64,000 nucleotides of DNA, taken from Escherichia coli (GTDB lineage: Bacteria > Pseudomonadota > Gammaproteobacteria > Enterobacterales > Enterobacteriaceae). This document shows positions 1 to 64,000 of this stretch, one piece after another; within the stretch, counting starts at the first letter, position 1, and every line of letters begins with the position of its first letter. Location of the stretch: assembly GCF_009931435.1 (NCBI RefSeq), contig NZ_CP043414.1; one strand, 5' to 3'. Below the pieces are notes generated by a model. That model ran no database searches. It saw only the letters and a list, made by a program, of their open reading frames with translations, and was not told the origin of the DNA. A program made the translations under genes and the position numbers.

Positions 1-2616
1 TAGTTGACCGTTATTACCGTGGTAGTTCCCCTTCACCACCAACACGTTGCCAGCTTGCTGTCCTGACATTCCGGTCATCAGCGTACCGTTGTTGGTCAGA
101 TTGCCACCCAGGGTGTAATTCACTGGTGCAGCCGCTCTTTTTTCAGCGCTATTATTCAGCGCCAGGGTGCCGTTGTTCTCAATGTTTGCGTTACCCATTC
201 CCTGCGCATGACTAACCAGGACATTAGCCGAGCTAGCAATGTTCACATTCGCCGTCAGGTTGCTATTATCGCCCGCTATGTCCAGCGTGCCGCCCTGGAT
301 ATTCAGTTCCCCGTCGCCGCTTAACGAACCGCTTGAAGTCCCCCCGTTGGCAACCGTCAGAGTGCCGCCGTTTAAGTTCAGCAACGAATCGGCGCTAGCC
401 TTGAGCGTACCCACGGTCTGGCTGTGACCATTCATATCCAGTTCAGTCTCTGCCGCCAGACGCAGTTCATGGGTATTACCCAACACGTTATCGTTATTCA
501 ACAAAAGCGTCCCGCTACGCAGATCGGTAACACCGGTATAGTCATTGTCTTTGTTTGAAAGCGATACGGTCTGACCTTTCTGGCTGCTGAAGGCCAGGTC
601 ACCACTGCCGGTAACCTTTGCACTGAGATCGGCGGCATTCTCGCTCTTACCGTTGGCACTCAGCACCAGGGCGTCACTGTCGGTAGCCTGCAAATCAAGC
701 TGGGTCAGGCCGTAACCGATATACAGACCGTCATTGTTTACCCCACTCGTCAGGCGATAATCATAAGTGCCGACGGCCGCTTTTTGCCCATTCTGCTGAA
801 TATCACGCTGTGATCTGCTGGAGAGGATTTGCCCATTTTTATTCTGTAGTTGAAGATTACCCGCATCCCCCAGAACTTCCGCACCCTGTGCATCAACCAG
901 CTTAATGGTGCTGTTACCATCATCGACTTCAGTGAGCGATAACGCAGAGTCAATATCACGAGAAACAGAGCGTACAACGTCACTGTCAGTAACCTGAATC
1001 ACACCCTCGCCGCGCAAATCCAGCGTTTTACTAACGTTGACCGTCCCTTCTGTCATCTGCGCGCCAGCGGCCAGGGCACCAAAATCAACGGTTCCGCCCG
1101 AGAATCCCAGAGTGCTAATGGAGTGAGCGCCCTTACCCACTGTTATCTGGCTTCCCTGACCCGCAGTGATCCCGCCTTTCTGCAGAAACTCAGCATTTTT
1201 TTCCAGGTTAAATGTCGTGTTCTGGAACGCCAGTGAACCCTGGAACCAGTCTGTATAAGCAAACTCATCGAAGGAGAATTCGTGATTCCCCATGTTTATT
1301 TCAACAATGCCTTTACCTTCAAGATCGTTATCAAATACCCAATCTTTGTTGGCATTAATTTGCAGTTTGCCATCAACATCCAGTTCTGCACGGCCGATGT
1401 TCTTATCTTCAGAAATAACAGCGACAGCATCGGAAGCGACATCAATATATCCGCTGAATGCATAGTTATTGCCGGTCAACTCCACCGTCCCACTGTCGAT
1501 ACTTATTGTACCGTTGCCGGAAATCTTATTGGCAAAGGTCATGCTATCGTCAGCCTTCAGGTGTAATTTCCCGCGGTTGGTGATTTCTGCTGTACCTATA
1601 TTTTGGGTGATCCCTAAAGCCCCGTTTTTCTCAATTTTGACTTTACCGCTAAAGGCGGAGTTATCCCCGGTTAAGTAAGTTGTACCATTGAGCGCATTGA
1701 TATAGCCCAGGCCCTCGCTGCCACTGACAATATCCGCGGAAATAGTCGCGTTTTTATCCGTGTGGTTTAAAGTGATTTTCTTATCTGATGTCGAAGCCCA
1801 CACAAACTCAATTTTTTCGGCATCAATAATCCCTGCCGCTTTCGCATCACTCCCTTCCTGGGCACCTAACGCCAACTCAGAGTTGGTGCTTAAACTAATA
1901 GTCGGCGCAGAAACTTTACCGCCTTCTGAAACGGCAAGTGTTGTATCGGAGTTTTGGTTATAATAGCCCAGGCTAATTTGCTTACTGGCATTAACTTCAC
2001 CGCCGTTATTAACTGACAGGTACTGATTACCACCGTAACTGCTGTAAACGCCCATAAAGAAGGTTTCAGAATTTACCTGGCTGCCTTCACCACTGACATT
2101 TCCCTGCAAATAGGTCAGACGACTGGTGCCCTTAACATGGATTTTGCCGCCATTGGAGACGTTAAAATAGCCGCGATCATGCCAGGAGCCGGAGTTTGAG
2201 TCATATAAATCATCTGCATACAACTCACTACCAGCATTGGAGACGTTCAGGAAACCTGTACCTTTCAGCAGGACGTCAAGCTGACCATTGATATACACTT
2301 TCCCTCCGGTGATATCCAATCCACCACCAGAATTGAGCGTAAAGCGTGGACGCGAGGTGTCTGTTACGTTAATAACCAGATTAGCATTATCAGTCACCGT
2401 AATACGGTAATCGATGTTCTGATCGGTTTTGCCGTAATCAACAGTCTTATCCTGGTTCACGATGAAATCACCAGAGAACGCCAGAGATGAATATAAACTT
2501 ATCGCGCTAATTAAAACAGCCCGGGACTTTTTTCCTTTTACTCTGCTCCCCAGCTCCGAGCAGACGCTCCAACAGTTACGGGACCTGTTCCACTTTAGCC
2601 GATATATTTTATTCAT
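1..2616 (-). CDS. AIDA-I/Ag43-type autotransporter adhesin, N-terminal ~872 codons (gene continues past the window start)
   Basis: Manual translation of the minus strand from ATG at 2616..2614 (GGAGA RBS upstream) gives MNKIYRLKWNRSRNCWSVCSELGSRV..., the extended signal peptide typical of type Va autotransporters, followed by a Gly/Asn/Thr-rich repetitive passenger region. No complete ORF is listed by the track because the frame runs off the edge. The hand translation may contain errors. Confidence 0.7.
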   Translation of the reverse strand, partial: MNKIYRLKWNRSRNCWSVCSELGSRVKGKKSRAVLISAISLYSSLAFSGDFIVNQDKTVDYGKTDQNIDYRITVTDNANLVINVTDTSRPRFTLNSGGGLDITGGKVYINGQLDVLLKGTGFLNVSNAGSELYADDLYDSNSGSWHDRGYFNVSNGGKIHVKGTSRLTYLQGNVSGEGSQVNSETFFMGVYSSYGGNQYLSVNNGGEVNASKQISLGYYNQNSDTTLAVSEGGKVSAPTISLSTNSELALGAQEGSDAKAAGIIDAEKIEFVWASTSDKKITLNHTDKNATISADIVSGSEGLGYINALNGTTYLTGDNSAFSGKVKIEKNGALGITQNIGTAEITNRGKLHLKADDSMTFANKISGNGTISIDSGTVELTGNNYAFSGYIDVASDAVAVISEDKNIGRAELDVDGKLQINANKDWVFDNDLEGKGIVEINMGNHEFSFDEFAYTDWFQGSLAFQNTTFNLEKNAEFLQKGGITAGQGSQITVGKGAHSISTLGFSGGTVDFGALAAGAQMTEGTVNVSKTLDLRGEGVIQVTDSDVVRSVSRDIDSALSLTEVDDGNSTIKLVDAQGAEVLGDAGNLQLQNKNGQILSSRSQRDIQQNGQKAAVGTYDYRLTSGVNNDGLYIGYGLTQLDLQATDSDALVLSANGKSENAADLSAKVTGSGDLAFSSQKGQTVSLSNKDNDYTGVTDLRSGTLLLNNDNVLGNTHELRLAAETELDMNGHSQTVGTLKASADSLLNLNGGTLTVANGGTSSGSLSGDGELNIQGGTLDIAGDNSNLTANVNIASSANVLVSHAQGMGNANIENNGTLALNNSAEKRAAAPVNYTLGGNLTNNGTLMTGMSGQQAGNVLVVKGNYHGNNGQL

Positions 2617-3188
2617 CACAATCTCCAGCAATACATCCAAATAAAACTAAGATTGCATAAACAGCAACGCATTAAATGCCATTCCGGTTACTGTTCATCG
2701 CATATAAAAATTCAAAAATTTTGCATAGCATTGACAACCACATATCTGAGTATGTAGTTCAGAGGGTAATAAAATAGCAAGTTACTACTGAAAACTTATT
2801 TTAAGTTAACACTATTAACTTTATCATTACATTCCACCCAGTCTCGAATACATGCGCATTATATGTATCCAGGAACTCAAATCAACTCAAAATATAAACA
2901 AAAGCAGGAGGAATACATTTAATATACAGCCGGTAAAAGTGGTAACTCTTATTAGGTATCAAAATATAAGAATCGTCTTATTAATAAATATATAACTCTA
3001 TAGGACTGAATCCATTCAGCTAATGCAAAATAAAATCGTTAATTAATAAAATATAAAATCATGAAGTGATACAAGAGGAATTGCAGGATATGACATGACA
3101 ATCATATATAATATATGCATAATTTTTTACAGCGAGTCAATGATTTCCGCGCCATATGCAGACATGGCGCGGTTTTATGCAAAAATAA

Positions 3189-5222
3189 TCACACGTCCGG
3201 GAACATTACGCTATTACCCGGCGCTTCACGATGGAGATGGATAAAGTTTAGGTGCCGCTCGTACTGATCGAGAATATCGGTGATCACCTGCTCTTTGCTG
3301 TAGTCCATCAGGTCGTTGCCCTGGCTGCCTTCTAACAGGAAGGTTTCCAGCCGGTAGTAGGTCGATTTACCGCTACGTGCGCGGTAGGTAAAGCCCGGCA
3401 CCGAATATTGCTGCGGCCAAATCTGATAGACAAAGTTTTGCTCTTCGCCCATATGCACCAACAAATCCAGATGCCCCAACTGTTGTCCCTCTTCCGGCGG
3501 CAGGCTTTTTAGCTCCACGTACGCGCCGCGCAACCGCAGCTCCTGCGCCACTTCTTCCATTGCCGGGTAACAGACCGTCTCCATCATCTGTTTAGTGTAA
3601 CGCGTGCCCGGATAATTCATCAGGCGCGAGAGACGTTTTTTCCAGCTCAGGCGATCCTGAAGCCCCAGCGGTCGCGGCGCGGTATCACGGTTGGCACTTT
3701 CACGGCGGTAATCTTCTACCTTCAGAGATTTATACAATCCCGCCATCACGAAGAAAATCACAAAGCTGAACGGCAGCCCCATGATTACCGTGGTGTTTTG
3801 CAGCGCGGATATCCCGTTGGTCATCAGCATGCCAAGCGTCAGCAGACCAATGGCAACCGACCAGAAGACACGCAGCCAGCCCGGCGCGTCGCTGTTGATA
3901 TCTTTAAGCTGCGAGGTGAAATTCCCCAGCACCAGCGCCCCGGAATCCGCCGAAGTTACGTAGAACAGCAAGCCAGTGATGGTGGCAACCGAGGCGCTAA
4001 AGGTAAATGCCGGATATTGCGCCAGCAGGCTGTAGAAGCCGCGCTCCGGATGGACCATCGCTTCCTCGGCAAATGCCGCGCCGCCGTGGATGATTTCATA
4101 CAGCGCGCTATTGCCGAATACCGAGAGCCATAACAGCGTGAAGGTAAACGGAATAATCAACGTGCCCAGCACGAACTGGCGAATGGTACGCCCGCGCGAG
4201 ATACGCGCCAGGAACAGGCCGACAAACGGCGACCATGCCACCCACCATGCCCAGAAGAAGAGCGTCCAGTTATTCATCCACTCAACCGGACGGTCGAAGG
4301 CAAAACTGTTGAGCGTCATTCCCATAAAGCGATTCACATAGTCGCCAACGTTCAGCACCAGCGCATTAAGCAGGAACGAGGTGTCGCCCATAAACAGCAC
4401 GAACAGGATCAACCCCAGCGCCAGCGCAACGTTGAGTTCCGATAACACGCGAATGCCCTTATCGACACCGGAGGTGACAGAGATCGTTGCGATGATCACC
4501 GACAAGGCGATCAGTGCCGCTTTCGCCGCCATCGAATCGGGAATATCAAACAGTACGCTCAAGCCATAGTTAAGCTGCACCACGCCAATACCGAGCGTGG
4601 TCGCAATACCGAAAATGGTGCCGATTACCGCCGCGATATCTACCGTGTGACCAATCGGCCCGTTGATCCGTTTGCCGAAAATAGGATACAGCGCCGAGCG
4701 GATCGTGAGCGGTAAATCATAACGATAGCTAAAGTATCCAAGCGCCATGCCCATCAGCGCATACATCGACCAGCCGGTTAAGCCGTAGTGAAACAGCGTC
4801 CAGACCATCGCCTGACGCGCGGCCTCAATTGTCTGTCCCGCGCCTTCCGGCGGCTGCATATACTGCGTGACCGGCTCAGCAACGGAGAAGAACATCAGAT
4901 CAATACCAATCCCGGCAGCGAACAGCATCGCCGCCCAGCTCAGTAGACTGAATTCCGGTTTGGATTGTTCAGGCCCGAGCTTCACCGAACCAAAACGCGA
5001 ACAAGCGATGCAGACCACAAAGACAATATAGAGCGTTGCCGCCAGCAGATAGTACCAACCGAAGGTTTTAGAAACCCAGTCCAGCGTGCGGCCAATCCAC
5101 AGGGCCGAGAAGTCGCGAAACAGGATCGTTGTCAGGGAAAACAACAAAATCAGTCCGGCGGAGGTGTAAAACACCACCGGATTGATTTTGTCCTTTTCCC
5201 TGCTGTGCGAAAGGTCTGTCAT
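3189..5222 (-). CDS. betT: choline transporter BetT (BCCT family)
   Basis: 677-aa ORF, polytopic membrane protein with BCCT-like sequence; divergent from betIBA as in E. coli. Confidence 0.95.
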   Translation of the reverse strand: MTDLSHSREKDKINPVVFYTSAGLILLFSLTTILFRDFSALWIGRTLDWVSKTFGWYYLLAATLYIVFVVCIACSRFGSVKLGPEQSKPEFSLLSWAAMLFAAGIGIDLMFFSVAEPVTQYMQPPEGAGQTIEAARQAMVWTLFHYGLTGWSMYALMGMALGYFSYRYDLPLTIRSALYPIFGKRINGPIGHTVDIAAVIGTIFGIATTLGIGVVQLNYGLSVLFDIPDSMAAKAALIALSVIIATISVTSGVDKGIRVLSELNVALALGLILFVLFMGDTSFLLNALVLNVGDYVNRFMGMTLNSFAFDRPVEWMNNWTLFFWAWWVAWSPFVGLFLARISRGRTIRQFVLGTLIIPFTFTLLWLSVFGNSALYEIIHGGAAFAEEAMVHPERGFYSLLAQYPAFTFSASVATITGLLFYVTSADSGALVLGNFTSQLKDINSDAPGWLRVFWSVAIGLLTLGMLMTNGISALQNTTVIMGLPFSFVIFFVMAGLYKSLKVEDYRRESANRDTAPRPLGLQDRLSWKKRLSRLMNYPGTRYTKQMMETVCYPAMEEVAQELRLRGAYVELKSLPPEEGQQLGHLDLLVHMGEEQNFVYQIWPQQYSVPGFTYRARSGKSTYYRLETFLLEGSQGNDLMDYSKEQVITDILDQYERHLNFIHLHREAPGNSVMFPDV

Positions 5223-5350
5223 CCAGTATCCCCACTGTTATTGTTACCATTTAAAATCAAATTAGTAACAATTAAGACACATTTTATATTGAACGTCCAA
5301 TCAATAACGGCTTTAATAGATTAACAACGCTGATGAATGGAGTGGCAAAA
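5223..5350. promoter_or_regulatory. betT / betIBA divergent promoter region (expected BetI operator)
   Basis: Intergenic position between divergently transcribed betT and betI; the operator itself was not mapped by eye. Confidence 0.45.
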
Positions 5351-5938
5351 ATGCCCAAATTGGGGATGCAGTCGATCCGGCGCAGACAACTGATCGACGC
5401 CACGCTGGAAGCAATAAATGAAGTAGGTATGCACGATGCGACGATCGCGCAGATTGCCCGCCGGGCGGGCGTTTCCACCGGGATCATTAGCCACTATTTC
5501 AAAGATAAAAATGGTCTGCTGGAAGCAACCATGCGTGATATCACCAGCCAGCTGCGTGACGCGGTCTTGAACCGCTTACACGCGCTACCGGATGGCAGCC
5601 CTGAGCAGCGATTACAGGCGATTGTTGACGGAAATTTCGATGAGACTCAGGTCAGTAATGCTGCGATGAAAGCCTGGCTGGCGTTTTGGGCCAGCAGTAT
5701 GCATCAGCCGATGCTTTACCGTTTGCAGCAGGTGAGCAGCCGCCGCTTGTTGTCGAATCTGGTGAGCGAATTTCACCGCGAGTTACCGCGCAAAGAGGCA
5801 CAGGAGGCAGGTTATGGCCTGGCCGCGCTGATTGACGGTTTATGGCTGCGCGCGGCATTGAGCGGTAAACCGCTGGATAAACCTCTCGCACACTCGCTCA
5901 CCCGCCACTTTATCACTCAGCATTTACCCACCGATTAA
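5351..5938 (+). CDS. betI: TetR-family repressor BetI
   Basis: Track ORF 5333..5938; likely start at [19 protein letters not shown] giving 195 aa; TetR HTH N-terminus. Confidence 0.93.
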
Positions 5939-5948
5939 CCGAGGAGAC

Positions 5949-7424
5949 GTGATGTCCCGAATGGCAGAACAGCAGCTTTATATACATGGTGGTTATACCT
6001 CCGCCACCAGCGGTCGCACCTTCGAGACCATTAACCCGGCCAACGGTAACGTGCTGGCGACCGTGCAGGCCGCCGGGCGTGAGGATGTCGATCGCGCCGT
6101 GAAGAGCGCCCAGCAGGGGCAAAAAATCTGGGCGGCGATGACCGCCATGGAACGCTCGCGCATTCTGCGTCGGGCCGTTGATATTCTGCGCGAACGCAAT
6201 GACGAACTCGCTAAACTGGAAACCCTCGACACCGGGAAGGCGTATTCAGAAACCTCAACCGTCGATATCGTTACCGGCGCGGACGTACTGGAGTACTACG
6301 CCGGGCTGATCCCGGCGCTGGAAGGCAGCCAGATCCCGCTACGCGAGACGTCGTTTGTTTATACCCGCAGTGAACCGCTGGGCGTGGTCGCCGGAATTGG
6401 CGCATGGAACTACCCGATTCAGATTGCTTTGTGGAAATCCGCTCCGGCACTGGCCGCAGGCAACGCGATGATATTCAAACCGAGCGAAGTTACCCCGCTT
6501 ACCGCGTTAAAGCTGGCTGAAATCTACAGCGAAGCGGGCCTGCCGGACGGCGTATTTAACGTGTTGCCGGGCGTAGGTGCGGAAACCGGGCAGTATCTGA
6601 CCGAGCATCCGGGCATCGCCAAAGTGTCGTTTACCGGCGGCGTCGCCAGCGGCAAAAAGGTGATGGCTAACGCGGCGGCCTCTTCCCTGAAAGAGGTGAC
6701 CATGGAGCTGGGCGGTAAATCGCCGCTGATCGTTTTCGACGATGCAGACCTCGATCTCGCCGCCGATATCGCCATGATGGCGAACTTCTTTAGCTCCGGT
6801 CAGGTGTGTACCAATGGCACCCGCGTCTTCGTTCCGGCGAAATGCAAAGCCGCGTTTGAGCAGAAAATACTGGCGCGCGTTGAACGCATTCGCGCGGGCG
6901 ACGTTTTCGATCCGCAAACCAACTTTGGCCCGCTGGTCAGCTTCCCGCATCGCGATAACGTGCTGCGCTATATCGCCAAAGGTAAAGAGGAAGGCGCACG
7001 CGTGCTCTGCGGCGGCGATGTGCTGAAGGGTGATGGCTTCGATAACGGCGCATGGGTTGCACCGACCGTGTTCACCGATTGCCGCGACGAAATGACTATC
7101 GTGCGCGAAGAGATCTTCGGCCCGGTGATGTCGCTCCTCACGTATGAGTCTGAAGACGAAGTGATTCGCCGCGCCAATGATACCGACTACGGTCTGGCGG
7201 CGGGTATCGTCACGGCGGATCTGAACCGCGCGCATCGCGTCATTCATCAGCTGGAAGCCGGCATTTGCTGGATCAACACCTGGGGAGAATCCCCGGCGGA
7301 GATGCCCGTTGGCGGTTACAAACACTCCGGCATTGGCCGCGAGAACGGCGTGATGACGCTCCAGAGTTATACCCAGGTGAAGTCCATCCAGGTTGAGATG
7401 GCTAAATTCCAGTCCATATTCTAA
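5949..7424 (+). CDS. betB: betaine aldehyde dehydrogenase BetB
   Basis: 491-aa aldehyde dehydrogenase ORF immediately after betI. Confidence 0.96.
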
Positions 7425-7437
7425 CCAGGAGGTTTAT

Positions 7438-9126
7438 TTGCAATTTGACTACATCATTATTGGCGCCGGCTCTGCCGGCAACGTCCTCGCGACACGTCTG
7501 ACTGAAGATCCGAACACTACCGTGCTGCTGCTTGAAGCGGGCGGCCCGGACTATCGCTTTGACTTCCGTACCCAAATGCCCGCTGCGCTGGCGTTCCCGC
7601 TACAGGGTAAACGCTATAACTGGGCGTATGAGACCGAGCCGGAACCGTTTATGAACAACCGTCGCATGGAGTGCGGACGCGGTAAGGGGCTTGGTGGATC
7701 ATCACTGATCAACGGCATGTGTTACATCCGTGGTAACGCGCTGGATCTCGATAACTGGGCGAAAGAACCCGGTCTGGAGAACTGGAGCTACCTCGACTGT
7801 CTGCCCTACTATCGCAAGGCCGAGACTCGCGATGTGGGCGAGAACGACTACCACGGCGGTGATGGCCCGGTGAGCGTCACCACCTCCAAACCCGGCGTCA
7901 ATCCGCTGTTTGAAGCGATGATTGAAGCGGGCGTGCAGGCGGGCTACCCGCGCACGGACGATCTCAACGGCTATCAGCAGGAAGGTTTTGGCCCGATGGA
8001 TCGCACCGTCACGCCGCAGGGCCGTCGCGCCAGTACCGCGCGCGGTTATCTCGATCAGGCCAAATCGCGCCCTAACCTGACGATTCGTACTCACGCTATG
8101 ACCGATCACATCATTTTTGACGGCAAACGCGCGGTGGGCGTCGAGTGGCTGGAAGGCGACAGCACCATTCCGACCCGCTCGGCGGCGAATAAAGAAGTGC
8201 TGTTATGTGCAGGCGCGATTGCTTCACCGCAGATCCTGCAACGCTCCGGCGTCGGCAACGCTGGACTGCTGGCGGAGTTTGATATTCCGCTGGTGCATGA
8301 ATTACCTGGCGTCGGCGAAAATCTTCAGGATCACCTGGAGATGTATCTGCAATATGAGTGCAAAGAACCGGTTTCCCTCTACCCTGCCCTGCAGTGGTGG
8401 AATCAGCCGAAAATCGGTGCGGAGTGGCTGTTTGGCGGCACCGGCGTGGGTGCCAGCAACCACTTTGAAGCAGGTGGATTTATCCGCAGCCGTGAGGAAT
8501 TTGCGTGGCCGAACATTCAATACCACTTCCTGCCGGTAGCGATTAACTACAACGGCTCGAATGCGGTGAAAGAGCACGGTTTCCAGTGCCACGTTGGCTC
8601 AATGCGCTCGCCAAGCCGTGGGCATGTGCGGATTAAATCCCGCGACCCGCACCAGCATCCGGCGATTTTGTTTAACTACATGTCGCACGAACAGGACTGG
8701 CAGGAGTTCCGCGACGCGATTCGCATCACCCGCGAGATCATGCATCAACCGGCGCTGGATCAATACCGTGGCCGCGAAATCAGCCCCGGCGCGGAATGCC
8801 AGACAGATGAGCAGCTCGATGAGTTTGTGCGTAATCACGCCGAAACCGCCTTCCACCCATGCGGTACGTGCAAAATGGGGTACGACGAGATGTCCGTTGT
8901 GGATGGCGAAGGCCGCGTGCACGGGCTGGAAGGATTACGCGTAGTCGATGCGTCAATTATGCCGCAGATCATCACCGGCAATCTGAACGCCACGACCATT
9001 ATGATTGGCGAGAAAATGGCGGATATGATTCGCGGACGAGAAGCGTTGCCCAGAAGTCTGGCGGCGTATTTTGTGGCGAATGGGATGCCAGTAAGAGCGA
9101 AAAAACTGAATCGCGATTTGAACTAA
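7438..9126 (+). CDS. betA: choline dehydrogenase BetA (GMC oxidoreductase)
   Basis: FAD-binding motif [11 protein letters not shown] at the N-terminus; likely TTG start at 7438 preceded by AGGAGG and just after the betB stop. The track extends the ORF to 7393, overlapping betB. Confidence 0.93.
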
Positions 9127-9323
9127 CGCAGGAACTTACAAGATTGAGAGTTACCGTTCTACGATAAGGACCGAATCCTTATATAAAAAACATAGGTAAC
9201 TCTCATGCTTCATATCCAGTATTCATGATGCTGGTTTTTTGCTGATGTTTTTACCAGAATATTCCTGATACAGACTATTAATTCAAGCTTATCTGCGACA
9301 GATTTCATTTTCTGGATATATTA

Positions 9324-9906
9324 TGAGTGACAAATCAAACAGGATATCGATCTGATTGAAATTTTATTTTATCTGAAGAAAAAGATTCGTGTTATTCTGT
9401 TTATTATAGCTGTTTGTATGACAATGGTGCTATTATTTCTGTACATCAATAAAGACAATATAAAGCTGAGTTACAGCCTAAAAATAAACCACACAACATC
9501 AGGCATACTTGTAAGCTGTGATAGCAATAATAACTTTGCCTGTCAGACCACAATGACTGAAGATGTTATTCAGCGAATTACGAGTTTTTTAGACCAGTAC
9601 TAATGCTAAAAATTGCCTTGTCAAAAAAATGGTAGATGAATACAAACAAAACTCTGGGCAGTAATAAACAGCATTCTGATAGAGAGTGCCTGTATAAAGC
9701 TGAAGTGACAATGACCGGGAAGGGAGCCCGTCTTCAGGAATGGATTCCTGTCTTTTTCACTGTAAATATCCTGGCATTATTAATGTCAGGATATTTACAG
9801 AAGAGCAGCATAACCATGACGGAACGGGGTTAAGTCAGGTTGTCCTTAACGCTATTCACAACCTCGTATACCGCCTTCAGGTTTATGTCCAGACTTCATA
9901 TCTCTC
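9324..9906 (+). pseudogene. possible degraded gene (position where K-12 carries ykgH), frame-shifted short ORFs
   Basis: Three consecutive short ORFs in three different frames (9418..9603, 9636..9833, 9740..9952) in an AT-rich stretch; ATG at 9324 hits a stop after 10 codons and the +1 frame continues with a KKK-anchored hydrophobic segment. Assignment is by synteny only. Confidence 0.25.
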
Positions 9907-10602
9907 TCAGCAATCCTCAATAATCAGATACACCGCTTTCACCGGACCATGAACCCCGACGACTTTGATAAGCTCAATGTCCGCCGTTGAACTAGGACCA
10001 CTGATGATGTTAATACATGACGGCATTCGTTCACCGGCCTGCGCTTTCTGATGCAATTTTTCTGCGAGTTGCGCTACACGCGGCAGGATTGTGCTTTTAC
10101 GCAGGATAAAAAGAGAAGATTCCGGGAGCAGGCTCAATGAACGCCCGCGCCCGGCGGCGGAAAAAAGAACCACGCCACCCGATTCGGTTAAACCATATTC
10201 AGCATATACGACGCCCACTTTAGCCTGCTCTGCTTGTGATATGTTCTCAATACCTTTCGCCGGATCCCAAACAACGGCATTGCATTCCTGCTGCAAACGT
10301 TCGCTAATCCCCAATTCCTCCAGCCTCGTGTCACCGCTAATCACGACCGACTGCTCTCCCAGCTCTTTACACAGACATATTGCAGCTTCTGCGGCCTGCG
10401 CCTCGCTGGTCAGTTCACAGCGCGTCAACATAACATCGCTGGCAAACTGGATAAACGCGTCACAGCGCTGCTGTTGGTTAAGTTCGGTAAGCCGCTCGTT
10501 AGCATAGTTGTTAAGCGGCGCATCTTCTGCTTGCGGTTCAAGTCGCTGCGGGCGACCCAGTGCCTGAGCAACGTTATTCAAAAATTCGCTCCGATTATCC
10601 AT
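9907..10602 (-). CDS. ykgG: LutC-like protein YkgG
   Basis: Track ORF 9907..10755; likely start at MDNRSEF (231 aa), ATG overlapping the ykgF stop region. Confidence 0.88.
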   Translation of the reverse strand: MDNRSEFLNNVAQALGRPQRLEPQAEDAPLNNYANERLTELNQQQRCDAFIQFASDVMLTRCELTSEAQAAEAAICLCKELGEQSVVISGDTRLEELGISERLQQECNAVVWDPAKGIENISQAEQAKVGVVYAEYGLTESGGVVLFSAAGRGRSLSLLPESSLFILRKSTILPRVAQLAEKLHQKAQAGERMPSCINIISGPSSTADIELIKVVGVHGPVKAVYLIIEDC

Positions 10603-12022
10603 TCTTTTTCTCCTGCGCCTGATGTTTCTTAAACCAACTACGGAAACTCTCTCCGTCAGCTTCAGGAAGATCGCGTGCTTCCATCCAGTCGCTAATCGCG
10701 CCAAATTTGAGTGGTGTTTTGCCGCCATTGATAAACCAGCTTGCCGCATGAGCACCAGCCATCATCCCGACTTTCCACAATCCTGGATGACTATTGGCAT
10801 AAGCGAACATTTTTATCGCCCGTTGCTCTGCTTTTGCGGTGATCCCTTTTTCAGCCATCACCCGACGATGACGCAAAATCAGTTTTGACAGCGGAATACG
10901 CACCGGACACACGCTGTCACAAGCTGTGCATAAAGAGCAGGCGTAGGGTAAATCTTTAAAATCTTTATAGCCGCCAAGTAACGGGGAAATCACCGCACCA
11001 ATTGGCCCTGGATAAATAGAGCCATATCCATGACCGCCAATATGGCGATATGCCGGACAAGTATTCATACAAGCCCCGCAGCGAATACAGCGCAGCACAT
11101 CCCGAAATTCAGAAGCCAGCACCTCAGAACGCCCGTTATCGACAATAACCAGATGAAACTCTTCAGGACCATCAACGTGCCCCGCTTCGCGCGGTCCTGT
11201 CAGCCAGGTGTTGTATCCCGTCAAACGTGCACCAACGGCACTGCGCGCCAGCATGGTGATCAATACATCTACCTCGGCAAACGTGGGGGCAATACGCTCC
11301 ATTCCCATCACTGCAATATGCGTTTTAGGCAGCGTGGTACACATTCGCGCATTACCTTCATTGGTCACCAGGCATACCGAACCGGTCTCTGCCACCGCGA
11401 AATTACAGCCGGTAATACCTATTTCAGCACTGAGGAAATCTTCGCGGATTTTTTGCCGAATGAATAAGGTCATCGCTTCAGGCGTTTCCGGCCCCTCATA
11501 ACCCAGACGTTCGTGTAGCACTCGACGGATCTGATGGCGATCTTTATGAATTGCCGGGACCACAACATGAGAGGGCGGATCTTGATCCAGCTGGAGAATG
11601 TATTCACCCAGATCGGTTTCAATCACCTGAATACCAGCATCCTGCAACACATGATTGACACCAATCTCTTCGGTCACCATCGATTTAGATTTCACCACCT
11701 TCCGGGCATTTTTGCGTTGGGCGACCTGTAAAATGTAGCGGGTGGCGTCTTCTTTGGTTTTTGCAAAATAGACGTGACCGCCGTTTTGCGTCACTTTTTC
11801 AGAGAGCTGGTACAGATAAGCGTCGAGATTACTCAGAACATGATCACGTATCTGGGCGGCCCGGTCGCGCCACTCCTCCCAGTGCCCTAATTCATCGACC
11901 ATTTTTTGCCGATTTGCCCCAATACGCTGCTGCGCGTTTGCCACCGCTTTGCGCATGATCGGATCTTCAATTTGCTGACGGATGCGTGTCTTAAAATCTG
12001 TATTACTGGTTTTGATCGACAT
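10595..12022 (-). CDS. ykgF: LutB-like iron-sulfur protein YkgF
   Basis: 475-aa ORF with two CxxCxxC-type ferredoxin motifs (CIRCGACMNTCP, CSLCTACDSVCP). Confidence 0.92.
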   Translation of the reverse strand: MSIKTSNTDFKTRIRQQIEDPIMRKAVANAQQRIGANRQKMVDELGHWEEWRDRAAQIRDHVLSNLDAYLYQLSEKVTQNGGHVYFAKTKEDATRYILQVAQRKNARKVVKSKSMVTEEIGVNHVLQDAGIQVIETDLGEYILQLDQDPPSHVVVPAIHKDRHQIRRVLHERLGYEGPETPEAMTLFIRQKIREDFLSAEIGITGCNFAVAETGSVCLVTNEGNARMCTTLPKTHIAVMGMERIAPTFAEVDVLITMLARSAVGARLTGYNTWLTGPREAGHVDGPEEFHLVIVDNGRSEVLASEFRDVLRCIRCGACMNTCPAYRHIGGHGYGSIYPGPIGAVISPLLGGYKDFKDLPYACSLCTACDSVCPVRIPLSKLILRHRRVMAEKGITAKAEQRAIKMFAYANSHPGLWKVGMMAGAHAASWFINGGKTPLKFGAISDWMEARDLPEADGESFRSWFKKHQAQEKKNG

Positions 12023-12032
12023 CTTTATATCC

Positions 12033-12752
12033 TCAGCGGCTCATCAGCACTTCAGCAATATGCATCACTTTGACTTTCTGCCCTTCCCGTTGTAATCGTC
12101 CACTGATGTTCAGCAGGCAACTCACGTCAGCACCAATTAAATACTCAGGGCGGACTTCCATCAGGTGCGCAACCTTTTCTTTCACCATCTCGCCGGATAT
12201 TTCGGCCATTTTGACCGAGAACGTGCCGCCAAATCCGCAGCAGGTATCCTGTTCAGCAAAGGTCAACAGCTCCAGTCCACGCACATTTTTCAGCAGCGTA
12301 AGTGGCTCGTCCTTCACCCCCAGCTTACGGGCCAGGCTACAAGATGGGTGATACACCGCTCTCCCTTGCAAACTGGCACCTACATCGACTACCCCTAATG
12401 TATTAACAATAAAAGAGGTGAGATCCTGCATACGCGCGGCAACCTTTTCGGCACGTGATGCCCATTCAGGCTCATCCGCCAGATACGTTGGGTAACTTTT
12501 TACGGCATAGGTACAGGAGCCAGCCGGTGAAATAATGGGATCGTCGTTATCCTCCAGTGCGGCGATCAGATTTTTCATCCCTGGAATCGCTTCTTTGATA
12601 TAACCACTATTGATCGCAGGCTGACCGCAGCATCCCTGTTTCTCCGGGAAATTTACGCGACAGCCGAGTTTTTCCAGTAGCAGCACGGAGTCTCGTGCCA
12701 TTCTTGATTTCAGGGCGTCACCAATACAGGTGACAAAGAAATTGACATTCAC
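12033..12752 (-). CDS. ykgE: LutA-like Cys-rich protein YkgE
   Basis: 239-aa ORF with CCG-domain-like Cys motifs, first gene of the ykgEFG operon. Confidence 0.92.
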   Translation of the reverse strand: MNVNFFVTCIGDALKSRMARDSVLLLEKLGCRVNFPEKQGCCGQPAINSGYIKEAIPGMKNLIAALEDNDDPIISPAGSCTYAVKSYPTYLADEPEWASRAEKVAARMQDLTSFIVNTLGVVDVGASLQGRAVYHPSCSLARKLGVKDEPLTLLKNVRGLELLTFAEQDTCCGFGGTFSVKMAEISGEMVKEKVAHLMEVRPEYLIGADVSCLLNISGRLQREGQKVKVMHIAEVLMSR

Positions 12753-13269
12753 AACTAATACTCCATTACTTCATGCCCATTTATGCCCGATGCTTCCCCC
12801 CACCTGGGGATCAATCATCAATAAATATGGCGTTCTTTTTTAATTGGCTAGCAACATACCACCCCTCATTTGTATGACAAATGATAATCTTTCATCCAAA
12901 CTTCAAATGCAATAACTAATTTTATTTCTTTCGGCATCGCTCACATTTTATAGGGAAATCGACGATCATTTTTGGCATAAGAAATTCATTTAAAAAGGCC
13001 ACATCCCTTATACCTATTCAGAGCTACTTATTCAGGGGTTGTTGAGATATACAATGATGGTGTACTAACAAAATCACCGGCAATAATCAGGTATCAAGTA
13101 ATAGTCGGCATTTTATTTAATTAAAGCAATTTAGTTTGCGTTTTTATTTACATACTGGGCCTGCATTCTTCAAAAAAACATATAAAACACAGTTGGAAAT
13201 AGAAATAGTTGAAAGGCTCACAACACCCGGAATGCTGATTATCTTTGCTCCGATTCCTGGCGGTTTTAT

Positions 13270-14124
13270 TCAGGGTGCAAGCTGTCTGACTCTTTCCCGA
13301 TATTCTCCCGGGGTACAACCAAACTCGCGGACAAACGCCTTGTGAAAAGATGATTCACTGGCATAGCCTACTGACTCAGCGATCACCACAACAGGGAACG
13401 TTTCCCGGGAAAACATCTGGGCCGCTATTTGTAGACGCAACTTTGTTAATACAGCCAGCGGCGTGGTTCCGGAAACATCACGGAAAAGCTGGGCAAAACT
13501 TGCCCGGGACATGTGGGCGATGCTGGCCAGCGATTCGACGGTCCAGGCGTGTCCTGGCATTTCCAGCATTTGCTGTATTACCGCACCAAGACGTGGATGC
13601 AGAAGCAAACTGAGAATGTTTTTCTCAGTATTAACCTGTGCAATCCACTCACGCACCGCGAGGGTAAAGAATGTAGCGCAGATCTGGCTACACAGTGCAT
13701 CCACTCCCGGCATTGCCGATCTGGACTCCTGTTGTAAAAACGGGATCGCCTCCCTCAGCCAGTTATATTCCACGCTGTGGTTAACCGGTGCTAAAAACAG
13801 CGTTTCCGGCAAAGACGTTAAAAAATAACGCGCCGAATGTTGTAGCCGAAGAGTGCCACAGACAATACAGGTCGATTCATTATCGACATGACTCAGGCGA
13901 TGAGCTGAATTTTGTGGTAGCAGGACCACATTTCCCGGGCGTAATGTAAAAATCTCCCCCGTCGGCATTTCCAGCTTCGCCGCTCCTTGCGTTAACGCAT
14001 GCCAACGAATAACCGATAATTCCCCGGCACCATGTGGAAGCTGCCAGTCACTTCCTAACACGCAATTCTTATCGATCGTTCCTTGTGGAGCGTTAAGCAT
14101 CAACAAACGGCTAAGGGCATCCAT
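13270..14124 (-). CDS. rclR: AraC-family reactive-chlorine regulator RclR
   Basis: 284-aa ORF with C-terminal AraC HTH, divergent from rclABC. Confidence 0.88.
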   Translation of the reverse strand: MDALSRLLMLNAPQGTIDKNCVLGSDWQLPHGAGELSVIRWHALTQGAAKLEMPTGEIFTLRPGNVVLLPQNSAHRLSHVDNESTCIVCGTLRLQHSARYFLTSLPETLFLAPVNHSVEYNWLREAIPFLQQESRSAMPGVDALCSQICATFFTLAVREWIAQVNTEKNILSLLLHPRLGAVIQQMLEMPGHAWTVESLASIAHMSRASFAQLFRDVSGTTPLAVLTKLRLQIAAQMFSRETFPVVVIAESVGYASESSFHKAFVREFGCTPGEYRERVRQLAP

Positions 14125-14349
14125 ATCAGACTCCTGAGTGGTTTTTGATTACAAACACCAACAATCTTAGACAATAATTAATCTAATACCATCAAATGGT
14201 TAATCATGATTTTTGTTTTGTGATTCTGATTAATAAAAAGAAAATACCAGACGATAAGACAAAATATCAAGCGTTGTGAAGAAATGTTATTTGCTCTTTT
14301 GCGTCTATAGTCATGATGTCAAATGAACGCGTTTCGACAGGAAATCATC

Positions 14350-15675
14350 ATGAATAAATATCAGGCAGTTATTATTGGTTTTGGCAAGGCTGGAAAAACA
14401 TTAGCCGTCACGCTGGCAAAAGCAGGTTGGCGTGTGGCTCTCATCGAACAATCAAATGCAATGTATGGCGGGACCTGTATTAATATCGGCTGTATCCCAA
14501 CCAAAACATTGGTTCATGACGCACAGCAGCACACAGATTTTGTCCGTGCCATACAGCGTAAAAATGAAGTGGTTAATTTTTTACGTAATAAGAATTTTCA
14601 TAATCTTGCGGATATGCCCAATATCGACGTGATCGACGGCCAGGCGGAGTTTATCAATAATCATAGCCTGCGTGTTCATCGGCCTGGGGGAAATCTGGAG
14701 ATTCATGGCGAGAAAATTTTTATTAATACCGGTGCACAAGCCGTGGTTCCGCCAATTCCTGGAATTACCACCACGCCTGGTGTATATGACAGCACCGGAT
14801 TACTTAATCTAAAAGAATTGCCTGGGCATTTAGGTATTTTGGGCGGCGGATATATTGGCGTTGAGTTCGCCTCTATGTTCGCTAATTTTGGCAGCAAAGT
14901 AACCATTTTAGAGGCATCTTCGCTGTTTTTGCCTCGGGAAGATCGGGATATTGCTGATAATATCGCGACGATTTTACGCGATCAGGGCGTCGATATAATC
15001 CTCAATGCCCATGTGGAGCGAATCAGTCACCATGAAAATCAAGTGCAAGTGCATAGCGAGCACGCCCAACTGGCGGTGGATGCACTGTTAATAGCTTCCG
15101 GTCGTCAACCGGCTACCGCTTCGTTACATCCAGAAAATGCAGGTATCGCAGTAAACGAGCGCGGGGCAATTGTCGTTGACAAGCAATTACATACCACCGC
15201 AGACAATATTTGGGCGATGGGAGATGTTACCGGCGGGCTGCAATTTACTTACATTTCACTGGATGATTACCGCATTGTACGTGATGAGTTACTGGGTGAA
15301 GGCAAACGTAGTACTGATGATCGGAAAAATGTGCCTTATTCCGTATTTATGACACCGCCCCTGTCCAGGGTTGGTATGACAGAAGAACAAGCCAGAGAGA
15401 GTGGTGCTGATATTCAGGTGGTGACATTGCCTGTAGCTGCAATTCCGCGCGCCAGAGTGATGAACGATACCCGTGGGGTATTAAAAGCGATTGTTGATAA
15501 TAAAACCCAACGTATATTAGGGGCATCACTGCTGTGTGTTGACTCCCACGAGATGATTAATATAGTGAAAATGGTGATGGATGCCGGGCTGCCTTATAGC
15601 ATATTACGCGATCAGATATTTACTCATCCGTCGATGAGCGAATCACTCAATGATCTATTTTCATTAGTCAAATAA
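14350..15675 (+). CDS. rclA: pyridine nucleotide-disulfide oxidoreductase RclA
   Basis: Track ORF 14323..15675; start at MNKYQAVIIGFGKAG gives 441 aa; Rossmann GxGxxG and CINIGC redox-active disulfide motif. Confidence 0.9.
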   Translation: MNKYQAVIIGFGKAGKTLAVTLAKAGWRVALIEQSNAMYGGTCINIGCIPTKTLVHDAQQHTDFVRAIQRKNEVVNFLRNKNFHNLADMPNIDVIDGQAEFINNHSLRVHRPGGNLEIHGEKIFINTGAQAVVPPIPGITTTPGVYDSTGLLNLKELPGHLGILGGGYIGVEFASMFANFGSKVTILEASSLFLPREDRDIADNIATILRDQGVDIILNAHVERISHHENQVQVHSEHAQLAVDALLIASGRQPATASLHPENAGIAVNERGAIVVDKQLHTTADNIWAMGDVTGGLQFTYISLDDYRIVRDELLGEGKRSTDDRKNVPYSVFMTPPLSRVGMTEEQARESGADIQVVTLPVAAIPRARVMNDTRGVLKAIVDNKTQRILGASLLCVDSHEMINIVKMVMDAGLPYSILRDQIFTHPSMSESLNDLFSLVK

Positions 15676-15783
15676 ACTCAAAATCAGACGCCAGGACAAA
15701 TATTCTGGCGTCTCAGAGAAAAGAATCTTATTAATTCCTTGTTATTATATAACTTCTTAATCACTTCATTGATGGTATTTTAT

Positions 15784-16020
15784 ATGTTTAAAAAACCTGT
15801 TTTATTTGCAACACTATTATCTGGCGTTATGGCATTTTCCACCAATGCAGATGATAAAATAATTCTGAAACATATCAGCGTCTCGTCAGTATCAGCATCA
15901 CCGACAGTTCTGGAGGATGCCATTGCTGATATAGCCAGAAAATATAATGCTTCATCCTGGAAAGTCACATCGATGCGAATTGATAATAATTCAACCGCAA
16001 CAGCAGTATTGTATAAATAA
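15784..16020 (+). CDS. rclB: DUF1471 periplasmic protein RclB
   Basis: Track ORF 15739..16020; start at MFKKPVLFATLLSGVMAFSTNA (signal peptide), 78 aa. Confidence 0.8.
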   Translation: MFKKPVLFATLLSGVMAFSTNADDKIILKHISVSSVSASPTVLEDAIADIARKYNASSWKVTSMRIDNNSTATAVLYK

Positions 16021-16031
16021 GGATGTTCACA

Positions 16032-16625
16032 ATGGAAAAATACCTGCACCTGTTAAGTCGGGGAGATAAAATTGGCCTGACATTGATTCGTCTGAGTATT
16101 GCGATTGTTTTTATGTGGATTGGGTTATTAAAGTTTGTCCCTTACGAGGCAGACAGCATTACACCATTCGTCGCAAACAGTCCACTAATGTCGTTCTTTT
16201 ATGAACACCCGGAAGACTATAAACAGTATCTGACTCACGAAGGCGAATACAAACCAGAAGCAAGGGCATGGCAATCGGCCAATAATACCTATGGTTTTTC
16301 CAACGGTCTTGGCGTCGTGGAGGTGATTATTGCTCTGCTGGTTTTGGCTAATCCTGTCAATCGCTGGTTAGGTTTATTGGGAGGGCTGATGGCATTTACC
16401 ACACCGTTGGTAACACTCTCATTTTTAATCACCACCCCGGAGGCATGGGTACCCGCATTGGGTGACGCTCATCATGGTTTCCCTTATTTATCTGGTGCTG
16501 GTCGCCTGGTATTGAAAGATACTCTGATGCTGGCAGGTGCTGTCATGATAATGGCAGATTCGGCGCGGGATATTCTTAAACAACGCAGTAATGAATCCAG
16601 TTCAACGTTAAAAACTGAATATTGA
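16032..16625 (+). CDS. rclC: inner-membrane protein RclC
   Basis: Track ORF 16023..16625; start at MEKYLHLLS gives 197 aa; several hydrophobic segments. Confidence 0.85.
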   Translation: MEKYLHLLSRGDKIGLTLIRLSIAIVFMWIGLLKFVPYEADSITPFVANSPLMSFFYEHPEDYKQYLTHEGEYKPEARAWQSANNTYGFSNGLGVVEVIIALLVLANPVNRWLGLLGGLMAFTTPLVTLSFLITTPEAWVPALGDAHHGFPYLSGAGRLVLKDTLMLAGAVMIMADSARDILKQRSNESSSTLKTEY

Positions 16626-16658
16626 TAATCCGAACACTGTCTGTTGTTCACTTTTTCA

Positions 16659-16696
16659 GGCGTCAGGCTCCCTTTCTGATGATGAAGCCTGACGCC
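16659..16696. terminator. hairpin between convergent rclC and the aldo-keto reductase gene
   Basis: Inverted repeat GGCGTCAGGCT ... AGCCTGACGCC with about a 16-nt loop. Confidence 0.4.
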
Positions 16697-16784
16697 ATAT
16701 TACCGGAGATATGACAGAGTGAAGATCAATATCACTCCCCTGTTAAAAGATTCTTGTCGTCTCAGGTAAAATAAGTGATTAATA

Positions 16785-17669
16785 TCAATCATGTATTTTT
16801 ACAGCAAGACAACCACGAACAAACTCAGGATTAAAATGTTTTACCGATTCCCCAACATAACCCAAATCAAGCGAACTAATTTGCGCCATTTCTTTCTCTG
16901 TCAGTGAGAAATCCCAGATAGCAAAATTTTCTTCGATACGCTGTTGATGTGTCGATTTCGGAATAACGACCACTCCCCGTTGAATATTCCAACGCAGAAT
17001 GACCTGAGAAATCGATTTTTGATGGGCATCTGCAATATTCTGAAGCAGACTATTTTCAAAGGTTTTATGTCTTCCACCGCCTAACGGAGCCCATGCTTCA
17101 GGCTGCACGTTATAATACTTCATGGTTGCCAGCGCCTCTGGTTGGGCAAAATAGGGATGCAACTCGACCTGGTTGACCATCGGTTTAACTCTTACCGTCT
17201 CACAAAAGTTCGCCAGAACATGAGGGTAGAAATTGGAAACCCCAATCGCTTTTAATTTTCCCTCTTCATAGGCATCTTCGAGTGCACGCCACGCACTAAA
17301 ATAATCGCGCATGGCCTGGTGTAATAAATAGAGATCGAAGTATTCCAGTCCCGATTTTTTTAATGATGCTTCAATACCTGCTGCTGCAATATCCTGATTC
17401 AACATATCCTGCACCCACAATTTAGACGTTATAAATAACTCTTCTCGGGTACATAAACCTTCAGATATGGCTTCACGAACGGCTTCACCGACGGCATCTT
17501 CATTACCGTATACCGCTGCAGTGTCGATGAGTCGATAACCCGTGCGGATAGCATTCAACACTGACTGTTTGCACACGTCTTTATCGGTAACCTGAAAAAC
17601 ACCAAATCCCATCATCGGCATTTTCAGATTGTTACTTAATACGGAAAATTCCACTGTCAGTCCCTCCAT
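16785..17669 (-). CDS. aldo-keto reductase (2,5-diketogluconate reductase-like)
   Basis: 294-aa ORF with AKR motifs (MPMMGFGVFQ, LIDTAAVYGNE, IGVSNF, IPKS); a GTG at 17654 with a GGAGGGA RBS may be the true start. Confidence 0.85.
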   Translation of the reverse strand: MEGLTVEFSVLSNNLKMPMMGFGVFQVTDKDVCKQSVLNAIRTGYRLIDTAAVYGNEDAVGEAVREAISEGLCTREELFITSKLWVQDMLNQDIAAAGIEASLKKSGLEYFDLYLLHQAMRDYFSAWRALEDAYEEGKLKAIGVSNFYPHVLANFCETVRVKPMVNQVELHPYFAQPEALATMKYYNVQPEAWAPLGGGRHKTFENSLLQNIADAHQKSISQVILRWNIQRGVVVIPKSTHQQRIEENFAIWDFSLTEKEMAQISSLDLGYVGESVKHFNPEFVRGCLAVKIHD

Positions 17670-17869
17670 TAGGTATGAACAATGAGTCTACGTTAAAACG
17701 TAACCTCAAATTAGTATGTGGATTTTGATATCACTTATGCAAAAAATTCATTAATAATGTAGGACTGAAACCTCTCTATTTTCGGGGACAACGAAGCAGA
17801 CGCTACCAGTGCTTTTGCCTTCGCCCTTGCTGTTTTTGATACACTTAGGGCCCAGGGCATAACGAAAAT

Positions 17870-18760
17870 GTGCGATATGACAAAGAATTAACGGAGAATG
17901 TGATGATCAGGCAGAAGATTCTACAGCAGCTCCTGGAGTGGATTGAGTGCAATCTTGAGCACCCTATTTCAATCGAAGATATCGCACAGAAATCTGGCTA
18001 CAGCAGACGCAACATCCAGCTTCTGTTCCGAAATTTCATGCATGTGCCTTTGGGAGAATACATTCGCAAACGAAGGCTTTGTCGCGCCGCCATTCTTGTC
18101 CGGCTCACCGCGAAATCTATGCTTGATATTGCACTCTCTTTGCATTTTGATTCACAGCAGTCATTCAGCCGCGAATTTAAAAAGTTATTCGGCTGCTCTC
18201 CCCGTGAATACCGCCACCGTGATTATTGGGATCTCGCAAATATCTTCCCTTCTTTTTTAATACGTCAACAGCAAAAGACGGAGTGTAGATTAGTCAACTT
18301 TCCTGAGACGCCTATTTTTGGCAATTCATTTAAATATGATATTGAAGTGTCGAATAAATCACCGGATGAAGAAGTCAAACTGCGACGTCATCATTTAGCC
18401 AGATGTATGAAGAATTTTAAGACGGATATCTATTTCGTCTCCACGTTCGAACCGTCAACAAAATCGGTCGATTTGCTCACAGTTGAAACTTTTGCCGGTA
18501 CGGTATGCAAACAAACCGATTCAGAGATGTCGAAAGAGTGGACAATTAACCGAGGACTGTATGCCTCTTTCCGCTATGAAGGTGAGTGGGAGCACTACCC
18601 TGAATGGGCGCGAAACCTCTATCTGATGGAATTACCTGCCAGGGGGTTAGCCAGAGTGAACGGCAGTGATATTGAGCGATTTTATTACAATGAAGATTTC
18701 GTAGAAAAGGATAGCAATGATGTTGTTTGCGAAATATTTATCCCTGTTCGTCCGGTTTAG
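17870..18760 (+). CDS. AraC-family regulator with GyrI-like effector domain (ykgA-like)
   Basis: 296-aa ORF with N-terminal AraC HTH (SIEDIAQKSGYSRRNIQLLF); probable start at ATG 17903 (MIRQKILQQLL) after a GGAGA RBS. Confidence 0.8.
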   Translation: MRYDKELTENVMIRQKILQQLLEWIECNLEHPISIEDIAQKSGYSRRNIQLLFRNFMHVPLGEYIRKRRLCRAAILVRLTAKSMLDIALSLHFDSQQSFSREFKKLFGCSPREYRHRDYWDLANIFPSFLIRQQQKTECRLVNFPETPIFGNSFKYDIEVSNKSPDEEVKLRRHHLARCMKNFKTDIYFVSTFEPSTKSVDLLTVETFAGTVCKQTDSEMSKEWTINRGLYASFRYEGEWEHYPEWARNLYLMELPARGLARVNGSDIERFYYNEDFVEKDSNDVVCEIFIPVRPV

Positions 18761-18814
18761 TTATCGCTATGTCTAAATGAATTTATAACAAGACTACTGT
18801 CAGGCAATTCAATA

Positions 18815-18847
18815 AATAATGGCGTTGAAGATGTCAACGCCATTATT
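18815..18847. terminator. palindromic bidirectional terminator between convergent genes
   Basis: AATAATGGCGTTGA-AGATG-TCAACGCCATTATT, a perfect 14-bp inverted repeat. Confidence 0.5.
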
Positions 18848-18880
18848 GTTTATTAGAATGTTACTTTCATACTCTTAATA

Positions 18881-21800
18881 TTATTTCATCGCCTCCTCGC
18901 CCGTTGCCGTATTGGCATCCACCGCGGTAATGGTCACCGTCACTGGCTTCATTTCGTACCCGCCATAGGTCAGGGCGTTAAATGTGAACGTATAGACACC
19001 AGGCTTGCTGGTACTAAATGTACGCGTGATTTTTCCGCTCACGAAATGGTCATTTTTCGACGGCAGGAACTGATAATCCTTCTCCGTCACCCCTTCCGGC
19101 GTCTGAATGTCGACCCACATATTCCCGCCAACGGGGTTATTTGCCGACATCAGGGTCACCTCCAGCTTCGCAGTCGATTTCCCATCCGCCACCAGCGAAG
19201 GCACATTAGATGATGCGGTGAGCTGCGCGTTTTTATCATCCGCGACGAATTTAGCTTCGGCGGTTTTCGTTGATACCTGACCGTTGTTCTGACTCACTTG
19301 CGCCGTGAGTGTATATGTCGCCGCAACAGTCGTGGTGGCGGTGAAAATAGCCTGCCCTTGCTCATTCGTTGTCGCAGTGCCATTCGGTTCCAGGTTTAAC
19401 GAAGCCGGGCTGGCGGTCAGCGTCACTTCGCTATCTTTCACCAAATTCTTATTGGCATCAGTCACCGTAACTTTATACGTTTGTTTGGCTTTGCCGTCCG
19501 CCAGTGCATAGTTGCCAATCACCTCAATACTGGAGACGGTTGCGGTAGCCTTATCGGCTACAAACGTTATAGTCTGCGTATTCGAAGGCTGGCTATTCCC
19601 TGCCGATGCCGTGATCTCATACGTTCCGGCAGTCACTGAAACCACCTGCAACTCTGCTTTCCCCTCATCGTTGGCTTTCACCCAGACATTATCGCCAGTA
19701 AGCGGCTTGACACCCCGGGGCAGATTAAATGTCACCAGAGTTCCTGGAACAGGGTTACCGTTTTTATCCTCAACGGTCGCCGTCAGCGTAAAGGCATCTT
19801 TGCCGTTTGCCACTTTTTGAACGGCGGTGTCTACCTGCAGGTTTGCCTGACCGGTGCTGGCATCCGCGTTGAATTTCACCGTGACCGTCTTCTGAGAGTT
19901 TTTCACCGCGGCCGCGATTTCAAGTTCCCCTGCAACGGTTGATATCAACTCAATATCCGCTTTACCTGCCGCATTGGTTGTTACTGTATTCCCCGTCTTG
20001 CTAGTCACACCCTGCGGTAAAGTCAGCGTAACTTCTTGCCCCTGCAACGGGTTACCATAGCTGTCCACGACGGTCAGGGTTACCTGGTTAGCAGACTGTC
20101 CATTTGCCAGTTGGTTATTCACCTTCACCGCCATATCACTGATCACTGCCCGGGAAGCGTCGCCTGCAACATTCAGCACCAATGGCTGAGCAACGGCATT
20201 TTGGCCGTTCACGCGTGGCATGACAGACAACTGACCTGCAGCCGATCCCAGCGTTAAGGTCGCCACGTAGACCCCATTACCTTTCTCTGTCCAGTTACCT
20301 GCTGAAGGACGCTCACTCCCCGTGCTGGCGGCACCGCTAAACACGGGTGCATCGAGTTTCAGGTTACTAACAGGGTTGCCATACGCATCCTTCACGGTGA
20401 AGGTAAGTTCCGTCGTCGTTTTAACCGTTGGAGTCTTATTGTCCGCAACAAGCGTAGAGTTCGCTGATGACATCTCCCCGGCGATGACCGTCAACTGCGC
20501 GGCTTCGGTGGCTGCTGGCTGGCCGTTGAAGAGCGGCATGACACGAAGTTCGCCCGTCTTTCCGCCTGTGGTCAACGTAGCAACATAGGAACCGTCACCT
20601 TTTTCGGTCCAACTGGAAATAGTCGCCCCTTCAGAGGCGGTCCCCGTCAAACTTGCCGACAACGAAAGACCACTGATAGCGTTGCCATGCGCATCTTTCG
20701 CCACCAGCGTCACGGTTGTGCTTTCGCCTGCTTTTACGCGATCTGCGGCTACAGACACTGTCGACTGGCCTGAAGATAACGCATCAGCCACCACGGTTAC
20801 TTTTGCCGCGTTTGCTGCCGCATCCTGTCCATTTAGCTTCGGCATAACTTCTAATTCACCCGCCGTAGAGCCGAGAGTAATCTGCGCAGTCCACGTCCCA
20901 TCACCATTATTTGTCCAGCCAGATGCCGTAGAACCAGCAGCTGCTGCGCCCGATAATGACGGTGCATCCGGATTGAGGCCTGTTACAGGGTTGTCATTGG
21001 CATCTTTTGCCGTCCAGATTGCCGTAAGCGTACCGCCGACCACCGGTTTATCAGGATTCAGGGTGATGGACGAGTGTGCTGCATCAAGCGGCCCGGCAAC
21101 GAACTTCAGCGTTTGTTGTAATGTGCCCAGCTGATACTGCTCGCTGAAGGCACGCACAACAACGTTTCCGGCACGGGTCGAAGAAACCGTGGCGCTGTAA
21201 ACCCCTGGTTTTATTTCCGAAATGGCACCAACGGTTACACCATTAGTGTCTTGCGGAACAAGTCGCAGGCGGCTGGCTTCTCCCGTCACCGGATTACCCT
21301 CGGAGTCCACCGCTGTCAGTGTCAGCGTGTAGGCTTGCTGACCATCAGCAACCACGTCACCTGACGGCTCGTTAGCGCTCAGGGTGGAGTTTGCCACATC
21401 CATCATCGTGGCCCGCAGTTCTGCAGTGACGGTTTTGCTCATGCCATCAACGCTAACAGTAATCGTTGCCTCACCTGACTGCGTTCCGGTCGTAAAGACA
21501 GACTGGTACACCCCTGCTTCAGTTTCGGTGAACTCACCCAGTGTGGGTTTTGCCTGTGATTTAGTGGCCTTCAGGGTACGAGTCACAATATTTCCAGCCG
21601 GTTTGAAGGATAGTTCAGTCTTGATCTGATCTTTCATGCCCTTGACTGGCTGGCCCTCTGCGTCGCGCAGAGACAGCACCAGCGGCTTTTGCTCATTACC
21701 GTTAGCAAGCATTTGAATACGGCTCTGACCGTCAAGCGTTAACGCCGTACGATCGGCGCTCATACCAGCTCCGCTAATAACCACTTCTGTCTGCACACGT

Positions 21801-23134
21801 TTCGAGGCATTGCCTTTGTTATCGTAGGCAACTGCTGAAATCGCATAATAATTGTCTTTGCCTGGACGGTAAGCCGGGAGCGTTACTTGCCACTGACTAC
21901 CCTGACCGGTAATTTTGCCACCTTCAGCCAGTAATGACGGCGCTTCCCACTGCACATTTTTCAGTCCGTGAGTTGCTTTGCTGACCACAAGCCCCAGGGA
22001 AACCGTCTGACCGCCCTTGCCTTCAATACGCTCAGGCAGAGCAATACGGATCACTTCAGATTTGCGGTACTCAAGAACGATGTTGTTATTACGCTCAACC
22101 AGGTCATAGCGGCTGCCTGCCAGCATTCGACGCTCGCGAATGCTGTCTGTATCGAGTTGTTTTTGCAGAGGTTCGCCAATTCGGTAGTTAACTTCCAGGC
22201 CAAAGCGAGTGTCATTCTCACCACTCTTGCCCTGCTTATGCCCGGCGCTCAGTGTCAGAAGAGGCACTGGTGTATAGGTTACCTCGGCAGAAATAGCATG
22301 CGGGTCTTTCTGGCGTTTATCTTTACCAAACAGCCCGACTTCATCGCCATAATACTGCTCATACATCAGGCTTGCGCCAAGCTGCGGCCAGGCAGGTAAA
22401 TAGCCCTCAGCACGAATATCCCAGCCATTCGCCGGGCGTTCCTGATAATCCTCAACATCCGGCGATTTTTTCCAGCCAGAAGCCCGGATATAACCATTGG
22501 CGCTCAGTTTCAAATAATCACGCCAGTATTCCGCACCAACACCAATGCGGGTATGACTACGGGATAAATCATGATCGATAAAAGTATTCACCCCCGCCAT
22601 CCAGTCATTTCCTGAAAAATGACGCCAGCCAAAACCAATATTTGACTGAGTACGATCGTCGGTACGATGTATTGCCCCCTGAGTGAACAACATATTTGTC
22701 GGCGTGTCATAAATCGGATAAAGCATTTCCAGCGAAGAATCCTTCAGCGAGAAATCTTTATCGACATTCAGTTTGACGCGCGCTGTACCATATTTCCCGA
22801 GCCACTCCTGTATTTCCTGGTTAGCTTTAGCGGTGGCCATTCCGGTAATAAAATTACGTGTCGCATCGCTATCTGGCTGACTGCTTAAAAATGTCCCGGC
22901 ATTCGCGGCAAGCGACGCGACATTTTTCTCCACGTTATTATCAGCAGTTACCGTAGTATTTTCCATGCTCAATCGTGGCTGAACCGCATGCTGCGCATGT
23001 GCCGCCATTACTGGGGTAAAAGTGACTGCGAGTGGGAAAAGAACCTGAACAGAGATATTTGCCCACGCCACGCAGCGGGCCAGAACTGAATAACGAAATC
23101 GTGGTTGTTTATGACCTGTTTTATAACGTGACAT
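18881..23134 (-). CDS. fdeC: intimin/invasin-family adhesin FdeC (EaeH), full length
   Basis: 1417-aa ORF with signal peptide, N-terminal beta-barrel-like region and long Thr/Val/Ala-rich Ig-like repeat region; position matches eaeH. Confidence 0.9.
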   Translation of the reverse strand: MSRYKTGHKQPRFRYSVLARCVAWANISVQVLFPLAVTFTPVMAAHAQHAVQPRLSMENTTVTADNNVEKNVASLAANAGTFLSSQPDSDATRNFITGMATAKANQEIQEWLGKYGTARVKLNVDKDFSLKDSSLEMLYPIYDTPTNMLFTQGAIHRTDDRTQSNIGFGWRHFSGNDWMAGVNTFIDHDLSRSHTRIGVGAEYWRDYLKLSANGYIRASGWKKSPDVEDYQERPANGWDIRAEGYLPAWPQLGASLMYEQYYGDEVGLFGKDKRQKDPHAISAEVTYTPVPLLTLSAGHKQGKSGENDTRFGLEVNYRIGEPLQKQLDTDSIRERRMLAGSRYDLVERNNNIVLEYRKSEVIRIALPERIEGKGGQTVSLGLVVSKATHGLKNVQWEAPSLLAEGGKITGQGSQWQVTLPAYRPGKDNYYAISAVAYDNKGNASKRVQTEVVISGAGMSADRTALTLDGQSRIQMLANGNEQKPLVLSLRDAEGQPVKGMKDQIKTELSFKPAGNIVTRTLKATKSQAKPTLGEFTETEAGVYQSVFTTGTQSGEATITVSVDGMSKTVTAELRATMMDVANSTLSANEPSGDVVADGQQAYTLTLTAVDSEGNPVTGEASRLRLVPQDTNGVTVGAISEIKPGVYSATVSSTRAGNVVVRAFSEQYQLGTLQQTLKFVAGPLDAAHSSITLNPDKPVVGGTLTAIWTAKDANDNPVTGLNPDAPSLSGAAAAGSTASGWTNNGDGTWTAQITLGSTAGELEVMPKLNGQDAAANAAKVTVVADALSSGQSTVSVAADRVKAGESTTVTLVAKDAHGNAISGLSLSASLTGTASEGATISSWTEKGDGSYVATLTTGGKTGELRVMPLFNGQPAATEAAQLTVIAGEMSSANSTLVADNKTPTVKTTTELTFTVKDAYGNPVSNLKLDAPVFSGAASTGSERPSAGNWTEKGNGVYVATLTLGSAAGQLSVMPRVNGQNAVAQPLVLNVAGDASRAVISDMAVKVNNQLANGQSANQVTLTVVDSYGNPLQGQEVTLTLPQGVTSKTGNTVTTNAAGKADIELISTVAGELEIAAAVKNSQKTVTVKFNADASTGQANLQVDTAVQKVANGKDAFTLTATVEDKNGNPVPGTLVTFNLPRGVKPLTGDNVWVKANDEGKAELQVVSVTAGTYEITASAGNSQPSNTQTITFVADKATATVSSIEVIGNYALADGKAKQTYKVTVTDANKNLVKDSEVTLTASPASLNLEPNGTATTNEQGQAIFTATTTVAATYTLTAQVSQNNGQVSTKTAEAKFVADDKNAQLTASSNVPSLVADGKSTAKLEVTLMSANNPVGGNMWVDIQTPEGVTEKDYQFLPSKNDHFVSGKITRTFSTSKPGVYTFTFNALTYGGYEMKPVTVTITAVDANTATGEEAMK

Positions 23135-23684
23135 TGAGATAATTTCCTGATGAACGAATTAACGAACATAGGCAGACACAAATAATGGTGTCTGCTTGTC
23201 AGAAAAACCGGGGATTTCCCGGTTTCCTTTTCCGCAGAAAAGGAAATACCTTTATGTAAGAAAGTACACCGCCACCTAATATATCCAGTGCCTGTAGCCA
23301 CTCATCAGGTGGTTGGGCGCGGGATTATATTTTTATTTATGGGTGAGAATTTAGCTTTTTGTGCAAACCATTAAATAGATACCTAAGTTATATTTCTTAC
23401 TCTGCGGACAGTGAATAATTCATTATTCAGAGTGAATAATAATGACCTACCTTTAATTAGCAACTATCGGAAATACGTCGAAGTAGGTATATACGCCAGG
23501 ATAAACCGATATATTTTTTATGGATATTCATTTTCCTTCATCAGACTGTGAATTGCAGGGATATCGAACTTGCACGACTCATCGCAACACTCAAACAGAT
23601 TTATGAATTTCGTTCATAACCCCTGACAAATCCTGCCGTCTAATCGCGTGACTCCCTTTACGTTATGCTTCTCATGAACGATAA

Positions 23685-24275
<591 letters not shown>

Positions 24276-24467
24276 GCGATTATGCATCTACCTATTTACG
24301 TCGGTCACTCAGTCAGAGTCTTGCCCATATTCAATGAGGTTCAACACCGCAGCCAATGAAAAGTAGGCCATGCGGGGATTAATAGCATTACTCATTAATC
24401 AATCGCTCTTTTCATTTACGTGCTCTTTATGTAACATATTGCTTTTATTGATCTTCCTGGAGTTTGC

Positions 24468-24824
24468 ATGAATAAGAATCTCATCCTCGCATTTGCATTA
24501 TTTTCCTTACCTGTATTTGCAGAAGAAGATCTGGGGCCAGGCAAATATGTTTGTGACATTAGGATTTCCAGCCTGGATACCGCTACTCAAATTCTGTCAA
24601 AATCCGCAACAGTTCTCGATAATGGAAACAATTTCATCGTTCAAATGCCAAATGGAGATCAATTGTACTCTCCAGATCTGGAAAATGTTGATGATGGTAT
24701 AAAACAAAAAGCAACAATAGGTGGAGTGACATTTATTCGTCGTCCAACTTTTAACGATCGCTTCATCGTGGAAGATGGAAATACAGGATTCTTCTATAAG
24801 ATGCGAAACTGCGAGAAGAAATAA
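24468..24824 (+). CDS. hypothetical secreted protein (118 aa, two Cys)
   Basis: N-terminal signal peptide MNKNLILAFALFSLPVFA; no family recognised. Confidence 0.55.
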   Translation: MNKNLILAFALFSLPVFAEEDLGPGKYVCDIRISSLDTATQILSKSATVLDNGNNFIVQMPNGDQLYSPDLENVDDGIKQKATIGGVTFIRRPTFNDRFIVEDGNTGFFYKMRNCEKK

Positions 24825-25112
24825 AGGAAGTTTGATAGCGATATCCTCCTGATTTTCAGGCTTTGTACCTGTTCAAGACTTACAACTACAAGCCGCTACG
24901 TGTTAACGCCTCCCAAAATAACCACCGTTAACCGTAGCGGTCATAGATACTATTATTTTAGCCACATTACTGGTGATAATGATAATTGATATTATGGCCG
25001 TATAGAAAATAAGCATTAATTATCAGAAAGTTTATTATGTAAACGCGTCCTAATGATTACGTTATTCCTCTTACCGATATTCGCCCAGAGCAACCATCAA
25101 TTACACATATCA

Positions 25113-26039
25113 TCAATTTTCGAGTTTTACTCTTTTCTCCACCATAAAATCAATAAAAGCACGAACTTTAGAGGGCATTCTCACCCGTGATGAAACATAA
25201 ATATAAAATCCAGGAAATGAAACAGCCCAATCCTCAAGAATCGGCTGTAACTTGCCCGCATTGATATGTTCAGCGATTGCAAAATCCAGATGTTGAATGA
25301 TACCCGTTCCATTCAGCGCCATTCGTATCATGCTTTCGTCATCATTAGAAATATACTTACCTGAAACCTCTATTTCGAACTCTTCATTACCCCCCACAAC
25401 ATTAGAAAACTCCCATGCAGAGAGTGCACCGCTACTTTTATGCCGCAACCGAAGGCAATTATGGTTACTCAGTTCCTGAGGCGTTTCAGGAATACCGTGT
25501 TCTTTTAAATAATCTGGCGATGCCACAGTAACCAGTTTAATAAGCGGAGAAACAGGAACGGCAGTCATATGCTCATCCAGTCCTTGCTCAAGACGTATGC
25601 CCACATCACAGCCGTCCGCAATAATGTTAGATAAACCGTCATCCATAATGAGTTCTATCTTTGTTTTGGGGTAACGAGTAAGAAACTCGCCAATATGAGG
25701 CTCAACAAGCATCCGTGCTGCAACACGGGAGGAATTTATTCTCAACAGGCCTGTAGGTTCAAGTTGGGTATCACCAACATCTTTCAAAGCATCATCAATT
25801 TGCCCCAAAGCCGACACCAGCACTTCATACAGACGCTGTCCTTCCTCAGTAAGCGACATATTGCGGGTCGTACGGTATATCAGCTTGGTGTTAAGACGTT
25901 CCTCAAGAGATTTTAAATTCTGGGACAATGCGGCCCGCGTAATACCCATTTCAGAAGCGGCTCTGGAAAAACTGCCGGCACGAACAATCAGCGCAAACCA
26001 GGCAAGAGAAGGCAAAATTGAAGGCTCTATTTTCATCAT
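25113..26039 (-). CDS. LysR-family transcriptional regulator
   Basis: LysR HTH (GSFSRAASEMGITRAALSQNLKSLEERL); probable start at MMKIEPS; divergent from the hydrolase gene. Confidence 0.85.
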   Translation of the reverse strand: MMKIEPSILPSLAWFALIVRAGSFSRAASEMGITRAALSQNLKSLEERLNTKLIYRTTRNMSLTEEGQRLYEVLVSALGQIDDALKDVGDTQLEPTGLLRINSSRVAARMLVEPHIGEFLTRYPKTKIELIMDDGLSNIIADGCDVGIRLEQGLDEHMTAVPVSPLIKLVTVASPDYLKEHGIPETPQELSNHNCLRLRHKSSGALSAWEFSNVVGGNEEFEIEVSGKYISNDDESMIRMALNGTGIIQHLDFAIAEHINAGKLQPILEDWAVSFPGFYIYVSSRVRMPSKVRAFIDFMVEKRVKLEN

Positions 26040-26195
26040 TGTAAACCTTAACTTAACACTGTGATAGATATTAGACCATTGATGATAACCAATACAAGTC
26101 ATACTATTACGCCGTTCTCGATATGAACACAAATGCCAGTTGCGGATAATAGAAATGATATTTAAATCTGTTTAGGCAAATCCCTGGAGCTTGAA

Positions 26196-27116
26196 ATGAA
26201 AACGGTTTCGATAAAACACACTTACTGGGATATAGCTGCTGATATCTATTTCCCTGACGATTTTAATAGTGAAAAAAAGTATCCTGCCATTATCAGTGCC
26301 CATCCAATTGGAAGCTGCAAAGAACAGACATCGGGTAGTGTGTATGGTGCCGCCCTGGCAAAAGCTGGCTTTATCGTCATTGCTTTTGATGCCAGTTTTC
26401 AGGGAAGCAGCGGTGGAGAACCGCGTTATCTGGAAGATCCAACAATGCGAGTAAAAGACTTCAGCATTGTCGTTGATTACCTTACCACCTTACCTTACGT
26501 TGATGCCGGGCGTATTGGTGTACTGGGTATTTGTGGTGGAGGTGGATATGCCATTAATGCCGCAATGACAGAACGTCGGATTAAAGCCATTGGTACTGTC
26601 ACGGGTGCTAACTACGGGCGTCTTATGCGTGAGGGATTTACAGCGTTTAATCCTATCGGAGCACTCGAAGCAATGGCGCAACAAAGAACAGACGAAGCTA
26701 ACGGCGCAAAACTTCGCGTAGATGATTTGCTCCCTTCTTCTCCGGAAGCAGCTCTTGAAGCGGGATTAACAGAAATAGACCTTTTTGAAGCAACAGAATA
26801 TTATCGTTCGCCACGAGGCTGTGCGCCTAATGGGGTAAATCGTTCGCTATTTTCACATCAGACTGTTGCCGTGGGCTGGGATGCTTTTCATCTTGCAGAA
26901 GTCCTGTTAACTCAACCACTAATGGTTGTAGTGGGCGATAGAGTGGGCGCTTTTGGTGCCTATCGTGACGGCTGCGAAATTATTGGTCGTGCAGCCTCAA
27001 AACATAAAGAGTTGGTCGTGGTTGAAGGTTATTCACATTACGACCTGTATGATAAGCCAGAACCTGTGAAACAGGCGCTCGATAAATTAATTCCTTTTTA
27101 CAAAACACATTTGTAA
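26196..27116 (+). CDS. alpha/beta-fold hydrolase, no signal peptide
   Basis: 306-aa ORF with nucleophile-elbow-like LGICGGGGYA; paralogous to the ORF at 45817..46953. Confidence 0.8.
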   Translation: MKTVSIKHTYWDIAADIYFPDDFNSEKKYPAIISAHPIGSCKEQTSGSVYGAALAKAGFIVIAFDASFQGSSGGEPRYLEDPTMRVKDFSIVVDYLTTLPYVDAGRIGVLGICGGGGYAINAAMTERRIKAIGTVTGANYGRLMREGFTAFNPIGALEAMAQQRTDEANGAKLRVDDLLPSSPEAALEAGLTEIDLFEATEYYRSPRGCAPNGVNRSLFSHQTVAVGWDAFHLAEVLLTQPLMVVVGDRVGAFGAYRDGCEIIGRAASKHKELVVVEGYSHYDLYDKPEPVKQALDKLIPFYKTHL

Positions 27117-27288
27117 TAACCTTGCAGGGAGATTCATTATCTCCCTGAGATTTATCCTTTATTGACTACACGACAATAATAAAATTACTCAAAAAGAATT
27201 CTATTAAAGGAAAAAAGCATCAAAAAGTAGCAACTCAACTTATTAAGATTATACGCATTAAAATCAGATAAACATTTGAGGTATTGTT

Positions 27289-28431
27289 ATGATAAATAAA
27301 CACCCATCATTGTTTTCTCCTTTTATGCTGACAGAAAAAATAAAGCTACGTAATCGTATCGTTATGGCCCCTATGACGACCTGGTCAGCTAATCCTGATG
27401 GAACCATCTCTGAGCAAGAACTCGAATTTTATAAACGTCGCTCACAAAATGTTGGTTTAGTAATAACAGGATGCACCTATGTCACGCCAAGCGGCATTGG
27501 GTTTACTCATGAATTTGCCGCATATGACGACCGTTTCATTAACAGCCTTGAAAAGTTAGCTGCTGCAGCCAAAAGTGGCGGTGCTCCGGCTATTTTGCAG
27601 ATTTTCCACGCCGGTAATAAAGCCATCCCGGAGCTTGTGCCAAATTACGATGTTATTAGTGCCAGCGCATCAAGCGTAAAATCTGGTGACTTTATGAAGA
27701 GAGTGGTACAAAGCAGGGAAATGACTGAAAACGAAATTCAGGAAACCATTAGAGCATTCGGAGATGTCACAAAAAGGGCGATTAAAGCAGGTTTTGATGG
27801 CGTTGAACTTCATGGTGCGCACGGATTCCTTCTGCAGAATTTCTTCTCCCCTCTATTTAACCAGCGTAATGACCGATGGGGAGGAGATCTTGAAGGACGT
27901 ATGCGCTTCCCGCTGGCCGTATTACAGGAAGTAAAAAATGTAGTCTATGAATATGCGAAAAAGCCCTTTGCCATCGGTTACAGAATATCTCCTGAAGAAT
28001 CTGTAACAGGGGGGCTGCGGATAGAGGATACTTATAAACTCCTTGATCGGCTCATTTCATCCGGTATTTCGTATATACATACCTCGCTGGTCAGTATTAA
28101 CGATAGCTACCCTGTTGAGTCGCCAAATGGCCCCCGAACTATTGAATTGATTTTAAATCATATTGCAGGCAGAGTGCCGGTAATCGCCGCAGGTAAAATA
28201 CGCACACCTTCTCAGGCTCAAGAAGCAATTTCCGCTGGCCTGCCACTTGTTGCGATCGGTAAAGGGCTGGTGATAAATCCAGAATGGGTGACTTTAGCTG
28301 AATCAGGTAGAAGTCATGAAATTCAAACAGCCCTTAATCCACAACGCGTTCCTGAATTAACCATTCCGGATAAACTATGGGATCAAATTCAGGCATCGAA
28401 AGGAACTGGCTGGTTTCCGTTAATGGATTAA
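27289..28431 (+). CDS. NADH:flavin oxidoreductase (Old Yellow Enzyme family)
   Basis: 380-aa ORF; N-terminal LRNRIVMAPMTT and HGAHGFLLQNFFSP motifs typical of OYE/NemA-like enzymes. Confidence 0.85.
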   Translation: MINKHPSLFSPFMLTEKIKLRNRIVMAPMTTWSANPDGTISEQELEFYKRRSQNVGLVITGCTYVTPSGIGFTHEFAAYDDRFINSLEKLAAAAKSGGAPAILQIFHAGNKAIPELVPNYDVISASASSVKSGDFMKRVVQSREMTENEIQETIRAFGDVTKRAIKAGFDGVELHGAHGFLLQNFFSPLFNQRNDRWGGDLEGRMRFPLAVLQEVKNVVYEYAKKPFAIGYRISPEESVTGGLRIEDTYKLLDRLISSGISYIHTSLVSINDSYPVESPNGPRTIELILNHIAGRVPVIAAGKIRTPSQAQEAISAGLPLVAIGKGLVINPEWVTLAESGRSHEIQTALNPQRVPELTIPDKLWDQIQASKGTGWFPLMD

Positions 28432-28903
28432 ATATCTATTACTCTCCCGAGAGTAAAACTATCAAACCAATGAGTAACCGATACAGCCTCGCAAATTCTT
28501 TCAGATAATTAACCCGTCACTGCGGCACGTTCTCTCATAAGGCGTGCCTGCTGTGTAATCCAGTATGTATCCGGCATACTTGACGGTTTAATAGAACTCA
28601 ATTCCTTTCCCAGGTAACCAACAACGATATCTTGTATAACACCCCAGGAGATACGACATTATGATGAGATGAGGTATGCTCCTCAGCGCCAATCAACGCC
28701 AGGGCTGGGCCAGTTTTGAGATCAGACTCATTCCCGGACTGACTTCAGGCGACATATATCAATGACGTTGGGGCAATAAAAGATAGCCGATGTAATACAT
28801 CTATTCAAATTTGTGATACATGTCAAAAAATTGGTTGACCAAACTCGTTATTTATATAAGGGCACTTACGAAGTGCACTCTTTTTTAAAGCGAGGAAGTA
28901 CCA

Positions 28904-29005
28904 ATGAAAGAGAATAAAGTACAGCAAATCAGTCATAAACTGATTAATATCGTTGTTTTTGTCGCAATTGTAGAATACGCCTATTTATTTCTCCATTTCT
29001 ATTAA
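28904..29005 (+). CDS. ykgR: 33-aa hydrophobic small protein (likely YkgR by synteny)
   Basis: ATG at 28904 preceded by GAGGAAG; MKENKVQQISHKLINIVVFVAIVEYAYLFLHFY has a single TM-like segment; lies just upstream of ykgM. Confidence 0.5.
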   Translation: MKENKVQQISHKLINIVVFVAIVEYAYLFLHFY

Positions 29006-29047
29006 TAACGGCAATAAACTGTTCACTTCAGTGATATTTAAAATATG
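28940..29047 (+). repeat. dispersed repeat, copy A (second copy at 48263..48369, about 94% identical)
   Basis: By-eye alignment of about 108 nt shows roughly 6 mismatches and 1 indel. Confidence 0.7.
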
Positions 29048-29340
29048 CATCCTCTCCCTTTTTTTTAAGTGATTATTATATCCGTGGGAGAGGAATACAC
29101 GCTATCAGGTAATCAATCAAACTGCGATAAATCATCGGCCAGTAAAGTGGAGATAGCCTCCATTCTCGAAAAATTCATACTCTCAGCGAAACCATCATCA
29201 ATCACTCATCCAGGCGTTTATGGGAGCGTCGCCAATGGCTGCTAACAATGCCAGACTTCCCCGTTGCCGAAATTCCACATACCACAAATGGTCACAGGGA
29301 TTGGGTGTTGAAATGATCCGGATGAGCATGTATCTTTACG

Positions 29341-29358
29341 GTTATGTTATAACATAAC
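29341..29358. promoter_or_regulatory. Zur box upstream of ykgM
   Basis: Perfect 18-bp palindrome GTTATGTTATAACATAAC centred 17 bp upstream of the ykgM start; resembles the Zur operator. Confidence 0.7.
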
Positions 29359-29366
29359 AGGTAAAA

Positions 29367-29633
29367 ATGATGAAACCCAATATCCATCCTGAGTATCGTA
29401 CTGTGGTGTTCCACGACACCAGCGTTGATGAGTACTTTAAAATCGGCTCGACTATCAAAACAGACCGTGAGATTGAGCTGGATGGCGTAACGTATCCGTA
29501 CGTAACAATTGATGTCTCTTCGAAATCGCACCCGTTCTATACAGGGAAGCTGAGAACAGTGGCATCAGAAGGAAATGTTGCACGGTTCACCCAACGTTTT
29601 GGTCGTTTTGTTAGCACGAAAAAGGGGGCGTGA
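29367..29633 (+). CDS. ykgM: ribosomal protein L31 paralog (type B, zinc-independent)
   Basis: 88-aa [22 protein letters not shown]... with L31 signature and no CxxC zinc ribbon. Confidence 0.92.
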
Positions 29634-29773
29634 TGAAAGTCCTTAACTCTCTGCGTACCGCAAAAGAACGCCATCCAGACTGTCAGATTGTGAAGCGAAA
29701 AGGACGGCTGTATGTGATTTGTAAATCTAATCCACGTTTTAAGGCCGTTCAGGGGCGTAAGAAAAAGCGTTGA
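29633..29773 (+). CDS. ykgO: ribosomal protein L36 paralog
   Basis: Not in the track (below size cutoff). ATG overlaps the ykgM stop (TGATG); translates to [46 protein letters not shown], 46 aa. Confidence 0.88.
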
Positions 29774-29807
29774 TTCATAATTCGCCGGATTAACGATATT
29801 TGTCTGA

Positions 29808-30035
29808 TTAATAATCAGACCGGATTAATGTTGGTGTATTGATTACACCAACATTAATTTTCCTGGAAATATATTCTTTAAGTTCATTTAAAGCCAACTG
29901 CCTGACGTTTCTCTCCGAATATTCCATTATATTAATGTTGATTTGTTGACCAACTTCGCCCCTGTATGCTGGTATCAACTCTCTTTTAGACTGAACAAGC
30001 CACTCCGCCCCCTCCCTTTGCGGAGCAGCCTGCAT
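29808..30035 (-). CDS. hypothetical 75-aa protein (ykgL-like by position)
   Basis: Track ORF only; overlaps the ykgMO terminator hairpin, so it may be spurious. Confidence 0.3.
   Translation of the reverse strand: MQAAPQREGAEWLVQSKRELIPAYRGEVGQQININIMEYSERNVRQLALNELKEYISRKINVGVINTPTLIRSDY
29824..29858 (+). terminator. ykgMO terminator hairpin
   Basis: ATTAATGTTGGTGTA-TTGAT-TACACCAACATTAAT, a perfect 15-bp inverted repeat followed by TTTTCC. Confidence 0.5.
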
Positions 30036-30791
30036 TTACACTCAAACTGTTAAGATGATAAATGTGGTAAATCTGTTGGTACTAACATAAAAACGTTTAC
30101 GCCACAGGAACAGCCTGATCCACCGGTAACCCCATCGCCGACGTTCGAGTGCCAGTTAGAGTAACGCGCACAGATGACTGCACGCAGTGCCCTGTCAAAG
30201 AGGCCATCGTTCCTGTGACAGCTGGCAGCCTTCGTTTAACTTCACTTAATTTGGCTCTTGGGGGGGCTTACCGAACAGATGACGTAGTCACACCTATTCA
30301 ATTTTTCACCACTTATTGGAGTAAACACCCATAACCATTTTGTGCGGCATGTTAATCCATTAAAACACCTTATTTATTGTCAAATCTTCTTTAATGATGG
30401 TCAATAATAGTTTTATGTTCTATTTATTATCATTAAAACTTGTTTTTTTACTAGTCGAGCACAAAACGCATTAAGACTATTCCTAACACCTCAGGGCAAA
30501 GTTCCTGGCTAATATAAAATGCAAGTAAGAATTGAACGTTATATTGCCAATAACCTTATGAAACTGAATGTCTTTTTCTTCTTATCAAAAAAGCAATATT
30601 TTCATTTTTAGTAAATATTGACTTAACCATGGAATTCCTTTTCTGTTCACATATTGACACTCATCAGGAAAAAAACATAAATTTAAGCCCAATCGAAAAT
30701 AATTAAAACTTAATCTCGTTTAACCTATATTGATATGTGCTACGTATCTTATTTACTTCCGATTTACTAACAACACTGAATGTACTTGTAA

Positions 30792-31403
<612 letters not shown>

Positions 31404-31477
31404 ACTCCAGGCAAGTTAGTTTTAAAAAATGACTCACAGGGACATCATGTCCTCAATTTAACTCGGGAAGAAAAGCA

Positions 31478-32065
31478 ATGAAAAAAAAGGTTCTGGCAAT
31501 AGCTCTGGTAACGGTGTTTACCGGCATGGGTGTGGCGCAGGCTGCTGACGTAACAGCTCAGGCTGTAGCGACATGGTCGGCAACAGCCAAAAAAGACACC
31601 ACCAGTAAACTGGTGGTGACGCCACTCGGTAGCCTGGCGTTCCAGTATGCCGAAGGCATTAAAGGCTTTAACTCACAGAAAGGTCTATTTGACGTGGCTA
31701 TTGAGGGTGACTCAACGGCTACCGCCTTTAAACTGACCTCACGTCTTATCACCAACACCTTAACCCAGTTGGATACCTCAGGTTCCACACTGAATGTGGG
31801 CGTGGATTATAACGGCGCGGCAGTCGAAAAAACTGGCGATACCGTGATGATCGATACCGCCAACGGCGTACTGGGCGGCAACCTTAGCCCGCTGGCTAAC
31901 GGTTACAATGCCAGCAATCGTACCACCGCACAGGATGGTTTCACCTTCTCCATCATCAGCGGTACCACCAATGGTACCACCGCAGTAACCGATTACAGCA
32001 CTCTACCGGAAGGCATCTGGAGCGGCGACGTTAGCGTACAGTTCGACGCGACCTGGACCAGTTAA
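31478..32065 (+). CDS. ecpA: E. coli common pilus major subunit EcpA (MatB)
   Basis: 195-aa ORF with signal peptide [22 protein letters not shown]. Confidence 0.93.
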
Positions 32066-32122
32066 TCTCTCTGATGTACCAGCAGGGGTAGCCCCCCTGC
32101 TTTATTCCTGGACGGAATTGTT

Positions 32123-32791
32123 ATGAAAAAGCACCTTCTGCCTCTCGCTCTGCTGTTTGCCGGAATATCTCCGGCCCATGCGCTGGATGTCGGCGATATA
32201 TCATCGTTTATGAACAGTGACAGCAGCACGCTGAGCAAAACAATCAAAAACAGTACCGACAGTGGTCGCCTCATCAATATCCGTCTCGAACGGCTCTCTT
32301 CACCGCTTGACGACGGGCAGGTTATCGCAATGGACAAGCCGGATGAGTTGCTACTCACTCCCGCCAGCTTGCTGCTACCCGCCCAAGCCAGCGAAGTGAT
32401 CCGCTTCTTCTATAAGGGACCAGTAGATAAAAAAGAGCGCTACTACCGCATTGTCTGGTTTGATCAGGCCCTCAGTGATGCGCAGCGCGATAATGCCAAC
32501 CGCAGCGCTGTGGCCACTGCTTCCGCCCGCATCGGCACCATTCTGGTCGTCGCCCCCCGCCAGGCGAACTACCGCTTTCAGTACGCCAACGGCTCCCTGA
32601 CAAATACAGGAAATGCGACGCTGCGGATCCTCGCCTACGGCCCCTGCCTGAAAGCCGCCAATGGTAAGGAGTGTAAAGAGAACTACTACCTGATGCCGGG
32701 CAAGTCGCGTCGTTTTACCCGCGTGGACACGGCGGATAACAAAGGACGGGTTGCACTTTGGCAGGGTGATAAGTTCATTCCCGTGAAATAG
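32123..32791 (+). CDS. ecpB: ECP chaperone EcpB
   Basis: 222-aa ORF with signal peptide; operon position. Confidence 0.9.
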
Positions 32792-32816
32792 ATAGCTGTG
32801 CAGATGGATAACGACA

Positions 32817-35342
32817 ATGCCTTTACGACGGTTCTCCCCAGGACTGAAAGCCCAGTTTGCCTTCGGCATGGTCTTTTTGTTCGTTCAGCCCGATGCCAGC
32901 GCTGCTGACATAAGCGCGCAGCAAATAGGTGGGGTGATTATTCCGCAGGCCTTCAGTCAGGCGCTTCAGGACGGCATGAGCATCCCGCTCTATATTCATC
33001 TCGCCGGTAGCCAGGGTCGCCAGGACGATCAGCGAATCGGCAGCGCTTTTATCTGGTTGGATGATGGACAGTTACGCATCCGGAAAATACAGCTGGAAGA
33101 GAGTGAAGATAACGCCAGTGTCAGCGAACAAACTCGACAGCAACTGATGACTCTGGCCAACGCCCCGTTCAATGAGGCCCTTACCATCCCCCTGACTGAC
33201 AACGCGCAGTTGGATCTCAGCTTGCGCCAACTGCTGCTGCAGCTGGTGGTCAAGCGCGAAGCACTGGGCACCGTACTACGCTCACGTAGCGAAGACATCG
33301 GGCAATCCAGTGTTAACACCCTCAGCAGTAACCTGAGCTATAACTTCGGCATCTATAACAACCAGTTGCGTAACGGCGGGAACAATACATCCAGCTATCT
33401 GTCGCTAAATAACGTGACAGCACTGCGCGAACATCATGTGGTGCTCGACGGCTCGCTGTATGGGATCGGTAGCGGTCAACAGGACAGTGAATTATATAAA
33501 GCGATGTATGAACGCGATTTTGCTGGTCACCGATTTGCCGGTGGAATGCTCGACACCTGGAACTTGCAGTCCTTAGGGCCGATGACCGCCATTTCAGCAG
33601 GGAAGATTTACGGCCTTTCCTGGGGAAACCAGGCCAGCTCCACCATCTTCGACAGCAGCCAGTCGGCCACGCCAGTGATCGCCTTTTTACCGGCGGCGGG
33701 CGAAGTACATCTCACCCGTGATGGGCGGCTACTAAGCGTTCAGAACTTCACCATGGGCAATCATGAAGTGGATACCCGAGGTCTACCGTACGGTATTTAC
33801 GATGTGGAAGTTGAGGTGATCGTTAACGGTCGCGTGATCAGCAAACGCACCCAGCGGGTCAATAAGCTGTTTAGCCGGGGGCGCGGTGTCGGTGCGCCGC
33901 TGGCGTGGCAGATATGGGGCGGCAGCTTTCATATGGATCGCTGGTCGGAAAACGGGAAAAAGACGCGACCAGCTAAAGAGAGTTGGCTAGCAGGAGCCTC
34001 GACCTCCGGCTCACTGAGTACGCTTAGCTGGGCGGCAACGGGATATGGGTACGATAATCAGGCAGTAGGTGAAACCCGTCTGACGCTGCCGCTTGGGGGA
34101 GCAATCAACGTTAACCTGCAAAACATGCTGGCCAGTGACAGCTCATGGAGCAATATCGGCAGCATCAGCGCCACACTACCGGGAGGCTTCAGTTCGCTGT
34201 GGGTTAACCAGGAGAAAACCCGCATTGGCAATCAATTGCGGCGTAGCGATGCCGACAACCGTGCAATCGGCGGCACACTCAACCTGAACTCACTGTGGTC
34301 GAAGCTGGGCACATTCAGCATCAGCTACAATGATGACCGCCGCTACAACAGCCATTATTACACGGCAGATTACTATCAAAGTGTTTACAGCGGTACCTTT
34401 GGTTCGCTTGGCCTGCGAGCCGGTATTCAGCGCTATAACAACGGCGACAGCAGCGCCAATACAGGGAAATATATCGCTCTCGATCTCTCGCTACCTCTGG
34501 GCAACTGGTTTAGCGCAGGGATGACTCATCAAAACGGCTACACCATGGCAAACCTGTCAGCACGCAAGCAGTTTGATGAAGGAACCATTCGCACTGTTGG
34601 TGCCAATCTGTCACGAGCCATCTCCGGCGATACCGGTGATGACAAAACCCTCAGCGGTGGGGCGTATGCACAGTTCGACGCTCGTTACGCCAGCGGAACG
34701 CTGAACGTCAATAGCGCGGCGGACGGCTACGTCAATACCAACTTGACCGCCAATGGCAGCGTCGGCTGGCAGGGTAAAAACATCGCTGCCAGCGGGCGGA
34801 CTGATGGCAACGCTGGGGTGATATTCAACACCGGGCTGGAGGACGACGGTCAGATCAGCGCCAAAATCAACGGGCGGATTTTCCCGCTTAACGGCAAGCG
34901 CAACTACCTCCCGCTCTCTCCGTATGGGAGATATGAGGTGGAGTTGCAGAACAGCAAAAACTCACTCGACAGCTACGATATCGTCAGCGGCCGCAAAAGC
35001 CATCTGACCCTCTATCCAGGCAATGTCGCCGTCATTGAGCCAGAGGTGAAGCAGATGGTTACCGTCTCCGGTCGTATCCGTGCAGAAGACGGCACACTGC
35101 TGGCTAACGCACGGATTAACAACCATATCGGCCGAACCCGAACCGATGAAAACGGCGAGTTTGTCATGGACGTGGATAAGAAATACCCCACTATCGATTT
35201 TCGCTACAGTGGCAATAAAACCTGCGAAGTGGCACTGGAACTCGACCAGGCGCGCGGTGCCGTCTGGGTCGGTGATGTGGTCTGCAGCGGCCTCTCATCG
35301 TGGGCGGCGGTGACGCAGACAGGAGAAGAGAATGAGAGTTAA
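32817..35342 (+). CDS. ecpC: ECP outer-membrane usher EcpC
   Basis: 841-aa ORF with signal peptide; usher-sized. Confidence 0.93.
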
Positions 35343-36975
35343 CCTACTGATAGCGATGATAATCTTTGCGCTATTCTGGCCAGCAACCGCGCTCAGAGCT
35401 GCAGTGAGCAAAACAATCTGGACGGATGCACCGGCACGCGAGTTTGTGTTTGTCGAAAACAACTCAGACGACAACTTTTTCGTCACGCCTGGCGGGGCGC
35501 TGGATCCGCGCCTGACCGGTGCCAACCGCTGGACCGGTTTAAAATACACTGGCTCAGGAACCATCTATCAACAAAGCCTCGGCTACATTGATAACGGTTA
35601 CAACACCGGCCTTTATACCAACTGGAAGTTTGATATGTGGCTGGAAAATTCGCCGGTTTCATCTCCTTTAACTGGCTTGCGCTGCATCAACTGGTACGCA
35701 GGGTGTAATATGACCACCAGTCTTATCCTGCCGCAAACCACCGACGCCAGTGGATTTTATGGCGCGACGGTGACCAGCGGCGGCTCGAAGTGGATGCACG
35801 GCATGTTGTCAGACGCGTTTTACCAGTATCTGCAACAAATGCCCGTTGGCAGCAGCTTTACGATGACCATCAATGCCTGCCAAACCTCAGTGAACTATGA
35901 CGCCAGCAGCGGCGCGCGCTGTAAGGATCAGGCCTCCGGCAACTGGTATGTTCGCAACGTCACCCATACGAAAGCAGCAAATTTGCGGTTGATAAATACC
36001 CACTCGCTGGCGGAGGTATTTATCAACAGCGACGGAGTACCGACTCTGGGCGAAGGGAACGCCGACTGCCGGACGCAAACCATCGGCAGCCGTTCAGGAT
36101 TAAGTTGTAAGATGGTTAACTATACCCTGCAAACAAACGGGCTCAGCAACACCTCAATCCATATATTCCCGGCGATCGCCAACTCGTCGTTAGCCTCGGC
36201 CGTCGGGGCGTACGATATGCAGTTCAGTCTGAATGGTAGTTCATGGAAACCGGTGAGCAATACCGCTTATTACTACACCTTCAACGAGATGAAGAGCGCA
36301 GACTCGATCTATGTTTTCTTCTCGAGCAACTTCTTTAAGCAGATGGTGAACCTGGGGATCAGCGATATCAACACCAAAGATCTATTCAACTTTCGCTTTC
36401 AGAACACCACATCACCGGAGTCTGGCTGGTATGAATTTTCTACCTCCAACACGCTGATTATCAAACCCCGTGATTTCAGCATCAGTATTATCTCCGATGA
36501 ATATACTCAGACACCGTCGCGGGAGGGATATGTTGGCAGCGGCGAGTCGGCACTCGATTTCGGCTATATCGTAACCACCAGCGGTAAAACAGCTGCCGAC
36601 GAAGTGCTGATCAAGGTGACCGGACCCGCGCAGGTGATTGGCGGACGCTCCTATTGTGTCTTCAGCTCCGATGACGGTAAGGCGAAAGTACCGTTCCCGG
36701 CGACGCTTTCCTTTATTACCCGCAACGGAGCTACAAAAACCTACGATGCCGGGTGCGATGATAGCTGGCGGGATATGACCGATGCGCTGTGGCTAACCAC
36801 ACCGTGGACTGATATCTCTGGCGAAGTGGGGCAGATGGATAAGACCACTGTCAAATTTTCGATTCCAATGGATAACGCCATTTCGCTGCGTACGATAGAT
36901 GATAACGGCTGGTTTGGCGAAGTTAGCGCTTCAGGAGAGATTCATGTTCAGGCGACATGGCGTAACATTAACTAA
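35332..36975 (+). CDS. ecpD: ECP tip adhesin EcpD
   Basis: 547-aa ORF with signal peptide; start overlaps the ecpC stop. Confidence 0.9.
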
Positions 36976-37654
36976 GGCCCTGCTGACAGTGGTCTGTATG
37001 CTGGCGACACCTTTGACACAGGCGATTTCGGTCGGCAATCTGACTTTTTCACTGCCGTCCGAGACTGACTTTGTCAGCAAACGTGTAGTGAATAACAACA
37101 AAAGCGCGCGGATATACCGTATTGCCATCAGTGCCATCGATAGCCCAGGCAGCAGTGAATTGCGCACTCGACCGGTGGATGGTGAACTGCTTTTCGCTCC
37201 CCGCCAGCTGGCGTTGCAGGCTGGTGAGAGTGAGTATTTTAAATTTTACTATCATGGCCCCCAGGATAACCGCGAGCGCTACTACCGGGTCTCATTTCGC
37301 GAGGTCCCCACTCGCAACCAGACAAGACGCAGCCCAACCGGCGGCGAGGTCAGCACTGAGCCGGTGGTGGTGATGGATACCATTCTGGTAGTACGACCTC
37401 GTCAGGTTCAGTTTAAATGGTCCTTCGACCAGGTGACAGGAACGGTAAGTAACACCGGCAACACGTGGTTTAAGCTACTGATTAAACCAGGATGTGATTC
37501 GACCGAAGAGGAAGGCGACGCCTGGTATCTACGTCCGGGAGACGTAGTTCATCAGCCTGAGTTACGTCAGCCGGGGAATCATTATCTGGTCTATAACGAC
37601 AAATTCATTAAGATTAGCGATTCCTGTCCTGCTAAGCCCCCTTCGGCGGACTAA
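36944..37654 (+). CDS. ecpE: ECP chaperone EcpE
   Basis: Track ORF 36899..37654; likely start at MFRRHGVTL (236 aa); shares motifs with EcpB (RYYR, VVRPRQ). Confidence 0.88.
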
Positions 37655-37967
37655 GACTTATCCATCGGACGAGGGAAGAATTCCACCTCAGAGACTCAAA
37701 TAATCGTTTAAATGATGTGGAAGCGATCGTCAATGTCACCTGTAATGATGGGCTTTCTCATATGTACACCATAGTGTTCAGGAGACACGGAAAAGTGCCA
37801 GGCAGCCTGCTAACGAGTGGTTTCTTCACGAATTAGTACGTAAAATCGGTAACGGCTGGAAATCATTCAATACTCACACTATCGAAAGTTCCCCAGCCAA
37901 CCGCGGTACGTTCTTACATACGATGTACCGCTGTTCTCTTTACGATTTATAGCTGTACTGGTGAATT

Positions 37968-38297
37968 ATGAGCAATCTGAATCCATGCATGACGTGTGGT
38001 GCCTGTTGTGCATTTTTCCGCGTCTCTTTTTACTGGGCCGAAGCCGACGATGCTGGCGGTACCATTCCCGCCAGGCTCACTGAACAAATATCCCCTTTTC
38101 ACCGATGCATGAGCGGTACCAATCAGAAAAACCCCAGATGTATTGCCCTTGCAGGAACACCGGGCAAAAATGCCTGCTGCACGATATATAAAAATCGATC
38201 GTCCACGTGCAGAGAATTCGCCATGTCTGGTGAGAACGGAGAAGTCAATGAGGCTTGCAATCGTGCAAGAGCTAAATACGGGCTGACACCGTTATAA
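37968..38297 (+). CDS. ykgJ: Cys-rich putative iron-sulfur/zinc-binding protein YkgJ
   Basis: 109-aa ORF with CMTCGACC and further Cys clusters. Confidence 0.85.
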
Positions 38298-38545
38298 AGA
38301 TGCAATAATTAATTGCACTGCCCCGCCAGCTATAATCGCGGGGCTTCGTTTTTCAGGGATAACAAAACCCGAAACTTCTTCCATCTGCCAGCAACAATGC
38401 CTCTTCCTCTATAGGGTTCTCCGGATCTACAGCATCCTGAAGTAGCGCGATGTACTCACTGGCTATCTGCATCAGAAAGTTAAAAACAATGTTTTTAACC
38501 TATAAAAATGGCGCTGTATTTGCGCCATTTTTATCATTCAATGCA

Positions 38546-39160
38546 TTATCTGTTTGAGCCTAAAGGGATCTCAGGGTCTGGCTCATGAGTAATTCTGTTT
38601 CGTAAATCTCTGCGAATAATTTCAATGGACCAGAACCAGACTAAATGTCCAAAAATTTCAGAAACATTCTCATACCACGGGAGATCAAACAGAGGTGGCG
38701 TCAGTCCCATGAGAGGGAATGAAATCATATGAACAAAAAGTTGGGCTAAAGCACCTGCCAGTAAGCCCTGCCAGAGTTTAATTTTTGGAAATACTTCAGC
38801 GACCACACAATAACCGACAGCAAACACTATCGAAAAGATAATGTGCGTAACACCAACCCAGTTAAAGACATGCCCGGCAAAGGTATAAACAGCCGAATTT
38901 GGATCTGTCAGTCCCAGCCAGTCTCGAAGAAAAATATACGGAGGATTGAGAAAATTACGGGAGCAATCAATTTGCCCAGCAGCCCTGATTAATGATTCCG
39001 GGCCACACGCTGCATTAAACATATCCACCGGGCTACGTGGCGGCAATGGAACTTCAGCCCCCCACTTCACAAATGCGGAAACAACGCCAGCAATTAGCCC
39101 AATGAATGCAGCAAGACCATAACGTCTGCGGTTCGGTGGAGTTTGTTCAAATATATTCAT
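38546..39160 (-). CDS. yagU: DUF1440 inner-membrane protein YagU
   Basis: 204-aa hydrophobic ORF at the expected position next to paoA. Confidence 0.85.
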
Positions 39161-39565
39161 ATTTACCCTGTTTGTTTCATTATGTTGTACACCTCTTCAG
39201 GAGTATTCATAAAACAAGATAAATGTAAAGAACTGTATTGTTTTGTATAATGCAATGGTGACTAATCGCCAATTAATATAAGCACCATCATTTCTCCCTA
39301 TTTTTATGTTAGAAGTGACAACGACTTGCAGGGTGATGCAGAGCTGACAATCACAGGTTTCCTTATCGGTTTTTGCATCGCACAACTAAAGCAATAAACT
39401 AGCTCCCGTCATCGGCGAATATGAATTAATTAGCCGGGCTCATAGCTGCATTCGCGTTTTAAGAATAATCCTCCTGCTCTCACCGACTATGCTTAACGTT
39501 TAAAAAAGCATCAACACTCTCGCAACGCACTCTTATTTTCCCCTTTAGAATACCGGAGGCCTGGT

Positions 39566-40255
39566 ATGAGCAACCAAGGCGAATACCCCGAAGATAATCG
39601 GGTTGGGAAGCACGAGCCGCACGATTTTAGTTTGACCCGCCGCGATCTGATTAAAGTGAGCGCCGCAACGGCGGCGACCGCCGTGGTTTATCCTCATTCT
39701 ACGCTTGCGGCAAGCGTTCCGGCAGCTACACCCGCGCCAGAGATAATGCCCCTGACACTTAAGGTGAACGGCAAAACCGAGCAGCTTGAGGTGGATACCC
39801 GAACCACGCTACTGGACGCTTTGCGTGAAAATCTGCATCTGATCGGTACCAAGAAAGGTTGCGATCACGGACAGTGCGGAGCCTGTACCGTACTGGTCAA
39901 TGGTCGCAGGCTTAATGCCTGCCTGACGCTGGCAGTCATGCATCAGGGGGCCGAGATCACCACCATTGAAGGCCTGGGTTCACCAGAGAATCTTCACCCC
40001 ATGCAGGCGGCCTTTATCAAGCATGATGGCTTCCAGTGCGGCTACTGCACCTCCGGGCAAATTTGCTCATCAGTAGCGGTGCTAAAAGAGATTCAGGACG
40101 GCATTCCCAGTCACGTCACGGTCGATTTGGTTTCCCCTCCAGAAAGAACTGCCGATGAGATCCGTGAACGTATGAGCGGCAACATCTGTCGCTGTGGTGC
40201 ATACGCTAACATCCTTGCCGCCATTGAAGACGCTGCGGGGGAGATAAAATCATGA
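39566..40255 (+). CDS. paoA: periplasmic aldehyde oxidoreductase 2Fe-2S subunit PaoA
   Basis: 229-aa ORF with Tat-type signal ([18 protein letters not shown]) and two [2Fe-2S] Cys clusters. Confidence 0.93.
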
Positions 40256-41208
40256 AGGCGTTTACCTATGAACGTGTGAACACCCCTGCCGAGGCGGCAC
40301 TTAGCGCTCAGCGCGTACCCGGCGCAAAATTTATCGCTGGCGGGACCAATCTGCTGGACCTGATGAAGCTGGAAATTGAAACGCCAACCCACCTTATCGA
40401 TGTGAACGGGCTCGGGCTCGATAAGATTGAAGTGACCGACGCGGGTGGGCTGCGCATCGGCGCACTGGTACGGAACACCGACCTGGCGGCTCACGAGCGC
40501 GTGCGTCGTGATTACGCGGTACTCTCCCGCGCTCTGCTCGCTGGCGCGTCTGGTCAGTTACGTAATCAGGCAACCACCGCAGGTAATCTGCTCCAGCGCA
40601 CGCGCTGCCCCTATTTTTACGACACCAATCAGCCCTGCAATAAGCGCCTGCCCGGGAGCGGCTGCGCGGCACTTGAAGGCTTTAGCCGTCAGCACGCGGT
40701 GGTAGGCGTAAGCGAAGCCTGCATTGCCACCCATCCGAGCGATATGGCGGTCGCAATGCGGTTGCTGGATGCGGTGGTGGAAACCATCACGCCGGAGGGA
40801 AAAACTCGCAGTATCACACTGGCTGATTTTTATCACCCACCGGGGAAAACGCCGCACATTGAAACCGCCCTGCTTCCCGGTGAGCTTATCGTTGCGGTGA
40901 CGTTACCTCCGCCGCTCGGCGGAAAACATATCTACCGCAAGGTGCGCGATCGCGCCTCCTACGCCTTTGCCCTGGTATCGGTCGCGGCGATTATTCAGCC
41001 TGACGGCAGCGGGCGCGTCGCGCTGGGCGGAGTAGCACATAAGCCCTGGCGCATTGAGGCTGCGGATGCTCAGCTATCCCAGGGGGCGCAGGCCGTGTAT
41101 GACGCGCTGTTCGCCAGCGCCCATCCCACCGCTGAAAATACCTTTAAACTCCTGTTGGCGAAGCGAACGCTTGCCTCCGTACTGGCTGAAGCGAGGGCAC
41201 AGGCATGA
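40252..41208 (+). CDS. paoB: aldehyde oxidoreductase FAD-binding subunit PaoB
   Basis: 318-aa ORF, translationally coupled (ATGA overlap) to paoA. Confidence 0.93.
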
Positions 41209-43403
41209 AATTTGATAAACCCGCAGGGGAAAACCCGATCGATCAGCTGAAGGTTGTCGGTCGTCCCCATGACCGCATCGACGGACCGCTGAAAACTACC
41301 GGCACGGCACGCTACGCCTACGAATGGCATGAAGAAGCCCCCAACGCCGCCTATGGCTATATCGTCGGTTCCGCCATTGCCAAAGGACGCCTCACCGCCC
41401 TAGATACGGACGCCGCGCAAAAAGCGCCGGGCGTACTGGCTGTCATTACCGCCAGTAACGCTGGGGCACTCGGCAAAGGCGACAAAAACACCGCCAGGCT
41501 GTTAGGCGGCCCCACTATTGAGCACTATCATCAGGCCATTGCGCTGGTAGTGGCCGAGACCTTCGAACAGGCGCGAGCGGCGGCCTCGCTGGTGCAGGCG
41601 CACTATCGCCGTAATAAAGGAGCTTACTCCCTGGCGGACGAGAAACAGGCCGTCAGTCAGCCGCCGGAAGACACGCCCGATAAAAACGTTGGTGACTTTG
41701 ACGGGGCTTTCACCTCCGCTGCAGTGAAAATTGATGCTACATACACGACCCCGGACCAGAGCCATATGGCGATGGAGCCGCATGCCTCGATGGCCGTCTG
41801 GGATGGAAATAAGCTTACCCTCTGGACCTCAAATCAGATGATTGACTGGTGCCGCACCGATCTGGCAAAAACGCTGAAAGTGCCCGTGGAGAATGTGCGT
41901 ATTATCTCCCCGTATATCGGCGGAGGGTTTGGCGGCAAGCTATTCCTGAGAAGCGATGCGCTGCTGGCGGCCCTCGCCGCCCGTGCGGTGAAACGTCCGG
42001 TTAAAGTGATGCTCCCCCGCCCCACTATTCCCAATAACACCACGCACCGCCCCGCCACCCTTCAGCACCTGCGTATCGGTGCCGACCAGAGCGGGAAAAT
42101 CACCGCTATCTCACATGAAAGCTGGTCCGGAAACCTGCCCGGCGGCACGCCGGAAACGGCGGTACAGCAAAGCGAATTACTCTACGCAGGGGCAAACCGT
42201 CATACCGGCCTGCGGCTCGCCGCGCTTGATTTGCCGGAAGGGAACGCCATGCGTGCGCCCGGCGAAGCCCCCGGTCTGATGGCGCTCGAAATCGCGATCG
42301 ACGAACTGGCGGAAAAAGCGGGCATCGATCCCGTCGAGTTTCGCATCCTGAATGACACTCAGGTTGACCCCGCCGACCCGACGCGCCGCTTCTCTCGCCG
42401 TCAGCTTATCGAGTGCTTGCGCACCGGAGCGGATAAATTTGGCTGGAAGCAGCGCAACGCTACACCCGGACAGGTGCGCGACGGGGAGTGGCTAGTCGGC
42501 CACGGTGTTGCGGCGGGCTTTCGCAATAATCTGCTGGAAAAATCGGGTGCTCGGGTTCACCTCGAACAAAATGGCACCGTTACCGTAGAAACGGACATGA
42601 CCGACATTGGCACCGGCAGCTACACCATTCTGGCCCAGACGGCAGCGGAAATGCTTGGCGTACCGCTGGAGCAGGTTGCGGTTCACCTCGGCGATTCCAG
42701 TTTCCCGGTTTCTGCGGGTTCTGGTGGACAATGGGGCGCGAATACCTCCACCTCCGGCGTTTACGCCGCCTGTGTGAAACTTCGCGAAATGATTGCCTCG
42801 GCGGTCGGGTTTGATCCTGAGCAGTCGCAGTTTGCCGACGGCAAGATTACCAACGGTACCCGAAGCGCCACGCTACATGAGGCCACCGCAGGCGGCAGAC
42901 TGACAGCGGAAGAGAGCATTGAGTTCGGCACTCTCAGCAAGGAGTACCAGCAATCGACCTTTGCCGGGCATTTTGTGGAGGTCGGCGTGCATAGCGCGAC
43001 GGGAGAAGTTCGGGTCCGGCGTATGCTCGCCGTGTGCGCAGCGGGGCGCATTCTGAATCCGAAAACTGCACGCAGCCAGGTCATTGGCGCGATGACTATG
43101 GGCATGGGCGCGGCACTGATGGAGGAGCTGGCGGTAGATGACCGTTTGGGCTACTTCGTTAATCACGATATGGCGGGGTATGAGGTGCCGGTTCATGCGG
43201 ATATCCCAAAACAGGAGGTGATTTTCCTGGATGATACCGACCCCATCTCCTCCCCGATGAAGGCCAAAGGTGTCGGTGAGCTGGGCCTGTGCGGCGTGAG
43301 CGCGGCTATCGCCAACGCGGTGTATAACGCCACCGGTATTCGGGTACGGGATTATCCCATCACTCTGGATAAGCTGCTCGATAAACTGCCGGATGTGGTT
43401 TAA
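41205..43403 (+). CDS. paoC: aldehyde oxidoreductase molybdopterin subunit PaoC
   Basis: 732-aa ORF, xanthine dehydrogenase-family large subunit. Confidence 0.95.
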
Positions 43404-43412
43404 GGAGGAACA

Positions 43413-44369
43413 ATGTCATACTCGCTTTTTGACAAAGACGAGCACTGGCATAAGCCAGAGCAGGCGTTTCTCACCGATGACCACCGGACCATTCTGCGCT
43501 TCGCCGTAGAGGCGCTAATGTCCGGTAAAGGAGCGGTGCTGGTGACGCTGGTGAAGATACGCGGCGGCGCGGCGCGCCCGCTCGGAGCACAGATGGTGGT
43601 GCGCGAAGATGGTCGTTACTGCGGTTTTGTCTCTGGCGGCTGCGTGGAGGCCGCTGCCGCTTTTGAAGCGCTGGAGGTGATGGGCTCAGGCTGCGATCGC
43701 GAAATTCGCTATGGCGAAGGTTCGCCGTGGTTTGACATCGTTCTGCCCTGCGGCGGTGGGATCACGCTGACGCTCCATAAACTACGCTCGGCACAGCCTC
43801 TGCTCGCCGTGCTGAACCGCCTGGAACAGAGAAAACCGGCGGGTCTGCGCTACGATCCGCAAGCTCAATCGCTGGTGTGCCTGCCCACGCAAACCCGAAC
43901 GGGCTGGAATCTCAATGGCTTTGAGGTGGGGTTCAGGCCATGCGTCAGGCTGATGATTTACGGACGTTCTCTTGAGGCGCAGGCAACCGCGAGTCTTGCA
44001 GCAGCCACAGGCTATGACAGCCATATCTTCGATATTTTTCCGGCCTCAGCCAGCGCTCAGATCGATACCGATACGGCGGTCATTTTGCTGTGCCATGATC
44101 TCAACCGGGAGCTGCCAGTGTTGCAGGCCGCGCGAGAGGCAAAACCCTTTTATCTCGGCGCATTGGGCAGCTATCGAACCCACACGTTACGTCTGCAAAA
44201 GCTCCACGAGCTAGGATGGTCCAGGGAGGAGACAGCGCAAATCCGGGCACCCATCGGGATATTCCCCAAAGCCCGGGATGCGCATACTCTGGCACTCTCC
44301 GTGCTGGCAGAAGTCGCTTCTGTACGTCTCCATCAGGAGGAGGATTCATGCCTGCCCCCGTCGTCGTGA
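43413..44369 (+). CDS. paoD: molybdenum cofactor insertion chaperone PaoD (XdhC family)
   Basis: 318-aa ORF after paoC. Confidence 0.9.
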   Translation: MSYSLFDKDEHWHKPEQAFLTDDHRTILRFAVEALMSGKGAVLVTLVKIRGGAARPLGAQMVVREDGRYCGFVSGGCVEAAAAFEALEVMGSGCDREIRYGEGSPWFDIVLPCGGGITLTLHKLRSAQPLLAVLNRLEQRKPAGLRYDPQAQSLVCLPTQTRTGWNLNGFEVGFRPCVRLMIYGRSLEAQATASLAAATGYDSHIFDIFPASASAQIDTDTAVILLCHDLNRELPVLQAAREAKPFYLGALGSYRTHTLRLQKLHELGWSREETAQIRAPIGIFPKARDAHTLALSVLAEVASVRLHQEEDSCLPPSS

Positions 44370-44477
44370 TCCTTGCGGCCGGGCGTGGAGAGCGCTTTCT
44401 CGCCTCCGGGGGAAATACCATAAATTAAGAGAAAAATCTGCAGTAGCCGTTTTAGAAAATCACCTAAATCGTTTAAA

Positions 44478-44501
44478 AGAGCGCCCAACCCATAGTGGGC
44501 G
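44478..44501. terminator. hairpin between convergent paoD and the MFS gene
   Basis: AGCGCCCA-ACCCATAG-TGGGCGCT inverted repeat. Confidence 0.35.
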
Positions 44502-44547
44502 CTCATCGCCTTGTGTAACTTATTCAGCAACGCGCGCCCTCGCCGGA

Positions 44548-45741
44548 CTAAAGCGCACCGGCCTTCTGGCGTGCGGTAACAAAGGTCAGTACGCCAGCGC
44601 AAAGGAGCAGCACGCTACTCATAGCAAACGTGCTCTGCCAGCCAAGGCGGTCAAACACAATGCCTCCTGCCGTTGATCCAAGGGCGATGGCGAGCTGAAT
44701 CACCGCGACCATGAGCCCGCCTCCGGCTTCGGCGTTGTCAGGCAACGTACGCGCAATCCATGTCCACCATCCGGTTGGCGCGGCGGTGGCCAGCATGCCC
44801 CAGAGTCCTAACAGCAGCGAGACCGTCCAGACGTGATGCCCGATAAGCATCAGACCGATAGCAATGACGGCCATAAGTCCGGGTATGGCCATCAGCGTGG
44901 GGTAGAATTTTCTGTTGAGAAATGCCGAAACAACCAGCGTGCCAATAAAACCGGCCACGCCGATAATCAGCAAAATCAACGACAAGCCTGAGGAATTAAC
45001 CCGTGTCACCGACTCCAGAAACGGGCGCACATAGGTGAATAGCGCAAACTGCCCCATGAAAAACAGGCCACAAGCTATCATGCCGACCACAACCATGCGG
45101 CGGCTAAATAAGCGGAATACCGTGCCAAATGACGTGTGGCTTTTATTCGCATCCATACTGGGCAGGCTGATGCACTGCCAGATAAAGGCGACAACCGCCA
45201 TGGGCACCAGGCACAAGAAAGCGCCTCGCCATCCGACCGTAGCCCCCAGATAGCTTCCCAGCGGCGCGGCCACGACCGTCGCCAGCGCATTACCGGCATT
45301 GAAAATCGCCAGCGCACGCGTGACCTGTTGCTGCGGCACCAGACGAATCGCCGTTGCCGCAGACATCGACCAGAATCCGCCAATAGCCACACCAATCATC
45401 GCACGACCGACCATATACATCAGATAACTGGAAGCCAGCGCAATAATAAGCCCCGAGACGGCCATCAGAACCGTCATCCCCAGCAGCAGGAACTTACGAT
45501 TCATCTTTCCAGCTAGCGTTGAAAGCGTCAGGCTGGTCAGAACCGCCAGCGCGCCGGAGATAGCAATCCCCTGCCCTGCCAGCCCCTCCGTCACGCCTAA
45601 ATCGCGGGTAATCGGCGTGAGCAGGCTGACGGGCATAAATTCAGAAGCAATCAGCACAAACACGCACAGGGTCATGGCAAAAATACCGCCCCAGTATGCG
45701 TGCTGATGATGAGGTGATGGTGTTTGGCTTAGTGTCGACAT
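44548..45741 (-). CDS. MFS transporter (12-TM, drug/sugar efflux-like)
   Basis: 397-aa highly hydrophobic ORF with MFS-like loop motifs. Confidence 0.85.
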   Translation of the reverse strand: MSTLSQTPSPHHQHAYWGGIFAMTLCVFVLIASEFMPVSLLTPITRDLGVTEGLAGQGIAISGALAVLTSLTLSTLAGKMNRKFLLLGMTVLMAVSGLIIALASSYLMYMVGRAMIGVAIGGFWSMSAATAIRLVPQQQVTRALAIFNAGNALATVVAAPLGSYLGATVGWRGAFLCLVPMAVVAFIWQCISLPSMDANKSHTSFGTVFRLFSRRMVVVGMIACGLFFMGQFALFTYVRPFLESVTRVNSSGLSLILLIIGVAGFIGTLVVSAFLNRKFYPTLMAIPGLMAVIAIGLMLIGHHVWTVSLLLGLWGMLATAAPTGWWTWIARTLPDNAEAGGGLMVAVIQLAIALGSTAGGIVFDRLGWQSTFAMSSVLLLCAGVLTFVTARQKAGAL

Positions 45742-45816
45742 AGTGAAATTTCACAAAGATCAGGATAAAAGCCACCGGCCATAGACCGGTGGCTTTGCAT
45801 CAATTCAGGAGAGGTT

Positions 45817-46953
45817 TTATTTCAGTTTGGTCTGGAAAAATTGTTCGAACTTCGCGAAAGGTATTTTTCCGGCCACGTTATCGTACAGGTCCACGTGATT
45901 TGCCCCTGGTACCACCACCAGCTCTTTGTCTTTACTGCCAACCGCCTTGTAAGCATCTTCAGCAAAATAGCGTGAATGCGCTTTCTCACCGGTCACAATC
46001 AGCGTCGGAATGGTGATTTCACTGGCGTAGCTCAACAGCGGCATATTCATAAATGACAGCGGCATCGTTGCCGTCCACGCCCCGGTAGAGTTAACGGAAC
46101 GTTCGTGGAAGCCGCGCGGCATGCGATAGTAGTCAAAGAACTCTTTCAGTACCGGATGAGGATTTGCCGGCAGCGTTTCTGGCAGAATACGCTCGCCCGC
46201 ACTGACCTTGCCGTTGCTGTCGACATTAATATCATGACCACCGTGAGCGAACGTTCCGCTCTGCGCATCCTTCCAGCGCTGTTCATTCAGATATTGCAGA
46301 ACAGCACGACGGTCGGCGGTAGAATAACGGTCTTTGCCATCCCCCACACCATGGCCCATCGCCCGGCTCATGTCATACATCACGCTGGTAGCTACCGCTT
46401 TAACGCGGGTATCCATCGCCGCGTCGTTCAGCGCCATGCCGCCCCAGCCACAAATACCGAGCAGCCCGATACGGTTGCGATCTACCTCTTTTTGCAGCCC
46501 TAAGAAATCCACCGCCGCGCTGAAATCTTCAGTGTTGATATCCGGTGAAGCGACGTTTCGCGGATAGCCGCCGCTTTCCCCGGTGTAAGAAGGATCGAAC
46601 GCCAGGGTAACAAACCCTCGTTCCGCCAGCGTCTGCGCATACAGGCCGCTGGATTGCTCTTTCACCGCGCCAAATGGCCCACTGACCGCAATCGCCGCCA
46701 GCTTGCGATCGCCACGGTCTTTAGGCAGGTAAAGATCGCCCACTAAGGTGATGCCATATCGGTTCGGGAACGAGACTTTACGGTGATCGACTTTCTGGCT
46801 CTCGGCGAACGTTTTATCCCATTTATCTGTCATGGACACAGGGGCATTAGGATTGGTTGAATCAGCATAACTCATTGTCGTGACTCCACTTAATGATGCG
46901 AAAAGCAGCATGGTCGGCATCGCGATTTTTAGCGTTCGGGTGAAGGCTTTCAT
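45817..46953 (-). CDS. secreted alpha/beta-fold hydrolase
   Basis: Track ORF 45817..46974; probable start at MKAFTRTLKIAMPTMLLFASLSGVTTMSYA (signal peptide); LGICGWGGMA motif; paralog of 26196..27116. Confidence 0.8.
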   Translation of the reverse strand: MKAFTRTLKIAMPTMLLFASLSGVTTMSYADSTNPNAPVSMTDKWDKTFAESQKVDHRKVSFPNRYGITLVGDLYLPKDRGDRKLAAIAVSGPFGAVKEQSSGLYAQTLAERGFVTLAFDPSYTGESGGYPRNVASPDINTEDFSAAVDFLGLQKEVDRNRIGLLGICGWGGMALNDAAMDTRVKAVATSVMYDMSRAMGHGVGDGKDRYSTADRRAVLQYLNEQRWKDAQSGTFAHGGHDINVDSNGKVSAGERILPETLPANPHPVLKEFFDYYRMPRGFHERSVNSTGAWTATMPLSFMNMPLLSYASEITIPTLIVTGEKAHSRYFAEDAYKAVGSKDKELVVVPGANHVDLYDNVAGKIPFAKFEQFFQTKLK

Positions 46954-47139
46954 AAAAATCCCCATAAAAAACAACAGAGAGATACAGGTTTCCGACGGAC
47001 AACACTGCGGTGCTTTACTTTGATGGGGTCATTATAGTGAGCAGAATTAGTGCTGATTAGGGGGCGATTAATGCTAAGATTAATACCATATTGTTATAAA
47101 TTAATGCGGAGATTGCCGGCATGAAGGGGGGATGTTTCA

Positions 47140-48024
47140 ATGGCGAAAAGGGAGAACTACAACGAGCTGTACCTGTTTATGCAGGTGGTGCGGGAAGGCA
47201 GCTTTACCGCAGCGGCTCAGCGGCTGGGTCTTGCTCAGTCAGGAGTCAGCCGTTCTGTTCGCGAGCTTGAAGAAAGGCTCGGCGTCCAGCTGCTGGTGCG
47301 CACCACGCGTAAACTGTCGCTGACGCAAGCAGGCGAGCAGCTCTACCAGAAGACGGCATCTGGATTTGAAATGTTAGATCTTGGGCTTGCCACACTGGCG
47401 CACTATCGAGAGACGCCCTCCGGCACGGTGCGTATCAATGCCAGCCAGCACGCGATTGATAAATGCCTGCTGCCAAAGCTGGCGGTATTTAAACAGCGAT
47501 ATCCTGATATCCGGCTTGAACTGATAAATGAGAGCCGGTTCGTCGATATCATCGAGGAAAGATTCGATGCTGGTGTCCGCCTGGGGCCTGAAGTCGGCCA
47601 GGGTATGGTCGCGGTACGCATCACGCCCGATATGGAGATGGCAATTGTGGGGACTCCGGAACATTTTCGTCGCTATGGTTTTCCGCAAACCCCGGCGGAT
47701 TTAAAGGCGCATCCCTGTATCGCCTATCAGTTTGCCGACGGCAGCGTATACCAGTGGGAACTCAATCAGGATGATAAAAAAATCACTCATCGCCCTGAAG
47801 GGCAATGGGCCCTATCCGACAGCTATATGGAAGCAGAAGCCGCACGGCTGGGCCTCGGATTGGCCTATGTTCCTGTTGAACTGGTTGCGGATGATTTAGA
47901 ACACGGTAAGCTTATCAGAGTGTTGCAGCGTTACAGCCTGCGAATGGAGGGATTGTTTCTCTATTACCCTCATCGCAACGTCTCCCCCGCTCTGCGGATG
48001 GTCATTGATACATTGAAAATCTGA
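47140..48024 (+). CDS. LysR-family transcriptional regulator
   Basis: 294-aa ORF with LysR HTH (GSFTAAAQRLGLAQSGVSRSVRELEERL). Confidence 0.85.
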   Translation: MAKRENYNELYLFMQVVREGSFTAAAQRLGLAQSGVSRSVRELEERLGVQLLVRTTRKLSLTQAGEQLYQKTASGFEMLDLGLATLAHYRETPSGTVRINASQHAIDKCLLPKLAVFKQRYPDIRLELINESRFVDIIEERFDAGVRLGPEVGQGMVAVRITPDMEMAIVGTPEHFRRYGFPQTPADLKAHPCIAYQFADGSVYQWELNQDDKKITHRPEGQWALSDSYMEAEAARLGLGLAYVPVELVADDLEHGKLIRVLQRYSLRMEGLFLYYPHRNVSPALRMVIDTLKI

Positions 48025-48262
48025 ACGTTAACAACGACCGACTCTTCACTGTGCAATATTGTGTCAGGTAGTCACTCTGCGTTCAATTCCAGGGGCCGCT
48101 TTGAGCGAGAAAGAGCGGACTTATCTGTACAAGGGGACTATCCAGCAATGGAGATCACCCATAAGAAAAAAGTACCTGGCTCCCTCGACAACCTTCATCC
48201 GGGAATTTAGCCTCAATCAACATTTTTATATCTGTCAGGTTACTTCATTATGAAAACCGATC

Positions 48263-48369
48263 AATATCGTTGTTTTTGTTGCAATAGTAGAATACGCCTA
48301 TTTATTCCTCCATTTCTATTAATAACGGCCATAAACCGTTCACTTCACTGATATTTAAAATATGCATCC
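48263..48369 (+). repeat. dispersed repeat, copy B (decayed ykgR-like segment)
   Basis: About 94% identical to 28940..29047; the upstream part differs by a roughly 30-nt deletion plus a 1-nt insertion, which destroys the ykgR reading frame. Confidence 0.7.
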
Positions 48370-48734
48370 TTTTCCTGCTTTTCAAGTTGTTCAGCGGCGT
48401 AAGAAAACGTATTAAATATGAATTCGACGATTTAACCATTTCTGTCTGATTGGTAATCATCTGTGATTAATGCTGGTCTATTGATTACGCCAGCATTAAC
48501 CGCTTAGGGATGTATTCTTCCTGATCATATACATCCCTCGAAAAAGAGAGAAAATAAAACTGTGTCCAATATTACTCTACCACTCCAGACCGAAGTATCG
48601 GTAGAATTAGCAGAACGACTGGTACAATAGATTGGGATAGCGTCATTTGTCAGGTATTCCATTGCCTGACAAATGACAATTTTGAGTCAATAGACGTGCT
48701 TCTTGATCATGTCTTACAAATTATACCATGAACC

Positions 48735-49007
48735 TTATGAAGCATCATTTTTACTGACTGGTGTTAACTTTGCTATCATATAAACTCTGTTCTTAAAAAA
48801 CGCGCCCAGAATTTTATATGATTTCCCTTGTTTTTCTGCCTGTAAAGAAATTTCTTTTTCAGTGCTGTTAATGGTTGAACCGACGGCAGTAATCTTTTTG
48901 GCGACGCTACTGAATGATAATAAAGACAGTGTAACCACAACAATTAAAGAACAGATAGTATTCACGTTAATTCTCCTGACAATTGAGAGGGTGAGTTTTA
49001 TATACAT
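48735..49007 (-). CDS. small secreted DUF1471-like protein
   Basis: 90-aa ORF with hydrophobic N-terminus; loose resemblance to YhcN/BhsA-type proteins. Confidence 0.45.
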   Translation of the reverse strand: MYIKLTLSIVRRINVNTICSLIVVVTLSLLSFSSVAKKITAVGSTINSTEKEISLQAEKQGKSYKILGAFFKNRVYMIAKLTPVSKNDAS

Positions 49008-49176
49008 AGGTATTAAACATGAGTCATATTTACTCCAAGAGAAAACACTCCTTCTGTAATTAAACCTTCATCTCCTTCGGGGTGAGCAATACATAATGCA
49101 TCTTGCTATGCAAAACAGGTGGATATCAATTTTCCTCCCGACCTATTTAATAAAACGTGAATATAAAAGTTATTCT

Positions 49177-49914
49177 TCAGTTTGCAGATGCAGTAGGTCT
49201 GATGGTAATTTCGGTTGTATCAACGCTTTCGGGAGATTCAATAATATGCCTTACAGCACGGGCAATATCCGCGGGTTGAAGTGCAACAGAACGGTAGGCG
49301 TTCATTGACTTCATGGTTTCCACATGGGTAATGGTTGAAGCCAGTTCACTTTCTACAACCCCAGGATTTACGCAGGTCACACGGATTTTCGAGCTTTCCT
49401 GCCGTAAGCCATCAGAAATAGCCCGTACTGCAAATTTTGATGCGCAATAGACTGCGCCTGTGGGCACAACAGAAAGGGCACCAATAGAACCAAGATTGAT
49501 TATCTGACCGGAACCCTGTGCTTCCATCACCGGAAGTACAGCGCCAATTCCCCAAAGTACGCCTTTGATATTCACGTCAATAGTGAGCTCCCATTCATTT
49601 TGTTTTCCTGCTGCAAGCGGTGAAAGCGGCATAACGCCCGCATTATTGATAAGAACATCAACTCGCCCCCAGCTATCCAGCGCTGCTTGCACGAAATCTG
49701 CCATGGACTGTCGGTCTGTGACATCCAACTCCCGCGCTTTAGCAATTCCTCCTGCGCGGCAGATTTCTTTTGCAATGGCTTCGATACGCTCAAGTCTGCG
49801 TGCTCCCAGTAAAACCTTTGCACCTGCCGTTCCCAGCTCTCTGGCAATACCTTCCCCAATACCACTTGATGCGCCGGTGATTAATATGACCTTATCCATT
49901 ACGTTCTCCTTCAA
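49177..49914 (-). CDS. short-chain dehydrogenase/reductase (SDR)
   Basis: 245-aa ORF with TGASSGIG Rossmann motif and NNAG. Confidence 0.88.
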   Translation of the reverse strand: MKENVMDKVILITGASSGIGEGIARELGTAGAKVLLGARRLERIEAIAKEICRAGGIAKARELDVTDRQSMADFVQAALDSWGRVDVLINNAGVMPLSPLAAGKQNEWELTIDVNIKGVLWGIGAVLPVMEAQGSGQIINLGSIGALSVVPTGAVYCASKFAVRAISDGLRQESSKIRVTCVNPGVVESELASTITHVETMKSMNAYRSVALQPADIARAVRHIIESPESVDTTEITIRPTASAN

Positions 49915-49997
49915 ATGTGTTCGGAGAGAGAATAGAACTTTATGATTGGTTCCAGTATCCTGCTTTCAATGTACTCAATGGTTAGCGGCATTAAACA

Positions 49998-50897
49998 ATG
50001 AAAATCGATCTTAATCTTTTACCCATTTTTATCGCGGTAGCAGAAGAGAGTAATTTCAGTAAAGCCGCCGCACGACTGGGCGTTACCCGTTCAGCGGTCA
50101 GTCAGGGAATAAGACGTCTTGAAGATGCATTCGGGACAATGCTTGTAATGCGGACCACGCGCTCAGTTAATTTGACGGAAGCGGGAGAACGGCTGCATAA
50201 ATCGTTGTCATTACCTTTATCCGGTATTGAGGCAGCGTTCGAAGAGATGGTCTCTGACCATGTACCACGTGGACATCTCAGAATCGCGGTGACGTCGATA
50301 GCAGAAGAATTTCTTTCAGGTCCGCTAATCGCTTCGTTTGCAGCTGCCAATCCAGCCGTTACGCTTGATATTGTTGTCACGGATGAGGAATTCGATATCG
50401 TTGCCGCAGGTTACGATGCTGGCGTAAGGCTCGGAGAGGTCATTGAAAAAGACATGATTGCTGTTCCCCTTACCGGTAAGCAGCGTGAGATGGTCGTTGC
50501 CTCTCCCTCCTATCTCGCAGCCAACAGCACACCTGTTCATCCGCGCGAACTTGTGAATCATAAGTGTATCGGCTGGCGTCAGTCCCCGGAGGTTGCGCCT
50601 TATCGCTGGCCATTTGAAGAAAACGGTAGAGCTTTCGACCTTGCGATTGAACCGCAGATTACGACGAATGATCTGCGTCTGATGTTGAGGCTGGCTCTTG
50701 CCGGCGGAGGAATAACAATTGCCACTCAGGAAACGTTCAGGCCATATATTGAAAGCGGTAAGCTTGTATCGCTGCTTGATGACTTTCTTCCACAATTTCC
50801 GGGCTTCTATCTGTATTTCCCACAGCGTCGCAATATTGCACCAAAGCTCCGCGCCCTGATTGACCACGTCAAGGAATGGCGGCAGCAATTGGCTTAA
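49998..50897 (+). CDS. LysR-family transcriptional regulator
   Basis: 299-aa ORF with LysR HTH; divergent from the SDR gene. Confidence 0.88.
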   Translation: MKIDLNLLPIFIAVAEESNFSKAAARLGVTRSAVSQGIRRLEDAFGTMLVMRTTRSVNLTEAGERLHKSLSLPLSGIEAAFEEMVSDHVPRGHLRIAVTSIAEEFLSGPLIASFAAANPAVTLDIVVTDEEFDIVAAGYDAGVRLGEVIEKDMIAVPLTGKQREMVVASPSYLAANSTPVHPRELVNHKCIGWRQSPEVAPYRWPFEENGRAFDLAIEPQITTNDLRLMLRLALAGGGITIATQETFRPYIESGKLVSLLDDFLPQFPGFYLYFPQRRNIAPKLRALIDHVKEWRQQLA

Positions 50898-51024
50898 ATG
50901 TCTGCACCTGCACTGCCTGATGTCAGAACAGTATTTTGAGAAATTGCCAGGGTTACAATGGCACAAATACGGCACAGGAGGAAAACGTGGTGTAATTGAA
51001 TGTGAGGTAACTTATTGATTTAAA

Positions 51025-51100
51025 TGGTGCCGATAATAGGAGTCGAACCTACGACCTTCGCATTACGAATGCGCTGCTCTACCAACTGAGCTATATCGGC
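51025..51100 (-). tRNA. thrW: tRNA-Thr (anticodon CGU)
   Basis: Reverse complement reads GCCGATATAGCTCAGTTGGTAGAGCAGCGCATTCGTAATGCGAAGGTCGTAGGTTCGACTCCTATTATCGGCACCA, a 76-nt cloverleaf with encoded CCA. Confidence 0.95.
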
Positions 51101-51214
51101 CCTGAAAGGACATGTTCACGAGCGTGAATCACGGTGGACAAGGTTAAAACTAACCGGGCGATGCGTCAATGGCCTTGTGAATCAAATGGCTACTTTTGCA
51201 TCACCCGGTTTTAT

Positions 51215-52468
51215 TTATGCACGAATGGTGTAATCACCAATGCCGATCCACTTGTAGGTGGTCAGAGCTTCCAGCCCCATTGGGCCGCGCGCGTGGAGTT
51301 TTTGTGTGCTTACCGCAACTTCCGCACCCAGACCAAACTGGCCGCCGTCGGTAAACCGCGTAGAGGCGTTAACGTAAACAGCGGAGGAATCCACTTCGTT
51401 GACAAAACGCTGGGCATTACGCATATCGCGGGTCAGGATCGCATCGGAGTGTTGCGTACCGTGTTCACGAATATGGGCGATGGCATCGTCAAGATCGCTG
51501 ACGATTTTGACGTTCAAGTCTAATGACAGGAACTCATCGTCATACTCTTCGGCTTTAACAGCCACCACCTTCGCGGGGCCTGCCTGCAACTGCGCCAGCG
51601 CAGTTGCGTCAGCGTGTAATGTCACGCCGCTTTCCGCCATTTGCTTGCTTAATGCGGGCAGGAAGCTATCTGCGATGTTTTTATTTACCAGCAACGTTTC
51701 TACCGTATTACACGTGCTCGGGCGCTGAGTTTTCGCGTTGACAATCACTTTCAATGCTTCAGCGATCTCTGCACTTTCATCAACGTAAATATGGCATACG
51801 CCTATACCACCTGTGATTACCGGAATCGTCGACTGCTCGCGGCACAGTTTATGCAACCCAGCCCCGCCGCGTGGGATCAGCATGTCGATGTATTTATCCA
51901 TACGCAGCAGTTCACTGACCAGCGCACGGTCAGGATTATCAATCGCCTGCACGGCACCCGCCGGTAAACCGCAGGATTTCAGGGCGTCCTGAATCACCGC
52001 CACCGTTGCAGCGTTAGTGCGACAGGTTTCTTTGCCGCCACGCAGAATCACTGCATTACCGGTTTTCAGGCACAGCGAAGCGACATCAACCGTCACGTTC
52101 GGGCGCGCTTCATAAATCACGCCAATCACCCCCAGCGGCACGCGACGGCGTTCCAGGCGCAGGCCACTGTCCAGCACGCCACCATCAATCACCTGCCCCA
52201 CCGGATCGGCGAGGTTACACACCTGGCGCACATCATCGGCAATGCTTTTCAGCCGTGCGGGCGTCAGTGCCAGGCGGTCAAGCATCGCTTCGCTAAGGCC
52301 ATTGGCACGCGCGTCAGCAACATCCTGGGCGTTAGCATTGAGGATGCTTTCGCTTTGTGCTTCCAGTTCATCGGCGATTTTTTCCAGCACGCGATTTTTT
52401 TCGCGACTGGAGAGTTGCGCTAAATTATACGAGGCTTGCTTCGCGGCAATGCCCATTTGTTCCAGCAT
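51215..52468 (-). CDS. proA: gamma-glutamyl phosphate reductase
   Basis: 417-aa ORF; proBA operon. Confidence 0.96.
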
Positions 52469-52478
52469 CGGCTGCTCC

Positions 52479-53582
52479 TTAACGGGTAATCATATCATCA
52501 CGGTGAACGGCAACCGGGCCGTATTCATATCCCAGTATTGCATCAATTTCTTGCGAGTGGTGTCCGGCAATACGGCGTAATGCATCGCTGTTGTAACGAC
52601 TGACGCCGTGGGCGATATCGCGACCTTCGAGGTTGCAAATGCGAATGACTTCACCACGCGAGAAGTTGCCGGTTACGCTTTTAATGCCTTTCGGCAACAG
52701 GGAGCTGCCGCGTTCAAGAATGGCGGCGGTTGCCCCTTCATCTACCGTGATTTCACCCGCAGGTGGCGCACCGAAAATCCAACGTTTGCGGTTTTCAAGC
52801 GGAGTCGCCTGGGCATGGAACAGCGTACCGACGGAAATACCTTCCATCACATCACCAATGACACCCGGCTTACTGCCCGCGGCAATAATGGTGTCGATAC
52901 CCGCACGGCAAGCCACGTCAGCGGCCTGCAATTTAGTGCTCATGCCGCCGGTTCCAAGACCTGAAACGCTGTCACCGGCAATCGCGCGCAGTGCGTCATC
53001 AATGCCGTACACATCTTTAATCAGTTCTGCCTGCGGATTGCTACGCGGGTCAGCGGTATACAAACCTTTTTGATCGGTCAGCAACAACAGTTTATCGGCA
53101 CCTGCCAGAATCGCCGCCAGCGCCGAAAGGTTATCGTTATCGCCGACTTTAATCTCTGCAGTAGCGACAGCATCGTTCTCATTAATTACCGGGACAATGT
53201 TGTTATCGAGCAGCGCACGAAGGGTATCCCGCGCGTTAAGGAAGCGTTCACGGTCTTCCATATCAGCACGAGTTAGCAGCATCTGCCCGACGTGAATGCC
53301 ATAAATCGAAAACAGCTGTTCCCACAGTTGAATCAGTCGACTCTGCCCTACCGCCGCCAGAAGTTGTTTCGAGGCGATAGTCGCTGGCAGTTCCGGGTAA
53401 CCCAGGTGCTCACGTCCGGCGGCAATCGCCCCCGACGTCACAATTACAATCCGATGCCCGGCGGCATGTAGCTGCGCGCACTGGCGAACAAGTTCAACGA
53501 TATGGGCACGGTTCAGGCGGCGCGATCCGCCTGTTAGCACACTGGTGCCGAGTTTTACCACCAGCGTCTGGCTGTCACTCAT
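52479..53582 (-). CDS. proB: glutamate 5-kinase
   Basis: Track ORF 52479..53669; start at [19 protein letters not shown] gives 367 aa. Confidence 0.96.
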
Positions 53583-53770
53583 GATTCTCTGCCATTCAAT
53601 TTTAGGGAAAATGATATCAAACGAACGTTTTAGCAGGACTGTCGCCGGTTGCCAACCATCTGCAAGCAAAGCATGGCGTTTTGTTGCGCGGGATCAGCAA
53701 GCGTAGCGGCAGTTGTTTACGCTTTTATTACAGATTTAATAAATTACCACATTTTAAGAATATCATTAAT

Positions 53771-53788
53771 CTGTAATATATCTTTAAC
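53771..53788 (+). promoter_or_regulatory. Pho box of the phoE promoter
   Basis: CTGTAATATATCTTTAAC matches the PhoB-box pattern about 80-100 bp upstream of the phoE start. Confidence 0.5.
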
Positions 53789-53869
53789 AATCTCAGGTTA
53801 AAAACTTTCCTGTTTTCAACGGGGCTCTCCCGCTGAATATTCGCGCGTTAATTAAAATCAGGAATGAAA

Positions 53870-54925
53870 ATGAAAAAGAGCACTCTGGCATTAGTGGTGA
53901 TGGGCATTGTGGCATCGGCATCCGTACAGGCCGCAGAAATATATAACAAAGACGGTAATAAACTGGATATCTATGGCAAAGTTAAAGCCATGCATTATAT
54001 GAGCGATAATGACAGTAAAGATGGCGACCAAAGTTATATCCGTTTTGGTTTTAAAGGCGAAACACAAATTAACGATCAACTGACCGGTTATGGTCGCTGG
54101 GAAGCAGAGTTTGCCGGAAATAAAGCAGAGAGTGATACTGCTCAGCAAAAAACGCGTCTTGCCTTTGCCGGGTTGAAATATAAAGATTTGGGTTCTTTCG
54201 ACTATGGTCGTAACCTGGGGGCGCTGTATGACGTGGAAGCATGGACCGATATGTTCCCGGAATTCGGCGGCGATTCCTCCGCGCAGACAGACAACTTTAT
54301 GACCAAACGCGCCAGCAGTCTGGCAACGTATCGGAACACCGACTTCTTCGGCGTTATCGATGGTCTGAACTTAACCCTGCAATATCAAGGAAAAAACGAA
54401 AACCGCGACGTTAAAAAGCAAAACGGTGATGGCTTCGGCACGTCATTGACATATGACTTTGGCGGCAGCGATTTTGCCATTAGTGGGGCCTATACCAACT
54501 CCGATCGCACCAACGAGCAGAACCTGCAAAGCCGTGGCACGGGCAAGCGTGCAGAAGCATGGGCAACAGGCCTGAAATACGATGCCAATAATATTTACCT
54601 GGCAACTTTCTATTCTGAAACGCGTAAAATGACGCCAATCTCTGGTGGTTTTGCCAATAAGACGCAGAACTTTGAAGCAGTCGCTCAATACCAATTCGAC
54701 TTTGGCCTGCGTCCATCGCTGGGTTATGTCTTATCGAAAGGGAAAGATATTGAGGGCATCGGTGATGAGGATCTGGTCAATTATATTGATGTCGGTGCTA
54801 CATATTATTTCAACAAAAATATGTCGGCCTTTGTTGATTATAAAATCAACCAACTGGACAGCGATAACAAATTAAATATTAATAATGATGATATTGTCGC
54901 GGTTGGGATGACCTATCAGTTTTAA
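53870..54925 (+). CDS. phoE: phosphate-starvation-inducible porin PhoE
   Basis: Start at [21 protein letters not shown]; C-terminal ...VAVGMTYQF. Confidence 0.95.
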
Positions 54926-54932
54926 TGGAGAT

Positions 54933-54955
54933 TGCCGGATGCGGCGCATCCGGCA
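54933..54955. repeat. REP-like palindromic unit
   Basis: TGCCGGATGCGGCGCATCCGGCA between convergent phoE and crl. Confidence 0.45.
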
Positions 54956-54963
54956 CTTTTCAC

Positions 54964-55422
<459 letters not shown>

Positions 55423-56667
55423 TTAACACAATCGTTTTTCGATCCAGCTCGTGATTTCCTGAAGACCTTTGTCAAAATTCCGATACACCGGATTAAATGG
55501 AATCTCTAACAATTTACCATCAGCAGATGATGAGGTGATTAAGCGTGAGTCCTCTTCCGGGCTGAACGGATCGTTCTTCCAGTAGCCTGATAACATTGGC
55601 GTCGGGCAGCGACGGCCCAGCAATCCTTGCACTTTTAATGAATAACGATTCAGTTCCACACGCAACGCTTCATCGGAAGCATCATGCATCCCCAAACGAC
55701 TCGCCAGAACGTCAAGATACATTTCCGGCACCTGTTGCTGGCACTTAAAATCACTCAACAGGGTATGAACTACCGGACCAAGACAAGCAACCGCTTTCAG
55801 ACGCGGCGATTCAAGATATGCCAGACGCACAGCAACGTTAGCGCCAAAACGGAAACCAAAGGCCGCGACACGGGTGTGATCCACCCACGGGACGTTAGGC
55901 AGCGCCTTTAAGACGTGCTGATGCAACAGGCTGGAGTCCTGGGTGAGCTTCCATTTTGAAGAAAAGCCCACCGACGGCATATCAATAGTCAGCATCGCAA
56001 TGCCGCGCGGGGCAAAATAACGTTCATACAGACTGTAATAATCCGTCTGCATCGCATCCAGACCACCACACATTAATACCGTCGGGAACGGGCCATCGCC
56101 TTTCGGCATATGCAAAAAGCCGGTGATGGGCGCACCGCCTGGTACGGTAAACTCCATCTGCCGCATCGTGCCCGGCAGACGTTGGGCGGCCTCTTCATAG
56201 GCACGGTTTGACAAAGCCTGCGCTTGCTCGGCCAGGTCATCCCCTTTCAGATGAGGATAGGCGGCAATGTTGTACAACGTGGCCGCATGCAGCCAGTGAC
56301 GACCACTGAGTTGTGGATCTTCTTCCGCACAAGCTTTTTGTTGCCACACCATCGCCTGGGTGGCCCATTCATAAATCCAGTTGCCGCCGCGGTAGCCAAT
56401 CACCGTATCGTATAAATCATCGTCGGTACGTTCAGCATCGCTCATCACAATACGCGCCTGAACGTCGAGGATTTCACGTGGGTCAATGCCGCGCCAGATC
56501 CACATCAGACGGTTTATCATGCGATACCAGTGGGGGATGGTTTTACCATCAAGGGCCGACTGCACAGGCGGTTGTGCGCCGTGATTAAAGCGGCGGACTA
56601 GCGTCGAGGTTTCAGGATGTTTAAAGCGGGGTTTGAACAGGGTTTCGCTCAGGTTTGCCTGTGTCAT
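55423..56667 (-). CDS. frsA: esterase FrsA
   Basis: 414-aa ORF. Confidence 0.93.
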
Positions 56668-56758
56668 GGATGCAGCCTCCAGAATACTTACTGGAAACTA
56701 TTGTAACCTGCCTGAAGTTAAAAAGAACAACGCCCGGCAGTGCCAGGCGTTGAAAAGA

Positions 56759-57217
56759 TTAGCGACCGGAGATTGGCGGGACGAATACGACGCCCATATC
56801 CCACGGCTGTTCAATCCAGGTATCTTGTGGGATATCAACAACATAATCATCAACCAGCGGACGACCTGCCGGTTTAGCGAAGATGGTGACAAAGTGCGCT
56901 TTTGGATACATTTCACGAATCGCAACCGCAGTACCGCCGGTATCCACCAGATCATCAATAACGATGAAGCCTTCGCCATCGCCTTCTGCGCGTTTCAGCA
57001 CTTTAAGCTCGCGCTGGTTGTCGTGATCGTAGCTGGAAATACAAACGGTATCGACATGACGAATACCCAGTTCACGCGCCAGTAACGCACCCGGTACCAG
57101 ACCGCCACGGCTTACGGCAATAATGCCTTTCCATTGTTCAGAAGGCATCAGTCGGCTTGCGAGTTTACGTGCATGGATCTGCAACATGTCCCAGGTGACG
57201 ATGTATTTTTCGCTCAT
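56759..57217 (-). CDS. gpt: xanthine-guanine phosphoribosyltransferase
   Basis: 152-aa ORF. Confidence 0.96.
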
Positions 57218-57477
57218 GTGAAGTGTCCCAGCCTGTTTATCTACGGCTTAAAAAGTGTTCGAGGGGAAAATAGGTTGCGCGAGATTATAGAGATCTGACG
57301 CACTAAAAACCAGTATTTCACATGAGTCCGCGTCTTTTTACGCACAGCCTCTCCCTGACGCGGGATAAAGTGGTATTCTCAAACATATCTCGCAAGCCTG
57401 TCTTGTGTTGACAACATTTTCTGCTAACCCTGTGACCTGCAATACTGTTTTGCGGGTGATCGACAAGGAGACTTAAC

Positions 57478-58935
57478 GTGTCTGAACTGTCTCAATTATC
57501 TCCACAGCCGCTGTGGGATATTTTTGCCAAAATCTGTTCTATTCCTCACCCGTCCTATCATGAAGAGCAACTCGCTGAATACATTGTTGGTTGGGCAAAA
57601 GAGAAAGGTTTCCATGTCGAACGCGATCAGGTGGGTAATATCCTGATTCGTAAACCTGCTACCGCAGGTATGGAAAATCGTAAACCGGTCGTCTTACAGG
57701 CCCACCTCGATATGGTGCCGCAGAAAAATAACGACACCGTGCATGACTTCACTAAAGATCCTATCCAGCCTTATATTGATGGCGAATGGGTTAAAGCGCG
57801 CGGTACCACGCTGGGCGCGGATAACGGCATTGGTATGGCCTCTGCACTGGCGGTTCTGGCTGACGAAAACGTGGTTCACGGCCCGCTGGAAGTGCTGCTA
57901 ACCATGACCGAAGAAGCCGGTATGGACGGGGCGTTCGGCTTACAGAGCAACTGGTTGCAGGCTGATATTCTGATTAACACCGACTCCGAAGAAGAAGGTG
58001 AAATCTACATGGGTTGTGCTGGGGGTATCGACTTCACCTCCAACCTGCATTTAGATCGTGAAGCCGTTCCGGCTGGTTTTGAAACCTTCAAATTAACCTT
58101 AAAAGGTCTGAAAGGCGGTCACTCCGGCGGTGAAATCCACGTTGGCCTGGGTAACGCGAACAAACTGCTGGTGCGCTTCCTGGCGGGACATGCAGAAGAA
58201 CTGGACCTGCGTCTTATTGATTTCAACGGCGGCACACTGCGTAACGCCATCCCGCGTGAAGCCTTTGCGACCATCGCTGTCGCAGCTGATAAAGTCGACG
58301 CACTGAAAACGCTGGTGAATACCTATCAGGACATCCTGAAAAACGAGCTGGCAGAGAAAGAGAAAAATCTGGCCTTGTTGCTGGACTCTGTTGCGAACGA
58401 TAAAGCTGCCCTGATTGCGAAATCTCGCGATACCTTTATTCGTCTGCTGAACGCCACCCCGAACGGTGTGATCCGCAACTCCGACGTGGCAAAAGGTGTG
58501 GTTGAAACCTCCCTGAACGTCGGTGTCGTGACCATGACCGACAACAACGTAGAAATTCACTGTCTGATCCGTTCTCTGATCGACAGCGGTAAAGACTACG
58601 TGGTGAGCATGCTGGATTCGCTGGGTAAACTGGCTGGCGCGAAAACCGAAGCGAAAGGCGCATATCCTGGCTGGCAGCCGGACGCTAATTCTCCGGTGAT
58701 GCATCTGGTACGTGAAACCTATCAGCGCCTGTTCAACAAGACGCCGAACATCCAGATTATTCACGCGGGCCTGGAATGTGGTCTGTTCAAAAAACCGTAT
58801 CCGGAAATGGACATGGTTTCTATCGGGCCAACCATCACCGGTCCGCACTCTCCGGATGAGCAGGTTCACATCGAAAGCGTAGGCCATTACTGGACACTGC
58901 TGACTGAACTGCTGAAAGAAATTCCGGCGAAGTAA
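57478..58935 (+). CDS. pepD: cytosol nonspecific dipeptidase PepD
   Basis: 485-aa M20-family peptidase ORF. Confidence 0.96.
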   Translation: MSELSQLSPQPLWDIFAKICSIPHPSYHEEQLAEYIVGWAKEKGFHVERDQVGNILIRKPATAGMENRKPVVLQAHLDMVPQKNNDTVHDFTKDPIQPYIDGEWVKARGTTLGADNGIGMASALAVLADENVVHGPLEVLLTMTEEAGMDGAFGLQSNWLQADILINTDSEEEGEIYMGCAGGIDFTSNLHLDREAVPAGFETFKLTLKGLKGGHSGGEIHVGLGNANKLLVRFLAGHAEELDLRLIDFNGGTLRNAIPREAFATIAVAADKVDALKTLVNTYQDILKNELAEKEKNLALLLDSVANDKAALIAKSRDTFIRLLNATPNGVIRNSDVAKGVVETSLNVGVVTMTDNNVEIHCLIRSLIDSGKDYVVSMLDSLGKLAGAKTEAKGAYPGWQPDANSPVMHLVRETYQRLFNKTPNIQIIHAGLECGLFKKPYPEMDMVSIGPTITGPHSPDEQVHIESVGHYWTLLTELLKEIPAK

Positions 58936-58991
58936 TTTTTTGATTTGCTGCCGGATGGCGTTTGATCGTCTTCCGGCAGTTTCATCCTTTC

Positions 58992-59606
58992 TTATCCTTC
59001 GATAAAAGCCATCCCTGTAAACGTCCGTCGCGGGTTGCCACGTTCAATCTGGTGATGGAACATTCGCCGCTGCGATTTCAGCGCCGCGCTATTTTCCTGT
59101 TGCTGTTGCTCCAGCTTCCAGGCAATCAGCAATCGCGCCAGCCGTTTGTTGGCATGTTGGCTGCGCTCTGACTGAACCTTCACGCTAATCCCGGATGCCA
59201 GATGCGTGGCGCGTACCGCCGAGTCGGTTTTATTGACATGTTGACCGCCCGGCCCCGACGAACGCAGCGTCTCATAACGGATTGCATCCGATTGTTCCTG
59301 CTCATCAGCGGTAAAACGCCCAATGCCCAGAAACCAGTTTTTGCGCCCATGATGAGGCCGATACGGGCTTGGGCAAATCCACTGAATAGTGCCGCACCAA
59401 CTTTCGCTTAATGCCCATGCGTTATCGCCATCCAGAGAAATCAGCGCCGAACGCAGCGTGTCAGAGTAGCGGCCCGTTTCTGTTTCCAGCACCGTTACCG
59501 CGACGTCTTGTCGGGTAGCTTCTTTAATCAACCTGTCCAGCGCCTTTTTCACTGCGAGACAACATTCTTCCGGTCCCTGAGCTGAGGAGAGTTGCAGCAA
59601 GATCAT
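58992..59606 (-). CDS. prfH: peptide-chain release factor homolog PrfH (intact)
   Basis: 204 aa from [15 protein letters not shown]; contains GGQ motif ([12 protein letters not shown]); ATGA overlap with the rtcB2 stop. Confidence 0.9.
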
Positions 59607-60754
59607 CCTTTTTTCCCTCCACTGTTTTTGAGCGTCAGCACCGGACGCAGTCGCGCGGCAGGAATAATTAAACCGGCCTGCACCAGACATTGCACCACAC
59701 TTTCAGCCGATTTATAGGCTTGTGGCGCTTCTTCAAAGATGAGTTGTTTATCGCGACAAATTACCCGACCGCCAAGTTCAGTACGTGAGAGTTGCGTCGC
59801 CGTGTATTTCGCTGCCAGACGCCCTTTACACTCGGTGCGCCCCCATTTACGCCCTGCCCCATGCGCCAGTGAGTGAAGCGTTTTTTCGTTCGCAACAGGT
59901 TTAACCAGCCAGGAGTAATCACCGCGTGAACCGGGAATAATCACCAGACCGTTGTCATCCGGCGTAGCCCCTTTACGGTGTAACCATCCTTGTTGATCGC
60001 CGATTCGACATGCGCTAACAAAGTTATGCGCCACATCCAGAACCGAATTTCCGTTGGCCTTAACTTGTTGCATTATGCGCAAAGCGATCAGCTGGCGATT
60101 AATACGCGCAAACGCCAGCGCATCATCATGTTCCGCAATATAACTTAGCGCGTCGTCACTGCCTTCCGGCAAACCATGATGCGAAAACGAGGCAATATGC
60201 CGCTGTAAAATAGACTGCCCTAAACCACGCGAGCCGCTATGGACCAGCAGTTGCAGATGCTGCGCATCCAGACCTGACAGTGCAAACAGTTCCGCATCGA
60301 TGATTTGATCAATCTGTTGCAGTTCTGCAAAGTGGTTACCGCCACCGATAGAGCCAAGCGCGCAGCGCCACGGATGCTGTGCAAACGCTGACGGCAGGTT
60401 TTCCTCCAGCCAGCTTTCTTCAGCAACGTCATCCAGCGCAGATAATCGCTTTTCAAACTTATCGGCGTTGTATTTACGCGCGAGAATATCTGTTTGCCAT
60501 AGCGCCATACCGCAGCCGATATCATTGCCGACCAGTGCCGGGTAAAAACGGCCTACGGAGAAGAACGCTGCGCCAATCGGATAGCCGCGTCCTGGGTGTA
60601 AATCTGGCATCCCTACGACGCGTTGCATGTCGGGTAAATTTGCCGTGGTGTGTAATTGTTGGATCGCTGAACTCTCGATCCACAGGTCATCAGATGCGAT
60701 GGTAAATACCGCATCGGATAAGGGACGAATATATTTGCCCATGTACCATTCCAT
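59603..60754 (-). CDS. rtcB: RtcB-family RNA ligase (RtcB2, intact)
   Basis: 383-aa ORF; position where K-12 has the ykfJ pseudogene. Confidence 0.88.
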
Positions 60755-61059
60755 TTATACTCGTCATACTTCAAGTTGCATGTACTGCGACTGCGTTCGT
60801 TCACCCCAGTCACTTACTTTAGTAAGCTCCTGGGGATTCACTCGCTTGTCGCCTTCCTGCAACTCGAATTATTTAGAGTATATAAATATAAAAATCAGGA
60901 AATGGCAGACGAATCCAGGGCAAGAAAAAAAGAATTAATCCTGGAAAGGTCTGCAAAGAGTCATTGATAAAGGATTTTTCATGATTTACCTCCTTGCAGT
61001 TTGTGGAATAAGAAAACGCGCACATATTAGGCGGGCGTTATTTTCATTGCAAGCTGGAT

Positions 61060-61512
61060 TTAGTGTTGCGGTTTATATCGCATATGAAAATTAGTAAACC
61101 ACGCTCCCCGGCATTCAACGCGCTGCTGCTTAACTGTCTGAAAACCATAACGTTCAAAAAAGGGTTTTGCGGTTATGCTGGCATCTACCGTAAGTTCGGA
61201 TTCAGACTTAATCAAAGGTTTTAACAAAGCGCTGGCAACCCCGCAGCGGTTGTATTTCGGATCAACAAATAACATATCGATATAATGCTCAATGCAGGTA
61301 ATAAAGCCGACCAGTTGTGTATTAATCACCGCAACCCGCACTTGTGATTTCGCGAGTTTCTCTTTCCATCGATGTTCATCAATCTGCGCCCAGGCGGCAA
61401 TTTGTTGTGGTGAATAATGCTGACTGGCGGTCATCGTAACCGCTCTAATAAAAATAGCGCATAGCTGCTGAAAATCGCCAGGCTGATAGTCTCTTATTTG
61501 TATATTATTCAT
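61060..61512 (-). CDS. yafP: GNAT-family N-acetyltransferase YafP
   Basis: 150-aa ORF immediately after dinB with a 4-nt gap/overlap. Confidence 0.85.
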
Positions 61513-62564
61513 AATCCCAGCACCAGTTGTCTTTCCATTTGCGGATCAAGCAACGTCACATGCAGCCCCACCAGTCGCACACCGCGTCCGCCCCGGCGTT
61601 CATCCCAGGTTTTACGCGCAGTGGCGATCAAGTCAGCTTTATTCAGCCGCGGCCAGACGTGTTCCTGGGTGGTTTGCTGAAAATCGTCGAACTTTAATTT
61701 CACCCCCTGGCGGGCAATCAGTAAATCAGGTTTTACCTTTGCCAGACGACGCTCCAGTTCAGGGTAAAGCCGCTCGATGATCGCTTCACATTCAGACCAG
61801 TGATGAATATCTTCCGCCATGGTGCGTTCTACACCGACGGATTTTCGCAACCTTTCGCTGTTAACGTCGCGCTCGTCAATCCCCTGACTACGCTCCCACA
61901 AAATGCGACCAAATTTGCCAAAGCGTTTAAGCAACGTCACCAGATCACACTTTTGTACATCGCCGCAGGTCCGCAGCCCCATCGCTTCCAGTTTTGCCGC
62001 CGAGACTTTGCCGACACCGGGAATTTTTGCCAGCGGTAAGGTTTGCAGAAATGCCGGGACGTCCGCCGGCGTAATCACAAACTGTCCGTTGGGTTTATTC
62101 ATATCAGAGGCGATTTTGGCGAGAAACTTGACCGGCGCAACGCCCGCAGACGCCGTCAGTTGCAGCTCGTTGAAGATCGTCTGGCGGATTTCCTGAGCGA
62201 TAAGGGTCGCAGAGCCGTGGCAATGTACGCTGTCGGTGACGTCGAGATAGGCTTCATCCAGTGACAGCGGCTCAATACGCGATGTGTAGCGAGAGAAGAT
62301 TTCGCGGATATGATTTGACGCTTCTTTGTAGGCGTCAAAGCGCCCTGGAAGCAAGGTGAGATGCGGACACAGTTTGAGCGCCATGCCGGTTGGCATTGCG
62401 CTACGCACGCCAAATTTACGCGCGGGATAATTGGCGGTGCTGATCACCCCCCGGCGTTCGCGGCTGCCGCCAATAGCAATAGGGATATCGCGCAGGGCGG
62501 GATTGTCGCGCATCTCCACCGCGGCGAAAAAGCAGTCCATATCCACATGAATGATTTTACGCAT
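61509..62564 (-). CDS. dinB: DNA polymerase IV
   Basis: 351-aa ORF beginning [26 protein letters not shown]. Confidence 0.97.
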
Positions 62565-62578
62565 TGCTCACCTCTCAA

Positions 62579-62598
62579 CACTGGTAAAGTATACAGTG
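62579..62598. promoter_or_regulatory. LexA (SOS) box of dinB
   Basis: CACTGGTAAAGTATACAGTG contains CTG-N10-CAG, 15-34 bp upstream of the dinB start. Confidence 0.7.
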
Positions 62599-62634
62599 AT
62601 TTCAGAGTTTGAGAAATGCGTAAAGATTCAGCAT

Positions 62635-63400
62635 TTAACGCGTTCGCTGCGAAAGCACCTGCTGCTTATCCAGCTTTTTCACCAGCGGCTGCACCACCTT
62701 ATCCCCATGCTGACCAAAATATTGATACAACGTATCAGACGCGCTTTTGGTGAGCACCATAATCTCAATGCGCCGGTTACCCGCACTTTGCGGATTTTTC
62801 GTGTCCAGCAGCATCTGGTCCGCCATTGCGCTCACCTGCATCACTTTATCTTCCGGCATCCCGGCCTCTTCCAGCACCCGACGAGCCGAGAGCGCACGAT
62901 CGCCCGAAAGGTTCCAGTTGTTGTAGATATTGCTTTTATAGGCCATCGCATCGGTATGCCCGGTAATAATAATTTTGTTATCGAGCGAGTCGAATACCGG
63001 CGCGAGCTCCACCAGCAGAGTTTTAAAGAACGGCATAATCTTCGCGCTGCCGCGTTCAAACATATTGCGGTTCTGGTCATCTTTAATCAGCACGCGTAAT
63101 CCCTGCGGGACAATCTCCATCTCCAGATTGGCTTCCATATGCGCATCGCGGGCGATGGTGTTGATACTGGTCGCCAGCTCGCCAAGCTCAGTGGCGGACT
63201 TCTTCTTCAGTAGCGCCGTTTTCTCGTTGACGTCGCGGGCTTTTTTCTCCGTCTCTTCCGGCACCGCCACGGTGGCAGGTTTCAGCGGATGCGTCGGGCT
63301 GATTTTATTTAACGGCGATAGCCCGCCGCCATTGAAAATCGACTGCCCGTGCAGCGCGGCGATAATGCTTTCACGCTCGGATTTACTGACGCTGTTGACA
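62635..63400 (-). pseudogene. lafU: lafU fragment (MotB-like, OmpA-type C-terminal domain; N-terminus deleted)
   Basis: Track ORF 62635..63552; the MotB/OmpA-like C-terminal domain is recognisable (IIITGHTDAMAYKS ... NRRIEIMVLTK), while the N-terminal extension is antisense to the lfhA fragment and lacks the TM anchor. Confidence 0.65.
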
Positions 63401-64000
63401 ATCAACTTTATTGTCGTCACCAAAGGGGCTGAGCGTATTTCCGAGGTTTCTGCCCGCTTTACCCTGGACGCGATGCCCGGCAAGCAAATGGCGATTGACG
63501 CCGATCTTAACGCCGGGTTGATCAACCAGGCGCAGGCGCAGACCCGCCGCAAAGATGTTGCCAGCGAGGCCGATTTCTACGGCGCGATGGACGGGGCATC
63601 GAAGTTTGTGCGCGGGGATGCCATCGCCGGGATGATGATTCTGGCGATCAACCTGATTGGCGGCGTTTGTATCGGGATCTTCAAATACAACCTGAGCGCC
63701 GATGCCGCCTTCCAGCAATATGTGCTGATGACCATCGGCGACGGCCTGGTGGCGCAGATCCCGTCCCTGCTGCTTTCCACCGCGGCGGCGATTATCGTCA
63801 CCCGCGTCAGCGACAACGGCGATATTGCCCATGACGTGCGCCACCAGTTGCTGGCAAGCCCGTCGGTGCTCTACACCGCCACCGGGATTATGTTCGTGCT
63901 GGCGGTGGTGCCGGGAATGCCGCACTTCCCGTTCCTGATGTTCAGCGCCCTGCTTGGTTTTACCGGCTGGCGAATGAGCAAACGCCCGCAGGCGGCGGAG
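63401..64000 (+). pseudogene. lfhA: lfhA fragment (FlhA-like export gate, internal portion; runs off window end)
   Basis: Plus-strand frame translates to INFIVVTKGAERISEVSARFTLDAMPGKQMAIDADLNAGLI..., matching FlhA from about residue 130 onward; no N-terminus. Confidence 0.65.

What the first reader, a model, noticed from the sequence alone, without database searches (positions are those of the whole stretch)
1..3188. Autotransporter adhesin gene next to betT where K-12 has pdeL (yahA)
A large type Va autotransporter with the characteristic extended signal peptide occupies the position beside betT, followed by a roughly 570-bp very AT-rich upstream region (2617..3188) of the kind usually bound by H-NS. 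This resembles adhesin islands at this locus in pathogenic E. coli (possibly EhaA-like; not verified).
Basis: partly seen in the sequence, partly recalled or inferred. Interest (0 to 1): 0.4.

Follow-up and report, generated by a model that had tools for sequence, protein, structure and literature searches.

The report
EhaA adhesin gene beside betT
The window opens with the first two thirds of ehaA, a well-known E. coli surface adhesin gene, so the finding is correct but ordinary; the one new point is that its AT-rich control region carries the same promoter and regulator-binding sites that K-12, which lacks ehaA, uses for its neighbour pdeL.

Summary
Observation confirmed. Window 2616..1 (minus strand) is an uninterrupted 872-codon reading frame that runs off the window edge. 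It starts with an extended type V signal peptide (Pfam ESPR, E=3e-10). It is 94-95% identical, without gaps, to the characterised autotransporter adhesin EhaA (z0402, O-island 15) of E. coli O157:H7. betT follows at 3189-5222. The 572-bp spacer has 31% G+C against 50% for the window.

About 26% of complete E. coli genomes carry ehaA at this position. In all of those examined the order is betT-ehaA-pdeL. So ehaA sits between betT and pdeL and does not replace pdeL. The same ehaA-pdeL tandem occurs in E. albertii, so it is probably ancestral rather than a pathogen-specific island. The autochaperone and beta-barrel lie beyond the window and could not be retrieved.

Added value: the spacer contains an exact copy of the experimentally verified Cra box of the K-12 pdeL promoter, a homologue of its P1 -35/-10, and a PdeL-box-like palindrome. 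All three are conserved upstream of ehaA across Escherichia.

Verdict: a known gene in a new mosaic allele. Low interest, with a modest testable regulatory hypothesis.

The parts
1..2616 (-). ehaA, codons 1-872 of an expected ~1327 (5' two thirds, cut by the window edge)
   Evidence: Open frame. 94% aa identity to O157:H7 EhaA and 95% to strain 2017-02-2CC, colinear with no gaps. Best nucleotide identity to any of 5426 complete E. coli genomes is 95.0%.
2473..2616 (-). Signal peptide, residues 1-48: ESPR extension followed by the n-region KGKKSR and the hydrophobic core AVLISAISLYSSLAFS
   Evidence: Pfam PF13018 matches aa 1-41, E=3e-10. The AlphaFold model is disordered for aa 20-48 and ordered from about aa 50. 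The cleavage site after AFS is my own reading of the sequence.
1..2472 (-). Passenger domain (aa 49-872), predicted right-handed beta-helix. The last 34 residues (bases 1-102) align with the start of the autochaperone domain of O157 EhaA.
   Evidence: AlphaFold2 mean pLDDT 86.3, almost all beta. Top Foldseek PDB hits are Ag43 7koh/4kh3 (E=6e-6, prob 1.0), then UpaB, pertactin, IcsA and TibA. PF18883 covers aa 839-944 in the O157 protein.
2623..2626 (-). Shine-Dalgarno GGAG, 6 nt before the ATG
   Evidence: Read directly from the sequence. Conserved in all ehaA-type loci.
2617..2857 (-). Predicted ehaA leader, 241 nt between the -10 hexamer and the ATG (inferred, no TSS data)
   Evidence: Folds better than all 200 shuffles (z=-3.4). 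The hairpin at 2736-2759 keeps pairing through two compensatory changes in the E. albertii and L012 sequences.
2858..2885 (-). Sigma-70 promoter-like site TTGATT-N16-TATAAT, homologue of the K-12 pdeL P1 promoter
   Evidence: 10 of 12 consensus matches. The block GTATTTTNAGTTGATYTG...CATATAATGC is invariant or nearly so in ehaA-type E. coli, E. albertii, L012 and upstream of K-12 pdeL. The K-12 P1 mutagenesis oligo and the RNAP-interaction probe cover exactly this block.
2966..2982 (-). Palindrome AATAAG-N6-CTTAT, resembling the K-12 PdeL box CIB (AATAAG-N6-CTTATT)
   Evidence: Single occurrence in 64 kb, against 0.01 expected. Present at the same place in every ehaA-type locus. In K-12-type loci it occurs only at the CIB. 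The CIB sequence is inferred from the probe primers and figure legend.
3004..3020 (-). Cra (FruR) box GCTGAATGGATTCAGTC, identical to the EMSA-verified Cra box of the K-12 pdeL promoter
   Evidence: Only CTGAA-N4-TTCAG in the window, against 0.08 expected. Identical 17-mer in K-12, 134-137 bp upstream of the -35 in all lineages. The K-12 oligo 'CB CDB' has this sequence.
3147..3172 (.). G+C-rich hairpin just downstream of betT. It marks the right-hand limit of the ehaA-specific segment.
   Evidence: Terminator-like hit. ehaA-negative genomes align with the window only from 3147 onward.
3189..5222 (-). betT (choline transporter), the conserved neighbour
   Evidence: 677-aa ORF, annotated betT in matching genomes.

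Best explanation
The region is the 5' two thirds of ehaA plus its control region. ehaA is the chromosomal gene for the AIDA-I-type classical (type Va) autotransporter adhesin EhaA.

Shown here: an intact start, an ESPR signal peptide, and an 824-residue beta-helical passenger 94-95% identical to characterised EhaA, in the conserved position next to betT.

Inferred from established autotransporter biology and from the full-length orthologues: the protein crosses the inner membrane by Sec. A C-terminal autochaperone and 12-stranded beta-barrel (outside the window) carry the passenger to the cell surface. There it promotes cell-cell aggregation, biofilm formation and adhesion to epithelium, as reported for O157:H7 EhaA.

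Inferred from sequence conservation: transcription starts at a sigma-70 promoter (-35 at 2885-2880, -10 at 2863-2858) about 235-240 nt upstream of the ATG. The promoter lies in 31% G+C DNA that is probably silenced by H-NS. A Cra box (3004-3020) and an adjacent PdeL-box-like palindrome (2966-2982) are likely to counteract that silencing. This is the same cis module that drives pdeL in K-12, where ehaA is absent.
For: The open 872-codon frame is, and ESPR at E=3e-10 is. Identity to EhaA of O157:H7 is 94% and to strain 2017-02-2CC 95%, gap-free. 1407 of 5426 complete E. coli genomes carry the segment, annotated ehaA, next to betT.

Full-length orthologues in O157, 2CC, L009, L007 and L012 all have AC_1 and the autotransporter beta-domain. 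The AlphaFold model has pLDDT 86.3 and is all-beta, with Ag43, UpaB and pertactin as top structural matches. Function of O157 EhaA is taken from Wells et al. 2008 and Yin et al. 2009, as summarised in PMC8565820, PMC9289746 and PMC5854682.

The Cra box is identical to the K-12 EMSA oligo, and the P1 -35/-10 block is conserved with the same 134-137 bp spacing in four ehaA lineages and in K-12. K-12 pdeL promoter silencing by H-NS and activation by Cra and PdeL is reported in bioRxiv 10.1101/2021.10.01.462762.
Against: The last ~455 codons (most of the autochaperone, the linker and the barrel) are not in the window. The source contig could not be recovered. Truncated ehaA forms are common in databases, with clusters of 507-514 aa and 839-852 aa, so a disruption downstream of the window is possible.

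No transcription start, H-NS, Cra or PdeL binding data exist for ehaA in the papers searched. The promoter scan as a whole was not enriched over shuffles (4 hits against 4.2 expected), so the promoter call rests on conservation. The Cra box lies about 160 bp upstream of the predicted start, which is far for a classical activator site. The same geometry holds in K-12.
Confidence: 0.85

Rival explanations
1. ehaA is a pseudogene in this genome. The visible 872 codons are intact, but the gene is broken beyond the window by a frameshift, nonsense mutation or IS insertion, so no surface adhesin is made.
For: Truncated ehaA products are frequent: clusters of 507 aa (633 member sequences), 514 aa, and 839-852 aa, one of them from a complete 4.88-Mb chromosome. 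One complete genome has ehaA split by an IS4-like element (H52).
Against: The window's frame stays open past both common truncation points (about codon 507-514 and codon 839-852). The largest clusters are full length (1321 aa with 1008 members, 1331 aa with 160 members). Residues 841-872 are identical to the functional O157 protein.
Confidence: 0.15
2. It is a different AIDA-I-family autotransporter (YfaL/EhaC, Ag43/Cah, AIDA-I, or an ECSE_1600-type protein) rather than EhaA.
For: The only NCBIfam hit of the fragment is the ECSE_1600 family model (182.8 bits). Structural matches are to Ag43 and UpaB.
Against: The ECSE_1600 score is far below its cut-off of 2335, and O157 EhaA itself gives the same kind of sub-threshold hits. 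Identity to EhaA is 94-95% over the full 872 residues, with conserved synteny. Ag43 shares only 12-14% identity in the structural alignment.
Confidence: 0.01
3. The AT-rich spacer is the leftover of horizontally acquired island DNA with no specific regulatory content. ehaA would then be expressed, if at all, from an unrelated or weak promoter, and the shared motifs with K-12 would be coincidental.
For: The segment left of 3147 is absent from 74% of E. coli genomes and corresponds to O-island 15. AT-rich DNA yields promoter-like hexamers at chance frequency.
Against: Three separate motifs (17-mer Cra box, CIB-like palindrome, about 30-bp promoter block) keep their order and spacing in lineages whose surrounding sequence is only about 50-63% alignable. 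Each motif is unique in the 64-kb window, against 0.01-0.08 expected. The ehaA-pdeL tandem with this module also occurs in E. albertii-type and a more distant lineage, which argues for old vertical inheritance.
Confidence: 0.1

Closest known systems
EhaA (z0402 / ECs0362, O-island 15) of E. coli O157:H7 EDL933 (Wells et al. 2008)
   Same: Same gene at the same locus beside betT. 94% amino-acid identity over all 872 visible residues with no gaps. Identical ESPR signal-peptide start. Same upstream spacer length (572 vs 573 bp, about 97% identical).
   Different: This is a new mosaic allele. Codons 1-200 and 701-800 differ by 9-12% at nucleotide level from every complete E. coli genome, while codons 501-700 are nearly identical to strain 2017-02-2CC. 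Residues just after the signal peptide differ (AFSGDF vs VFADDV). The C-terminal third is unseen.
Self-associating AIDA-I-type autotransporters (Ag43, AIDA-I, TibA) and related adhesins (UpaB, pertactin, IcsA, MisL, ShdA)
   Same: Type Va architecture and a long right-handed beta-helix passenger. The C-terminal region of O157 EhaA matches AIDA-I (4mee) and IcsA (3ml3, 5ke1) by sequence. The model of the window's passenger matches Ag43 best.
   Different: Passenger sequence identity is only 11-14%. There is no PDB sequence match for residues 1-730. The host receptor of EhaA is unknown (PMC9289746).
K-12 pdeL (yahA) promoter region: P1, Cra box (CB), PdeL boxes CDB and CIB, H-NS silencing (Reinders et al., bioRxiv 10.1101/2021.10.01.462762)
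   Same: Identical 17-bp Cra box. Homologous -35/-10 block with TATAATGC. Same 134-137 bp box-to-promoter spacing. Both lie in AT-rich DNA immediately downstream of betT.
   Different: Here the module is followed by ehaA (241-nt leader), not pdeL (333-nt leader in K-12). K-12 has the palindromic PdeL box (CIB) about 180 bp upstream of the Cra box and a half-site-like CDB next to it. The ehaA type has only 170 bp between betT and the Cra box, no CIB there, and a CIB-like palindrome at the CDB position. Binding by Cra, PdeL or H-NS is untested for the ehaA type.

Membership tests
EhaA orthologue (OI-15 gene z0402) | High, colinear sequence identity to the characterised O157:H7 EhaA | tested here: met
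   816 of 872 residues identical (94%), no gaps. 95% to strain 2017-02-2CC.
EhaA orthologue (OI-15 gene z0402) | Chromosomal position between betT and pdeL, transcribed away from betT | tested here: inconclusive
   The betT side and the orientation are met. The pdeL side lies outside the window.
EhaA orthologue (OI-15 gene z0402) | Full-length product of about 1320-1330 aa | not testable with these tools
   The window ends at codon 872. The exact BetT protein, a 50-mer and a 40-mer from the window were not found in the public collections.
Type Va (classical) autotransporter, AIDA-I type | N-terminal Sec signal peptide, here with the ESPR extension | tested here: met
   PF13018 matches aa 1-41, E=3e-10, above the gathering score.
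Type Va (classical) autotransporter, AIDA-I type | Beta-helical passenger domain | tested here: met
   AlphaFold2 pLDDT 86.3 with beta strands throughout aa 50-872. Foldseek top hits are Ag43, UpaB, pertactin, IcsA and TibA. TM-scores are low (0.1-0.3), as expected for long curved helices.
Type Va (classical) autotransporter, AIDA-I type | Autochaperone domain (PF18883) at the passenger C-terminus | tested here: inconclusive
   Only its first ~34 residues (aa 839-872) are in the window. They are identical to O157 EhaA from aa 841, where PF18883 spans 839-944. There is no Pfam hit on the fragment itself.
Type Va (classical) autotransporter, AIDA-I type | C-terminal 12-stranded beta-barrel translocator (PF03797) | not testable with these tools
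   Outside the window. Present in all five full-length orthologues examined.
Type Va (classical) autotransporter, AIDA-I type | Surface display with adhesion, aggregation or biofilm phenotype | not testable with these tools
   Reported for O157 EhaA only.
H-NS-silenced promoter region | AT-rich DNA relative to the genome | tested here: met
   G+C 0.309 over 572 bp against 0.498 for the window.
H-NS-silenced promoter region | H-NS occupancy and derepression in an hns mutant | not testable with these tools
   Shown for the homologous K-12 pdeL promoter. No data for ehaA were found.
Cra/PdeL-controlled P1 promoter module (as defined for K-12 pdeL) | Cra box matching the EMSA-verified site | tested here: met
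   GCTGAATGGATTCAGTC at 3004-3020 is identical to K-12 and to oligo 4695.
Cra/PdeL-controlled P1 promoter module (as defined for K-12 pdeL) | P1 core promoter (TTGATC-N16-TATAAT in K-12) at conserved distance from the Cra box | tested here: met
   TTGATT-N16-TATAAT at 2885-2858. Spacing is 134 bp against 137 bp in K-12.
Cra/PdeL-controlled P1 promoter module (as defined for K-12 pdeL) | PdeL boxes: CDB next to the Cra box and the distal palindromic CIB | tested here: inconclusive
   There is no distal CIB. The CDB 13-mer matches 8 of 13. A CIB-like palindrome AATAAG-N6-CTTAT lies 21 bp from the Cra box. Binding is untested.
Cra/PdeL-controlled P1 promoter module (as defined for K-12 pdeL) | pdeL is the gene directly downstream | tested here: not met
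   ehaA is directly downstream. In orthologous loci pdeL follows ehaA after a conserved hairpin.

The most novel reading that the evidence does not exclude
The experimentally dissected K-12 pdeL promoter (Cra box, PdeL box, P1, H-NS silencing, bistable c-di-GMP switch) is ancestrally the ehaA promoter. In the roughly one quarter of E. coli that keep ehaA (including O157:H7), and in E. albertii, the Cra/PdeL/H-NS switch would therefore directly control the EhaA adhesin. By read-through of the conserved ehaA-pdeL hairpin it might also control pdeL itself. This would couple carbon flux and c-di-GMP state to heterogeneous adhesin expression. K-12 would then show a derived state created by loss of ehaA.
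Probability: 0.35. Interest if true: 0.5.

Novelty: already known. Interest (0 to 1): 0.2.

Why it matters
As a gene call it adds little. EhaA and its position (O-island 15, betT-ehaA-pdeL) are established, and this is one more, somewhat divergent and mosaic, allele in an otherwise ordinary E. coli chromosome segment.

The follow-up does yield one useful point. Regulation of ehaA is essentially undescribed. The sequence shows that its upstream region carries the Cra box and P1 promoter studied in detail for pdeL in K-12. That gives a concrete, cheap set of experiments on how EhaA is switched on: hns, cra and pdeL mutants, and EMSA with a 60-bp fragment. It also warns that conclusions about pdeL autoregulation drawn from K-12 may not transfer to ehaA-positive strains such as EHEC O157:H7.

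Tried and rejected
**Extending the contig**
- An exact look-up of the window's BetT protein found nothing.
- An exact 50-mer from window 1-50 was absent from the species-representative genomes.
- An allele-specific 40-mer was absent from JGI metagenomes.
- The C-terminal third therefore remains unseen.

**Other searches that gave nothing**
- A PDB sequence search with the 872-aa fragment gave no hit. Only the C-terminal part of the O157 protein matches solved structures.
- Rfam found nothing in 1-5300. The only hits in the window are IS009 and a tRNA elsewhere.
- The repeat search of 2500-3300 gave only short AT-rich chance repeats, with no invertible-element-type long inverted repeats. A phase-variable switch like that of UpaE is therefore not supported.
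- Papers mentioning both ehaA and H-NS contain no direct data. The H-NS mentions concern FdeC or other genes.
- No relevant paper links ehaA and pdeL.
- Reinders et al. 2016 (J Bacteriol) is not held.

**Ideas rejected**
- A different autotransporter family: NCBIfam hits are far below their cut-offs.
- ehaA replacing pdeL.
- The window coming from a non-coli Escherichia species: 10-50 kb of the window is 99-100% identical to three E. coli strains.
Full report
**1. What is in the sequence**

The minus strand from the ATG at 2616 to base 1 translates into 872 codons without a stop and ends on a codon boundary at the window edge. The ORF lister omits it only because it runs off the end. The product starts MNKIYRLKWNRSRNCWSVCSELGSRVKGKKSRAVLISAISLYSSLAFS. 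Pfam recognises the Extended Signal Peptide of Type V secretion in residues 1-41 (E=3e-10, above the gathering score).

The next gene on the same strand is a 677-aa ORF at 3189-5222. It is annotated betT in all matching genomes. The 572 bp between the two genes have 30.9% G+C, against 49.8% for the window and 48.7% for the coding part.

**2. Identity**

The 872 residues align without a gap to the 1327-aa protein annotated 'autotransporter adhesin EhaA'. Identity is 94% to E. coli O157:H7 and 95% to strain 2017-02-2CC. The O157 protein carries ESPR, the type 1 autochaperone domain (aa 839-944) and the autotransporter beta-domain (aa 1046-1305).

ehaA (z0402) is described as the single gene of O-island 15 of EDL933. 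It encodes a surface-located adhesin. Overexpression causes aggregation, biofilm formation and adhesion to bovine rectal epithelial cells, and deletion lowers adherence in pig ileal loops (PMC8565820, PMC9289746, PMC5854682).

NCBIfam gives only sub-threshold hits to other autotransporter families, and it does the same for O157 EhaA itself. An AlphaFold2 model of the fragment, built on 17 homologues, has mean pLDDT 86.3. The signal peptide is disordered and beta strands run from residue ~50 to 872. Its best matches among solved structures are the beta-helical passengers of Ag43 (7koh, 4kh3; E=6e-6), UpaB, pertactin, IcsA and TibA. No solved structure matches the passenger by sequence.

**3. 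Locus and distribution**

The ehaA-specific segment (window 1-3146) is found in 1407 of 5426 complete E. coli genomes. These come from humans, cattle, pigs, poultry, water and food. In all but one place it lies on the chromosome. All other genomes align with the window only from base 3147, which is 42 bp past the betT stop.

In the ehaA-positive genomes examined the order is betT, 572-573 bp spacer, ehaA, 141 bp, pdeL, yahB. In K-12 and other ehaA-negative strains pdeL follows betT after about 875 bp. So ehaA lies between betT and pdeL. It does not stand 'where K-12 has pdeL'.

A contig encoding the E. albertii-type protein (85% identical) has the same ehaA-143 bp-pdeL-yahB arrangement without bet genes beside it. 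A still more distant allele (86.6% nucleotide identity) is also followed by a pdeL-like start. The tandem therefore predates E. coli, and the K-12 arrangement is most simply a loss. This last step is an inference.

**4. The allele**

No complete E. coli genome is more than 95.0% identical to the window's ehaA segment. Yet window 10-50 kb is 99-100% identical to three E. coli strains: 2017-02-2CC, 2020CK-00188 and R32_14_1F. Two of these three lack ehaA.

Divergence is patchy. Against 2017-02-2CC, codons 501-600 show 0 nucleotide differences. Codons 1-200 and 701-800 show 9-12%. The whole first ~9 kb (ehaA-betTIBA) is 92-97% identical. This is the usual recombinational mosaic of a surface-protein locus and not a new gene.

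Database clusters show that truncated ehaA forms are common, at 507-514 aa and 839-852 aa. The window's frame is open beyond both points, but the last 455 codons are unseen. Attempts to find the source contig failed.

**5. The AT-rich spacer**

Global similarity between the ehaA-type spacer and the K-12 betT-pdeL spacer is at noise level, apart from the betT terminator hairpin. Three short blocks are nevertheless shared, in the same order.

- **(a) Cra box.** GCTGAATGGATTCAGTC lies at window 3004-3020. It is the only CTGAA-N4-TTCAG in 64 kb, against 0.08 expected. It is identical in K-12 and differs by one base in E. albertii.
- **(b) Promoter block.** The block runs from about 2895 to 2856 (my estimate from the alignment), GTATTTTGAGTTGATTTG...ATACATATAATGC. 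It contains TTGATT-N16-TATAAT (-35 at 2885-2880, -10 at 2863-2858). The promoter scan found it as a 10-of-12 match. It is almost invariant in all lineages and in K-12, and always lies 134-137 bp from block (a).
- **(c) Palindrome.** AATAAG-N6-CTTAT lies at 2966-2982. It is unique in the window, against 0.01 expected, and is present at that position in every ehaA-type locus.

The supplement of Reinders et al. (bioRxiv 10.1101/2021.10.01.462762, Table S4) identifies these blocks.
- The EMSA oligo for the Cra box plus the Cra-dependent PdeL box is TGCTGAATGGATTCAGTCTTAATGAGTGGG.
- The 'P1' promoter mutagenesis oligo and the RNA-polymerase probe span TTGATCTGGATT...CATATAATGCGCC.
[quoted passage not shown] I deduced this from the probe primers and the legend ('10 bp up- and 33 bp downstream'). 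It is an AATAAG-N6-CTTATT palindrome.

That paper shows that the K-12 promoter is silenced by H-NS, is co-activated by Cra and PdeL, and behaves as a c-di-GMP-dependent bistable switch. The spacer in the window therefore carries the orthologue of that promoter core, here in front of ehaA.

It also predicts Cra, and possibly PdeL, control of ehaA. None of this has been measured for ehaA in the papers I could search.

**6. Mechanism, with status of each step**

| Status | Steps |
|---|---|
| Shown | Intact start, ESPR signal peptide, beta-helix passenger, orthology to EhaA, conserved Cra box/promoter/palindrome |
| Inferred from family knowledge and full-length orthologues | Sec export, barrel insertion by BAM/TAM, autochaperone-assisted surface display, adhesion and aggregation |
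| Inferred from homology to K-12 | Transcription from the P1-like promoter with a ~235-240-nt leader, H-NS silencing, Cra/PdeL anti-silencing |
| Speculative | Read-through into pdeL |

On the speculative step: the ehaA-pdeL spacer, which lies outside the window, is 89% conserved across species. It contains a hairpin that keeps pairing through a compensatory change, and its U-tract is poor in the ehaA direction.

**7. Verdict**

The object is a known gene (ehaA, OI-15) at its known locus, in a new mosaic allele. The gene is truncated only by the window edge as far as can be seen. Interest is low. The only non-trivial outcome is the link between the ehaA upstream region and the K-12 pdeL promoter, which is a testable regulatory hypothesis of moderate specialist interest.

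Noticed in passing
window 2617-2857 (minus strand); hairpins at 2736-2759 and 2611-2662: The predicted ehaA leader folds more stably than all 200 shuffles (z=-3.4). The hairpin at 2736-2759 keeps pairing through two compensatory changes in the E. albertii and L012 sequences. The last hairpin pairs the Shine-Dalgarno sequence (2623-2626) and the AUG with an upstream segment, which could mean translational control. Only five sequences were compared, three of them near-identical, and the transcription start is unproven.
   Followed up: partly
L001 6492-6632 (O157:H7), L007 9997-10139, L012 5326-5466 (outside the window): The 141-143 bp between the ehaA stop and the pdeL start are 89% conserved across Escherichia lineages. 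That is more conserved than the ehaA coding sequence itself. The spacer includes an 11-12 bp G+C-rich hairpin with a compensatory change. No sigma-70-like promoter was detected there, which raises the question of how pdeL is transcribed in ehaA-positive strains.
   Followed up: partly
L001 6266-6503 vs L003 5900-6136 (outside the window): The 5' end of pdeL (the HTH DNA-binding part) is only about 84% identical at nucleotide level between ehaA-positive (O157) and ehaA-negative lineages. Homology between the two haplotypes stops about 11 bp upstream of the pdeL ATG. PGAP also names the two forms differently ('EAL domain-containing protein' against 'DNA-binding transcriptional activator/c-di-GMP phosphodiesterase PdeL').
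   Followed up: no
window 1-9000 compared with 10000-50000: ehaA-betT-betI-betB-betA form a block only 92-97% identical to the closest genomes. The following 40 kb are 99-100% identical to the same genomes. This points to an imported or recombinationally scrambled segment. The window's exact BetT protein is absent from the 15-billion-protein collection.
   Followed up: partly
window 18881-23134 (minus strand): fdeC (eaeH), an inverse autotransporter adhesin of 1417 aa, is intact. It has a locally divergent kilobase (19001-20000, 91-93% identity to the nearest genomes). Together with ehaA and the ecpRABCDE common-pilus operon (ecpC at 32817-35342, ecpD at 35332-36975), the window holds three adhesin loci. 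FdeC is reported in the literature to be H-NS- and temperature-regulated.
   Followed up: no
window 51028-51100 (minus strand): A tRNA (thrW position, next to proA at 51215-52468) has no island inserted beside it. The closest relative, 2017-02-2CC, carries phage/plasmid-like genes (primase, ProQ/FinO-family protein, IS3) at the corresponding position. From my own knowledge, K-12 has the CP4-6 prophage there.
   Followed up: no
window 38340-38540 (minus strand): Rfam hit to IS009, a candidate small RNA (196 bits against a gathering score of 117), lying after the ecp operon.
   Followed up: no
window 59603-60754 (minus strand): A 383-aa ORF lies where O145:H28 strains have an RtcB-family RNA ligase gene split by ISEc20, next to prfH. 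It appears uninterrupted in the window.
   Followed up: no
L005 2803-2877 (K-12, outside the window): K-12 annotates a 24-codon gene, yahV, in the betT-pdeL spacer just upstream of the Cra box. The ehaA-type spacer has only 170 bp between betT and the Cra box and no alignable counterpart of this stretch.
   Followed up: no

Follow-up and report, generated by a model that had tools for sequence, protein, structure and literature searches.

The remnant of ykgH between betA and ykgG in a rare lineage of Escherichia coli

The spacer between betA and ykgG in the window (the whole 64,000-nt stretch of E. coli DNA that was analysed) almost certainly holds, as far as can be judged from its sequence, a pseudogene of ykgH, a gene destroyed by three lesions. 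It is an ordinary and already-annotated pseudogene allele of a known gene. The short allele carried by the window is old and is shared by a rare lineage of E. coli.

The spacer and its match to YkgH

The spacer (9127-9906, 780 nt) lies between the stop codon of betA, which ends at 9126, and the stop codon of ykgG on the - strand (9907-9909). The ORF running up to 9126 is betA (choline dehydrogenase, + strand). The convergent neighbour that bounds the spacer is ykgG (lutC-like, 9907-10602, - strand), identified from the ORF list and from the RefSeq annotation of sister loci (696 nt, LutC/YkgG family); ykgF and then ykgE are found beyond it. The spacer is AT-rich, as had been remarked before: its GC content is 0.28-0.38 over 9100-9800, whereas betA has 0.55-0.62 and ykgG about 0.50.

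The earlier note on this DNA had read the spacer as a decaying gene, possibly the equivalent of ykgH, and the check proposed there, i.e., a frameshift-aware tblastn of K-12 YkgH, supports that reading. With the K-12 protein (222 aa) as a query against 9000-10000, residues 4-89 match 9331-9588 (78/86 identical, 91%, E 4e-54), in the frame found just after the premature stop, and residues 207-222 match 9614-9661 in a different frame (15/16 identical, 94%, E 1e-7). Given the first of these E values, the remnant pattern is far beyond chance. The remnant has the orientation of betA and, like K-12 ykgH, lies between betA and ykgG. K-12 ykgH (b0310, uncharacterized inner-membrane protein YkgH) and the remnant are alike in the position of the start codon, the stop codon, the 3'UTR and the terminator. 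They differ in that the remnant would have been inactivated by deletions of 1 bp, 2 bp and 324 bp, and in that its left half is a haplotype that differs by 8-11% from K-12, 042 and GF43. The intact reading frame of 222 codons is absent: there is a stop after 10 codons, then a second frameshift, and 108 codons are deleted.

The same allele, with identical lesions, is present in RefSeq as a pseudo-CDS, «hypothetical protein, incomplete» (Z0117EC0005 NBY12_RS05155; E200086). It is 99.5% identical over the 780-nt spacer, with four single-base differences, and is not named ykgH by RefSeq. In sister genomes, PGAP marks the equivalent of 9334-9588 as a pseudogene («hypothetical protein; incomplete; missing C-terminus»). 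No evidence against the pseudogene status turned up in the present analysis.

The name ykgQ, which we take to be that of a K-12 pseudogene near the betA/ykgG spacer, corresponds to no feature annotated between ykgG and ykgH in the copy of NC_000913.3 that was searched. The three consecutive short ORFs reported for the spacer are recovered in the mechanical ORF list (9418-9603, 9636-9833 and 9740-9952). They do occupy three frames, but the pieces derived from ykgH occupy only two (2, 1, 2). The internal deletion of 324 bp and the sharing of an old allele by 15 complete genomes also go beyond what the earlier note had predicted.

Lesions, distribution and decay of the short allele

Lesions were called by DNA alignment against three intact alleles (K-12, 042 and GF43), and all three are common to the six short alleles aligned. 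The first one affects codon 3, where 1 bp is deleted (GAA to GA at 9329-9330): the loss of an A changes ATG AGT GAA CAA into ATGAGTGACAA and the frame ends at the stop TGA 9353-9355. Translation and allele alignment place the original start codon and the resulting dead-end ORF of 10 codons, MSDKSNRISI*, at 9323-9355 (+ strand). The premature stop described in the earlier note is present; the ATG to which it was attached, given as 9324, is in fact 9323-9325, i.e., off by one. The frame-shifted N-terminal remnant (YkgH aa 4-89) follows at 9331-9588 (+ strand) according to tblastn, translation and PGAP. Its first transmembrane helix is 9385-9447 (helix 22-42 in the AF2 model), and the TM-like segment previously noticed after KKK is indeed found by translation just past the premature stop, as KKK-IRVILFIIAVCMTMVLLFLYI at 9376-9447.

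The second lesion is a 2-bp deletion after «...CGAATTAC», inside a divergent patch of 30 nt (9583-9612, + strand, from the alignments), and it leads to the stop TAA 9601-9603. The segment that was scored (9583-9616, containing the patch) is identical to every intact allele at 24/34 positions and among short alleles at 34/34. The third lesion is a clean gap of 324 bp with its junction at 9612|9613, so that aa ~95-205 are missing, and with them the greater part of the periplasmic domain and of TM2. Beyond it, tblastn and translation identify what is left of the C-terminus (YkgH aa 207-222, CLVKKMVDEYKQNSGQ), up to the original stop codon (TAA 9662-9664), at 9614-9664 on the + strand. A simple deletion does not account for the 30-nt patch at the junction, and this is the one detail left unexplained. 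A source was sought in ykgH, on both strands, and across the whole window, and nothing better was found. The patch, which lies to the left of the junction, may represent filler DNA introduced when the deletion occurred, or else what is left of a lost divergent haplotype.

Of 5426 complete E. coli genomes, 15 have the short allele, which matches in them as a single piece of 776-780 nt with 96.9-99.5% identity; all other complete genomes match the spacer in two pieces. About 4800 of the 5426 carry a spacer of ~1100 nt with an intact gene annotated ykgH, as in K-12. The base-by-base alignment covered six short alleles (the window and five of the fifteen) and one contig bearing an IS2. When the surrounding 6.8 kb are compared, these 15 genomes again come out ahead of all others (97.2-98.7%, vs. 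at most 96.1% for the rest), thus the short allele lies on a haplotype of its own. The frameshifts and the deletion could also be put down to errors of sequencing or assembly, ykgH being in reality intact. The 1-bp deletion does adjoin a short run of A, a typical site of error, but identical lesions occur in complete genomes that were sequenced independently and come from various countries and hosts, as well as in a protein of metagenomic origin, so that the chance of such an artefact is negligible.

The relatives of the window show further decay. The start codon ATG has become ATA in 2017-02-2CC and in 2020CK-00188, and the latter has an extra 1-bp deletion. In GCA_964257775.1 (L012 4160-5500), an IS2 with a 5-bp target duplication, ACGAG, is inserted in the already-deleted short allele, exactly where the divergent patch begins. 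Disabling lesions shared by descent are found together with independent later lesions in relatives, as in a pseudogene. IS2 was also considered as the cause of the 324-bp deletion and was rejected, since with its intact duplication inside an already-deleted allele it is a later event.

Over codons 4-87, the window compared with intact alleles gives dS of 0.23-0.35 and dN/dS of 0.10-0.13; dN/dS among the intact alleles themselves is 0.05-0.25. These values suggest that ykgH is a real gene under purifying selection and that most of the divergence is older than the inactivation. Variation among the short alleles affects 6 nonsynonymous and 2 synonymous sites, vs. 7:14 in the comparison with K-12 (Fisher p = 0.09). 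The changes within the short alleles would thus be near the neutral expectation, this contrast in N:S being only suggestive.

From its sequence, the short allele would no longer allow a functional YkgH to be made. The longest product from a canonical start is of 61 aa (internal ATG 9418) and is devoid of half of TM1 and of everything beyond aa 89. One may nevertheless suppose that a shortened membrane peptide is still encoded and functional, either as the 61-aa ORF (9418-9603) or as YkgH obtained by programmed frameshifting. The 86 N-terminal codons are free of stops in their own frame, and the divergence of the remnant from intact alleles is mostly synonymous. However, the latter is explained by a divergence that arose before the inactivation, whence the low dN/dS of the remnant, and the changes among short alleles are mostly nonsynonymous. 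Moreover, the TGA at 9328-9330 closes the frame just before Q4, and the first canonical start (9418) falls inside TM1, leaving 9 hydrophobic residues. Sister alleles also disrupt this ORF, by the 1-bp deletion in 2020CK-00188 and by the IS2 in L012. Residual coding of this kind is thus very improbable, although slightly less so than an artefact of sequencing.

A second mechanical ORF, of 65 aa (9636-9833, + strand, ORF list), extends over the 3' end of ykgH, its 3'UTR and its terminator. It contains a hydrophobic stretch, WIPVFFTVNILALLMSGYL, and none of the 9 alleles compared interrupts it (N:S 12:8). A single RefSeq sister genome has it annotated, as a hypothetical protein (WP_064735138.1), and it has no match in Pfam or NCBIfam. 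As its reading frame crosses the terminator hairpin of ykgH, it is probably spurious and probably not a gene.

The two halves of the spacer have different histories. Over the left half (9127-9582), the identity between K-12 and 042 is no more than 93%, and that between the short allele and the various intact ones lies within 88-92%, the remnant in the window scoring 89-92%. As to the right half, the DNA matches intact alleles at 95-99%, the window being 99% identical to 042. It must be noted that N96 and 2020CK-00188 have a different right haplotype (94-95%), which shows recombination after the deletion. More generally, the 5' half of ykgH and the region upstream of it are hypervariable in E. 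coli and the 3' half is much more uniform, which makes the locus a mosaic of deep haplotypes. No complete genome among the 5426 has an intact version of the left haplotype (once the short alleles are set aside, the best match falls to 94%), nor was any visible in the protein clusters (next best 91%), where clustering at 90% identity could hide one. An exhaustive HMMER search gave full-length relatives of YkgH of 211-229 aa with 21-30% identity. As these distant homologues are full-length and align across the part missing here, the long form is taken as ancestral. In other E. coli, ykgH is also often broken, and many IS fusions and in-frame deletion variants are present in the protein database.

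The following history can be proposed. An ancestor would have carried an intact ykgH of 222 codons, coding for an inner-membrane protein that is confined to Escherichia and has two transmembrane helices as well as a small periplasmic domain, on a deeply diverged haplotype of a hypervariable, AT-rich locus. In that haplotype, the 1-bp, 2-bp and 324-bp deletions would have inactivated the gene. The dead allele would then have undergone neutral drift and been joined by recombination to different flanks on its right side, and in sister strains it would have gathered additional damage. No break is seen in the non-coding parts: the terminator of betA, the upstream region, and the 3'UTR of ykgH, terminator included.

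Non-coding parts of the locus

The 3'UTR of ykgH is unbroken at 9665-9757 (+ strand) and ends, according to the terminator scan, with an intrinsic terminator (hairpin 9735-9750 followed by TCTTTTT). It is identical to other alleles at 94-98 of 98 positions, and a northern probe designed for K-12 maps to 9708-9737 with 2 mismatches in 30 bases. In K-12, the ykgH 3'UTR is a candidate Hfq-dependent sRNA from RIL-seq, with many Hfq-dependent chimeras and a target motif (PMC5145812). RNA-seq reads accumulate on it, and two northern probes were negative (PMC8175672). The window has thus in common with 3'UTR-derived Hfq-dependent sRNAs, for which the K-12 «ykgH 3'UTR» candidate stands, the homologous sequence and the terminator at 9665-9757; the candidate is unconfirmed by northern blot even in K-12 and is a putative RNA in this lineage.

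From these data it could be imagined that the protein gene is dead and that the locus survives as an RNA gene, 9665-9757 giving an Hfq-binding small RNA from an untranslated transcript. The chimeras and the pile-up of reads observed in K-12 are in favour of it, as are the perfect terminator, the few mismatches to the probe and the near identity of the alleles, and it would explain why the 3'UTR is unbroken. Against it, in addition to the negative K-12 northern blots, no Rfam family matches: over 8900-10100, even with E allowed to reach 10, the scan gave nothing but noise, in the form of eukaryotic models for miRNA and lncRNA that fell far short of their gathering scores. The fold of the 3'UTR is not unusually stable (z -1.4), and the adjacent non-functional segment 9763-9906 is about equally conserved (134-144 of 144 positions), i.e., there is no excess of conservation. 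Besides, the 324-bp deletion may have taken away any internal promoter. Since excess conservation, an Rfam match and unusual stability are all missing, the survival of an RNA gene is considered unlikely, though clearly less so than that of a functional peptide; the plain ykgH pseudogene remains the preferred reading.

At the other end of the spacer, the 3' flank of betA (9127-9245, + strand) consists of a long conserved hairpin (~9145-9205) and of the intrinsic terminator of betA (stem-loop 9216-9234 and T-run). The RNA fold of this flank has an MFE of -38 kcal/mol vs. -20.3 for shuffled sequences (z -5.4). Across 7 alleles its stems, including the outer one of 11 bp, do not vary, and compensatory changes are absent. 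In many genomes, the match begins at query position 86 (window 9212), directly after this hairpin. A genomic region of ~6 kb bounded by ykgH and betA is listed for the ExPEC strain BEN2908 in one paper, hence the site just past the hairpin may be an insertion point. The C-terminus of BetA is polymorphic as well (window 9100-9126): the protein has 562 aa (AKK and 6 residues) in the window, 042, N96 and others, and 556 aa in K-12. The difference comes from a 1-nt indel in or after the run of A just before the TGA of K-12.

YkgH as a protein and the meaning of the remnant

K-12 YkgH has no match above cut-off in Pfam or NCBIfam, and its close relatives are confined to Escherichia. Below the thresholds, it resembles Wzz (PF02706, 18.5 for a cut-off of 25.5) and GNVR (PF13807, 10.6 for a cut-off of 27.7). 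Most of the distant homologues scanned likewise match the N-terminal motif of Wzz, as well as GNVR, below threshold; only P0060 passes the GNVR cut-off (33.2). All seven PDB profile matches are polysaccharide co-polymerases (PCPs), though they are weak (best E 0.0045). A first AF2 model, built on an alignment of near-identical E. coli sequences, had a pLDDT of 52 and was left out of the fold search. A second one, with distant homologues in the alignment, had a pLDDT of 82 and was used for Foldseek. The top 40 matches are all Wzc, WzzB, KpsE or WzzE, with a best E of 2.5e-4 and a TM-score of only 0.46-0.50.

The layout of the intact YkgH family appears to match that of PCPs (WzzB, WzzE, FepE, Wzc, KpsE), i.e., an N-terminal «EIDLIEL» motif, TM1, a periplasmic alpha/beta domain with a long helix, and TM2. 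Unlike them, YkgH is ~100 residues shorter than Wzz, falls below the Pfam cut-offs and lies outside any polysaccharide locus. The neighbours of ykgH are betIBA and ykgEFG, and not genes of polysaccharide synthesis or export; no such genes were seen either on the contigs of the distant homologues, where the context is uninformative. Judging from these profiles and from the predicted fold, the YkgH family (~210-230 aa; K-12 ykgH L001 1696-2364, P0056-P0080) appears to be a miniature Wzz/PCP-like inner-membrane protein, and not a demonstrated member of the PCPs. This likeness was not found stated in the literature that mentions ykgH. In that literature, the locus is described as poorly expressed and possibly silenced (PMC8497626), the Keio mutant of ykgH appears in the list of a Congo-red screen (PMC5745457), and a SNP in ykgH arose in an L-form line (bioRxiv 10.1101/2024.11.06.622226).

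The PCP-like look of YkgH is a testable hint for an uncharacterized gene of K-12. As for the remnant, the pseudo-CDS «hypothetical protein, incomplete» of at least 15 RefSeq genomes can be named ykgH pseudogene. The carriers of the short allele are a natural knockout, devoid of YkgH and with the 3'UTR kept, and could serve to separate the sRNA candidate from the protein; if the RNA gene did survive, the lineage would be a natural separation-of-function allele. The remnant of ykgH is one more dispensable, AT-rich and probably silenced accessory gene that decayed in one lineage of E. coli.

Follow-up and report, generated by a model that had tools for sequence, protein, structure and literature searches.

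An intact chromosomal fdeC/eaeH adhesin gene in Escherichia coli with divergent distal modules and a conserved hairpin-rich leader

Introduction

FdeC, also named EaeH, is an inverse autotransporter (type Ve) adhesin of Escherichia coli, and close FdeC alleles have been described as promoting colonisation and biofilm formation and as binding collagens I, III, V, and VI as well as epithelial cells (PMC3324786, PMC6714894, PMC11143625). Identity among strains has been given as >91% (Nesta et al. 2012, PMC3324786). FdeC is described as undetectable in routine culture, with induction by host-cell contact or by temperatures of 39°C or above (PMC3324786, PMC11143625), and repression by H-NS is likewise reported in PMC11143625 (citing Easton 2014) and through reference 25 of PMC6714894. 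Intimin (Eae) and Yersinia invasin have the type Ve topology, homologous barrels, and Ig-like passengers including a D00-like module in common with FdeC. EaeH of ETEC H10407 and the K-12 eaeH pseudogene (b0297) are orthologous to the gene analysed here; of these two, K-12 is the one whose sequence was compared.

Here, we describe the fdeC locus in a 64,000-nucleotide stretch of E. coli DNA (contig NZ_CP043414.1; hereafter, the window). It is an ordinary full-length copy of fdeC, whose surface adhesin has been studied extensively in E. coli.

Results

Architecture of the encoded protein

A single ATG-initiated reading frame occupies positions 18881–23134 on the minus strand, a strand that the original prediction had left unnamed, and we assigned the following features to it:

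18881..23134, minus strand: fdeC (eaeH) coding sequence, ATG start, 1417 codons plus stop
22994..23134, minus strand: codons 1–47, predicted long Sec-type signal peptide (hydropathy by eye)
22085..22909, minus strand: codons 76–350, inverse-autotransporter beta-barrel, IAT_beta (Pfam and barrel structures)
21770..22063, minus strand: codons 358–455, D00-like first extracellular Ig module (intimin D00 match)
18884..21769, minus strand: codons 456–1417, nine tandem Ig-like modules, Invasin_D3/Big_1 (Pfam and module scan)

The predicted signal peptide shows an n-, h-, and c-region pattern when the hydropathy profile is judged by eye, with basic residues at 5–20, a hydrophobic core at about 21–44, and AHA|Q at 45–48. 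Eleven Pfam families match the protein. The barrel is covered almost end to end by PF11924 (residues 76–350; E = 3e-109; profile positions 3–279 of 279) and matches the barrel structures of invasin (4e1t, 7e-83) and intimin (4e1s, 9e-71). Residues 358–455 match intimin D00 (6tqd) at 8e-13 and had no Pfam match in the module-by-module scan. In the whole-protein Pfam search the passenger contains Invasin_D3 in nine stretches and Big_1 in five; its Ig-like modules, nine in addition to the D00-like one, are ~100 residues each and 20–26% identical to the first module. The passenger thus lies C-terminal to the barrel, in the inverted order of type Ve proteins, and is built of tandem Ig-like modules, so that domain annotation bears out the intimin/invasin-type architecture that had been proposed from the DNA alone.

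The long repeat region that had also been proposed is present at the protein level, as divergent Ig-like modules, and not as DNA tandem repeats: Tandem Repeats Finder returned no rows for fdeC at a score of 30 or more. Self-BLASTP of the passenger gave nothing useful. Window FdeC carries nine to ten Ig modules compared to four in intimin and invasin, and unlike these proteins it has neither a LysM periplasmic domain nor a C-type lectin-like tip (no Pfam match in the whole protein at E ≤ 0.01 or in fragments at E ≤ 1), and its gene lies outside the LEE. The final module is Ig-like and not a lectin (Invasin_D3 at 1.2e-7).

Identity of the gene

Near-identity to FdeC, synteny, and RefSeq naming all agree, no observation speaks against the assignment, and we consider it practically certain that the reading frame is the intact chromosomal fdeC/eaeH of E. 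coli, encoding a type Ve adhesin. Residues 595–1008 are identical to the crystallised FdeC fragment of strain IHE3034 (PDB 4E9L) at 395 of 414 positions (95.4%; 1e-245). For the full-length comparison with FdeC of ExPEC IHE3034 (ECOK1_0290) the allele of ExPEC S88 was used as a stand-in, with 92.2% identity over the full length; by either measure the window protein exceeds 90% identity to characterised FdeC. The IHE3034 and S88 proteins share its locus and architecture, without a lectin tip in either, and at 1417 residues it is one residue longer than that of S88.

The exact window protein has an NCBI entry, FdeC [Escherichia], which belongs to a 90% cluster with 17,949 members. In the closest genomes the RefSeq fdeC coding sequences are also 4254 nt long with the start codon identically placed, and same-length RefSeq neighbours at the equivalent locus are labelled "fdeC: inverse autotransporter adhesin FdeC". 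The reading frame is collinear with these intact RefSeq alleles, in agreement with the original prediction of an uninterrupted 1417-codon gene free of any IS element. Since NCBIfam has no FdeC-specific model (its best matches, IatC, Ilp, and intimin, all fall under their cut-offs), the name rests on near-identity and synteny and not on a curated HMM.

Identity to S88 FdeC is unevenly distributed: it is 93.6% in the signal peptide, 95–99% from the N-linker (residue 48) to D5, and 74–89% in modules D6–D9. By its sequence, the allele is a natural variant in which the barrel and proximal modules are near-identical to the reference and the four distal modules are divergent. Because D6–D9 diverge by 11–26% from the characterised ExPEC protein, its ligand specificity may differ, and the divergence of the distal modules also bears on antigen coverage.

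Genomic context and the K-12 lesion

fdeC occupies its canonical chromosomal position between a ykgA-like (AraC/GyrI-like) regulator gene and an aldo/keto reductase (AKR) gene, in the order rcl-ykgA-fdeC-AKR-ykgR-ykgMO-ecp, near rclABC and not in the LEE. It is flanked by:

18815..18847, no strand assigned: probable bidirectional intrinsic terminator with a perfect 14-bp stem and a 5-nt loop (inverted repeat and fold)
23321..23699, no strand assigned: AT-rich divergent intergenic region common to fdeC and the aldo/keto reductase gene (GC 0.36–0.43)

The hairpin begins 33 nt beyond the fdeC stop codon, in the gap that separates fdeC from the convergent ykgA-like gene, which ends at 18760. A 96-nt segment folds at −25.5 kcal/mol (z = −4.8), and together with the perfect inverted repeat this upholds the strong palindromic terminator of the original prediction; the hairpin is probably a bidirectional terminator common to both genes. 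The predicted AT-rich upstream region was likewise found, with a GC content of 0.36–0.43 at 23200–23650 vs. 0.50–0.57 within the gene, and it is plausible that 23321–23699 is an H-NS target.

In K-12, the order is eaeH pseudogene, IS3A, ykgA pseudogene. K-12 aligns to window positions 23685–22259 and 18507–17639, and 18508–22258 are missing; this loss of 3751 bp takes away the last 3378 nt of fdeC together with the terminator and the 3' end of ykgA. The first 876 nt of eaeH are retained, and this fragment and the leader match the window at 96.4%. Thus, whereas window fdeC is complete, K-12 eaeH was broken by IS3A and a deletion: the earlier description of the K-12 gene as IS-disrupted holds in that IS3A lies at the break, but not as a simple interruption, since the IS3 element accompanies a 3.75-kb deletion. 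Of 5426 complete E. coli genomes, ~84% carry no less than 80% of the fdeC locus as one piece.

A conserved leader upstream of fdeC

Upstream of the start codon we noted two further features:

23135..23320, minus strand: conserved hairpin-rich leader of 186 nt, directly upstream of the ATG (conservation and folds)
23324..23329, minus strand: perfect TATAAT hexamer, putative −10 element read from the sequence, invariant in 11 leaders

The hexamer stands at the upstream limit of the conserved zone. In a promoter scan, the number of matches equalled the shuffle expectation, and the one upstream candidate on the sense strand (23463–23436) was set aside, its −35 not being kept in other strains. Across Escherichia species the leader is conserved at least as well as the adjoining coding sequence. 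A scan of genome contigs with a back-translated N-terminal pattern, which misses alleles like that of S88 (MSRYKTDNKQ), found only two species. The leader contains perfect stems at 23223–23246, 23205–23225, and 23172–23195, a long stem at 23268–23312, and an AGGA Shine-Dalgarno sequence 10 nt ahead of the ATG. The records examined hold no annotated feature over 23135–23320, and an Rfam scan of 18600–24000 at E ≤ 1 gave no match. A dispersed (REP/MITE-like) repeat was rejected, the leader being single-copy per genome (median 1 place).

The predicted pairing partner of the AGGA Shine-Dalgarno sequence is a U-run in the leader (UUUUCUGA). This pairing appears with some assumed 5' ends only, the fold shifting with the 5' end; in 12.5% of shuffles the occlusion was as good or better, and only weak melting is predicted. 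In an alignment of the 11 leaders, which vary very little, 99.5% of the cells were paired and 0 pairs had changed on both sides, and shuffles equalled the observed covariation values.

The arrangement resembles fourU-type RNA thermometers (Salmonella agsA, Yersinia lcrF) in that a U-run faces the Shine-Dalgarno sequence of a gene reported to be heat-induced (PMC11143625). In contrast to these, the pairing in the fdeC leader depends on the 5' end, its predicted response to temperature is weak, and it has no Rfam match. That the leader acts in cis as a regulatory RNA within the 5' UTR of fdeC, either a thermosensor occluding the Shine-Dalgarno sequence or an attenuator, is a speculative reading that we regard as quite improbable; in the attenuator version, the terminator-like hairpin 23205–23225 followed by UUUUUCU could act. 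If the reading is true, the leader RNA would add, alongside H-NS, to the limitation of FdeC expression to 39°C or above. The strongly conserved structured leader may in part account for the tight control of FdeC by temperature that has long been noted.

Discussion

Because the IAT_beta barrel and Big domains are shared with other E. coli inverse autotransporters, and partial NCBIfam matches extend to the IatC, Ilp, intimin, and SinH models, we weighed whether the reading frame is instead intimin (eae) or another member of the group (YeeJ, IatA-D, or a SinH-like protein). The NCBIfam scores are far below the cut-offs (intimin_all, 383 bits vs. 1400; IatC, 640 vs. 2400), neither the LysM nor the Intimin_C lectin domain was found, the crystallised FdeC fragment is 95% identical, and the locus is not the LEE. 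Such an identity is vanishingly improbable, being refuted by the NCBIfam scores, the identity to 4E9L, and synteny. We found no support for a chance or mis-assembled reading frame, which 1417 codons, 11 Pfam families, and thousands of collinear orthologues refute outright.

It is a more serious possibility, though in our judgement an unlikely one, that fdeC is intact here and yet functionally silent, with H-NS and the structured leader preventing adhesin production in most conditions. The AT-rich upstream region, the silencing described in the literature, both by H-NS and at 37°C (PMC11143625; PMC6714894 ref 25; PMC3324786), and the hairpin-rich leader with its U-run predicted to be able to pair with the Shine-Dalgarno sequence are in keeping with silence. 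Against it, the 4.25-kb reading frame is conserved intact, the locus being in one piece in ~84% of complete genomes, which implies that a protein is made and selected for, and published work documents induction both on host contact and at temperatures of 39°C or above. Silence would moreover bear on the timing of expression and not on the identity of the gene. The original prediction held that the intact gene can express a surface adhesin; an intact reading frame is necessary, not sufficient, for this. The window allele need not be expressed, because H-NS is reported to silence fdeC, and FdeC has been reported to appear only on contact with the host or at temperatures of 39°C or above.

What is known of the family suggests the following route. 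The 47-residue signal peptide would take the FdeC precursor through Sec, residues 76–350 would insert in the outer membrane as a beta-barrel, aided by BAM/TAM, and the C-terminal passenger would then thread outward through the barrel. With its D00-like module and nine Ig-like modules, the passenger would form a long rod without a lectin tip. Expression would be conditional and not constitutive, the AT-rich promoter region reportedly being silenced by H-NS.

Unlike K-12, this strain keeps a complete, broadly conserved adhesin that is a vaccine candidate, and the value of the present assignment is for annotation only. The gene itself is carried by most E. coli strains.

fdeC in the window is a full-length inverse autotransporter adhesin gene

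The gene is a single ATG-initiated ORF of 1417 aa on the minus strand (18881..23134), without internal stops; the coordinates and length in the original prediction, which gave no strand, were exact. RefSeq fdeC CDSs from the closest complete genomes share both its length (4254 nt) and its start, and a Shine-Dalgarno AGGA can be read in the sequence 10 nt upstream of the ATG. The Pfam search gave the predicted inverse autotransporter barrel with Big domains: IAT_beta, the inverse autotransporter beta-domain, spans residues 76-350 (E = 3e-109, entire profile covered), while Invasin_D3 occurs in nine stretches and Big_1 in five. The N-terminus, where basic residues precede a hydrophobic core (about 21-44) and AHA|Q follows at 45-48, is consistent with a putative long Sec signal peptide. 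Residues 358-455 had no match in the Pfam scan and match the intimin D00 structure 6tqd (8e-13). The Ig-like modules that follow were mapped by scanning fragments cut by hand, and their borders are approximate (residues):

about 456-575, 576-681, 682-783: Ig-like modules 1-3
about 784-886, 887-991, 992-1091: Ig-like modules 4-6
about 1092-1193, 1194-1298, 1299-1417: Ig-like modules 7-9

The final module scored slightly below the Invasin_D3 cut-off (32.5 bits, E = 1.2e-7). Modules share 20-26% identity with the first, and no tandem repeats were found in fdeC DNA; the "long repeat region" predicted originally is thus real as Ig-like modules in the protein but not as a DNA-level tandem repeat. 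The top solved structure was 4E9L, the crystal fragment of FdeC region B (1e-245, residues 595-1008), to which 395/414 residues are identical by hand count from the alignment; the barrels of invasin (4e1t, 7e-83) and intimin (4e1s, 9e-71) came next. NCBIfam holds no model for FdeC; its IatC, Ilp, intimin and SinH models matched partially and far under their cut-offs, which excludes intimin proper. Neither LysM nor the Intimin_C lectin domain was found by Pfam in the whole protein or in fragments. Taken together, the domains, the identity to 4E9L and the locus bear out a full-length fdeC/eaeH adhesin, a gene that is already known, widely distributed and well characterised.

The locus is canonical and the distal modules vary between alleles

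The gene order ykgGFE, rclR, rclABC, aldo/keto reductase, AraC/GyrI-like regulator (ykgA), fdeC and, beyond it, aldo/keto reductase, onward to ykgR, ykgMO and ecpRABCDE, is that of the canonical fdeC locus. Megablast with window 18600-23500 matched the locus in 5121/5426 complete E. coli genomes, with at least 80% of the query in one place in 4574 (84%), and the annotation under the match reads "fdeC: inverse autotransporter adhesin FdeC". The annotation of O157:H7 PV15-279 marks its fdeC (NZ_AP018488.1 347503-351756) as a pseudogene containing an internal stop, so a match of at least 80% does not ensure an intact gene and 84% is an upper bound on intact copies. NCBI and UniRef already list an identical protein, FdeC [Escherichia] (15 contigs), within a cluster of 17,949 members at 90% identity.

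Nucleotide identity across fdeC was 98.3% at best and 90-95% in most genomes, whereas its flanks were mainly 95-99% identical, indicating that fdeC varies more than its surroundings. FdeC of the window is 92.2% identical overall to that of the ExPEC strain S88; by domain, the signal peptide stood at 93.6%, the stretch running from the N-linker (residue 48) to D5 at 95-99%, and D6, D7, D8 and D9 at only 89%, 74.5%, 84% and 79.5%. This fits earlier reports of >91% identity between strains (PMC3324786) and of FdeC variants (PMC11143625). Allele divergence centred on these four distal Ig modules (window 18884-20159, codons 992-1417), in which 74-89% of amino acids are identical to those of S88 and E2348/69, in a mosaic pattern: the differences from the window lie mainly in D5-D6 for strain E400634 and mainly in D5-D8 for 2020CK-00188. 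This points to the exposed tip as a site of recombination or diversifying selection. In E400634, which carries the nearest allele, the annotation shows neither rclB nor rclC in the interval from rclA to the aldo/keto reductase; both are present in the window (15785-16626 region) and in K-12.

The K-12 lesion is IS3 plus a deletion

In the MG1655 annotation, an eaeH pseudogene (314357-315244) is followed by IS3A (315229-316483) and a ykgA pseudogene. By BLASTN, K-12 matches window 23685-22259, that is, the leader and the first 876 nt of fdeC, and picks up again at 18507-17639. The intervening 3751 bp (18508-22258) are missing from K-12, a loss that takes in 3378 nt at the 3' end of fdeC together with the terminator and the final 253 nt of ykgA. 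The gene had been described as IS-disrupted in K-12; the IS3 is there, but the lesion is IS3 plus deletion, consistent with PMC3324786. The ykgA-like AraC/GyrI regulator (17639-18760) and adjoining aldo/keto reductase (16785-17669) are intact in the window, their K-12 counterparts being the pseudogene remnants ykgA and ykgQ; window 23686-28339 is also missing from K-12, where the ykgP remnant alone remains, so this region of K-12 has undergone several separate deletions.

A conserved structured leader precedes fdeC

Immediately before the ATG lie 186 nt (23135-23320) that are unusually structured (MFE -69.2 kcal/mol, z = -6.4). The features within this leader and at its edge are:

23223-23246, 23205-23225, 23172-23195, minus strand: three perfect hairpins
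23268-23312, minus strand: long stem
23329-23324, minus strand: perfect TATAAT hexamer, invariant in 11/11 leaders, bordering the conserved zone on its upstream side

The leader is single-copy and 95-99.5% identical across 5028 E. coli genomes, with no annotated feature over it in the records listed and no Rfam match. It is 95.2% identical to the window in E. whittamii and 96.8% in Escherichia sp. E1V33, which equals the conservation of barrel-coding DNA (about 95%) and clearly exceeds that of other intergenic DNA (87-91%). In 11 leaders, 99.5% of cells were paired; no pair had changed on both sides, and shuffles gave the same values as the real alignment. Variable columns were enriched at unpaired positions (10/62 vs 8/128 paired, Fisher p = 0.036), and all four pairs differing by one-sided changes keep their pairing as G.U/U.G wobbles when read on the sense strand, the same changes giving A.C mismatches on the antisense strand; one pair runs A-U / G.U / G-C. 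We conclude that the leader is a conserved and probably functional cis element. If the TATAAT is a -10 element, the 5' UTR would be about 183 nt and correspond to the conserved zone. A good -35 was not found, and this putative promoter may be activator-dependent or H-NS-occluded.

Thermometer and attenuator readings of the leader are hypotheses. Hairpin 23205-23225 is terminator-like and followed by UUUUUCU. In several folds this U-run pairs with the Shine-Dalgarno, varying with the assumed 5' end; 12.5% of shuffled sequences occluded the Shine-Dalgarno to an equal or greater degree, and predicted melting was weak. Among the top matches of a literature search, no paper tied fdeC/eaeH to RNA thermometers.

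Flanking signals and expression

The AT-rich upstream region was confirmed (GC 0.36-0.43 at 23200-23650 vs 0.50-0.57 inside fdeC), as was the strong palindromic terminator:

18815-18847: terminator hairpin, perfect 14-bp inverted repeat, 5-nt loop, 33 nt past the fdeC stop

The 96-nt sense RNA here folds at -25.5 kcal/mol (z = -4.8). Since the hairpin lies between the convergent fdeC and ykgA-like genes with U-rich tails both ways, it is plausibly a bidirectional terminator.

By analogy with its family, the FdeC precursor would be exported via Sec, its barrel assembled by BAM/TAM, and the Ig-module rod then threaded outward, C-terminal end leading. Close alleles bind epithelial cells and collagens I, III, V and VI (Kd ~1e-8 M), contribute to fitness in murine UTI and are expressed only on bacteria touching host cells (PMC3324786). 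According to passages in PMC6714894 and PMC11143625 citing Easton 2014, fdeC is repressed by H-NS, with FdeC expression seen only at ≥39 C (EHEC) or 42 C (APEC). Given this published control, the claim that the gene can express a surface adhesin holds under inducing conditions, not unconditionally.

Other parts of the window

In window 23700-24824, the divergent aldo/keto reductase gene codes for a shortened protein of 191 aa, its homology to full-length alleles stopping at 24261, and is followed by low-GC DNA with a 118-aa ORF that has no Pfam match. O157:H7 PV15-279 and 2020CK-00188 each have an AKR pseudogene, identical in length at 561 nt and annotated incomplete, and 2020CK-00188 shares with the window the hypothetical ORF after it. 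E400634 has a second AKR and a LysR gene, both absent from the window. Window 39001-64000, which holds paoC, pepD, proA and frsA, was matched over at least 80% in one place in only 608/5426 genomes; the best matches, at 96.0% identity, contain an ISEc20 insertion that is absent from the window.

Follow-up and report, generated by a model that had tools for sequence, protein, structure and literature searches.

How does an intact gene for a small, apparently exported protein come to stand between the remains of an aldo/keto reductase (AKR) gene and a LysR module in Escherichia coli, and what might its product do? The window studied here, a stretch of 64,000 nucleotides from contig NZ_CP043414.1, contains at 24468..24824 on the plus strand an ATG-initiated open reading frame for 118 amino acids. 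In the raw sequence, the Shine–Dalgarno motif GGAG (24459-24462) precedes the start codon at a spacing of 5 nt. The frame is already known to RefSeq as WP_001038968.1, a "hypothetical protein", with the tag ECs_0334 in O157:H7 Sakai, and none of the members of its cluster is named in annotation. New in this work are a fold class, a compartment, a mobile-element origin and the exact 680-bp replacement event by which the gene reached its place. We tentatively read ECs_0334 as a relic moron whose product would bind or inhibit a target in the periplasm, perhaps so as to exclude superinfecting phage. Taken as a whole this reading falls somewhat short of probable, and its parts differ considerably in strength.

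The gene order at the locus is fdeC (eaeH), AKR pseudogene, ECs_0334, LysR, alpha/beta hydrolase, OYE-type flavin oxidoreductase and ykgR. We compared the fdeC–ykgR interval (window positions 23700-28431) across three alleles, namely those of the window, of L003 and of L018, and found that it occurs in at least three structural forms. L018 is the fullest, with the order AKR1-AKR2-LysR'-LysR-hydrolase-OYE and an IS5 that interrupts LysR. L003, a common allele, has deletions of LysR, of the hydrolase and of an internal stretch of OYE. The window allele runs collinear with L018 as far as 24261, and collinearity resumes at 24942. Between these points a foreign segment of 680 bp (24262..24941) replaces 2,283 bp of L018, and with them the 3' end of AKR1, the whole of AKR2 and a second LysR gene (LysR'). 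The initial annotation had suspected an indel breakpoint between an AKR remnant and a LysR module; the position stands, and the indel can be refined to a replacement. Homology to the intact AKR allele ends at 24261, followed by ECs_0334 and then LysR. The truncated AKR pseudogene (23700..24275, plus strand; "incomplete; missing C-terminus" in RefSeq) runs 14 nt into the insert, where the inserted segment supplies its TAA stop codon (24273-24275). The GC content of the segment is 0.40 versus 0.50 for the window. At both junctions we found no direct repeats or target duplications, only 4-5 nt of GCGG(T) microhomology. An Rfam search of 23500-26500 gave no match at E ≤ 1, so that the flanks cannot be attributed to a known RNA element.

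When its distribution was followed across E. coli, as had been proposed for the frame, the 680-bp segment was found in 315 of 5,426 complete genomes, in all of them with at least 99% identity. It occupies one chromosomal locus in every carrier and is never plasmid-borne. Among the listed carriers, O157:H7 and O55:H7 predominate; the best match, strain 2020CK-00188, bears no serotype label. The single locus, the near identity of the copies and the serotypes of the carriers together indicate a single acquisition. The narrow distribution and the low GC content make it unlikely that the segment was ancestral to Escherichia and then lost elsewhere. As a separate observation on this interval, about 3,200 of the 5,426 genomes showed no match at all to a 951-bp query.

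Both flanks of the gene have counterparts elsewhere. Homology to the Siccibacter locus (L004) spans 24284-24822, and hence the 184 bp upstream (24284..24467, plus strand), which are 75% identical to Siccibacter, travel with ECs_0334. The downstream flank (24855..24941, plus strand) is homologous to island-side DNA by tRNA-Thr(CGT), thrW; it has matches in 25 other E. coli genomes, at 82% identity, and in Klebsiella. This 3' part was not found beside the Siccibacter gene. In Klebsiella, about 1.1 kb separate the ECs_0334 homologue from the sequence homologous to 24855-24941, and about 1.3 kb separate it from the tRNA gene. Within this flank, a hairpin at 24892-24941 has a 16-bp stem (GCCGCTACG-TGTTAACG ... 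CGTTAAC-CGTAGCGGT), a 17-nt loop and a fold z of -4.2, and it ends exactly at the right junction. Other E. coli strains and Klebsiella retain it beside tRNA-Thr(CGT), thrW, at an island end. It might serve in recombination or be related to att, or else act as a terminator lacking a T-tract. As far as sequences can be compared, the 680-bp segment thus appears as the relic of a mobile element, made up of a gene, its own upstream region and a thrW-type island terminal sequence. ECs_0334 itself is an ordinary horizontally acquired accessory gene, and its locus exemplifies a recombination scar that leaves one intact cargo gene.

Relatives of ECs_0334 are few. A word-indexed search of 5.8 billion clusters returned 17, HMMER run exhaustively over 1.84 billion representatives returned nine and a profile search 24; the last figure stands for about 24 clusters, formed at 90% identity from 5.8 billion proteins. 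Two long proteins from the HMMER search, P0021 (with a repeated FGPGTYTVDLQITDCDG unit) and P0023, were discarded as spurious repeat matches to GPGKYVCDIRISSLD. Carriers make up four of 100,044 species-representative genomes. Orthologues with 76-83% identity occur in Siccibacter colletis, Enterobacter asburiae, Klebsiella pneumoniae, Cronobacter sakazakii and a Citrobacter freundii MAG, so the frame is conserved across genera. Members with 47-57% identity come from Pantoea agglomerans, an Erwinia sp. and one prophage, and those with 25-36% identity from uncultured phage contigs. Tblastn with ECs_0334 and with the phage homologue P0028 gave no match in 50,697 deposited phage genomes, and a scan of IMG/VR yielded a single locus.

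The curated libraries were silent on this family. Neither Pfam nor NCBIfam contained a significant match for ECs_0334, and in Pfam nothing matched it or any of 13 family members even at E ≤ 10. PHROGs returned nothing below E = 0.017, and its matches at or above this value were function-unknown families only. PADLOC gave no match at E ≤ 1 for ECs_0334, P0025 (the prophage homologue) or P0028, and PDB sequences searched with the family profile gave chance matches only (E ≥ 0.57). Literature searches on ECs0334, on the genes around it and on guessed EDL933 tags yielded nothing beyond one microarray table. The family is one without a Pfam, NCBIfam or PHROG description and without a characterised homologue. 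The frame had been called an orphan of no recognisable family; the second half of that description holds throughout these libraries, whereas the first must be softened, because from its sequence relatives ECs_0334 belongs to a very small family of Enterobacterales and their phages and is not a strict orphan.

Where the relatives lie points to the source of the gene. The terminase genes terS and terL are normally adjacent in phage genomes. In a prophage on a 1.34-Mb metagenomic contig (L012, 5211-8083), the homologue P0025 stands on the plus strand between terS and terL, both on the minus strand, with a lysis cassette nearby; this gap is an unusual place for a moron. In Enterobacter, the homologue is the outermost called gene at the integrase-distal end of an island with integrase, pRha and DUF4145 genes, and the Klebsiella homologue likewise sits at an island end. 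The Erwinia homologue adjoins an IS and HEPN/dynamin-like genes, and that of Pantoea lies amid ordinary regulatory and transporter genes with no mobile-element marker visible. On the phage contigs, which reach 147 kb and show weak DNA similarity to Vequintavirinae, the homologue is the second gene in a rightward run of small genes from a divergent junction. In Siccibacter, the homologue has a phrog_27295 gene beside it, along with a P4-like satellite (Ogr/Delta, primase). As a side observation on that locus, the phrog_27295 match (E = 5e-185) is a 477-aa DUF8370 protein (L004 6525-7958) placed between the homologue and the satellite (Ogr/Delta, primase/DUF927, DUF5375), and it may itself be satellite hotspot cargo.

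From these contexts we take the gene to be cargo that phages and integrative elements carry as a module standing alone, and the E. coli copy to be a relic of such a module. The features looked for in a moron are present: P0025 runs opposite to terS and terL, 184 bp of upstream DNA move with the gene, the GC content is atypical at 0.38 versus 0.50 and homologues occupy island ends. Judged from sequence and gene order, ECs_0334 is thus very probably a single-gene cargo moron that survives in the window on its 680-bp relic. Prophage morons that encode envelope proteins include lambda bor and lom, the phi80/N15 cor lipoprotein gene and prophage sodC. Like these, the ECs_0334 family is one additional gene that brings its own upstream region, deviates in GC content and encodes a product predicted to be exported to the envelope; it is scattered sporadically among related elements and, in L012, inserted between conserved phage modules (terS/terL). 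In contrast to bor, lom, cor and sodC, with which no sequence or fold relationship was found, its product is predicted to be soluble after SPase I cleavage and is neither a lipoprotein nor an outer-membrane barrel. Furthermore, the E. coli copy lies outside any prophage, unlike these morons. The closest known kind for ECs_0334 is nevertheless a phage moron with an envelope product, not MliC/PliC or any defined exclusion family.

That the product would leave the cytosol follows from its N-terminus. This reads MNKNLILAFALFSLPVFA|EEDLGPG, with the layout MNK-NLILAFALFSLP-VFA|EE, in which a basic n-region is followed by a hydrophobic h-region and an A-x-A-type c-region with V-F-A. The hydrophobic core has a mean Kyte–Doolittle value of 2.8 over 10 residues. 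The sequence thereby contains all elements of a Sec/SPase I signal, for which a basic n-region, 10-15 hydrophobic residues and small side chains at -3 and -1 are expected. Predicted cleavage after VFA assigns 18 codons (24468..24521, plus strand) to the signal peptide, and the mature protein with the stop codon occupies 24522..24824 (plus strand); its 100 residues have a predicted mass of 11.2 kDa and a pI of 4.8. The n-h-c layout is retained in 16 of 16 aligned family members while the h-region sequence diverges. No lipobox (L-[AS]-[GA]-C) occurs at the end of the signal peptide and there is no cysteine before residue 29. We rejected the SPase II lipoprotein class on these grounds, and the CSA|AED variants of the family do not fit it either. 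Export by the Sec/SPase I route is hence predicted, as the initial annotation had proposed when it called the protein secreted. The two cysteines that it had noted near the ends of the mature protein are the only ones in ECs_0334, C29 (24552-24554) and C115 (24810-24812), and both are invariant across the family. In the widest family alignment, D30, D51 and V58 are invariant as well, and R92-P93, R98 and E102 nearly so.

Structure prediction, likewise proposed earlier for this frame, gave a confident all-beta, barrel-like model. AlphaFold2, run on a 13-sequence alignment, reached a mean pLDDT of 88 and a pTM of 0.76, with pLDDT of 51-57 at residues 1-20, in accordance with a signal peptide, versus more than 93 in the mature part. 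Nine beta-strands make up the model, which lacks any real helix. An independent run on the phage homologue P0028 (26% identity) produced the same strand pattern with pLDDT of 85-94 in its mature part. The modelling therefore gives good support to a mature ECs_0334 that forms a small soluble beta-barrel of eight to nine antiparallel strands. C29 lies in the first strand and C115 in the last, an arrangement that makes a barrel-closing disulfide likely, and in the oxidising periplasm the two may well pair in this way. Foldseek found nine phage proteins in BFVD at E ≤ 0.001 (1e-6 to 1e-3), with TM-scores normalised to the query of 0.52-0.69, and about 0.6-0.7 for the top eight. Against the PDB there was no match at E ≤ 0.001, and TM-scores did not exceed 0.44. 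A specific superfamily for the barrel is not supported; the fold matches are generic small barrels. The best fold matches in BFVD, all of them uncharacterised (A0A6G5YBQ0, proteins of the Erwinia jumbo phages Huxley and Kwan, SEGD1, PNJ1809-36), resemble ECs_0334 in size and are phage-encoded. Several of them, those of Huxley and Kwan included, differ from it in being "lipoproteins", and identities are 17-22% apart from A0A6G5YBQ0, which with 116 aa and 29% identity probably is a true family member. Altogether we are highly confident that ECs_0334 is a functional gene with a Sec/SPase I signal, whose product is an acidic, all-beta small barrel of about 11 kDa with two invariant cysteines in its first and last strands.

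What such a barrel would do is far less certain. Temperate elements, satellites and lytic-type phages, the last in an early-like cluster, all carry the exported protein on its own, which makes binding or inhibition of an envelope target its most likely mode of action. The conserved residues of the family are mostly charged and would suit a protein-binding surface. We may thus speculate that, after the 680-bp relic had replaced 2.28 kb between fdeC and ykgR in an O157:H7/O55:H7 ancestor, the exported barrel would bind or inhibit some envelope target stoichiometrically. It might engage a phage receptor or an injection channel on its periplasmic face, or else an incoming peptidoglycan hydrolase, and the outcome might be superinfection exclusion or envelope protection. 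Envelope-level exclusion proteins are well known in lytic phages, such as Sp/Spackle and Imm of T4 and the lipoprotein Llp of T5. The ECs_0334 family shares with these its small size, predicted export to the envelope and, in a large lytic-type phage, a place among clustered small genes of early type, and beside lytic-type phages temperate elements carry it, too. No detectable relationship, in sequence or in fold, links it to these proteins or to Cor. It also has no sequence membership in known anti-phage defence or superinfection-exclusion families in PADLOC, PHROGs or the PDB, which speaks against the proposed role, as does the absence of mobile-element neighbours from the E. coli copy. The explanation as a whole is further weakened by the frameshifted versions in some assemblies, by the ordinary surroundings of the gene in Pantoea and by the lack of tblastn matches in the deposited phage genomes. 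In the literature on periplasmic exclusion morons, we found nothing related to ECs_0334. We hence regard an envelope-binding role in exclusion or protection as possible but on balance doubtful. A sharper version seems unlikely at present, namely that the family comprises undescribed periplasmic mini-barrels of phages, satellites and islands that block phage entry at DNA ejection or at the tail-associated cell-wall hydrolase, and that the O157:H7/O55:H7 copy adds phage resistance.

Alternatively, the E. coli copy might be a neutral relic, a passenger on a recombination scar that brings no benefit to its host and is intact since the O157:H7/O55:H7 lineage is young. Just 680 bp of the donor element are left, all 315 copies are at least 99% identical and so have had little time to decay, and some assemblies contain frameshift alleles (P0016, P0017, P0019). 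The state of the promoter fits as well. A conserved -10-like element, TAACAT, lies at 24432-24437, where orthologues have TAAAAT, and a weak -35-like TTTCAT at 24410-24415 is degraded relative to the orthologues; a consensus scan for promoters and terminators found no promoter upstream of ECs_0334 and no intrinsic terminator. From the sequence, we infer that a promoter, if used, would be the TTTCAT/TAACAT pair. Against neutrality, the reading frame, Shine–Dalgarno motif and signal peptide are intact, and RefSeq has a normal CDS in every listed genome. A transcript of the gene is also detected in Sakai, under growth-phase control: one microarray table reports that ECs0334 expression falls (log2 -2.07) at entry into stationary phase, from which a transcript in growing cells can be deduced (PMC2241611). 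Moreover, strong purifying selection acts on the family overall, as follows from Nei–Gojobori dN/dS ratios of 0.05-0.16 between E. coli, Siccibacter, Enterobacter and Klebsiella at dS values of 0.3-2.0, with synonymous sites saturated between genera. Variation among the 315 genomes is below 1%, too little to gauge selection within E. coli. We consider a neutral relic somewhat unlikely.

A further alternative specifies the mechanism and overlaps with the envelope-binding role as one of its forms. ECs_0334 could use an MliC/PliC-like scaffold to inhibit a peptidoglycan hydrolase or a lysozyme in the periplasm and so guard the sacculus, be it against lysozyme of the host, against the effector of a competitor or against the tail lysozyme of a phage. 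Proteins of the MliC/PliC family (PF09864; PDB 2f09, 3f6z, 4mir, 3oe3; Brucella PhiA, 7dpy) are exported eight-stranded antiparallel barrels of about 90-100 mature residues, which ECs_0334 is predicted to resemble in export and size and may resemble in barrel architecture. PhiA and ACP were among the fold matches, and the cysteine layout "Y-x-C-D ... N-C" is common to both sides, ECs_0334 having its cysteines in a Y-x-C-D first strand and an N-C last strand. MliC, however, is a lipoprotein, whereas ECs_0334 has no lipobox. The PF09864 HMM did not match ECs_0334 or 13 family members at E ≤ 10, and no MliC/PliC chain came up in the PDB profile search. The motifs S-x-S-G-A-x-Y and Y/W-x-T/S-K-G, which we saw in the MliC, PliC and PDB sequences, are absent from the ECs_0334 family alignments. 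Hhalign of the family against the MliC profile aligned 30 N-terminal columns (52%), covering the signal peptide and Y-x-C-D only. Membership in MliC/PliC was rejected for these three reasons, i.e., the missing HMM match, the missing lysozyme-binding motifs and the purely N-terminal profile alignment, and an inhibitor on this scaffold is improbable.

Slightly less probable still is a reading in which the barrel, of calycin, nitrobindin or YceI type, would sequester a small ligand in the periplasm, such as a lipid, an isoprenoid, haem or another hydrophobic molecule, instead of binding a protein. The barrel topology would allow it, but all scores are within the range expected from that shared topology alone and no sequence-family link exists. 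The conserved residues, such as D30, R32, D51, R92, R98 and E102, are mostly charged or polar and fit a binding surface better than a hydrophobic pocket, and the phage and moron distribution would be left unexplained. Finally, a chance reading frame in AT-rich junction DNA, for which the missing family annotation, the base composition and the breakpoint position could be quoted, was rejected as virtually impossible in view of the coding-like dN/dS ratios with saturated synonymous sites, the full-length homologues down to 25% identity that conserve both cysteines and the signal peptide, and the confident fold, and on these substitution patterns we regard ECs_0334 as a true protein-coding gene.

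If the envelope-binding role that we tentatively favor were true, ECs_0334 would be a compact, single-gene periplasmic factor for phage exclusion or envelope protection that marks the O157:H7/O55:H7 lineage, and the same factor would be common to temperate elements, satellites and lytic-type phages of Enterobacterales. It could then be relevant to phage therapy and typing of EHEC and to the catalogue of envelope-level defences.

Two minor observations concern the reading frames at this locus. Frameshifted or truncated versions of ECs_0334 (P0016, P0017, P0019, P0012) in E. coli read-set assemblies read into the +1 frame, which corresponds to the open reading frame at 24493..24702; they could be due to occasional pseudogenisation or to assembly errors. 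In the neighbouring LysR gene, the longest open reading frame (25113-26132, minus strand) encodes 339 aa from a TTG start, versus the 308 aa annotated by RefSeq (25113-26039), and the extra 31 N-terminal codons probably are untranslated.

Follow-up and report, generated by a model that had tools for sequence, protein, structure and literature searches.

A LysR regulator, a cysteine-type hydrolase and an Old Yellow Enzyme form a three-gene accessory unit of Escherichia coli that may process a reactive or foreign compound

The gene for a LysR-type regulator and those for an alpha/beta hydrolase of the cysteine type and for an Old Yellow Enzyme (OYE) constitute a real three-gene accessory unit of E. 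coli, referred to here as the module. It is one local form of a very widespread pairing of this hydrolase with an NAD(P)H reductase. We tentatively interpret the module as an anciently acquired, LysR-controlled accessory unit that processes a small reactive or foreign compound, a plausible reading that we hold with reserve; its role is most likely that of an inducible detoxification unit for esters, lactones or electrophiles. The analysis covered a stretch of 64,000 nucleotides (the window), in which the genes and segments concerned are as follows:

23686..28339: segment missing from K-12-type genomes, the variable island that holds the module, with its limits taken from a blastn comparison between the K-12 locus and the window
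23700-24275: truncated aldo-keto reductase, between fdeC and the LysR gene
24468-24824: ORF of 118 aa, between fdeC and the LysR gene
25113..26039, minus strand: LysR-type transcriptional regulator gene, 308 aa from the annotated start (ORF, Pfam and RefSeq annotation of relatives)
26196..27116, plus strand: alpha/beta hydrolase gene of the YcjY/PA2218 family, 306 aa
27289..28431, plus strand: OYE family FMN oxidoreductase gene, 380 aa

The three ORFs were found where the earlier note had placed them, with the LysR gene divergent from the hydrolase and OYE genes. A Pfam HMM search supported all three family assignments, and the same three products are named by the RefSeq annotation in relatives. 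The LysR protein matched HTH_1 (PF00126; 5.6e-19, residues 11-68) and LysR_substrate (PF03466; 3.4e-29, residues 94-301), and the OYE matched Oxidored_FMN over its full length (PF00724; 1.8e-77, with residues 7-343 covering positions 1-341 of the 342 in the model). The hydrolase matched several alpha/beta-hydrolase families partially, the best being Peptidase_S15 (7e-10). In the program-made ORF list, the LysR ORF extends upstream beyond the annotated start to a TTG at 26132. The module does lie between fdeC and ykgR, as had been noted, although this description omits the two further ORFs between fdeC and the LysR gene. The rcl and aldo-keto reductase neighbourhood was also recovered, with rclRABC and another aldo-keto reductase located ~8-12 kb upstream of the module. 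The AT-richness that had been judged by eye was confirmed for the module (GC 43.2%, against 49.8% for the window), but it is not module-specific, because the whole of 23135-31400 is AT-rich (41.6% GC). The GC3 values of the module genes are 34-38%, in comparison with 53% for fdeC and 58% for ecpA.

Of 5426 complete E. coli genomes, 2105 (39%) harbour the entire module, and the carriers include an O157:H7 strain (Z1504) as well as a urinary isolate. The literature describes Z0367 solely as a "protein of unknown function", and no link between it and the module genes was established. The loss in K-12 is a 4.65-kb deletion that leaves 92 nt of the OYE gene, and the K-12 annotation at the locus comprises a C-terminal fragment only; window positions 28340-28431 are the sole stretch kept by the sampled module-less genomes. 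E. albertii shares only window positions 25127-28446, which lie at another locus in different surroundings. On a Klebsiella variicola IncF plasmid, the LysR gene, the hydrolase gene, an NmrA-like gene and the OYE gene are found beside a Tn3 transposase, and the encoded proteins are 84.5% (LysR), 91.5% (hydrolase) and 81% (OYE) identical to those of the module. The LysR, hydrolase and OYE genes thus behave as a single evolutionary unit in Escherichia and on the Klebsiella plasmid.

The hydrolase aligned over residues 12-306 with the solved structures of YcjY (PDB 5xb6; 3.7e-67) and PA2218 (2hdw; 2.9e-44), and is a paralogue of E. coli YcjY with 41% identity. Membership in the dienelactone hydrolase family (DLH, PF01738) was rejected, as the match was limited to residues 28-131 (7.5e-5). 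The sequence predicts a catalytic triad of Cys113, Asp248 and His281. The G-I-C113-G-G box, D248 and H281 were invariant across 19 diverse orthologues, and the motif G-x-x-G-[IVM]-C-G-[GA]-G occurred in 77 of the 77 orthologues tallied from 80 loci, where the conservation of the His is partly circular, its motif having been among the search patterns. In an AlphaFold model, which served solely for placing the triad on the core strands (mean pLDDT 67.5; confident core; lid residues 139-229 below 50), the three residues follow beta5, beta7 and beta8, the expected positions of the nucleophile, acid and His. The enzyme, with its Cys nucleophile, belongs to the family of YcjY and PA2218 and is not a typical serine esterase. 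No signal peptide was found in its sequence. Cys41 is conserved and specific to the orthogroup, and is replaced by Val in YcjY and PA2218.

The hydrolase orthologues are 62-92% identical over at least five phyla with saturated synonymous sites; those of Burkholderia and Mycobacterium are 76-83% identical to the E. coli protein. Recent horizontal transfer was rejected as the source of this high identity, because the third codon positions agree only at a random level and GC3 follows that of each host. The degree of conservation exceeds what a promiscuous detoxification esterase would be expected to show, which counts against the favoured reading and points to a very specific constraint.

Acyl-transferring enzymes, too, typically have a Cys nucleophile, which counts against a reading as hydrolytic detoxification. 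The location of Cys113 in a G-x-C-x-G box would suit a transferase or polymerase acting through a Cys-thioester, as in the PHA synthases. However, Cys-His-Asp serves plain hydrolysis in dienelactone hydrolases, no acyl-CoA-forming or acyl-carrier gene lies consistently near the hydrolase gene, and experimental support was not found. We consider such an acyl-transfer role very improbable, although, according to a review (PMC3709699), this motif had at one time led to YcjY itself being put forward as a candidate polymerase for short-chain poly-hydroxybutyrate.

The E. coli operon pgrR (ycjZ)-ycjY-ymjD/ymjC(-mpaA) shares the layout of the module, with a divergent LysR gene, a 306-aa Cys-type hydrolase and a reductase. 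The paralogy extends to the regulator, which is 32% identical to PgrR, and the NmrA-like partner found with the module orthologues shares 58% identity with intact YmjC/D. The two types occur side by side on the Klebsiella plasmid and in many genomes. The intact pgrR-ycjY-SDR locus came from one hit of a tblastn search of plasmids with a hand-typed YcjY fragment, a poor query. The module differs from the pgrR-ycjY operon in that the OYE replaces the NmrA-like reductase, mpaA is missing and the hydrolase has Cys41. In addition, the module is accessory, a status not known for the ycjY locus. PgrR is a reported regulator of peptidoglycan recycling, and its regulon includes ycjY-ymjDC-mpaA (PMC5934670). 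With its matching layout and its reported binding and control by PgrR, the pgrR-ycjY-(NmrA-like ymjC/D) operon provides a precedent for the module. By analogy, the module could function in the recycling of cell-wall peptides, as would be in line with the shared layout and sequence identities. This role appears extremely improbable, however, as homologues of mpaA, ycjG and mppA are absent beside the module in E. coli and in the 80 loci, the role of YcjY in peptide degradation was itself deduced from its neighbours, and the partners within the module are redox enzymes.

The gene neighbourhoods of the 80 hydrolase loci were surveyed. A 211-aa NmrA-like reductase was encoded near the hydrolase in 53 loci, and an OYE orthologue in 10. 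In two Paraburkholderia loci (L060 and L064), the genes form a hydrolase-NmrA-OYE operon with an NmrA-OYE gap of 4-10 nt, and a Caballeronia locus (L074) contains both the OYE and the hydrolase genes. Other loci have SDR-type reductases as neighbours, while in Enterococcus and Streptomyces the hydrolase gene adjoins aldo-keto reductases resembling those of the full E. coli island. The NmrA-like gene was absent from the window and from every Escherichia copy, leaving the OYE as the lone reductase there. Accordingly, the conserved core consists of a regulator, the hydrolase and the NmrA-like NAD(P)H reductase, with the OYE as an occasional partner. The interchange of partner reductases with unrelated folds points to a generic reductive step, such as the reduction of an enone, quinone or carbonyl. 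The regulator type also changes with the phylum (LysR in Proteobacteria, AraC-type in Bacteroidota and Acinetobacter, MLTR in Actinobacteria), a switching that is typical of inducible accessory functions.

The module might instead give the cell access to a nutrient, a specific ester or lactone of plant or microbial origin, with the LysR protein sensing the substrate and the hydrolase and reductase routing the product into central metabolism. A LysR gene divergent from enzyme genes is the classic arrangement of catabolic operons, and the very high conservation of the hydrolase would fit one defined substrate. Several loci also lie beside beta-oxidation-type genes for a thiolase, CoA-transferase, enoyl-CoA hydratase, acyl-CoA dehydrogenase or aldehyde dehydrogenase. 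These neighbours are not conserved between loci, however, and no transporter or further pathway enzyme is consistently linked. The Escherichia module has two enzymes only, and interchangeable reductases of unrelated folds would be unusual for a dedicated pathway step. We therefore regard a nutritional role as unlikely.

The best chemical analogy for a Cys hydrolase followed by an ene-reductase is found in chlorocatechol degradation, where a dienelactone hydrolase (Cys-His-Asp) opens an unsaturated lactone and the NAD(P)H-dependent maleylacetate reductase then reduces the activated C=C of the product. Unlike that pathway, the module has no catechol-pathway genes nearby, and maleylacetate reductase belongs to a family other than OYE and NmrA.

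The OYE gave its best PDB match to 3l5a (9e-47), a Staphylococcus aureus NADH:flavin oxidoreductase and the closest solved structure, with an alignment that spans residues 7-366 and takes in the C-terminal extension. The depositor's name for 3l5a gives no specific function. Memberships in NamA/YqjM (NCBIfam score 176.8 of 431) and NemA (118.8 of 403) were rejected, and the protein was also below the cut-offs of all other NCBIfam OYE equivalogs (FadH, BaiCD and bilirubin-reductase-type). By sequence, its active-site residues are Thr30, Trp32, His175, His178 and Phe180. The His-His pair for the activating group of the substrate is present as His175 and His178 in HGAHGF, while 3l5a lacks this pair (ISIAQRLL, versus LHGAHGFL in the module OYE).

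In classical OYEs, the proton donor is a Tyr, namely Tyr196 in OYE1 and Tyr169 in YqjM. In the module OYE, this position is occupied by Phe180, as indicated by the alignment with 3krz (HGAHGF versus HAAHGY). Phe was present at the donor position in all 10 hydrolase-linked OYE orthologues and in the closest subfamily representatives, and among 150 OYE representatives, 103 had Tyr and 29 had Phe. The homologues were collected by a 50%-cluster search, as a word-index search gave only near-identical E. coli proteins. Since the canonical Tyr donor is missing, plain ene-reduction is not assured, and the Tyr-to-Phe change could mean that the OYE is not a net reductase. The same replacement occurs naturally in the isomerase-type EasA of ergot alkaloid biosynthesis, a distant fungal biosynthetic enzyme of the OYE family, where, as a proposed result of this replacement, net reduction gives way to transient reduction and isomerisation (PMC10034635).

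The following features, deduced from the sequence, were located around the hydrolase gene:

26054..26066: candidate LysR recognition site, the T-N11-A palindrome TAACACTGTGATA, with predicted binding
26078-26093: second conserved dyad, ATTG-N8-CAAT, overlapping the putative weak promoter, as read from the sequence
26078..26107, plus strand: putative weak promoter with the second dyad (-35 TTGATG at 26079-26084, 17-nt spacer, -10 TACTAT at 26102-26107)
27117..27288, plus strand: hydrolase-OYE spacer, the slot of the NmrA-like reductase gene in relatives
27125..27147, plus strand: hairpin CAGGGAGAT-N5-ATCTCCCTG, starting 8 nt past the hydrolase stop codon

The LysR protein exceeded the cut-off of none of the NCBIfam equivalogs, the best being YafC (193 of 470 bits). 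Its orthologues (40-57% identity) are encoded divergently from a hydrolase or NmrA operon in ~30 of the 80 loci. The divergent LysR and hydrolase genes are separated by 156 nt with a T-N11-A dyad inside, a layout characteristic of LTTRs. The TAACACTGTGATA palindrome has a single exact match in the whole 64-kb window; it is invariant in E. coli, E. albertii and Escherichia sp. and near-invariant on the Klebsiella plasmid. Related CTG-core dyads occupy the equivalent position in the orthologous intergenic regions of other genera. The putative hydrolase promoter lies below the threshold of the promoter scan and was recognised by direct reading. It is identical, together with the second dyad, in Escherichia and on the Klebsiella plasmid, where the coding DNA is 78% identical; the operator and promoter sequences are thus better conserved than the coding DNA. 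Control of the hydrolase by the LysR protein would be consistent with the conserved dyads and the weak promoter.

Co-regulation of the hydrolase and the OYE is not obvious, because the hairpin between them is conserved, the spacer is variable and no LysR box was found upstream of the OYE gene in a palindrome search of the window. The hairpin, possibly an attenuator or terminator, has a folding dG of -15.3 kcal/mol (z -3.4) with a weak U-tract behind it, and among five Escherichia sequences its stems are invariant and its loop is variable. The spacer ranges from ~136 to 244 nt in Escherichia, including a 79-nt indel. On the Klebsiella plasmid, a different G6/C6 hairpin occupies the same site ahead of the NmrA gene, in a gap of just 61 nt. 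The nearest relative has an NmrA gene at this position, and one may have been deleted from the Escherichia spacer, but tblastn revealed no remnant there.

The hydrolase might accordingly be LysR-regulated and the OYE an independently transcribed, general-purpose enzyme that is merely adjacent, having happened to land in the reductase slot or to replace its occupant. The position of the hairpin directly after the hydrolase stop, the variable spacer and the confinement of the LysR palindrome to the LysR-hydrolase region favour such a separation. OYE orthologues also occur away from the hydrolase, with an AraC regulator only, amid SDR genes or isolated, and they accompany just one in eight of the surveyed hydrolases. 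Against this, E. albertii and the Klebsiella plasmid co-inherit the three genes with exact common boundaries, and the tight Paraburkholderia operons and the Caballeronia locus again associate the OYE with the hydrolase. Both genes lie on the same strand, and the spacer showed no sigma-70 promoter at the scan threshold; weak candidates picked by hand were not conserved. The hairpin lacks a good U-tract, and its Klebsiella equivalent precedes the NmrA gene. On balance, two separate transcription units seem doubtful.

The earlier proposal of a small detoxification or catabolic pathway holds with regard to the enzyme families and their inheritance as one unit, but is modified by the occasional nature of the OYE partner, the Cys nucleophile, the missing Tyr donor and the hairpin and variable spacer between the two enzyme genes. 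In the literature searched, no expression, binding or enzymatic data on the three genes were found. Hydrolysis and reduction in detoxification or catabolism remains the most reasonable reading of the sequences, and the location of the locus among aldo-keto reductases and rclRABC supports a detoxification module. In the proposed mechanism, the LysR protein would bind the conserved dyads that immediately precede its own gene and, upon sensing a small-molecule effector, activate the weak hydrolase promoter, whose -35 element lies inside the second dyad. The cytoplasmic hydrolase would act through an acyl-thioester intermediate to cleave an ester, lactone, thioester or comparable bond. Either its product or an electrophile present at the same time would then pass to an NAD(P)H-dependent reductase, which is NmrA-like in most bacteria. 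In Escherichia, the OYE in the reductase slot would act on an activated C=C, quinone or nitro group by reduction or possibly by isomerisation alone. The hairpin probably lowers OYE expression relative to that of the hydrolase, short of full uncoupling.

The electrophile response of E. coli, NemR-NemA-GloA, consists of a TetR-type regulator, a classical OYE with a Tyr donor and glyoxalase I. The module resembles it in combining an OYE-family reductase with its own sensor-regulator and a second detoxifying enzyme, but has a LysR regulator in place of the TetR-type protein and an alpha/beta hydrolase in place of the glyoxalase. The NemR regulon is listed in PMC5934670.

A more speculative reading, which we rate as decidedly unlikely, joins these observations by placing the Cys hydrolase at the centre of a defence or salvage system of two steps that has gone unrecognised in at least five phyla. 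Such a system would always recruit some NAD(P)H reductase (NmrA, OYE, SDR or AKR) and would target one specific, ubiquitous reactive metabolite. The Escherichia OYE would then be non-canonical, for example an isomerase or an enzyme with a different proton source, and Cys41, a second cysteine located in a loop, might render the hydrolase redox-switched.

Functional genomics based on K-12 has entirely missed the module, because K-12 lacks it. Should the module detoxify an electrophile that comes from the diet, the host or disinfectants, it would contribute to strain-specific stress tolerance beside the rcl chlorine-resistance genes. The hydrolase family is among the most strongly conserved accessory enzyme families encountered in this analysis, and paralogue structures (YcjY and PA2218) have been solved. 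The neighbourhood rule, a Cys hydrolase with an interchangeable NAD(P)H reductase, provides a concrete start for assigning its function and also bears on the function of the K-12 genes ycjY and ymjC/D.

An earlier note on this DNA had placed a LysR regulator, an alpha/beta hydrolase and an Old Yellow Enzyme (OYE) between fdeC and ykgR. The trio was borne out by three intact open reading frames at window 25113-28431, each with Pfam matches.

Genes of the module
25113-26039, minus strand: LysR regulator, 308 aa from the annotated ATG; Pfam HTH_1 and LysR_substrate
26196-27116, plus strand: alpha/beta hydrolase, 306 aa; several partial Pfam hydrolase families, best Peptidase_S15 (7e-10)
27289-28431, plus strand: Old Yellow Enzyme, 380 aa; full-length Pfam Oxidored_FMN (1.8e-77)

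The block had been described as AT-rich by eye, and the composition agrees: GC is 43.2% versus 49.8% for the window, and GC3 is 34-38% versus 53-58% in fdeC and ecpA. The AT-richness extends to the non-coding and small-gene surroundings (23135-31400). The fdeC-to-LysR interval also holds a truncated aldo-keto reductase (23700-24275) and a 118-aa ORF (24468-24824). RefSeq names the relatives 'LysR family transcriptional regulator', 'alpha/beta hydrolase' and 'NADH-dependent flavin oxidoreductase'. None of the three proteins reached an NCBIfam equivalog cut-off, and a literature search found no published functional data on the three genes. A degenerate, frame-shifted second copy of the small gene ykgR and its downstream DNA was seen at 48254-48387 (about 87% identical to 28937-29069), in a gap of low GC that follows the LysR-family gene at 47140-48024.

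Among solved structures, the hydrolase is closest to YcjY of E. coli (5xb6, 4e-67; 41% identity) and to PA2218 of Pseudomonas (2hdw). Its nucleophile elbow, G-I-C-G-G, shows Cys113 rather than Ser to be the nucleophile. The residues Cys113, Asp248 and His281 do not vary among 19 diverse orthologues, and they sit after beta5, beta7 and beta8 in a predicted model whose core is confident and whose lid is not. An acyl-transferase role for this Cys enzyme appears improbable. Cys41, in the loop after beta3 (HPIGSCKEQ), is fixed throughout the orthogroup, whereas YcjY and PA2218 have Val. Orthologues with 62-83% identity occur in Burkholderiales, Pseudomonas, Stenotrophomonas, Acinetobacter, alpha-proteobacteria, Actinobacteria, Bacteroidota, Nitrospira and an Enterococcus. 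We compared codon positions of the window gene with those of the orthologue loci L014, L016, L028 and L036. In this comparison with Burkholderia, Cupriavidus, Mycobacterium and Rhodococcus, the proteins are 76-83% identical, despite third codon positions at the random level (27-30%), and GC3 tracks each host (0.23 to 0.86). These observations indicate that the spread is old and purifying selection unusually strong; selection of this strength is unusual for an accessory enzyme.

The top structure match of the OYE is S. aureus 3l5a (9e-47). In YqjM and OYE1, two His residues bind the activating group of the substrate and a Tyr protonates C-alpha; loss of this Tyr is tolerated by some OYEs. The HGAHGF motif of the module OYE faces HAAHGY of Thermoanaerobacter 3krz in the alignment, so that the pair His175 and His178 is retained and the Tyr position is Phe180. 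Where YqjM-type enzymes have Cys26 and Tyr28, the module OYE has Thr30 and Trp32. Both HGAHGF and APMTTWS were found in all ten hydrolase-linked OYE orthologues. Among 150 OYE representatives (50% clustering), 103 have Tyr and 29 have Phe; the nearest clusters are His-His-Phe and the next tier is His-Asn-Tyr. By these alignments, the subfamily lacks the Tyr proton donor, a feature worth recording. In EasA, a natural Tyr-to-Phe change sets the isomerase type apart from the reductase type (PMC10034635).

The complete module was found in 2105 of 5426 complete E. coli genomes. The window is E. coli chromosomal DNA; the closest match to the 6.1-kb region is strain 2020CK-00188 (98.9%), and that to the three genes alone is strain RMDEC465 (99.9%). 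The sole remnant in sampled module-less E. coli, K-12 included, is 92 nt from the 3' end of the OYE gene (28340-28431), listed in RefSeq as an incomplete hypothetical protein and in the K-12 annotation as a C-terminal gene fragment. The segment missing from K-12 is exactly 23686-28339; this gap and the leftover fragment indicate that K-12-type strains lost the module by deletion, and the remnants mark one common 4.65-kb event. In most carriers the island extends further upstream, where it includes a second LysR gene along with two aldo-keto reductases that are both intact (strain XH992). In the window lineage, 2020CK-00188 and O157:H7 Z1504, 2.28 kb of this island was swapped for 0.68 kb with the 118-aa ORF. 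The replaced DNA held the 3' part of one aldo-keto reductase, the second aldo-keto reductase and the second LysR gene; the replacement (24262-24938; AT-rich, GC 38%) reduced the first aldo-keto reductase to a 191-aa fragment. The 118-aa protein has a signal-peptide-like N-terminus and no family match.

E. albertii shares only 25127-28446 with the window (85.6% identity), at a site flanked by sapB and a ybcM-ybcL-emrE-integrase block. In Klebsiella variicola, an IncF plasmid (locus L094, NZ_CP103422, 58559-69476) carries, beside a Tn3 transposase, genes for the LysR (84.5% aa identity), the hydrolase (91.5%), an SDR of the NmrA-like type and the OYE (81%). Joint carriage in both indicates that the three genes moved as a unit; two unrelated units that are merely adjacent would be an unlikely account. 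A 4.4-kb contig labelled 'MAG: Collinsella sp.' (L010) matches the E. coli module at 97-99% identity; it almost certainly comes from E. coli and was mis-binned into a Collinsella metagenome-assembled genome.

The non-coding DNA of the module contains conserved elements.

Candidate regulatory features
26054-26066: T-N11-A palindrome TAACACTGTGATA, sole exact match in 64 kb
26078-26093: second dyad, ATTG-N8-CAAT, in the LysR-hydrolase intergenic region
26102-26107: TACTAT of a putative weak promoter read from the sequence, 17 nt from a TTGATG inside the second dyad; conserved
27125-27147: hairpin 8 nt past the hydrolase stop codon (dG -15.3 kcal/mol, z -3.4)

The LysR-hydrolase intergenic region (156 nt) is 96% conserved across Escherichia species, above the identity of the three-gene block between E. 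coli and E. albertii. The Klebsiella plasmid matches roughly the first 60 nt of it almost perfectly, with coding DNA at 78% identity. The promoter candidate scores under the threshold of the promoter scan; its arrangement, as we read it, would be the usual one for LysR-activated genes, with the regulator presumably binding here and activating the hydrolase. In other genera, dyads of different sequence that share a CTG core occupy this position in the orthologous intergenic regions. The hairpin has invariant stems and a variable loop in five Escherichia sequences; on the Klebsiella plasmid its place is taken by another hairpin (G6/C6), with the NmrA-like gene beginning 61 nt further on. The remaining hydrolase-OYE spacer differs in length (about 136-244 nt), in part through a 79-nt indel, and neither a LysR box (motif search) nor a promoter-like site (promoter scan at threshold) was found in it. 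The hairpin may be an intra-operon attenuator or a transcript-end stabiliser, and the OYE would be co-expressed with the hydrolase. The extra 79 nt, present in most E. coli (loci L001, 9946-10024, and L002, 10524-10602) and absent from the window (insertion point 27251-27252), holds two short hairpins, CCCTTTGAAGGG and GCCAG...CTGGC.

We sampled the neighbourhoods of 80 loci with a hydrolase orthologue.

Genes accompanying the hydrolase
NmrA-like NAD(P)-binding protein of 211 aa, within the locus and mostly next to the hydrolase: 53 of 80 loci
Orthologous divergent LysR, 39-57% identity: about 30 of 80
Tandem YcjY-type paralogue (HPGGGVKEQ): about 25 of 80
OYE orthologue, 55-62% identity outside Escherichia: 10 of 80

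The top PDB match of the NmrA-like protein is 3qvo, an 'NmrA family protein'; SDR and flavodoxin-like genes are further partners. Regulators are AraC-type in Bacteroidota and Acinetobacter and MLTR-type in Actinobacteria. The OYE-bearing loci belong to Escherichia (3), Acinetobacter (3), Paraburkholderia (2), Microbulbifer (1) and Caballeronia (1, with hydrolase and OYE both present). Both Paraburkholderia loci have the order hydrolase-NmrA-OYE, with an NmrA-to-OYE gap of 4-10 nt. In the reverse look, three OYE-subfamily representatives lay with an AraC gene only, among SDR genes, or alone. These patterns indicate a stable core of a regulator, the Cys hydrolase and some NAD(P)H reductase; in the Escherichia modules, the reductase present is the OYE. 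In Enterococcus alishanensis (L085, 4011-6909) and Streptomyces muensis (L053, 3935-6915), aldo-keto reductases 41-57% identical to the pair of the full E. coli island immediately precede the hydrolase orthologue on its strand, so this pairing recurs across phyla.

E. coli also has a paralogous copy of this core, pgrR(ycjZ)-ycjY-SDR. In K-12 its SDR is broken into the fragments ymjC/ymjD; the intact protein shares 58% identity with the NmrA-like partner. A published table lists PgrR as 'regulator of peptidoglycan recycling', with a regulon including ycjY-ymjDC-mpaA (PMC5934670). By this analogy the module might serve cell-wall peptide recycling, a role we consider highly improbable. The K. variicola plasmid module is followed directly by a PgrR-like regulator, a hydrolase resembling YcjY (92% identity to it) and a further, third paralogue of the hydrolase, a layout indicating that both paralogous module types are mobile together. 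Several conjugative E. coli plasmids, among them the IncF plasmid pH22_122286 (L095), have a third hydrolase paralogue of 53% identity, as LysR / SDR / hydrolase adjoining IS100 and a colicin Ia gene.

We tentatively propose an inducible module, a reading with slightly less than an even chance, in which the Cys hydrolase would open an ester, lactone or thioester-type bond and the flavoenzyme would reduce an activated alkene, quinone or carbonyl. A protective role, against a reactive foreign compound, is favoured over a nutritional one, and a dedicated catabolic route is rather unlikely. The module is a generically annotated accessory of a familiar type, the LysR-controlled small detoxification or catabolic operon. 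Worth recording is the extraordinary conservation of its Cys hydrolase, whose rule-like pairing with interchangeable reductases bears also on ycjY and ymjC/D of K-12.
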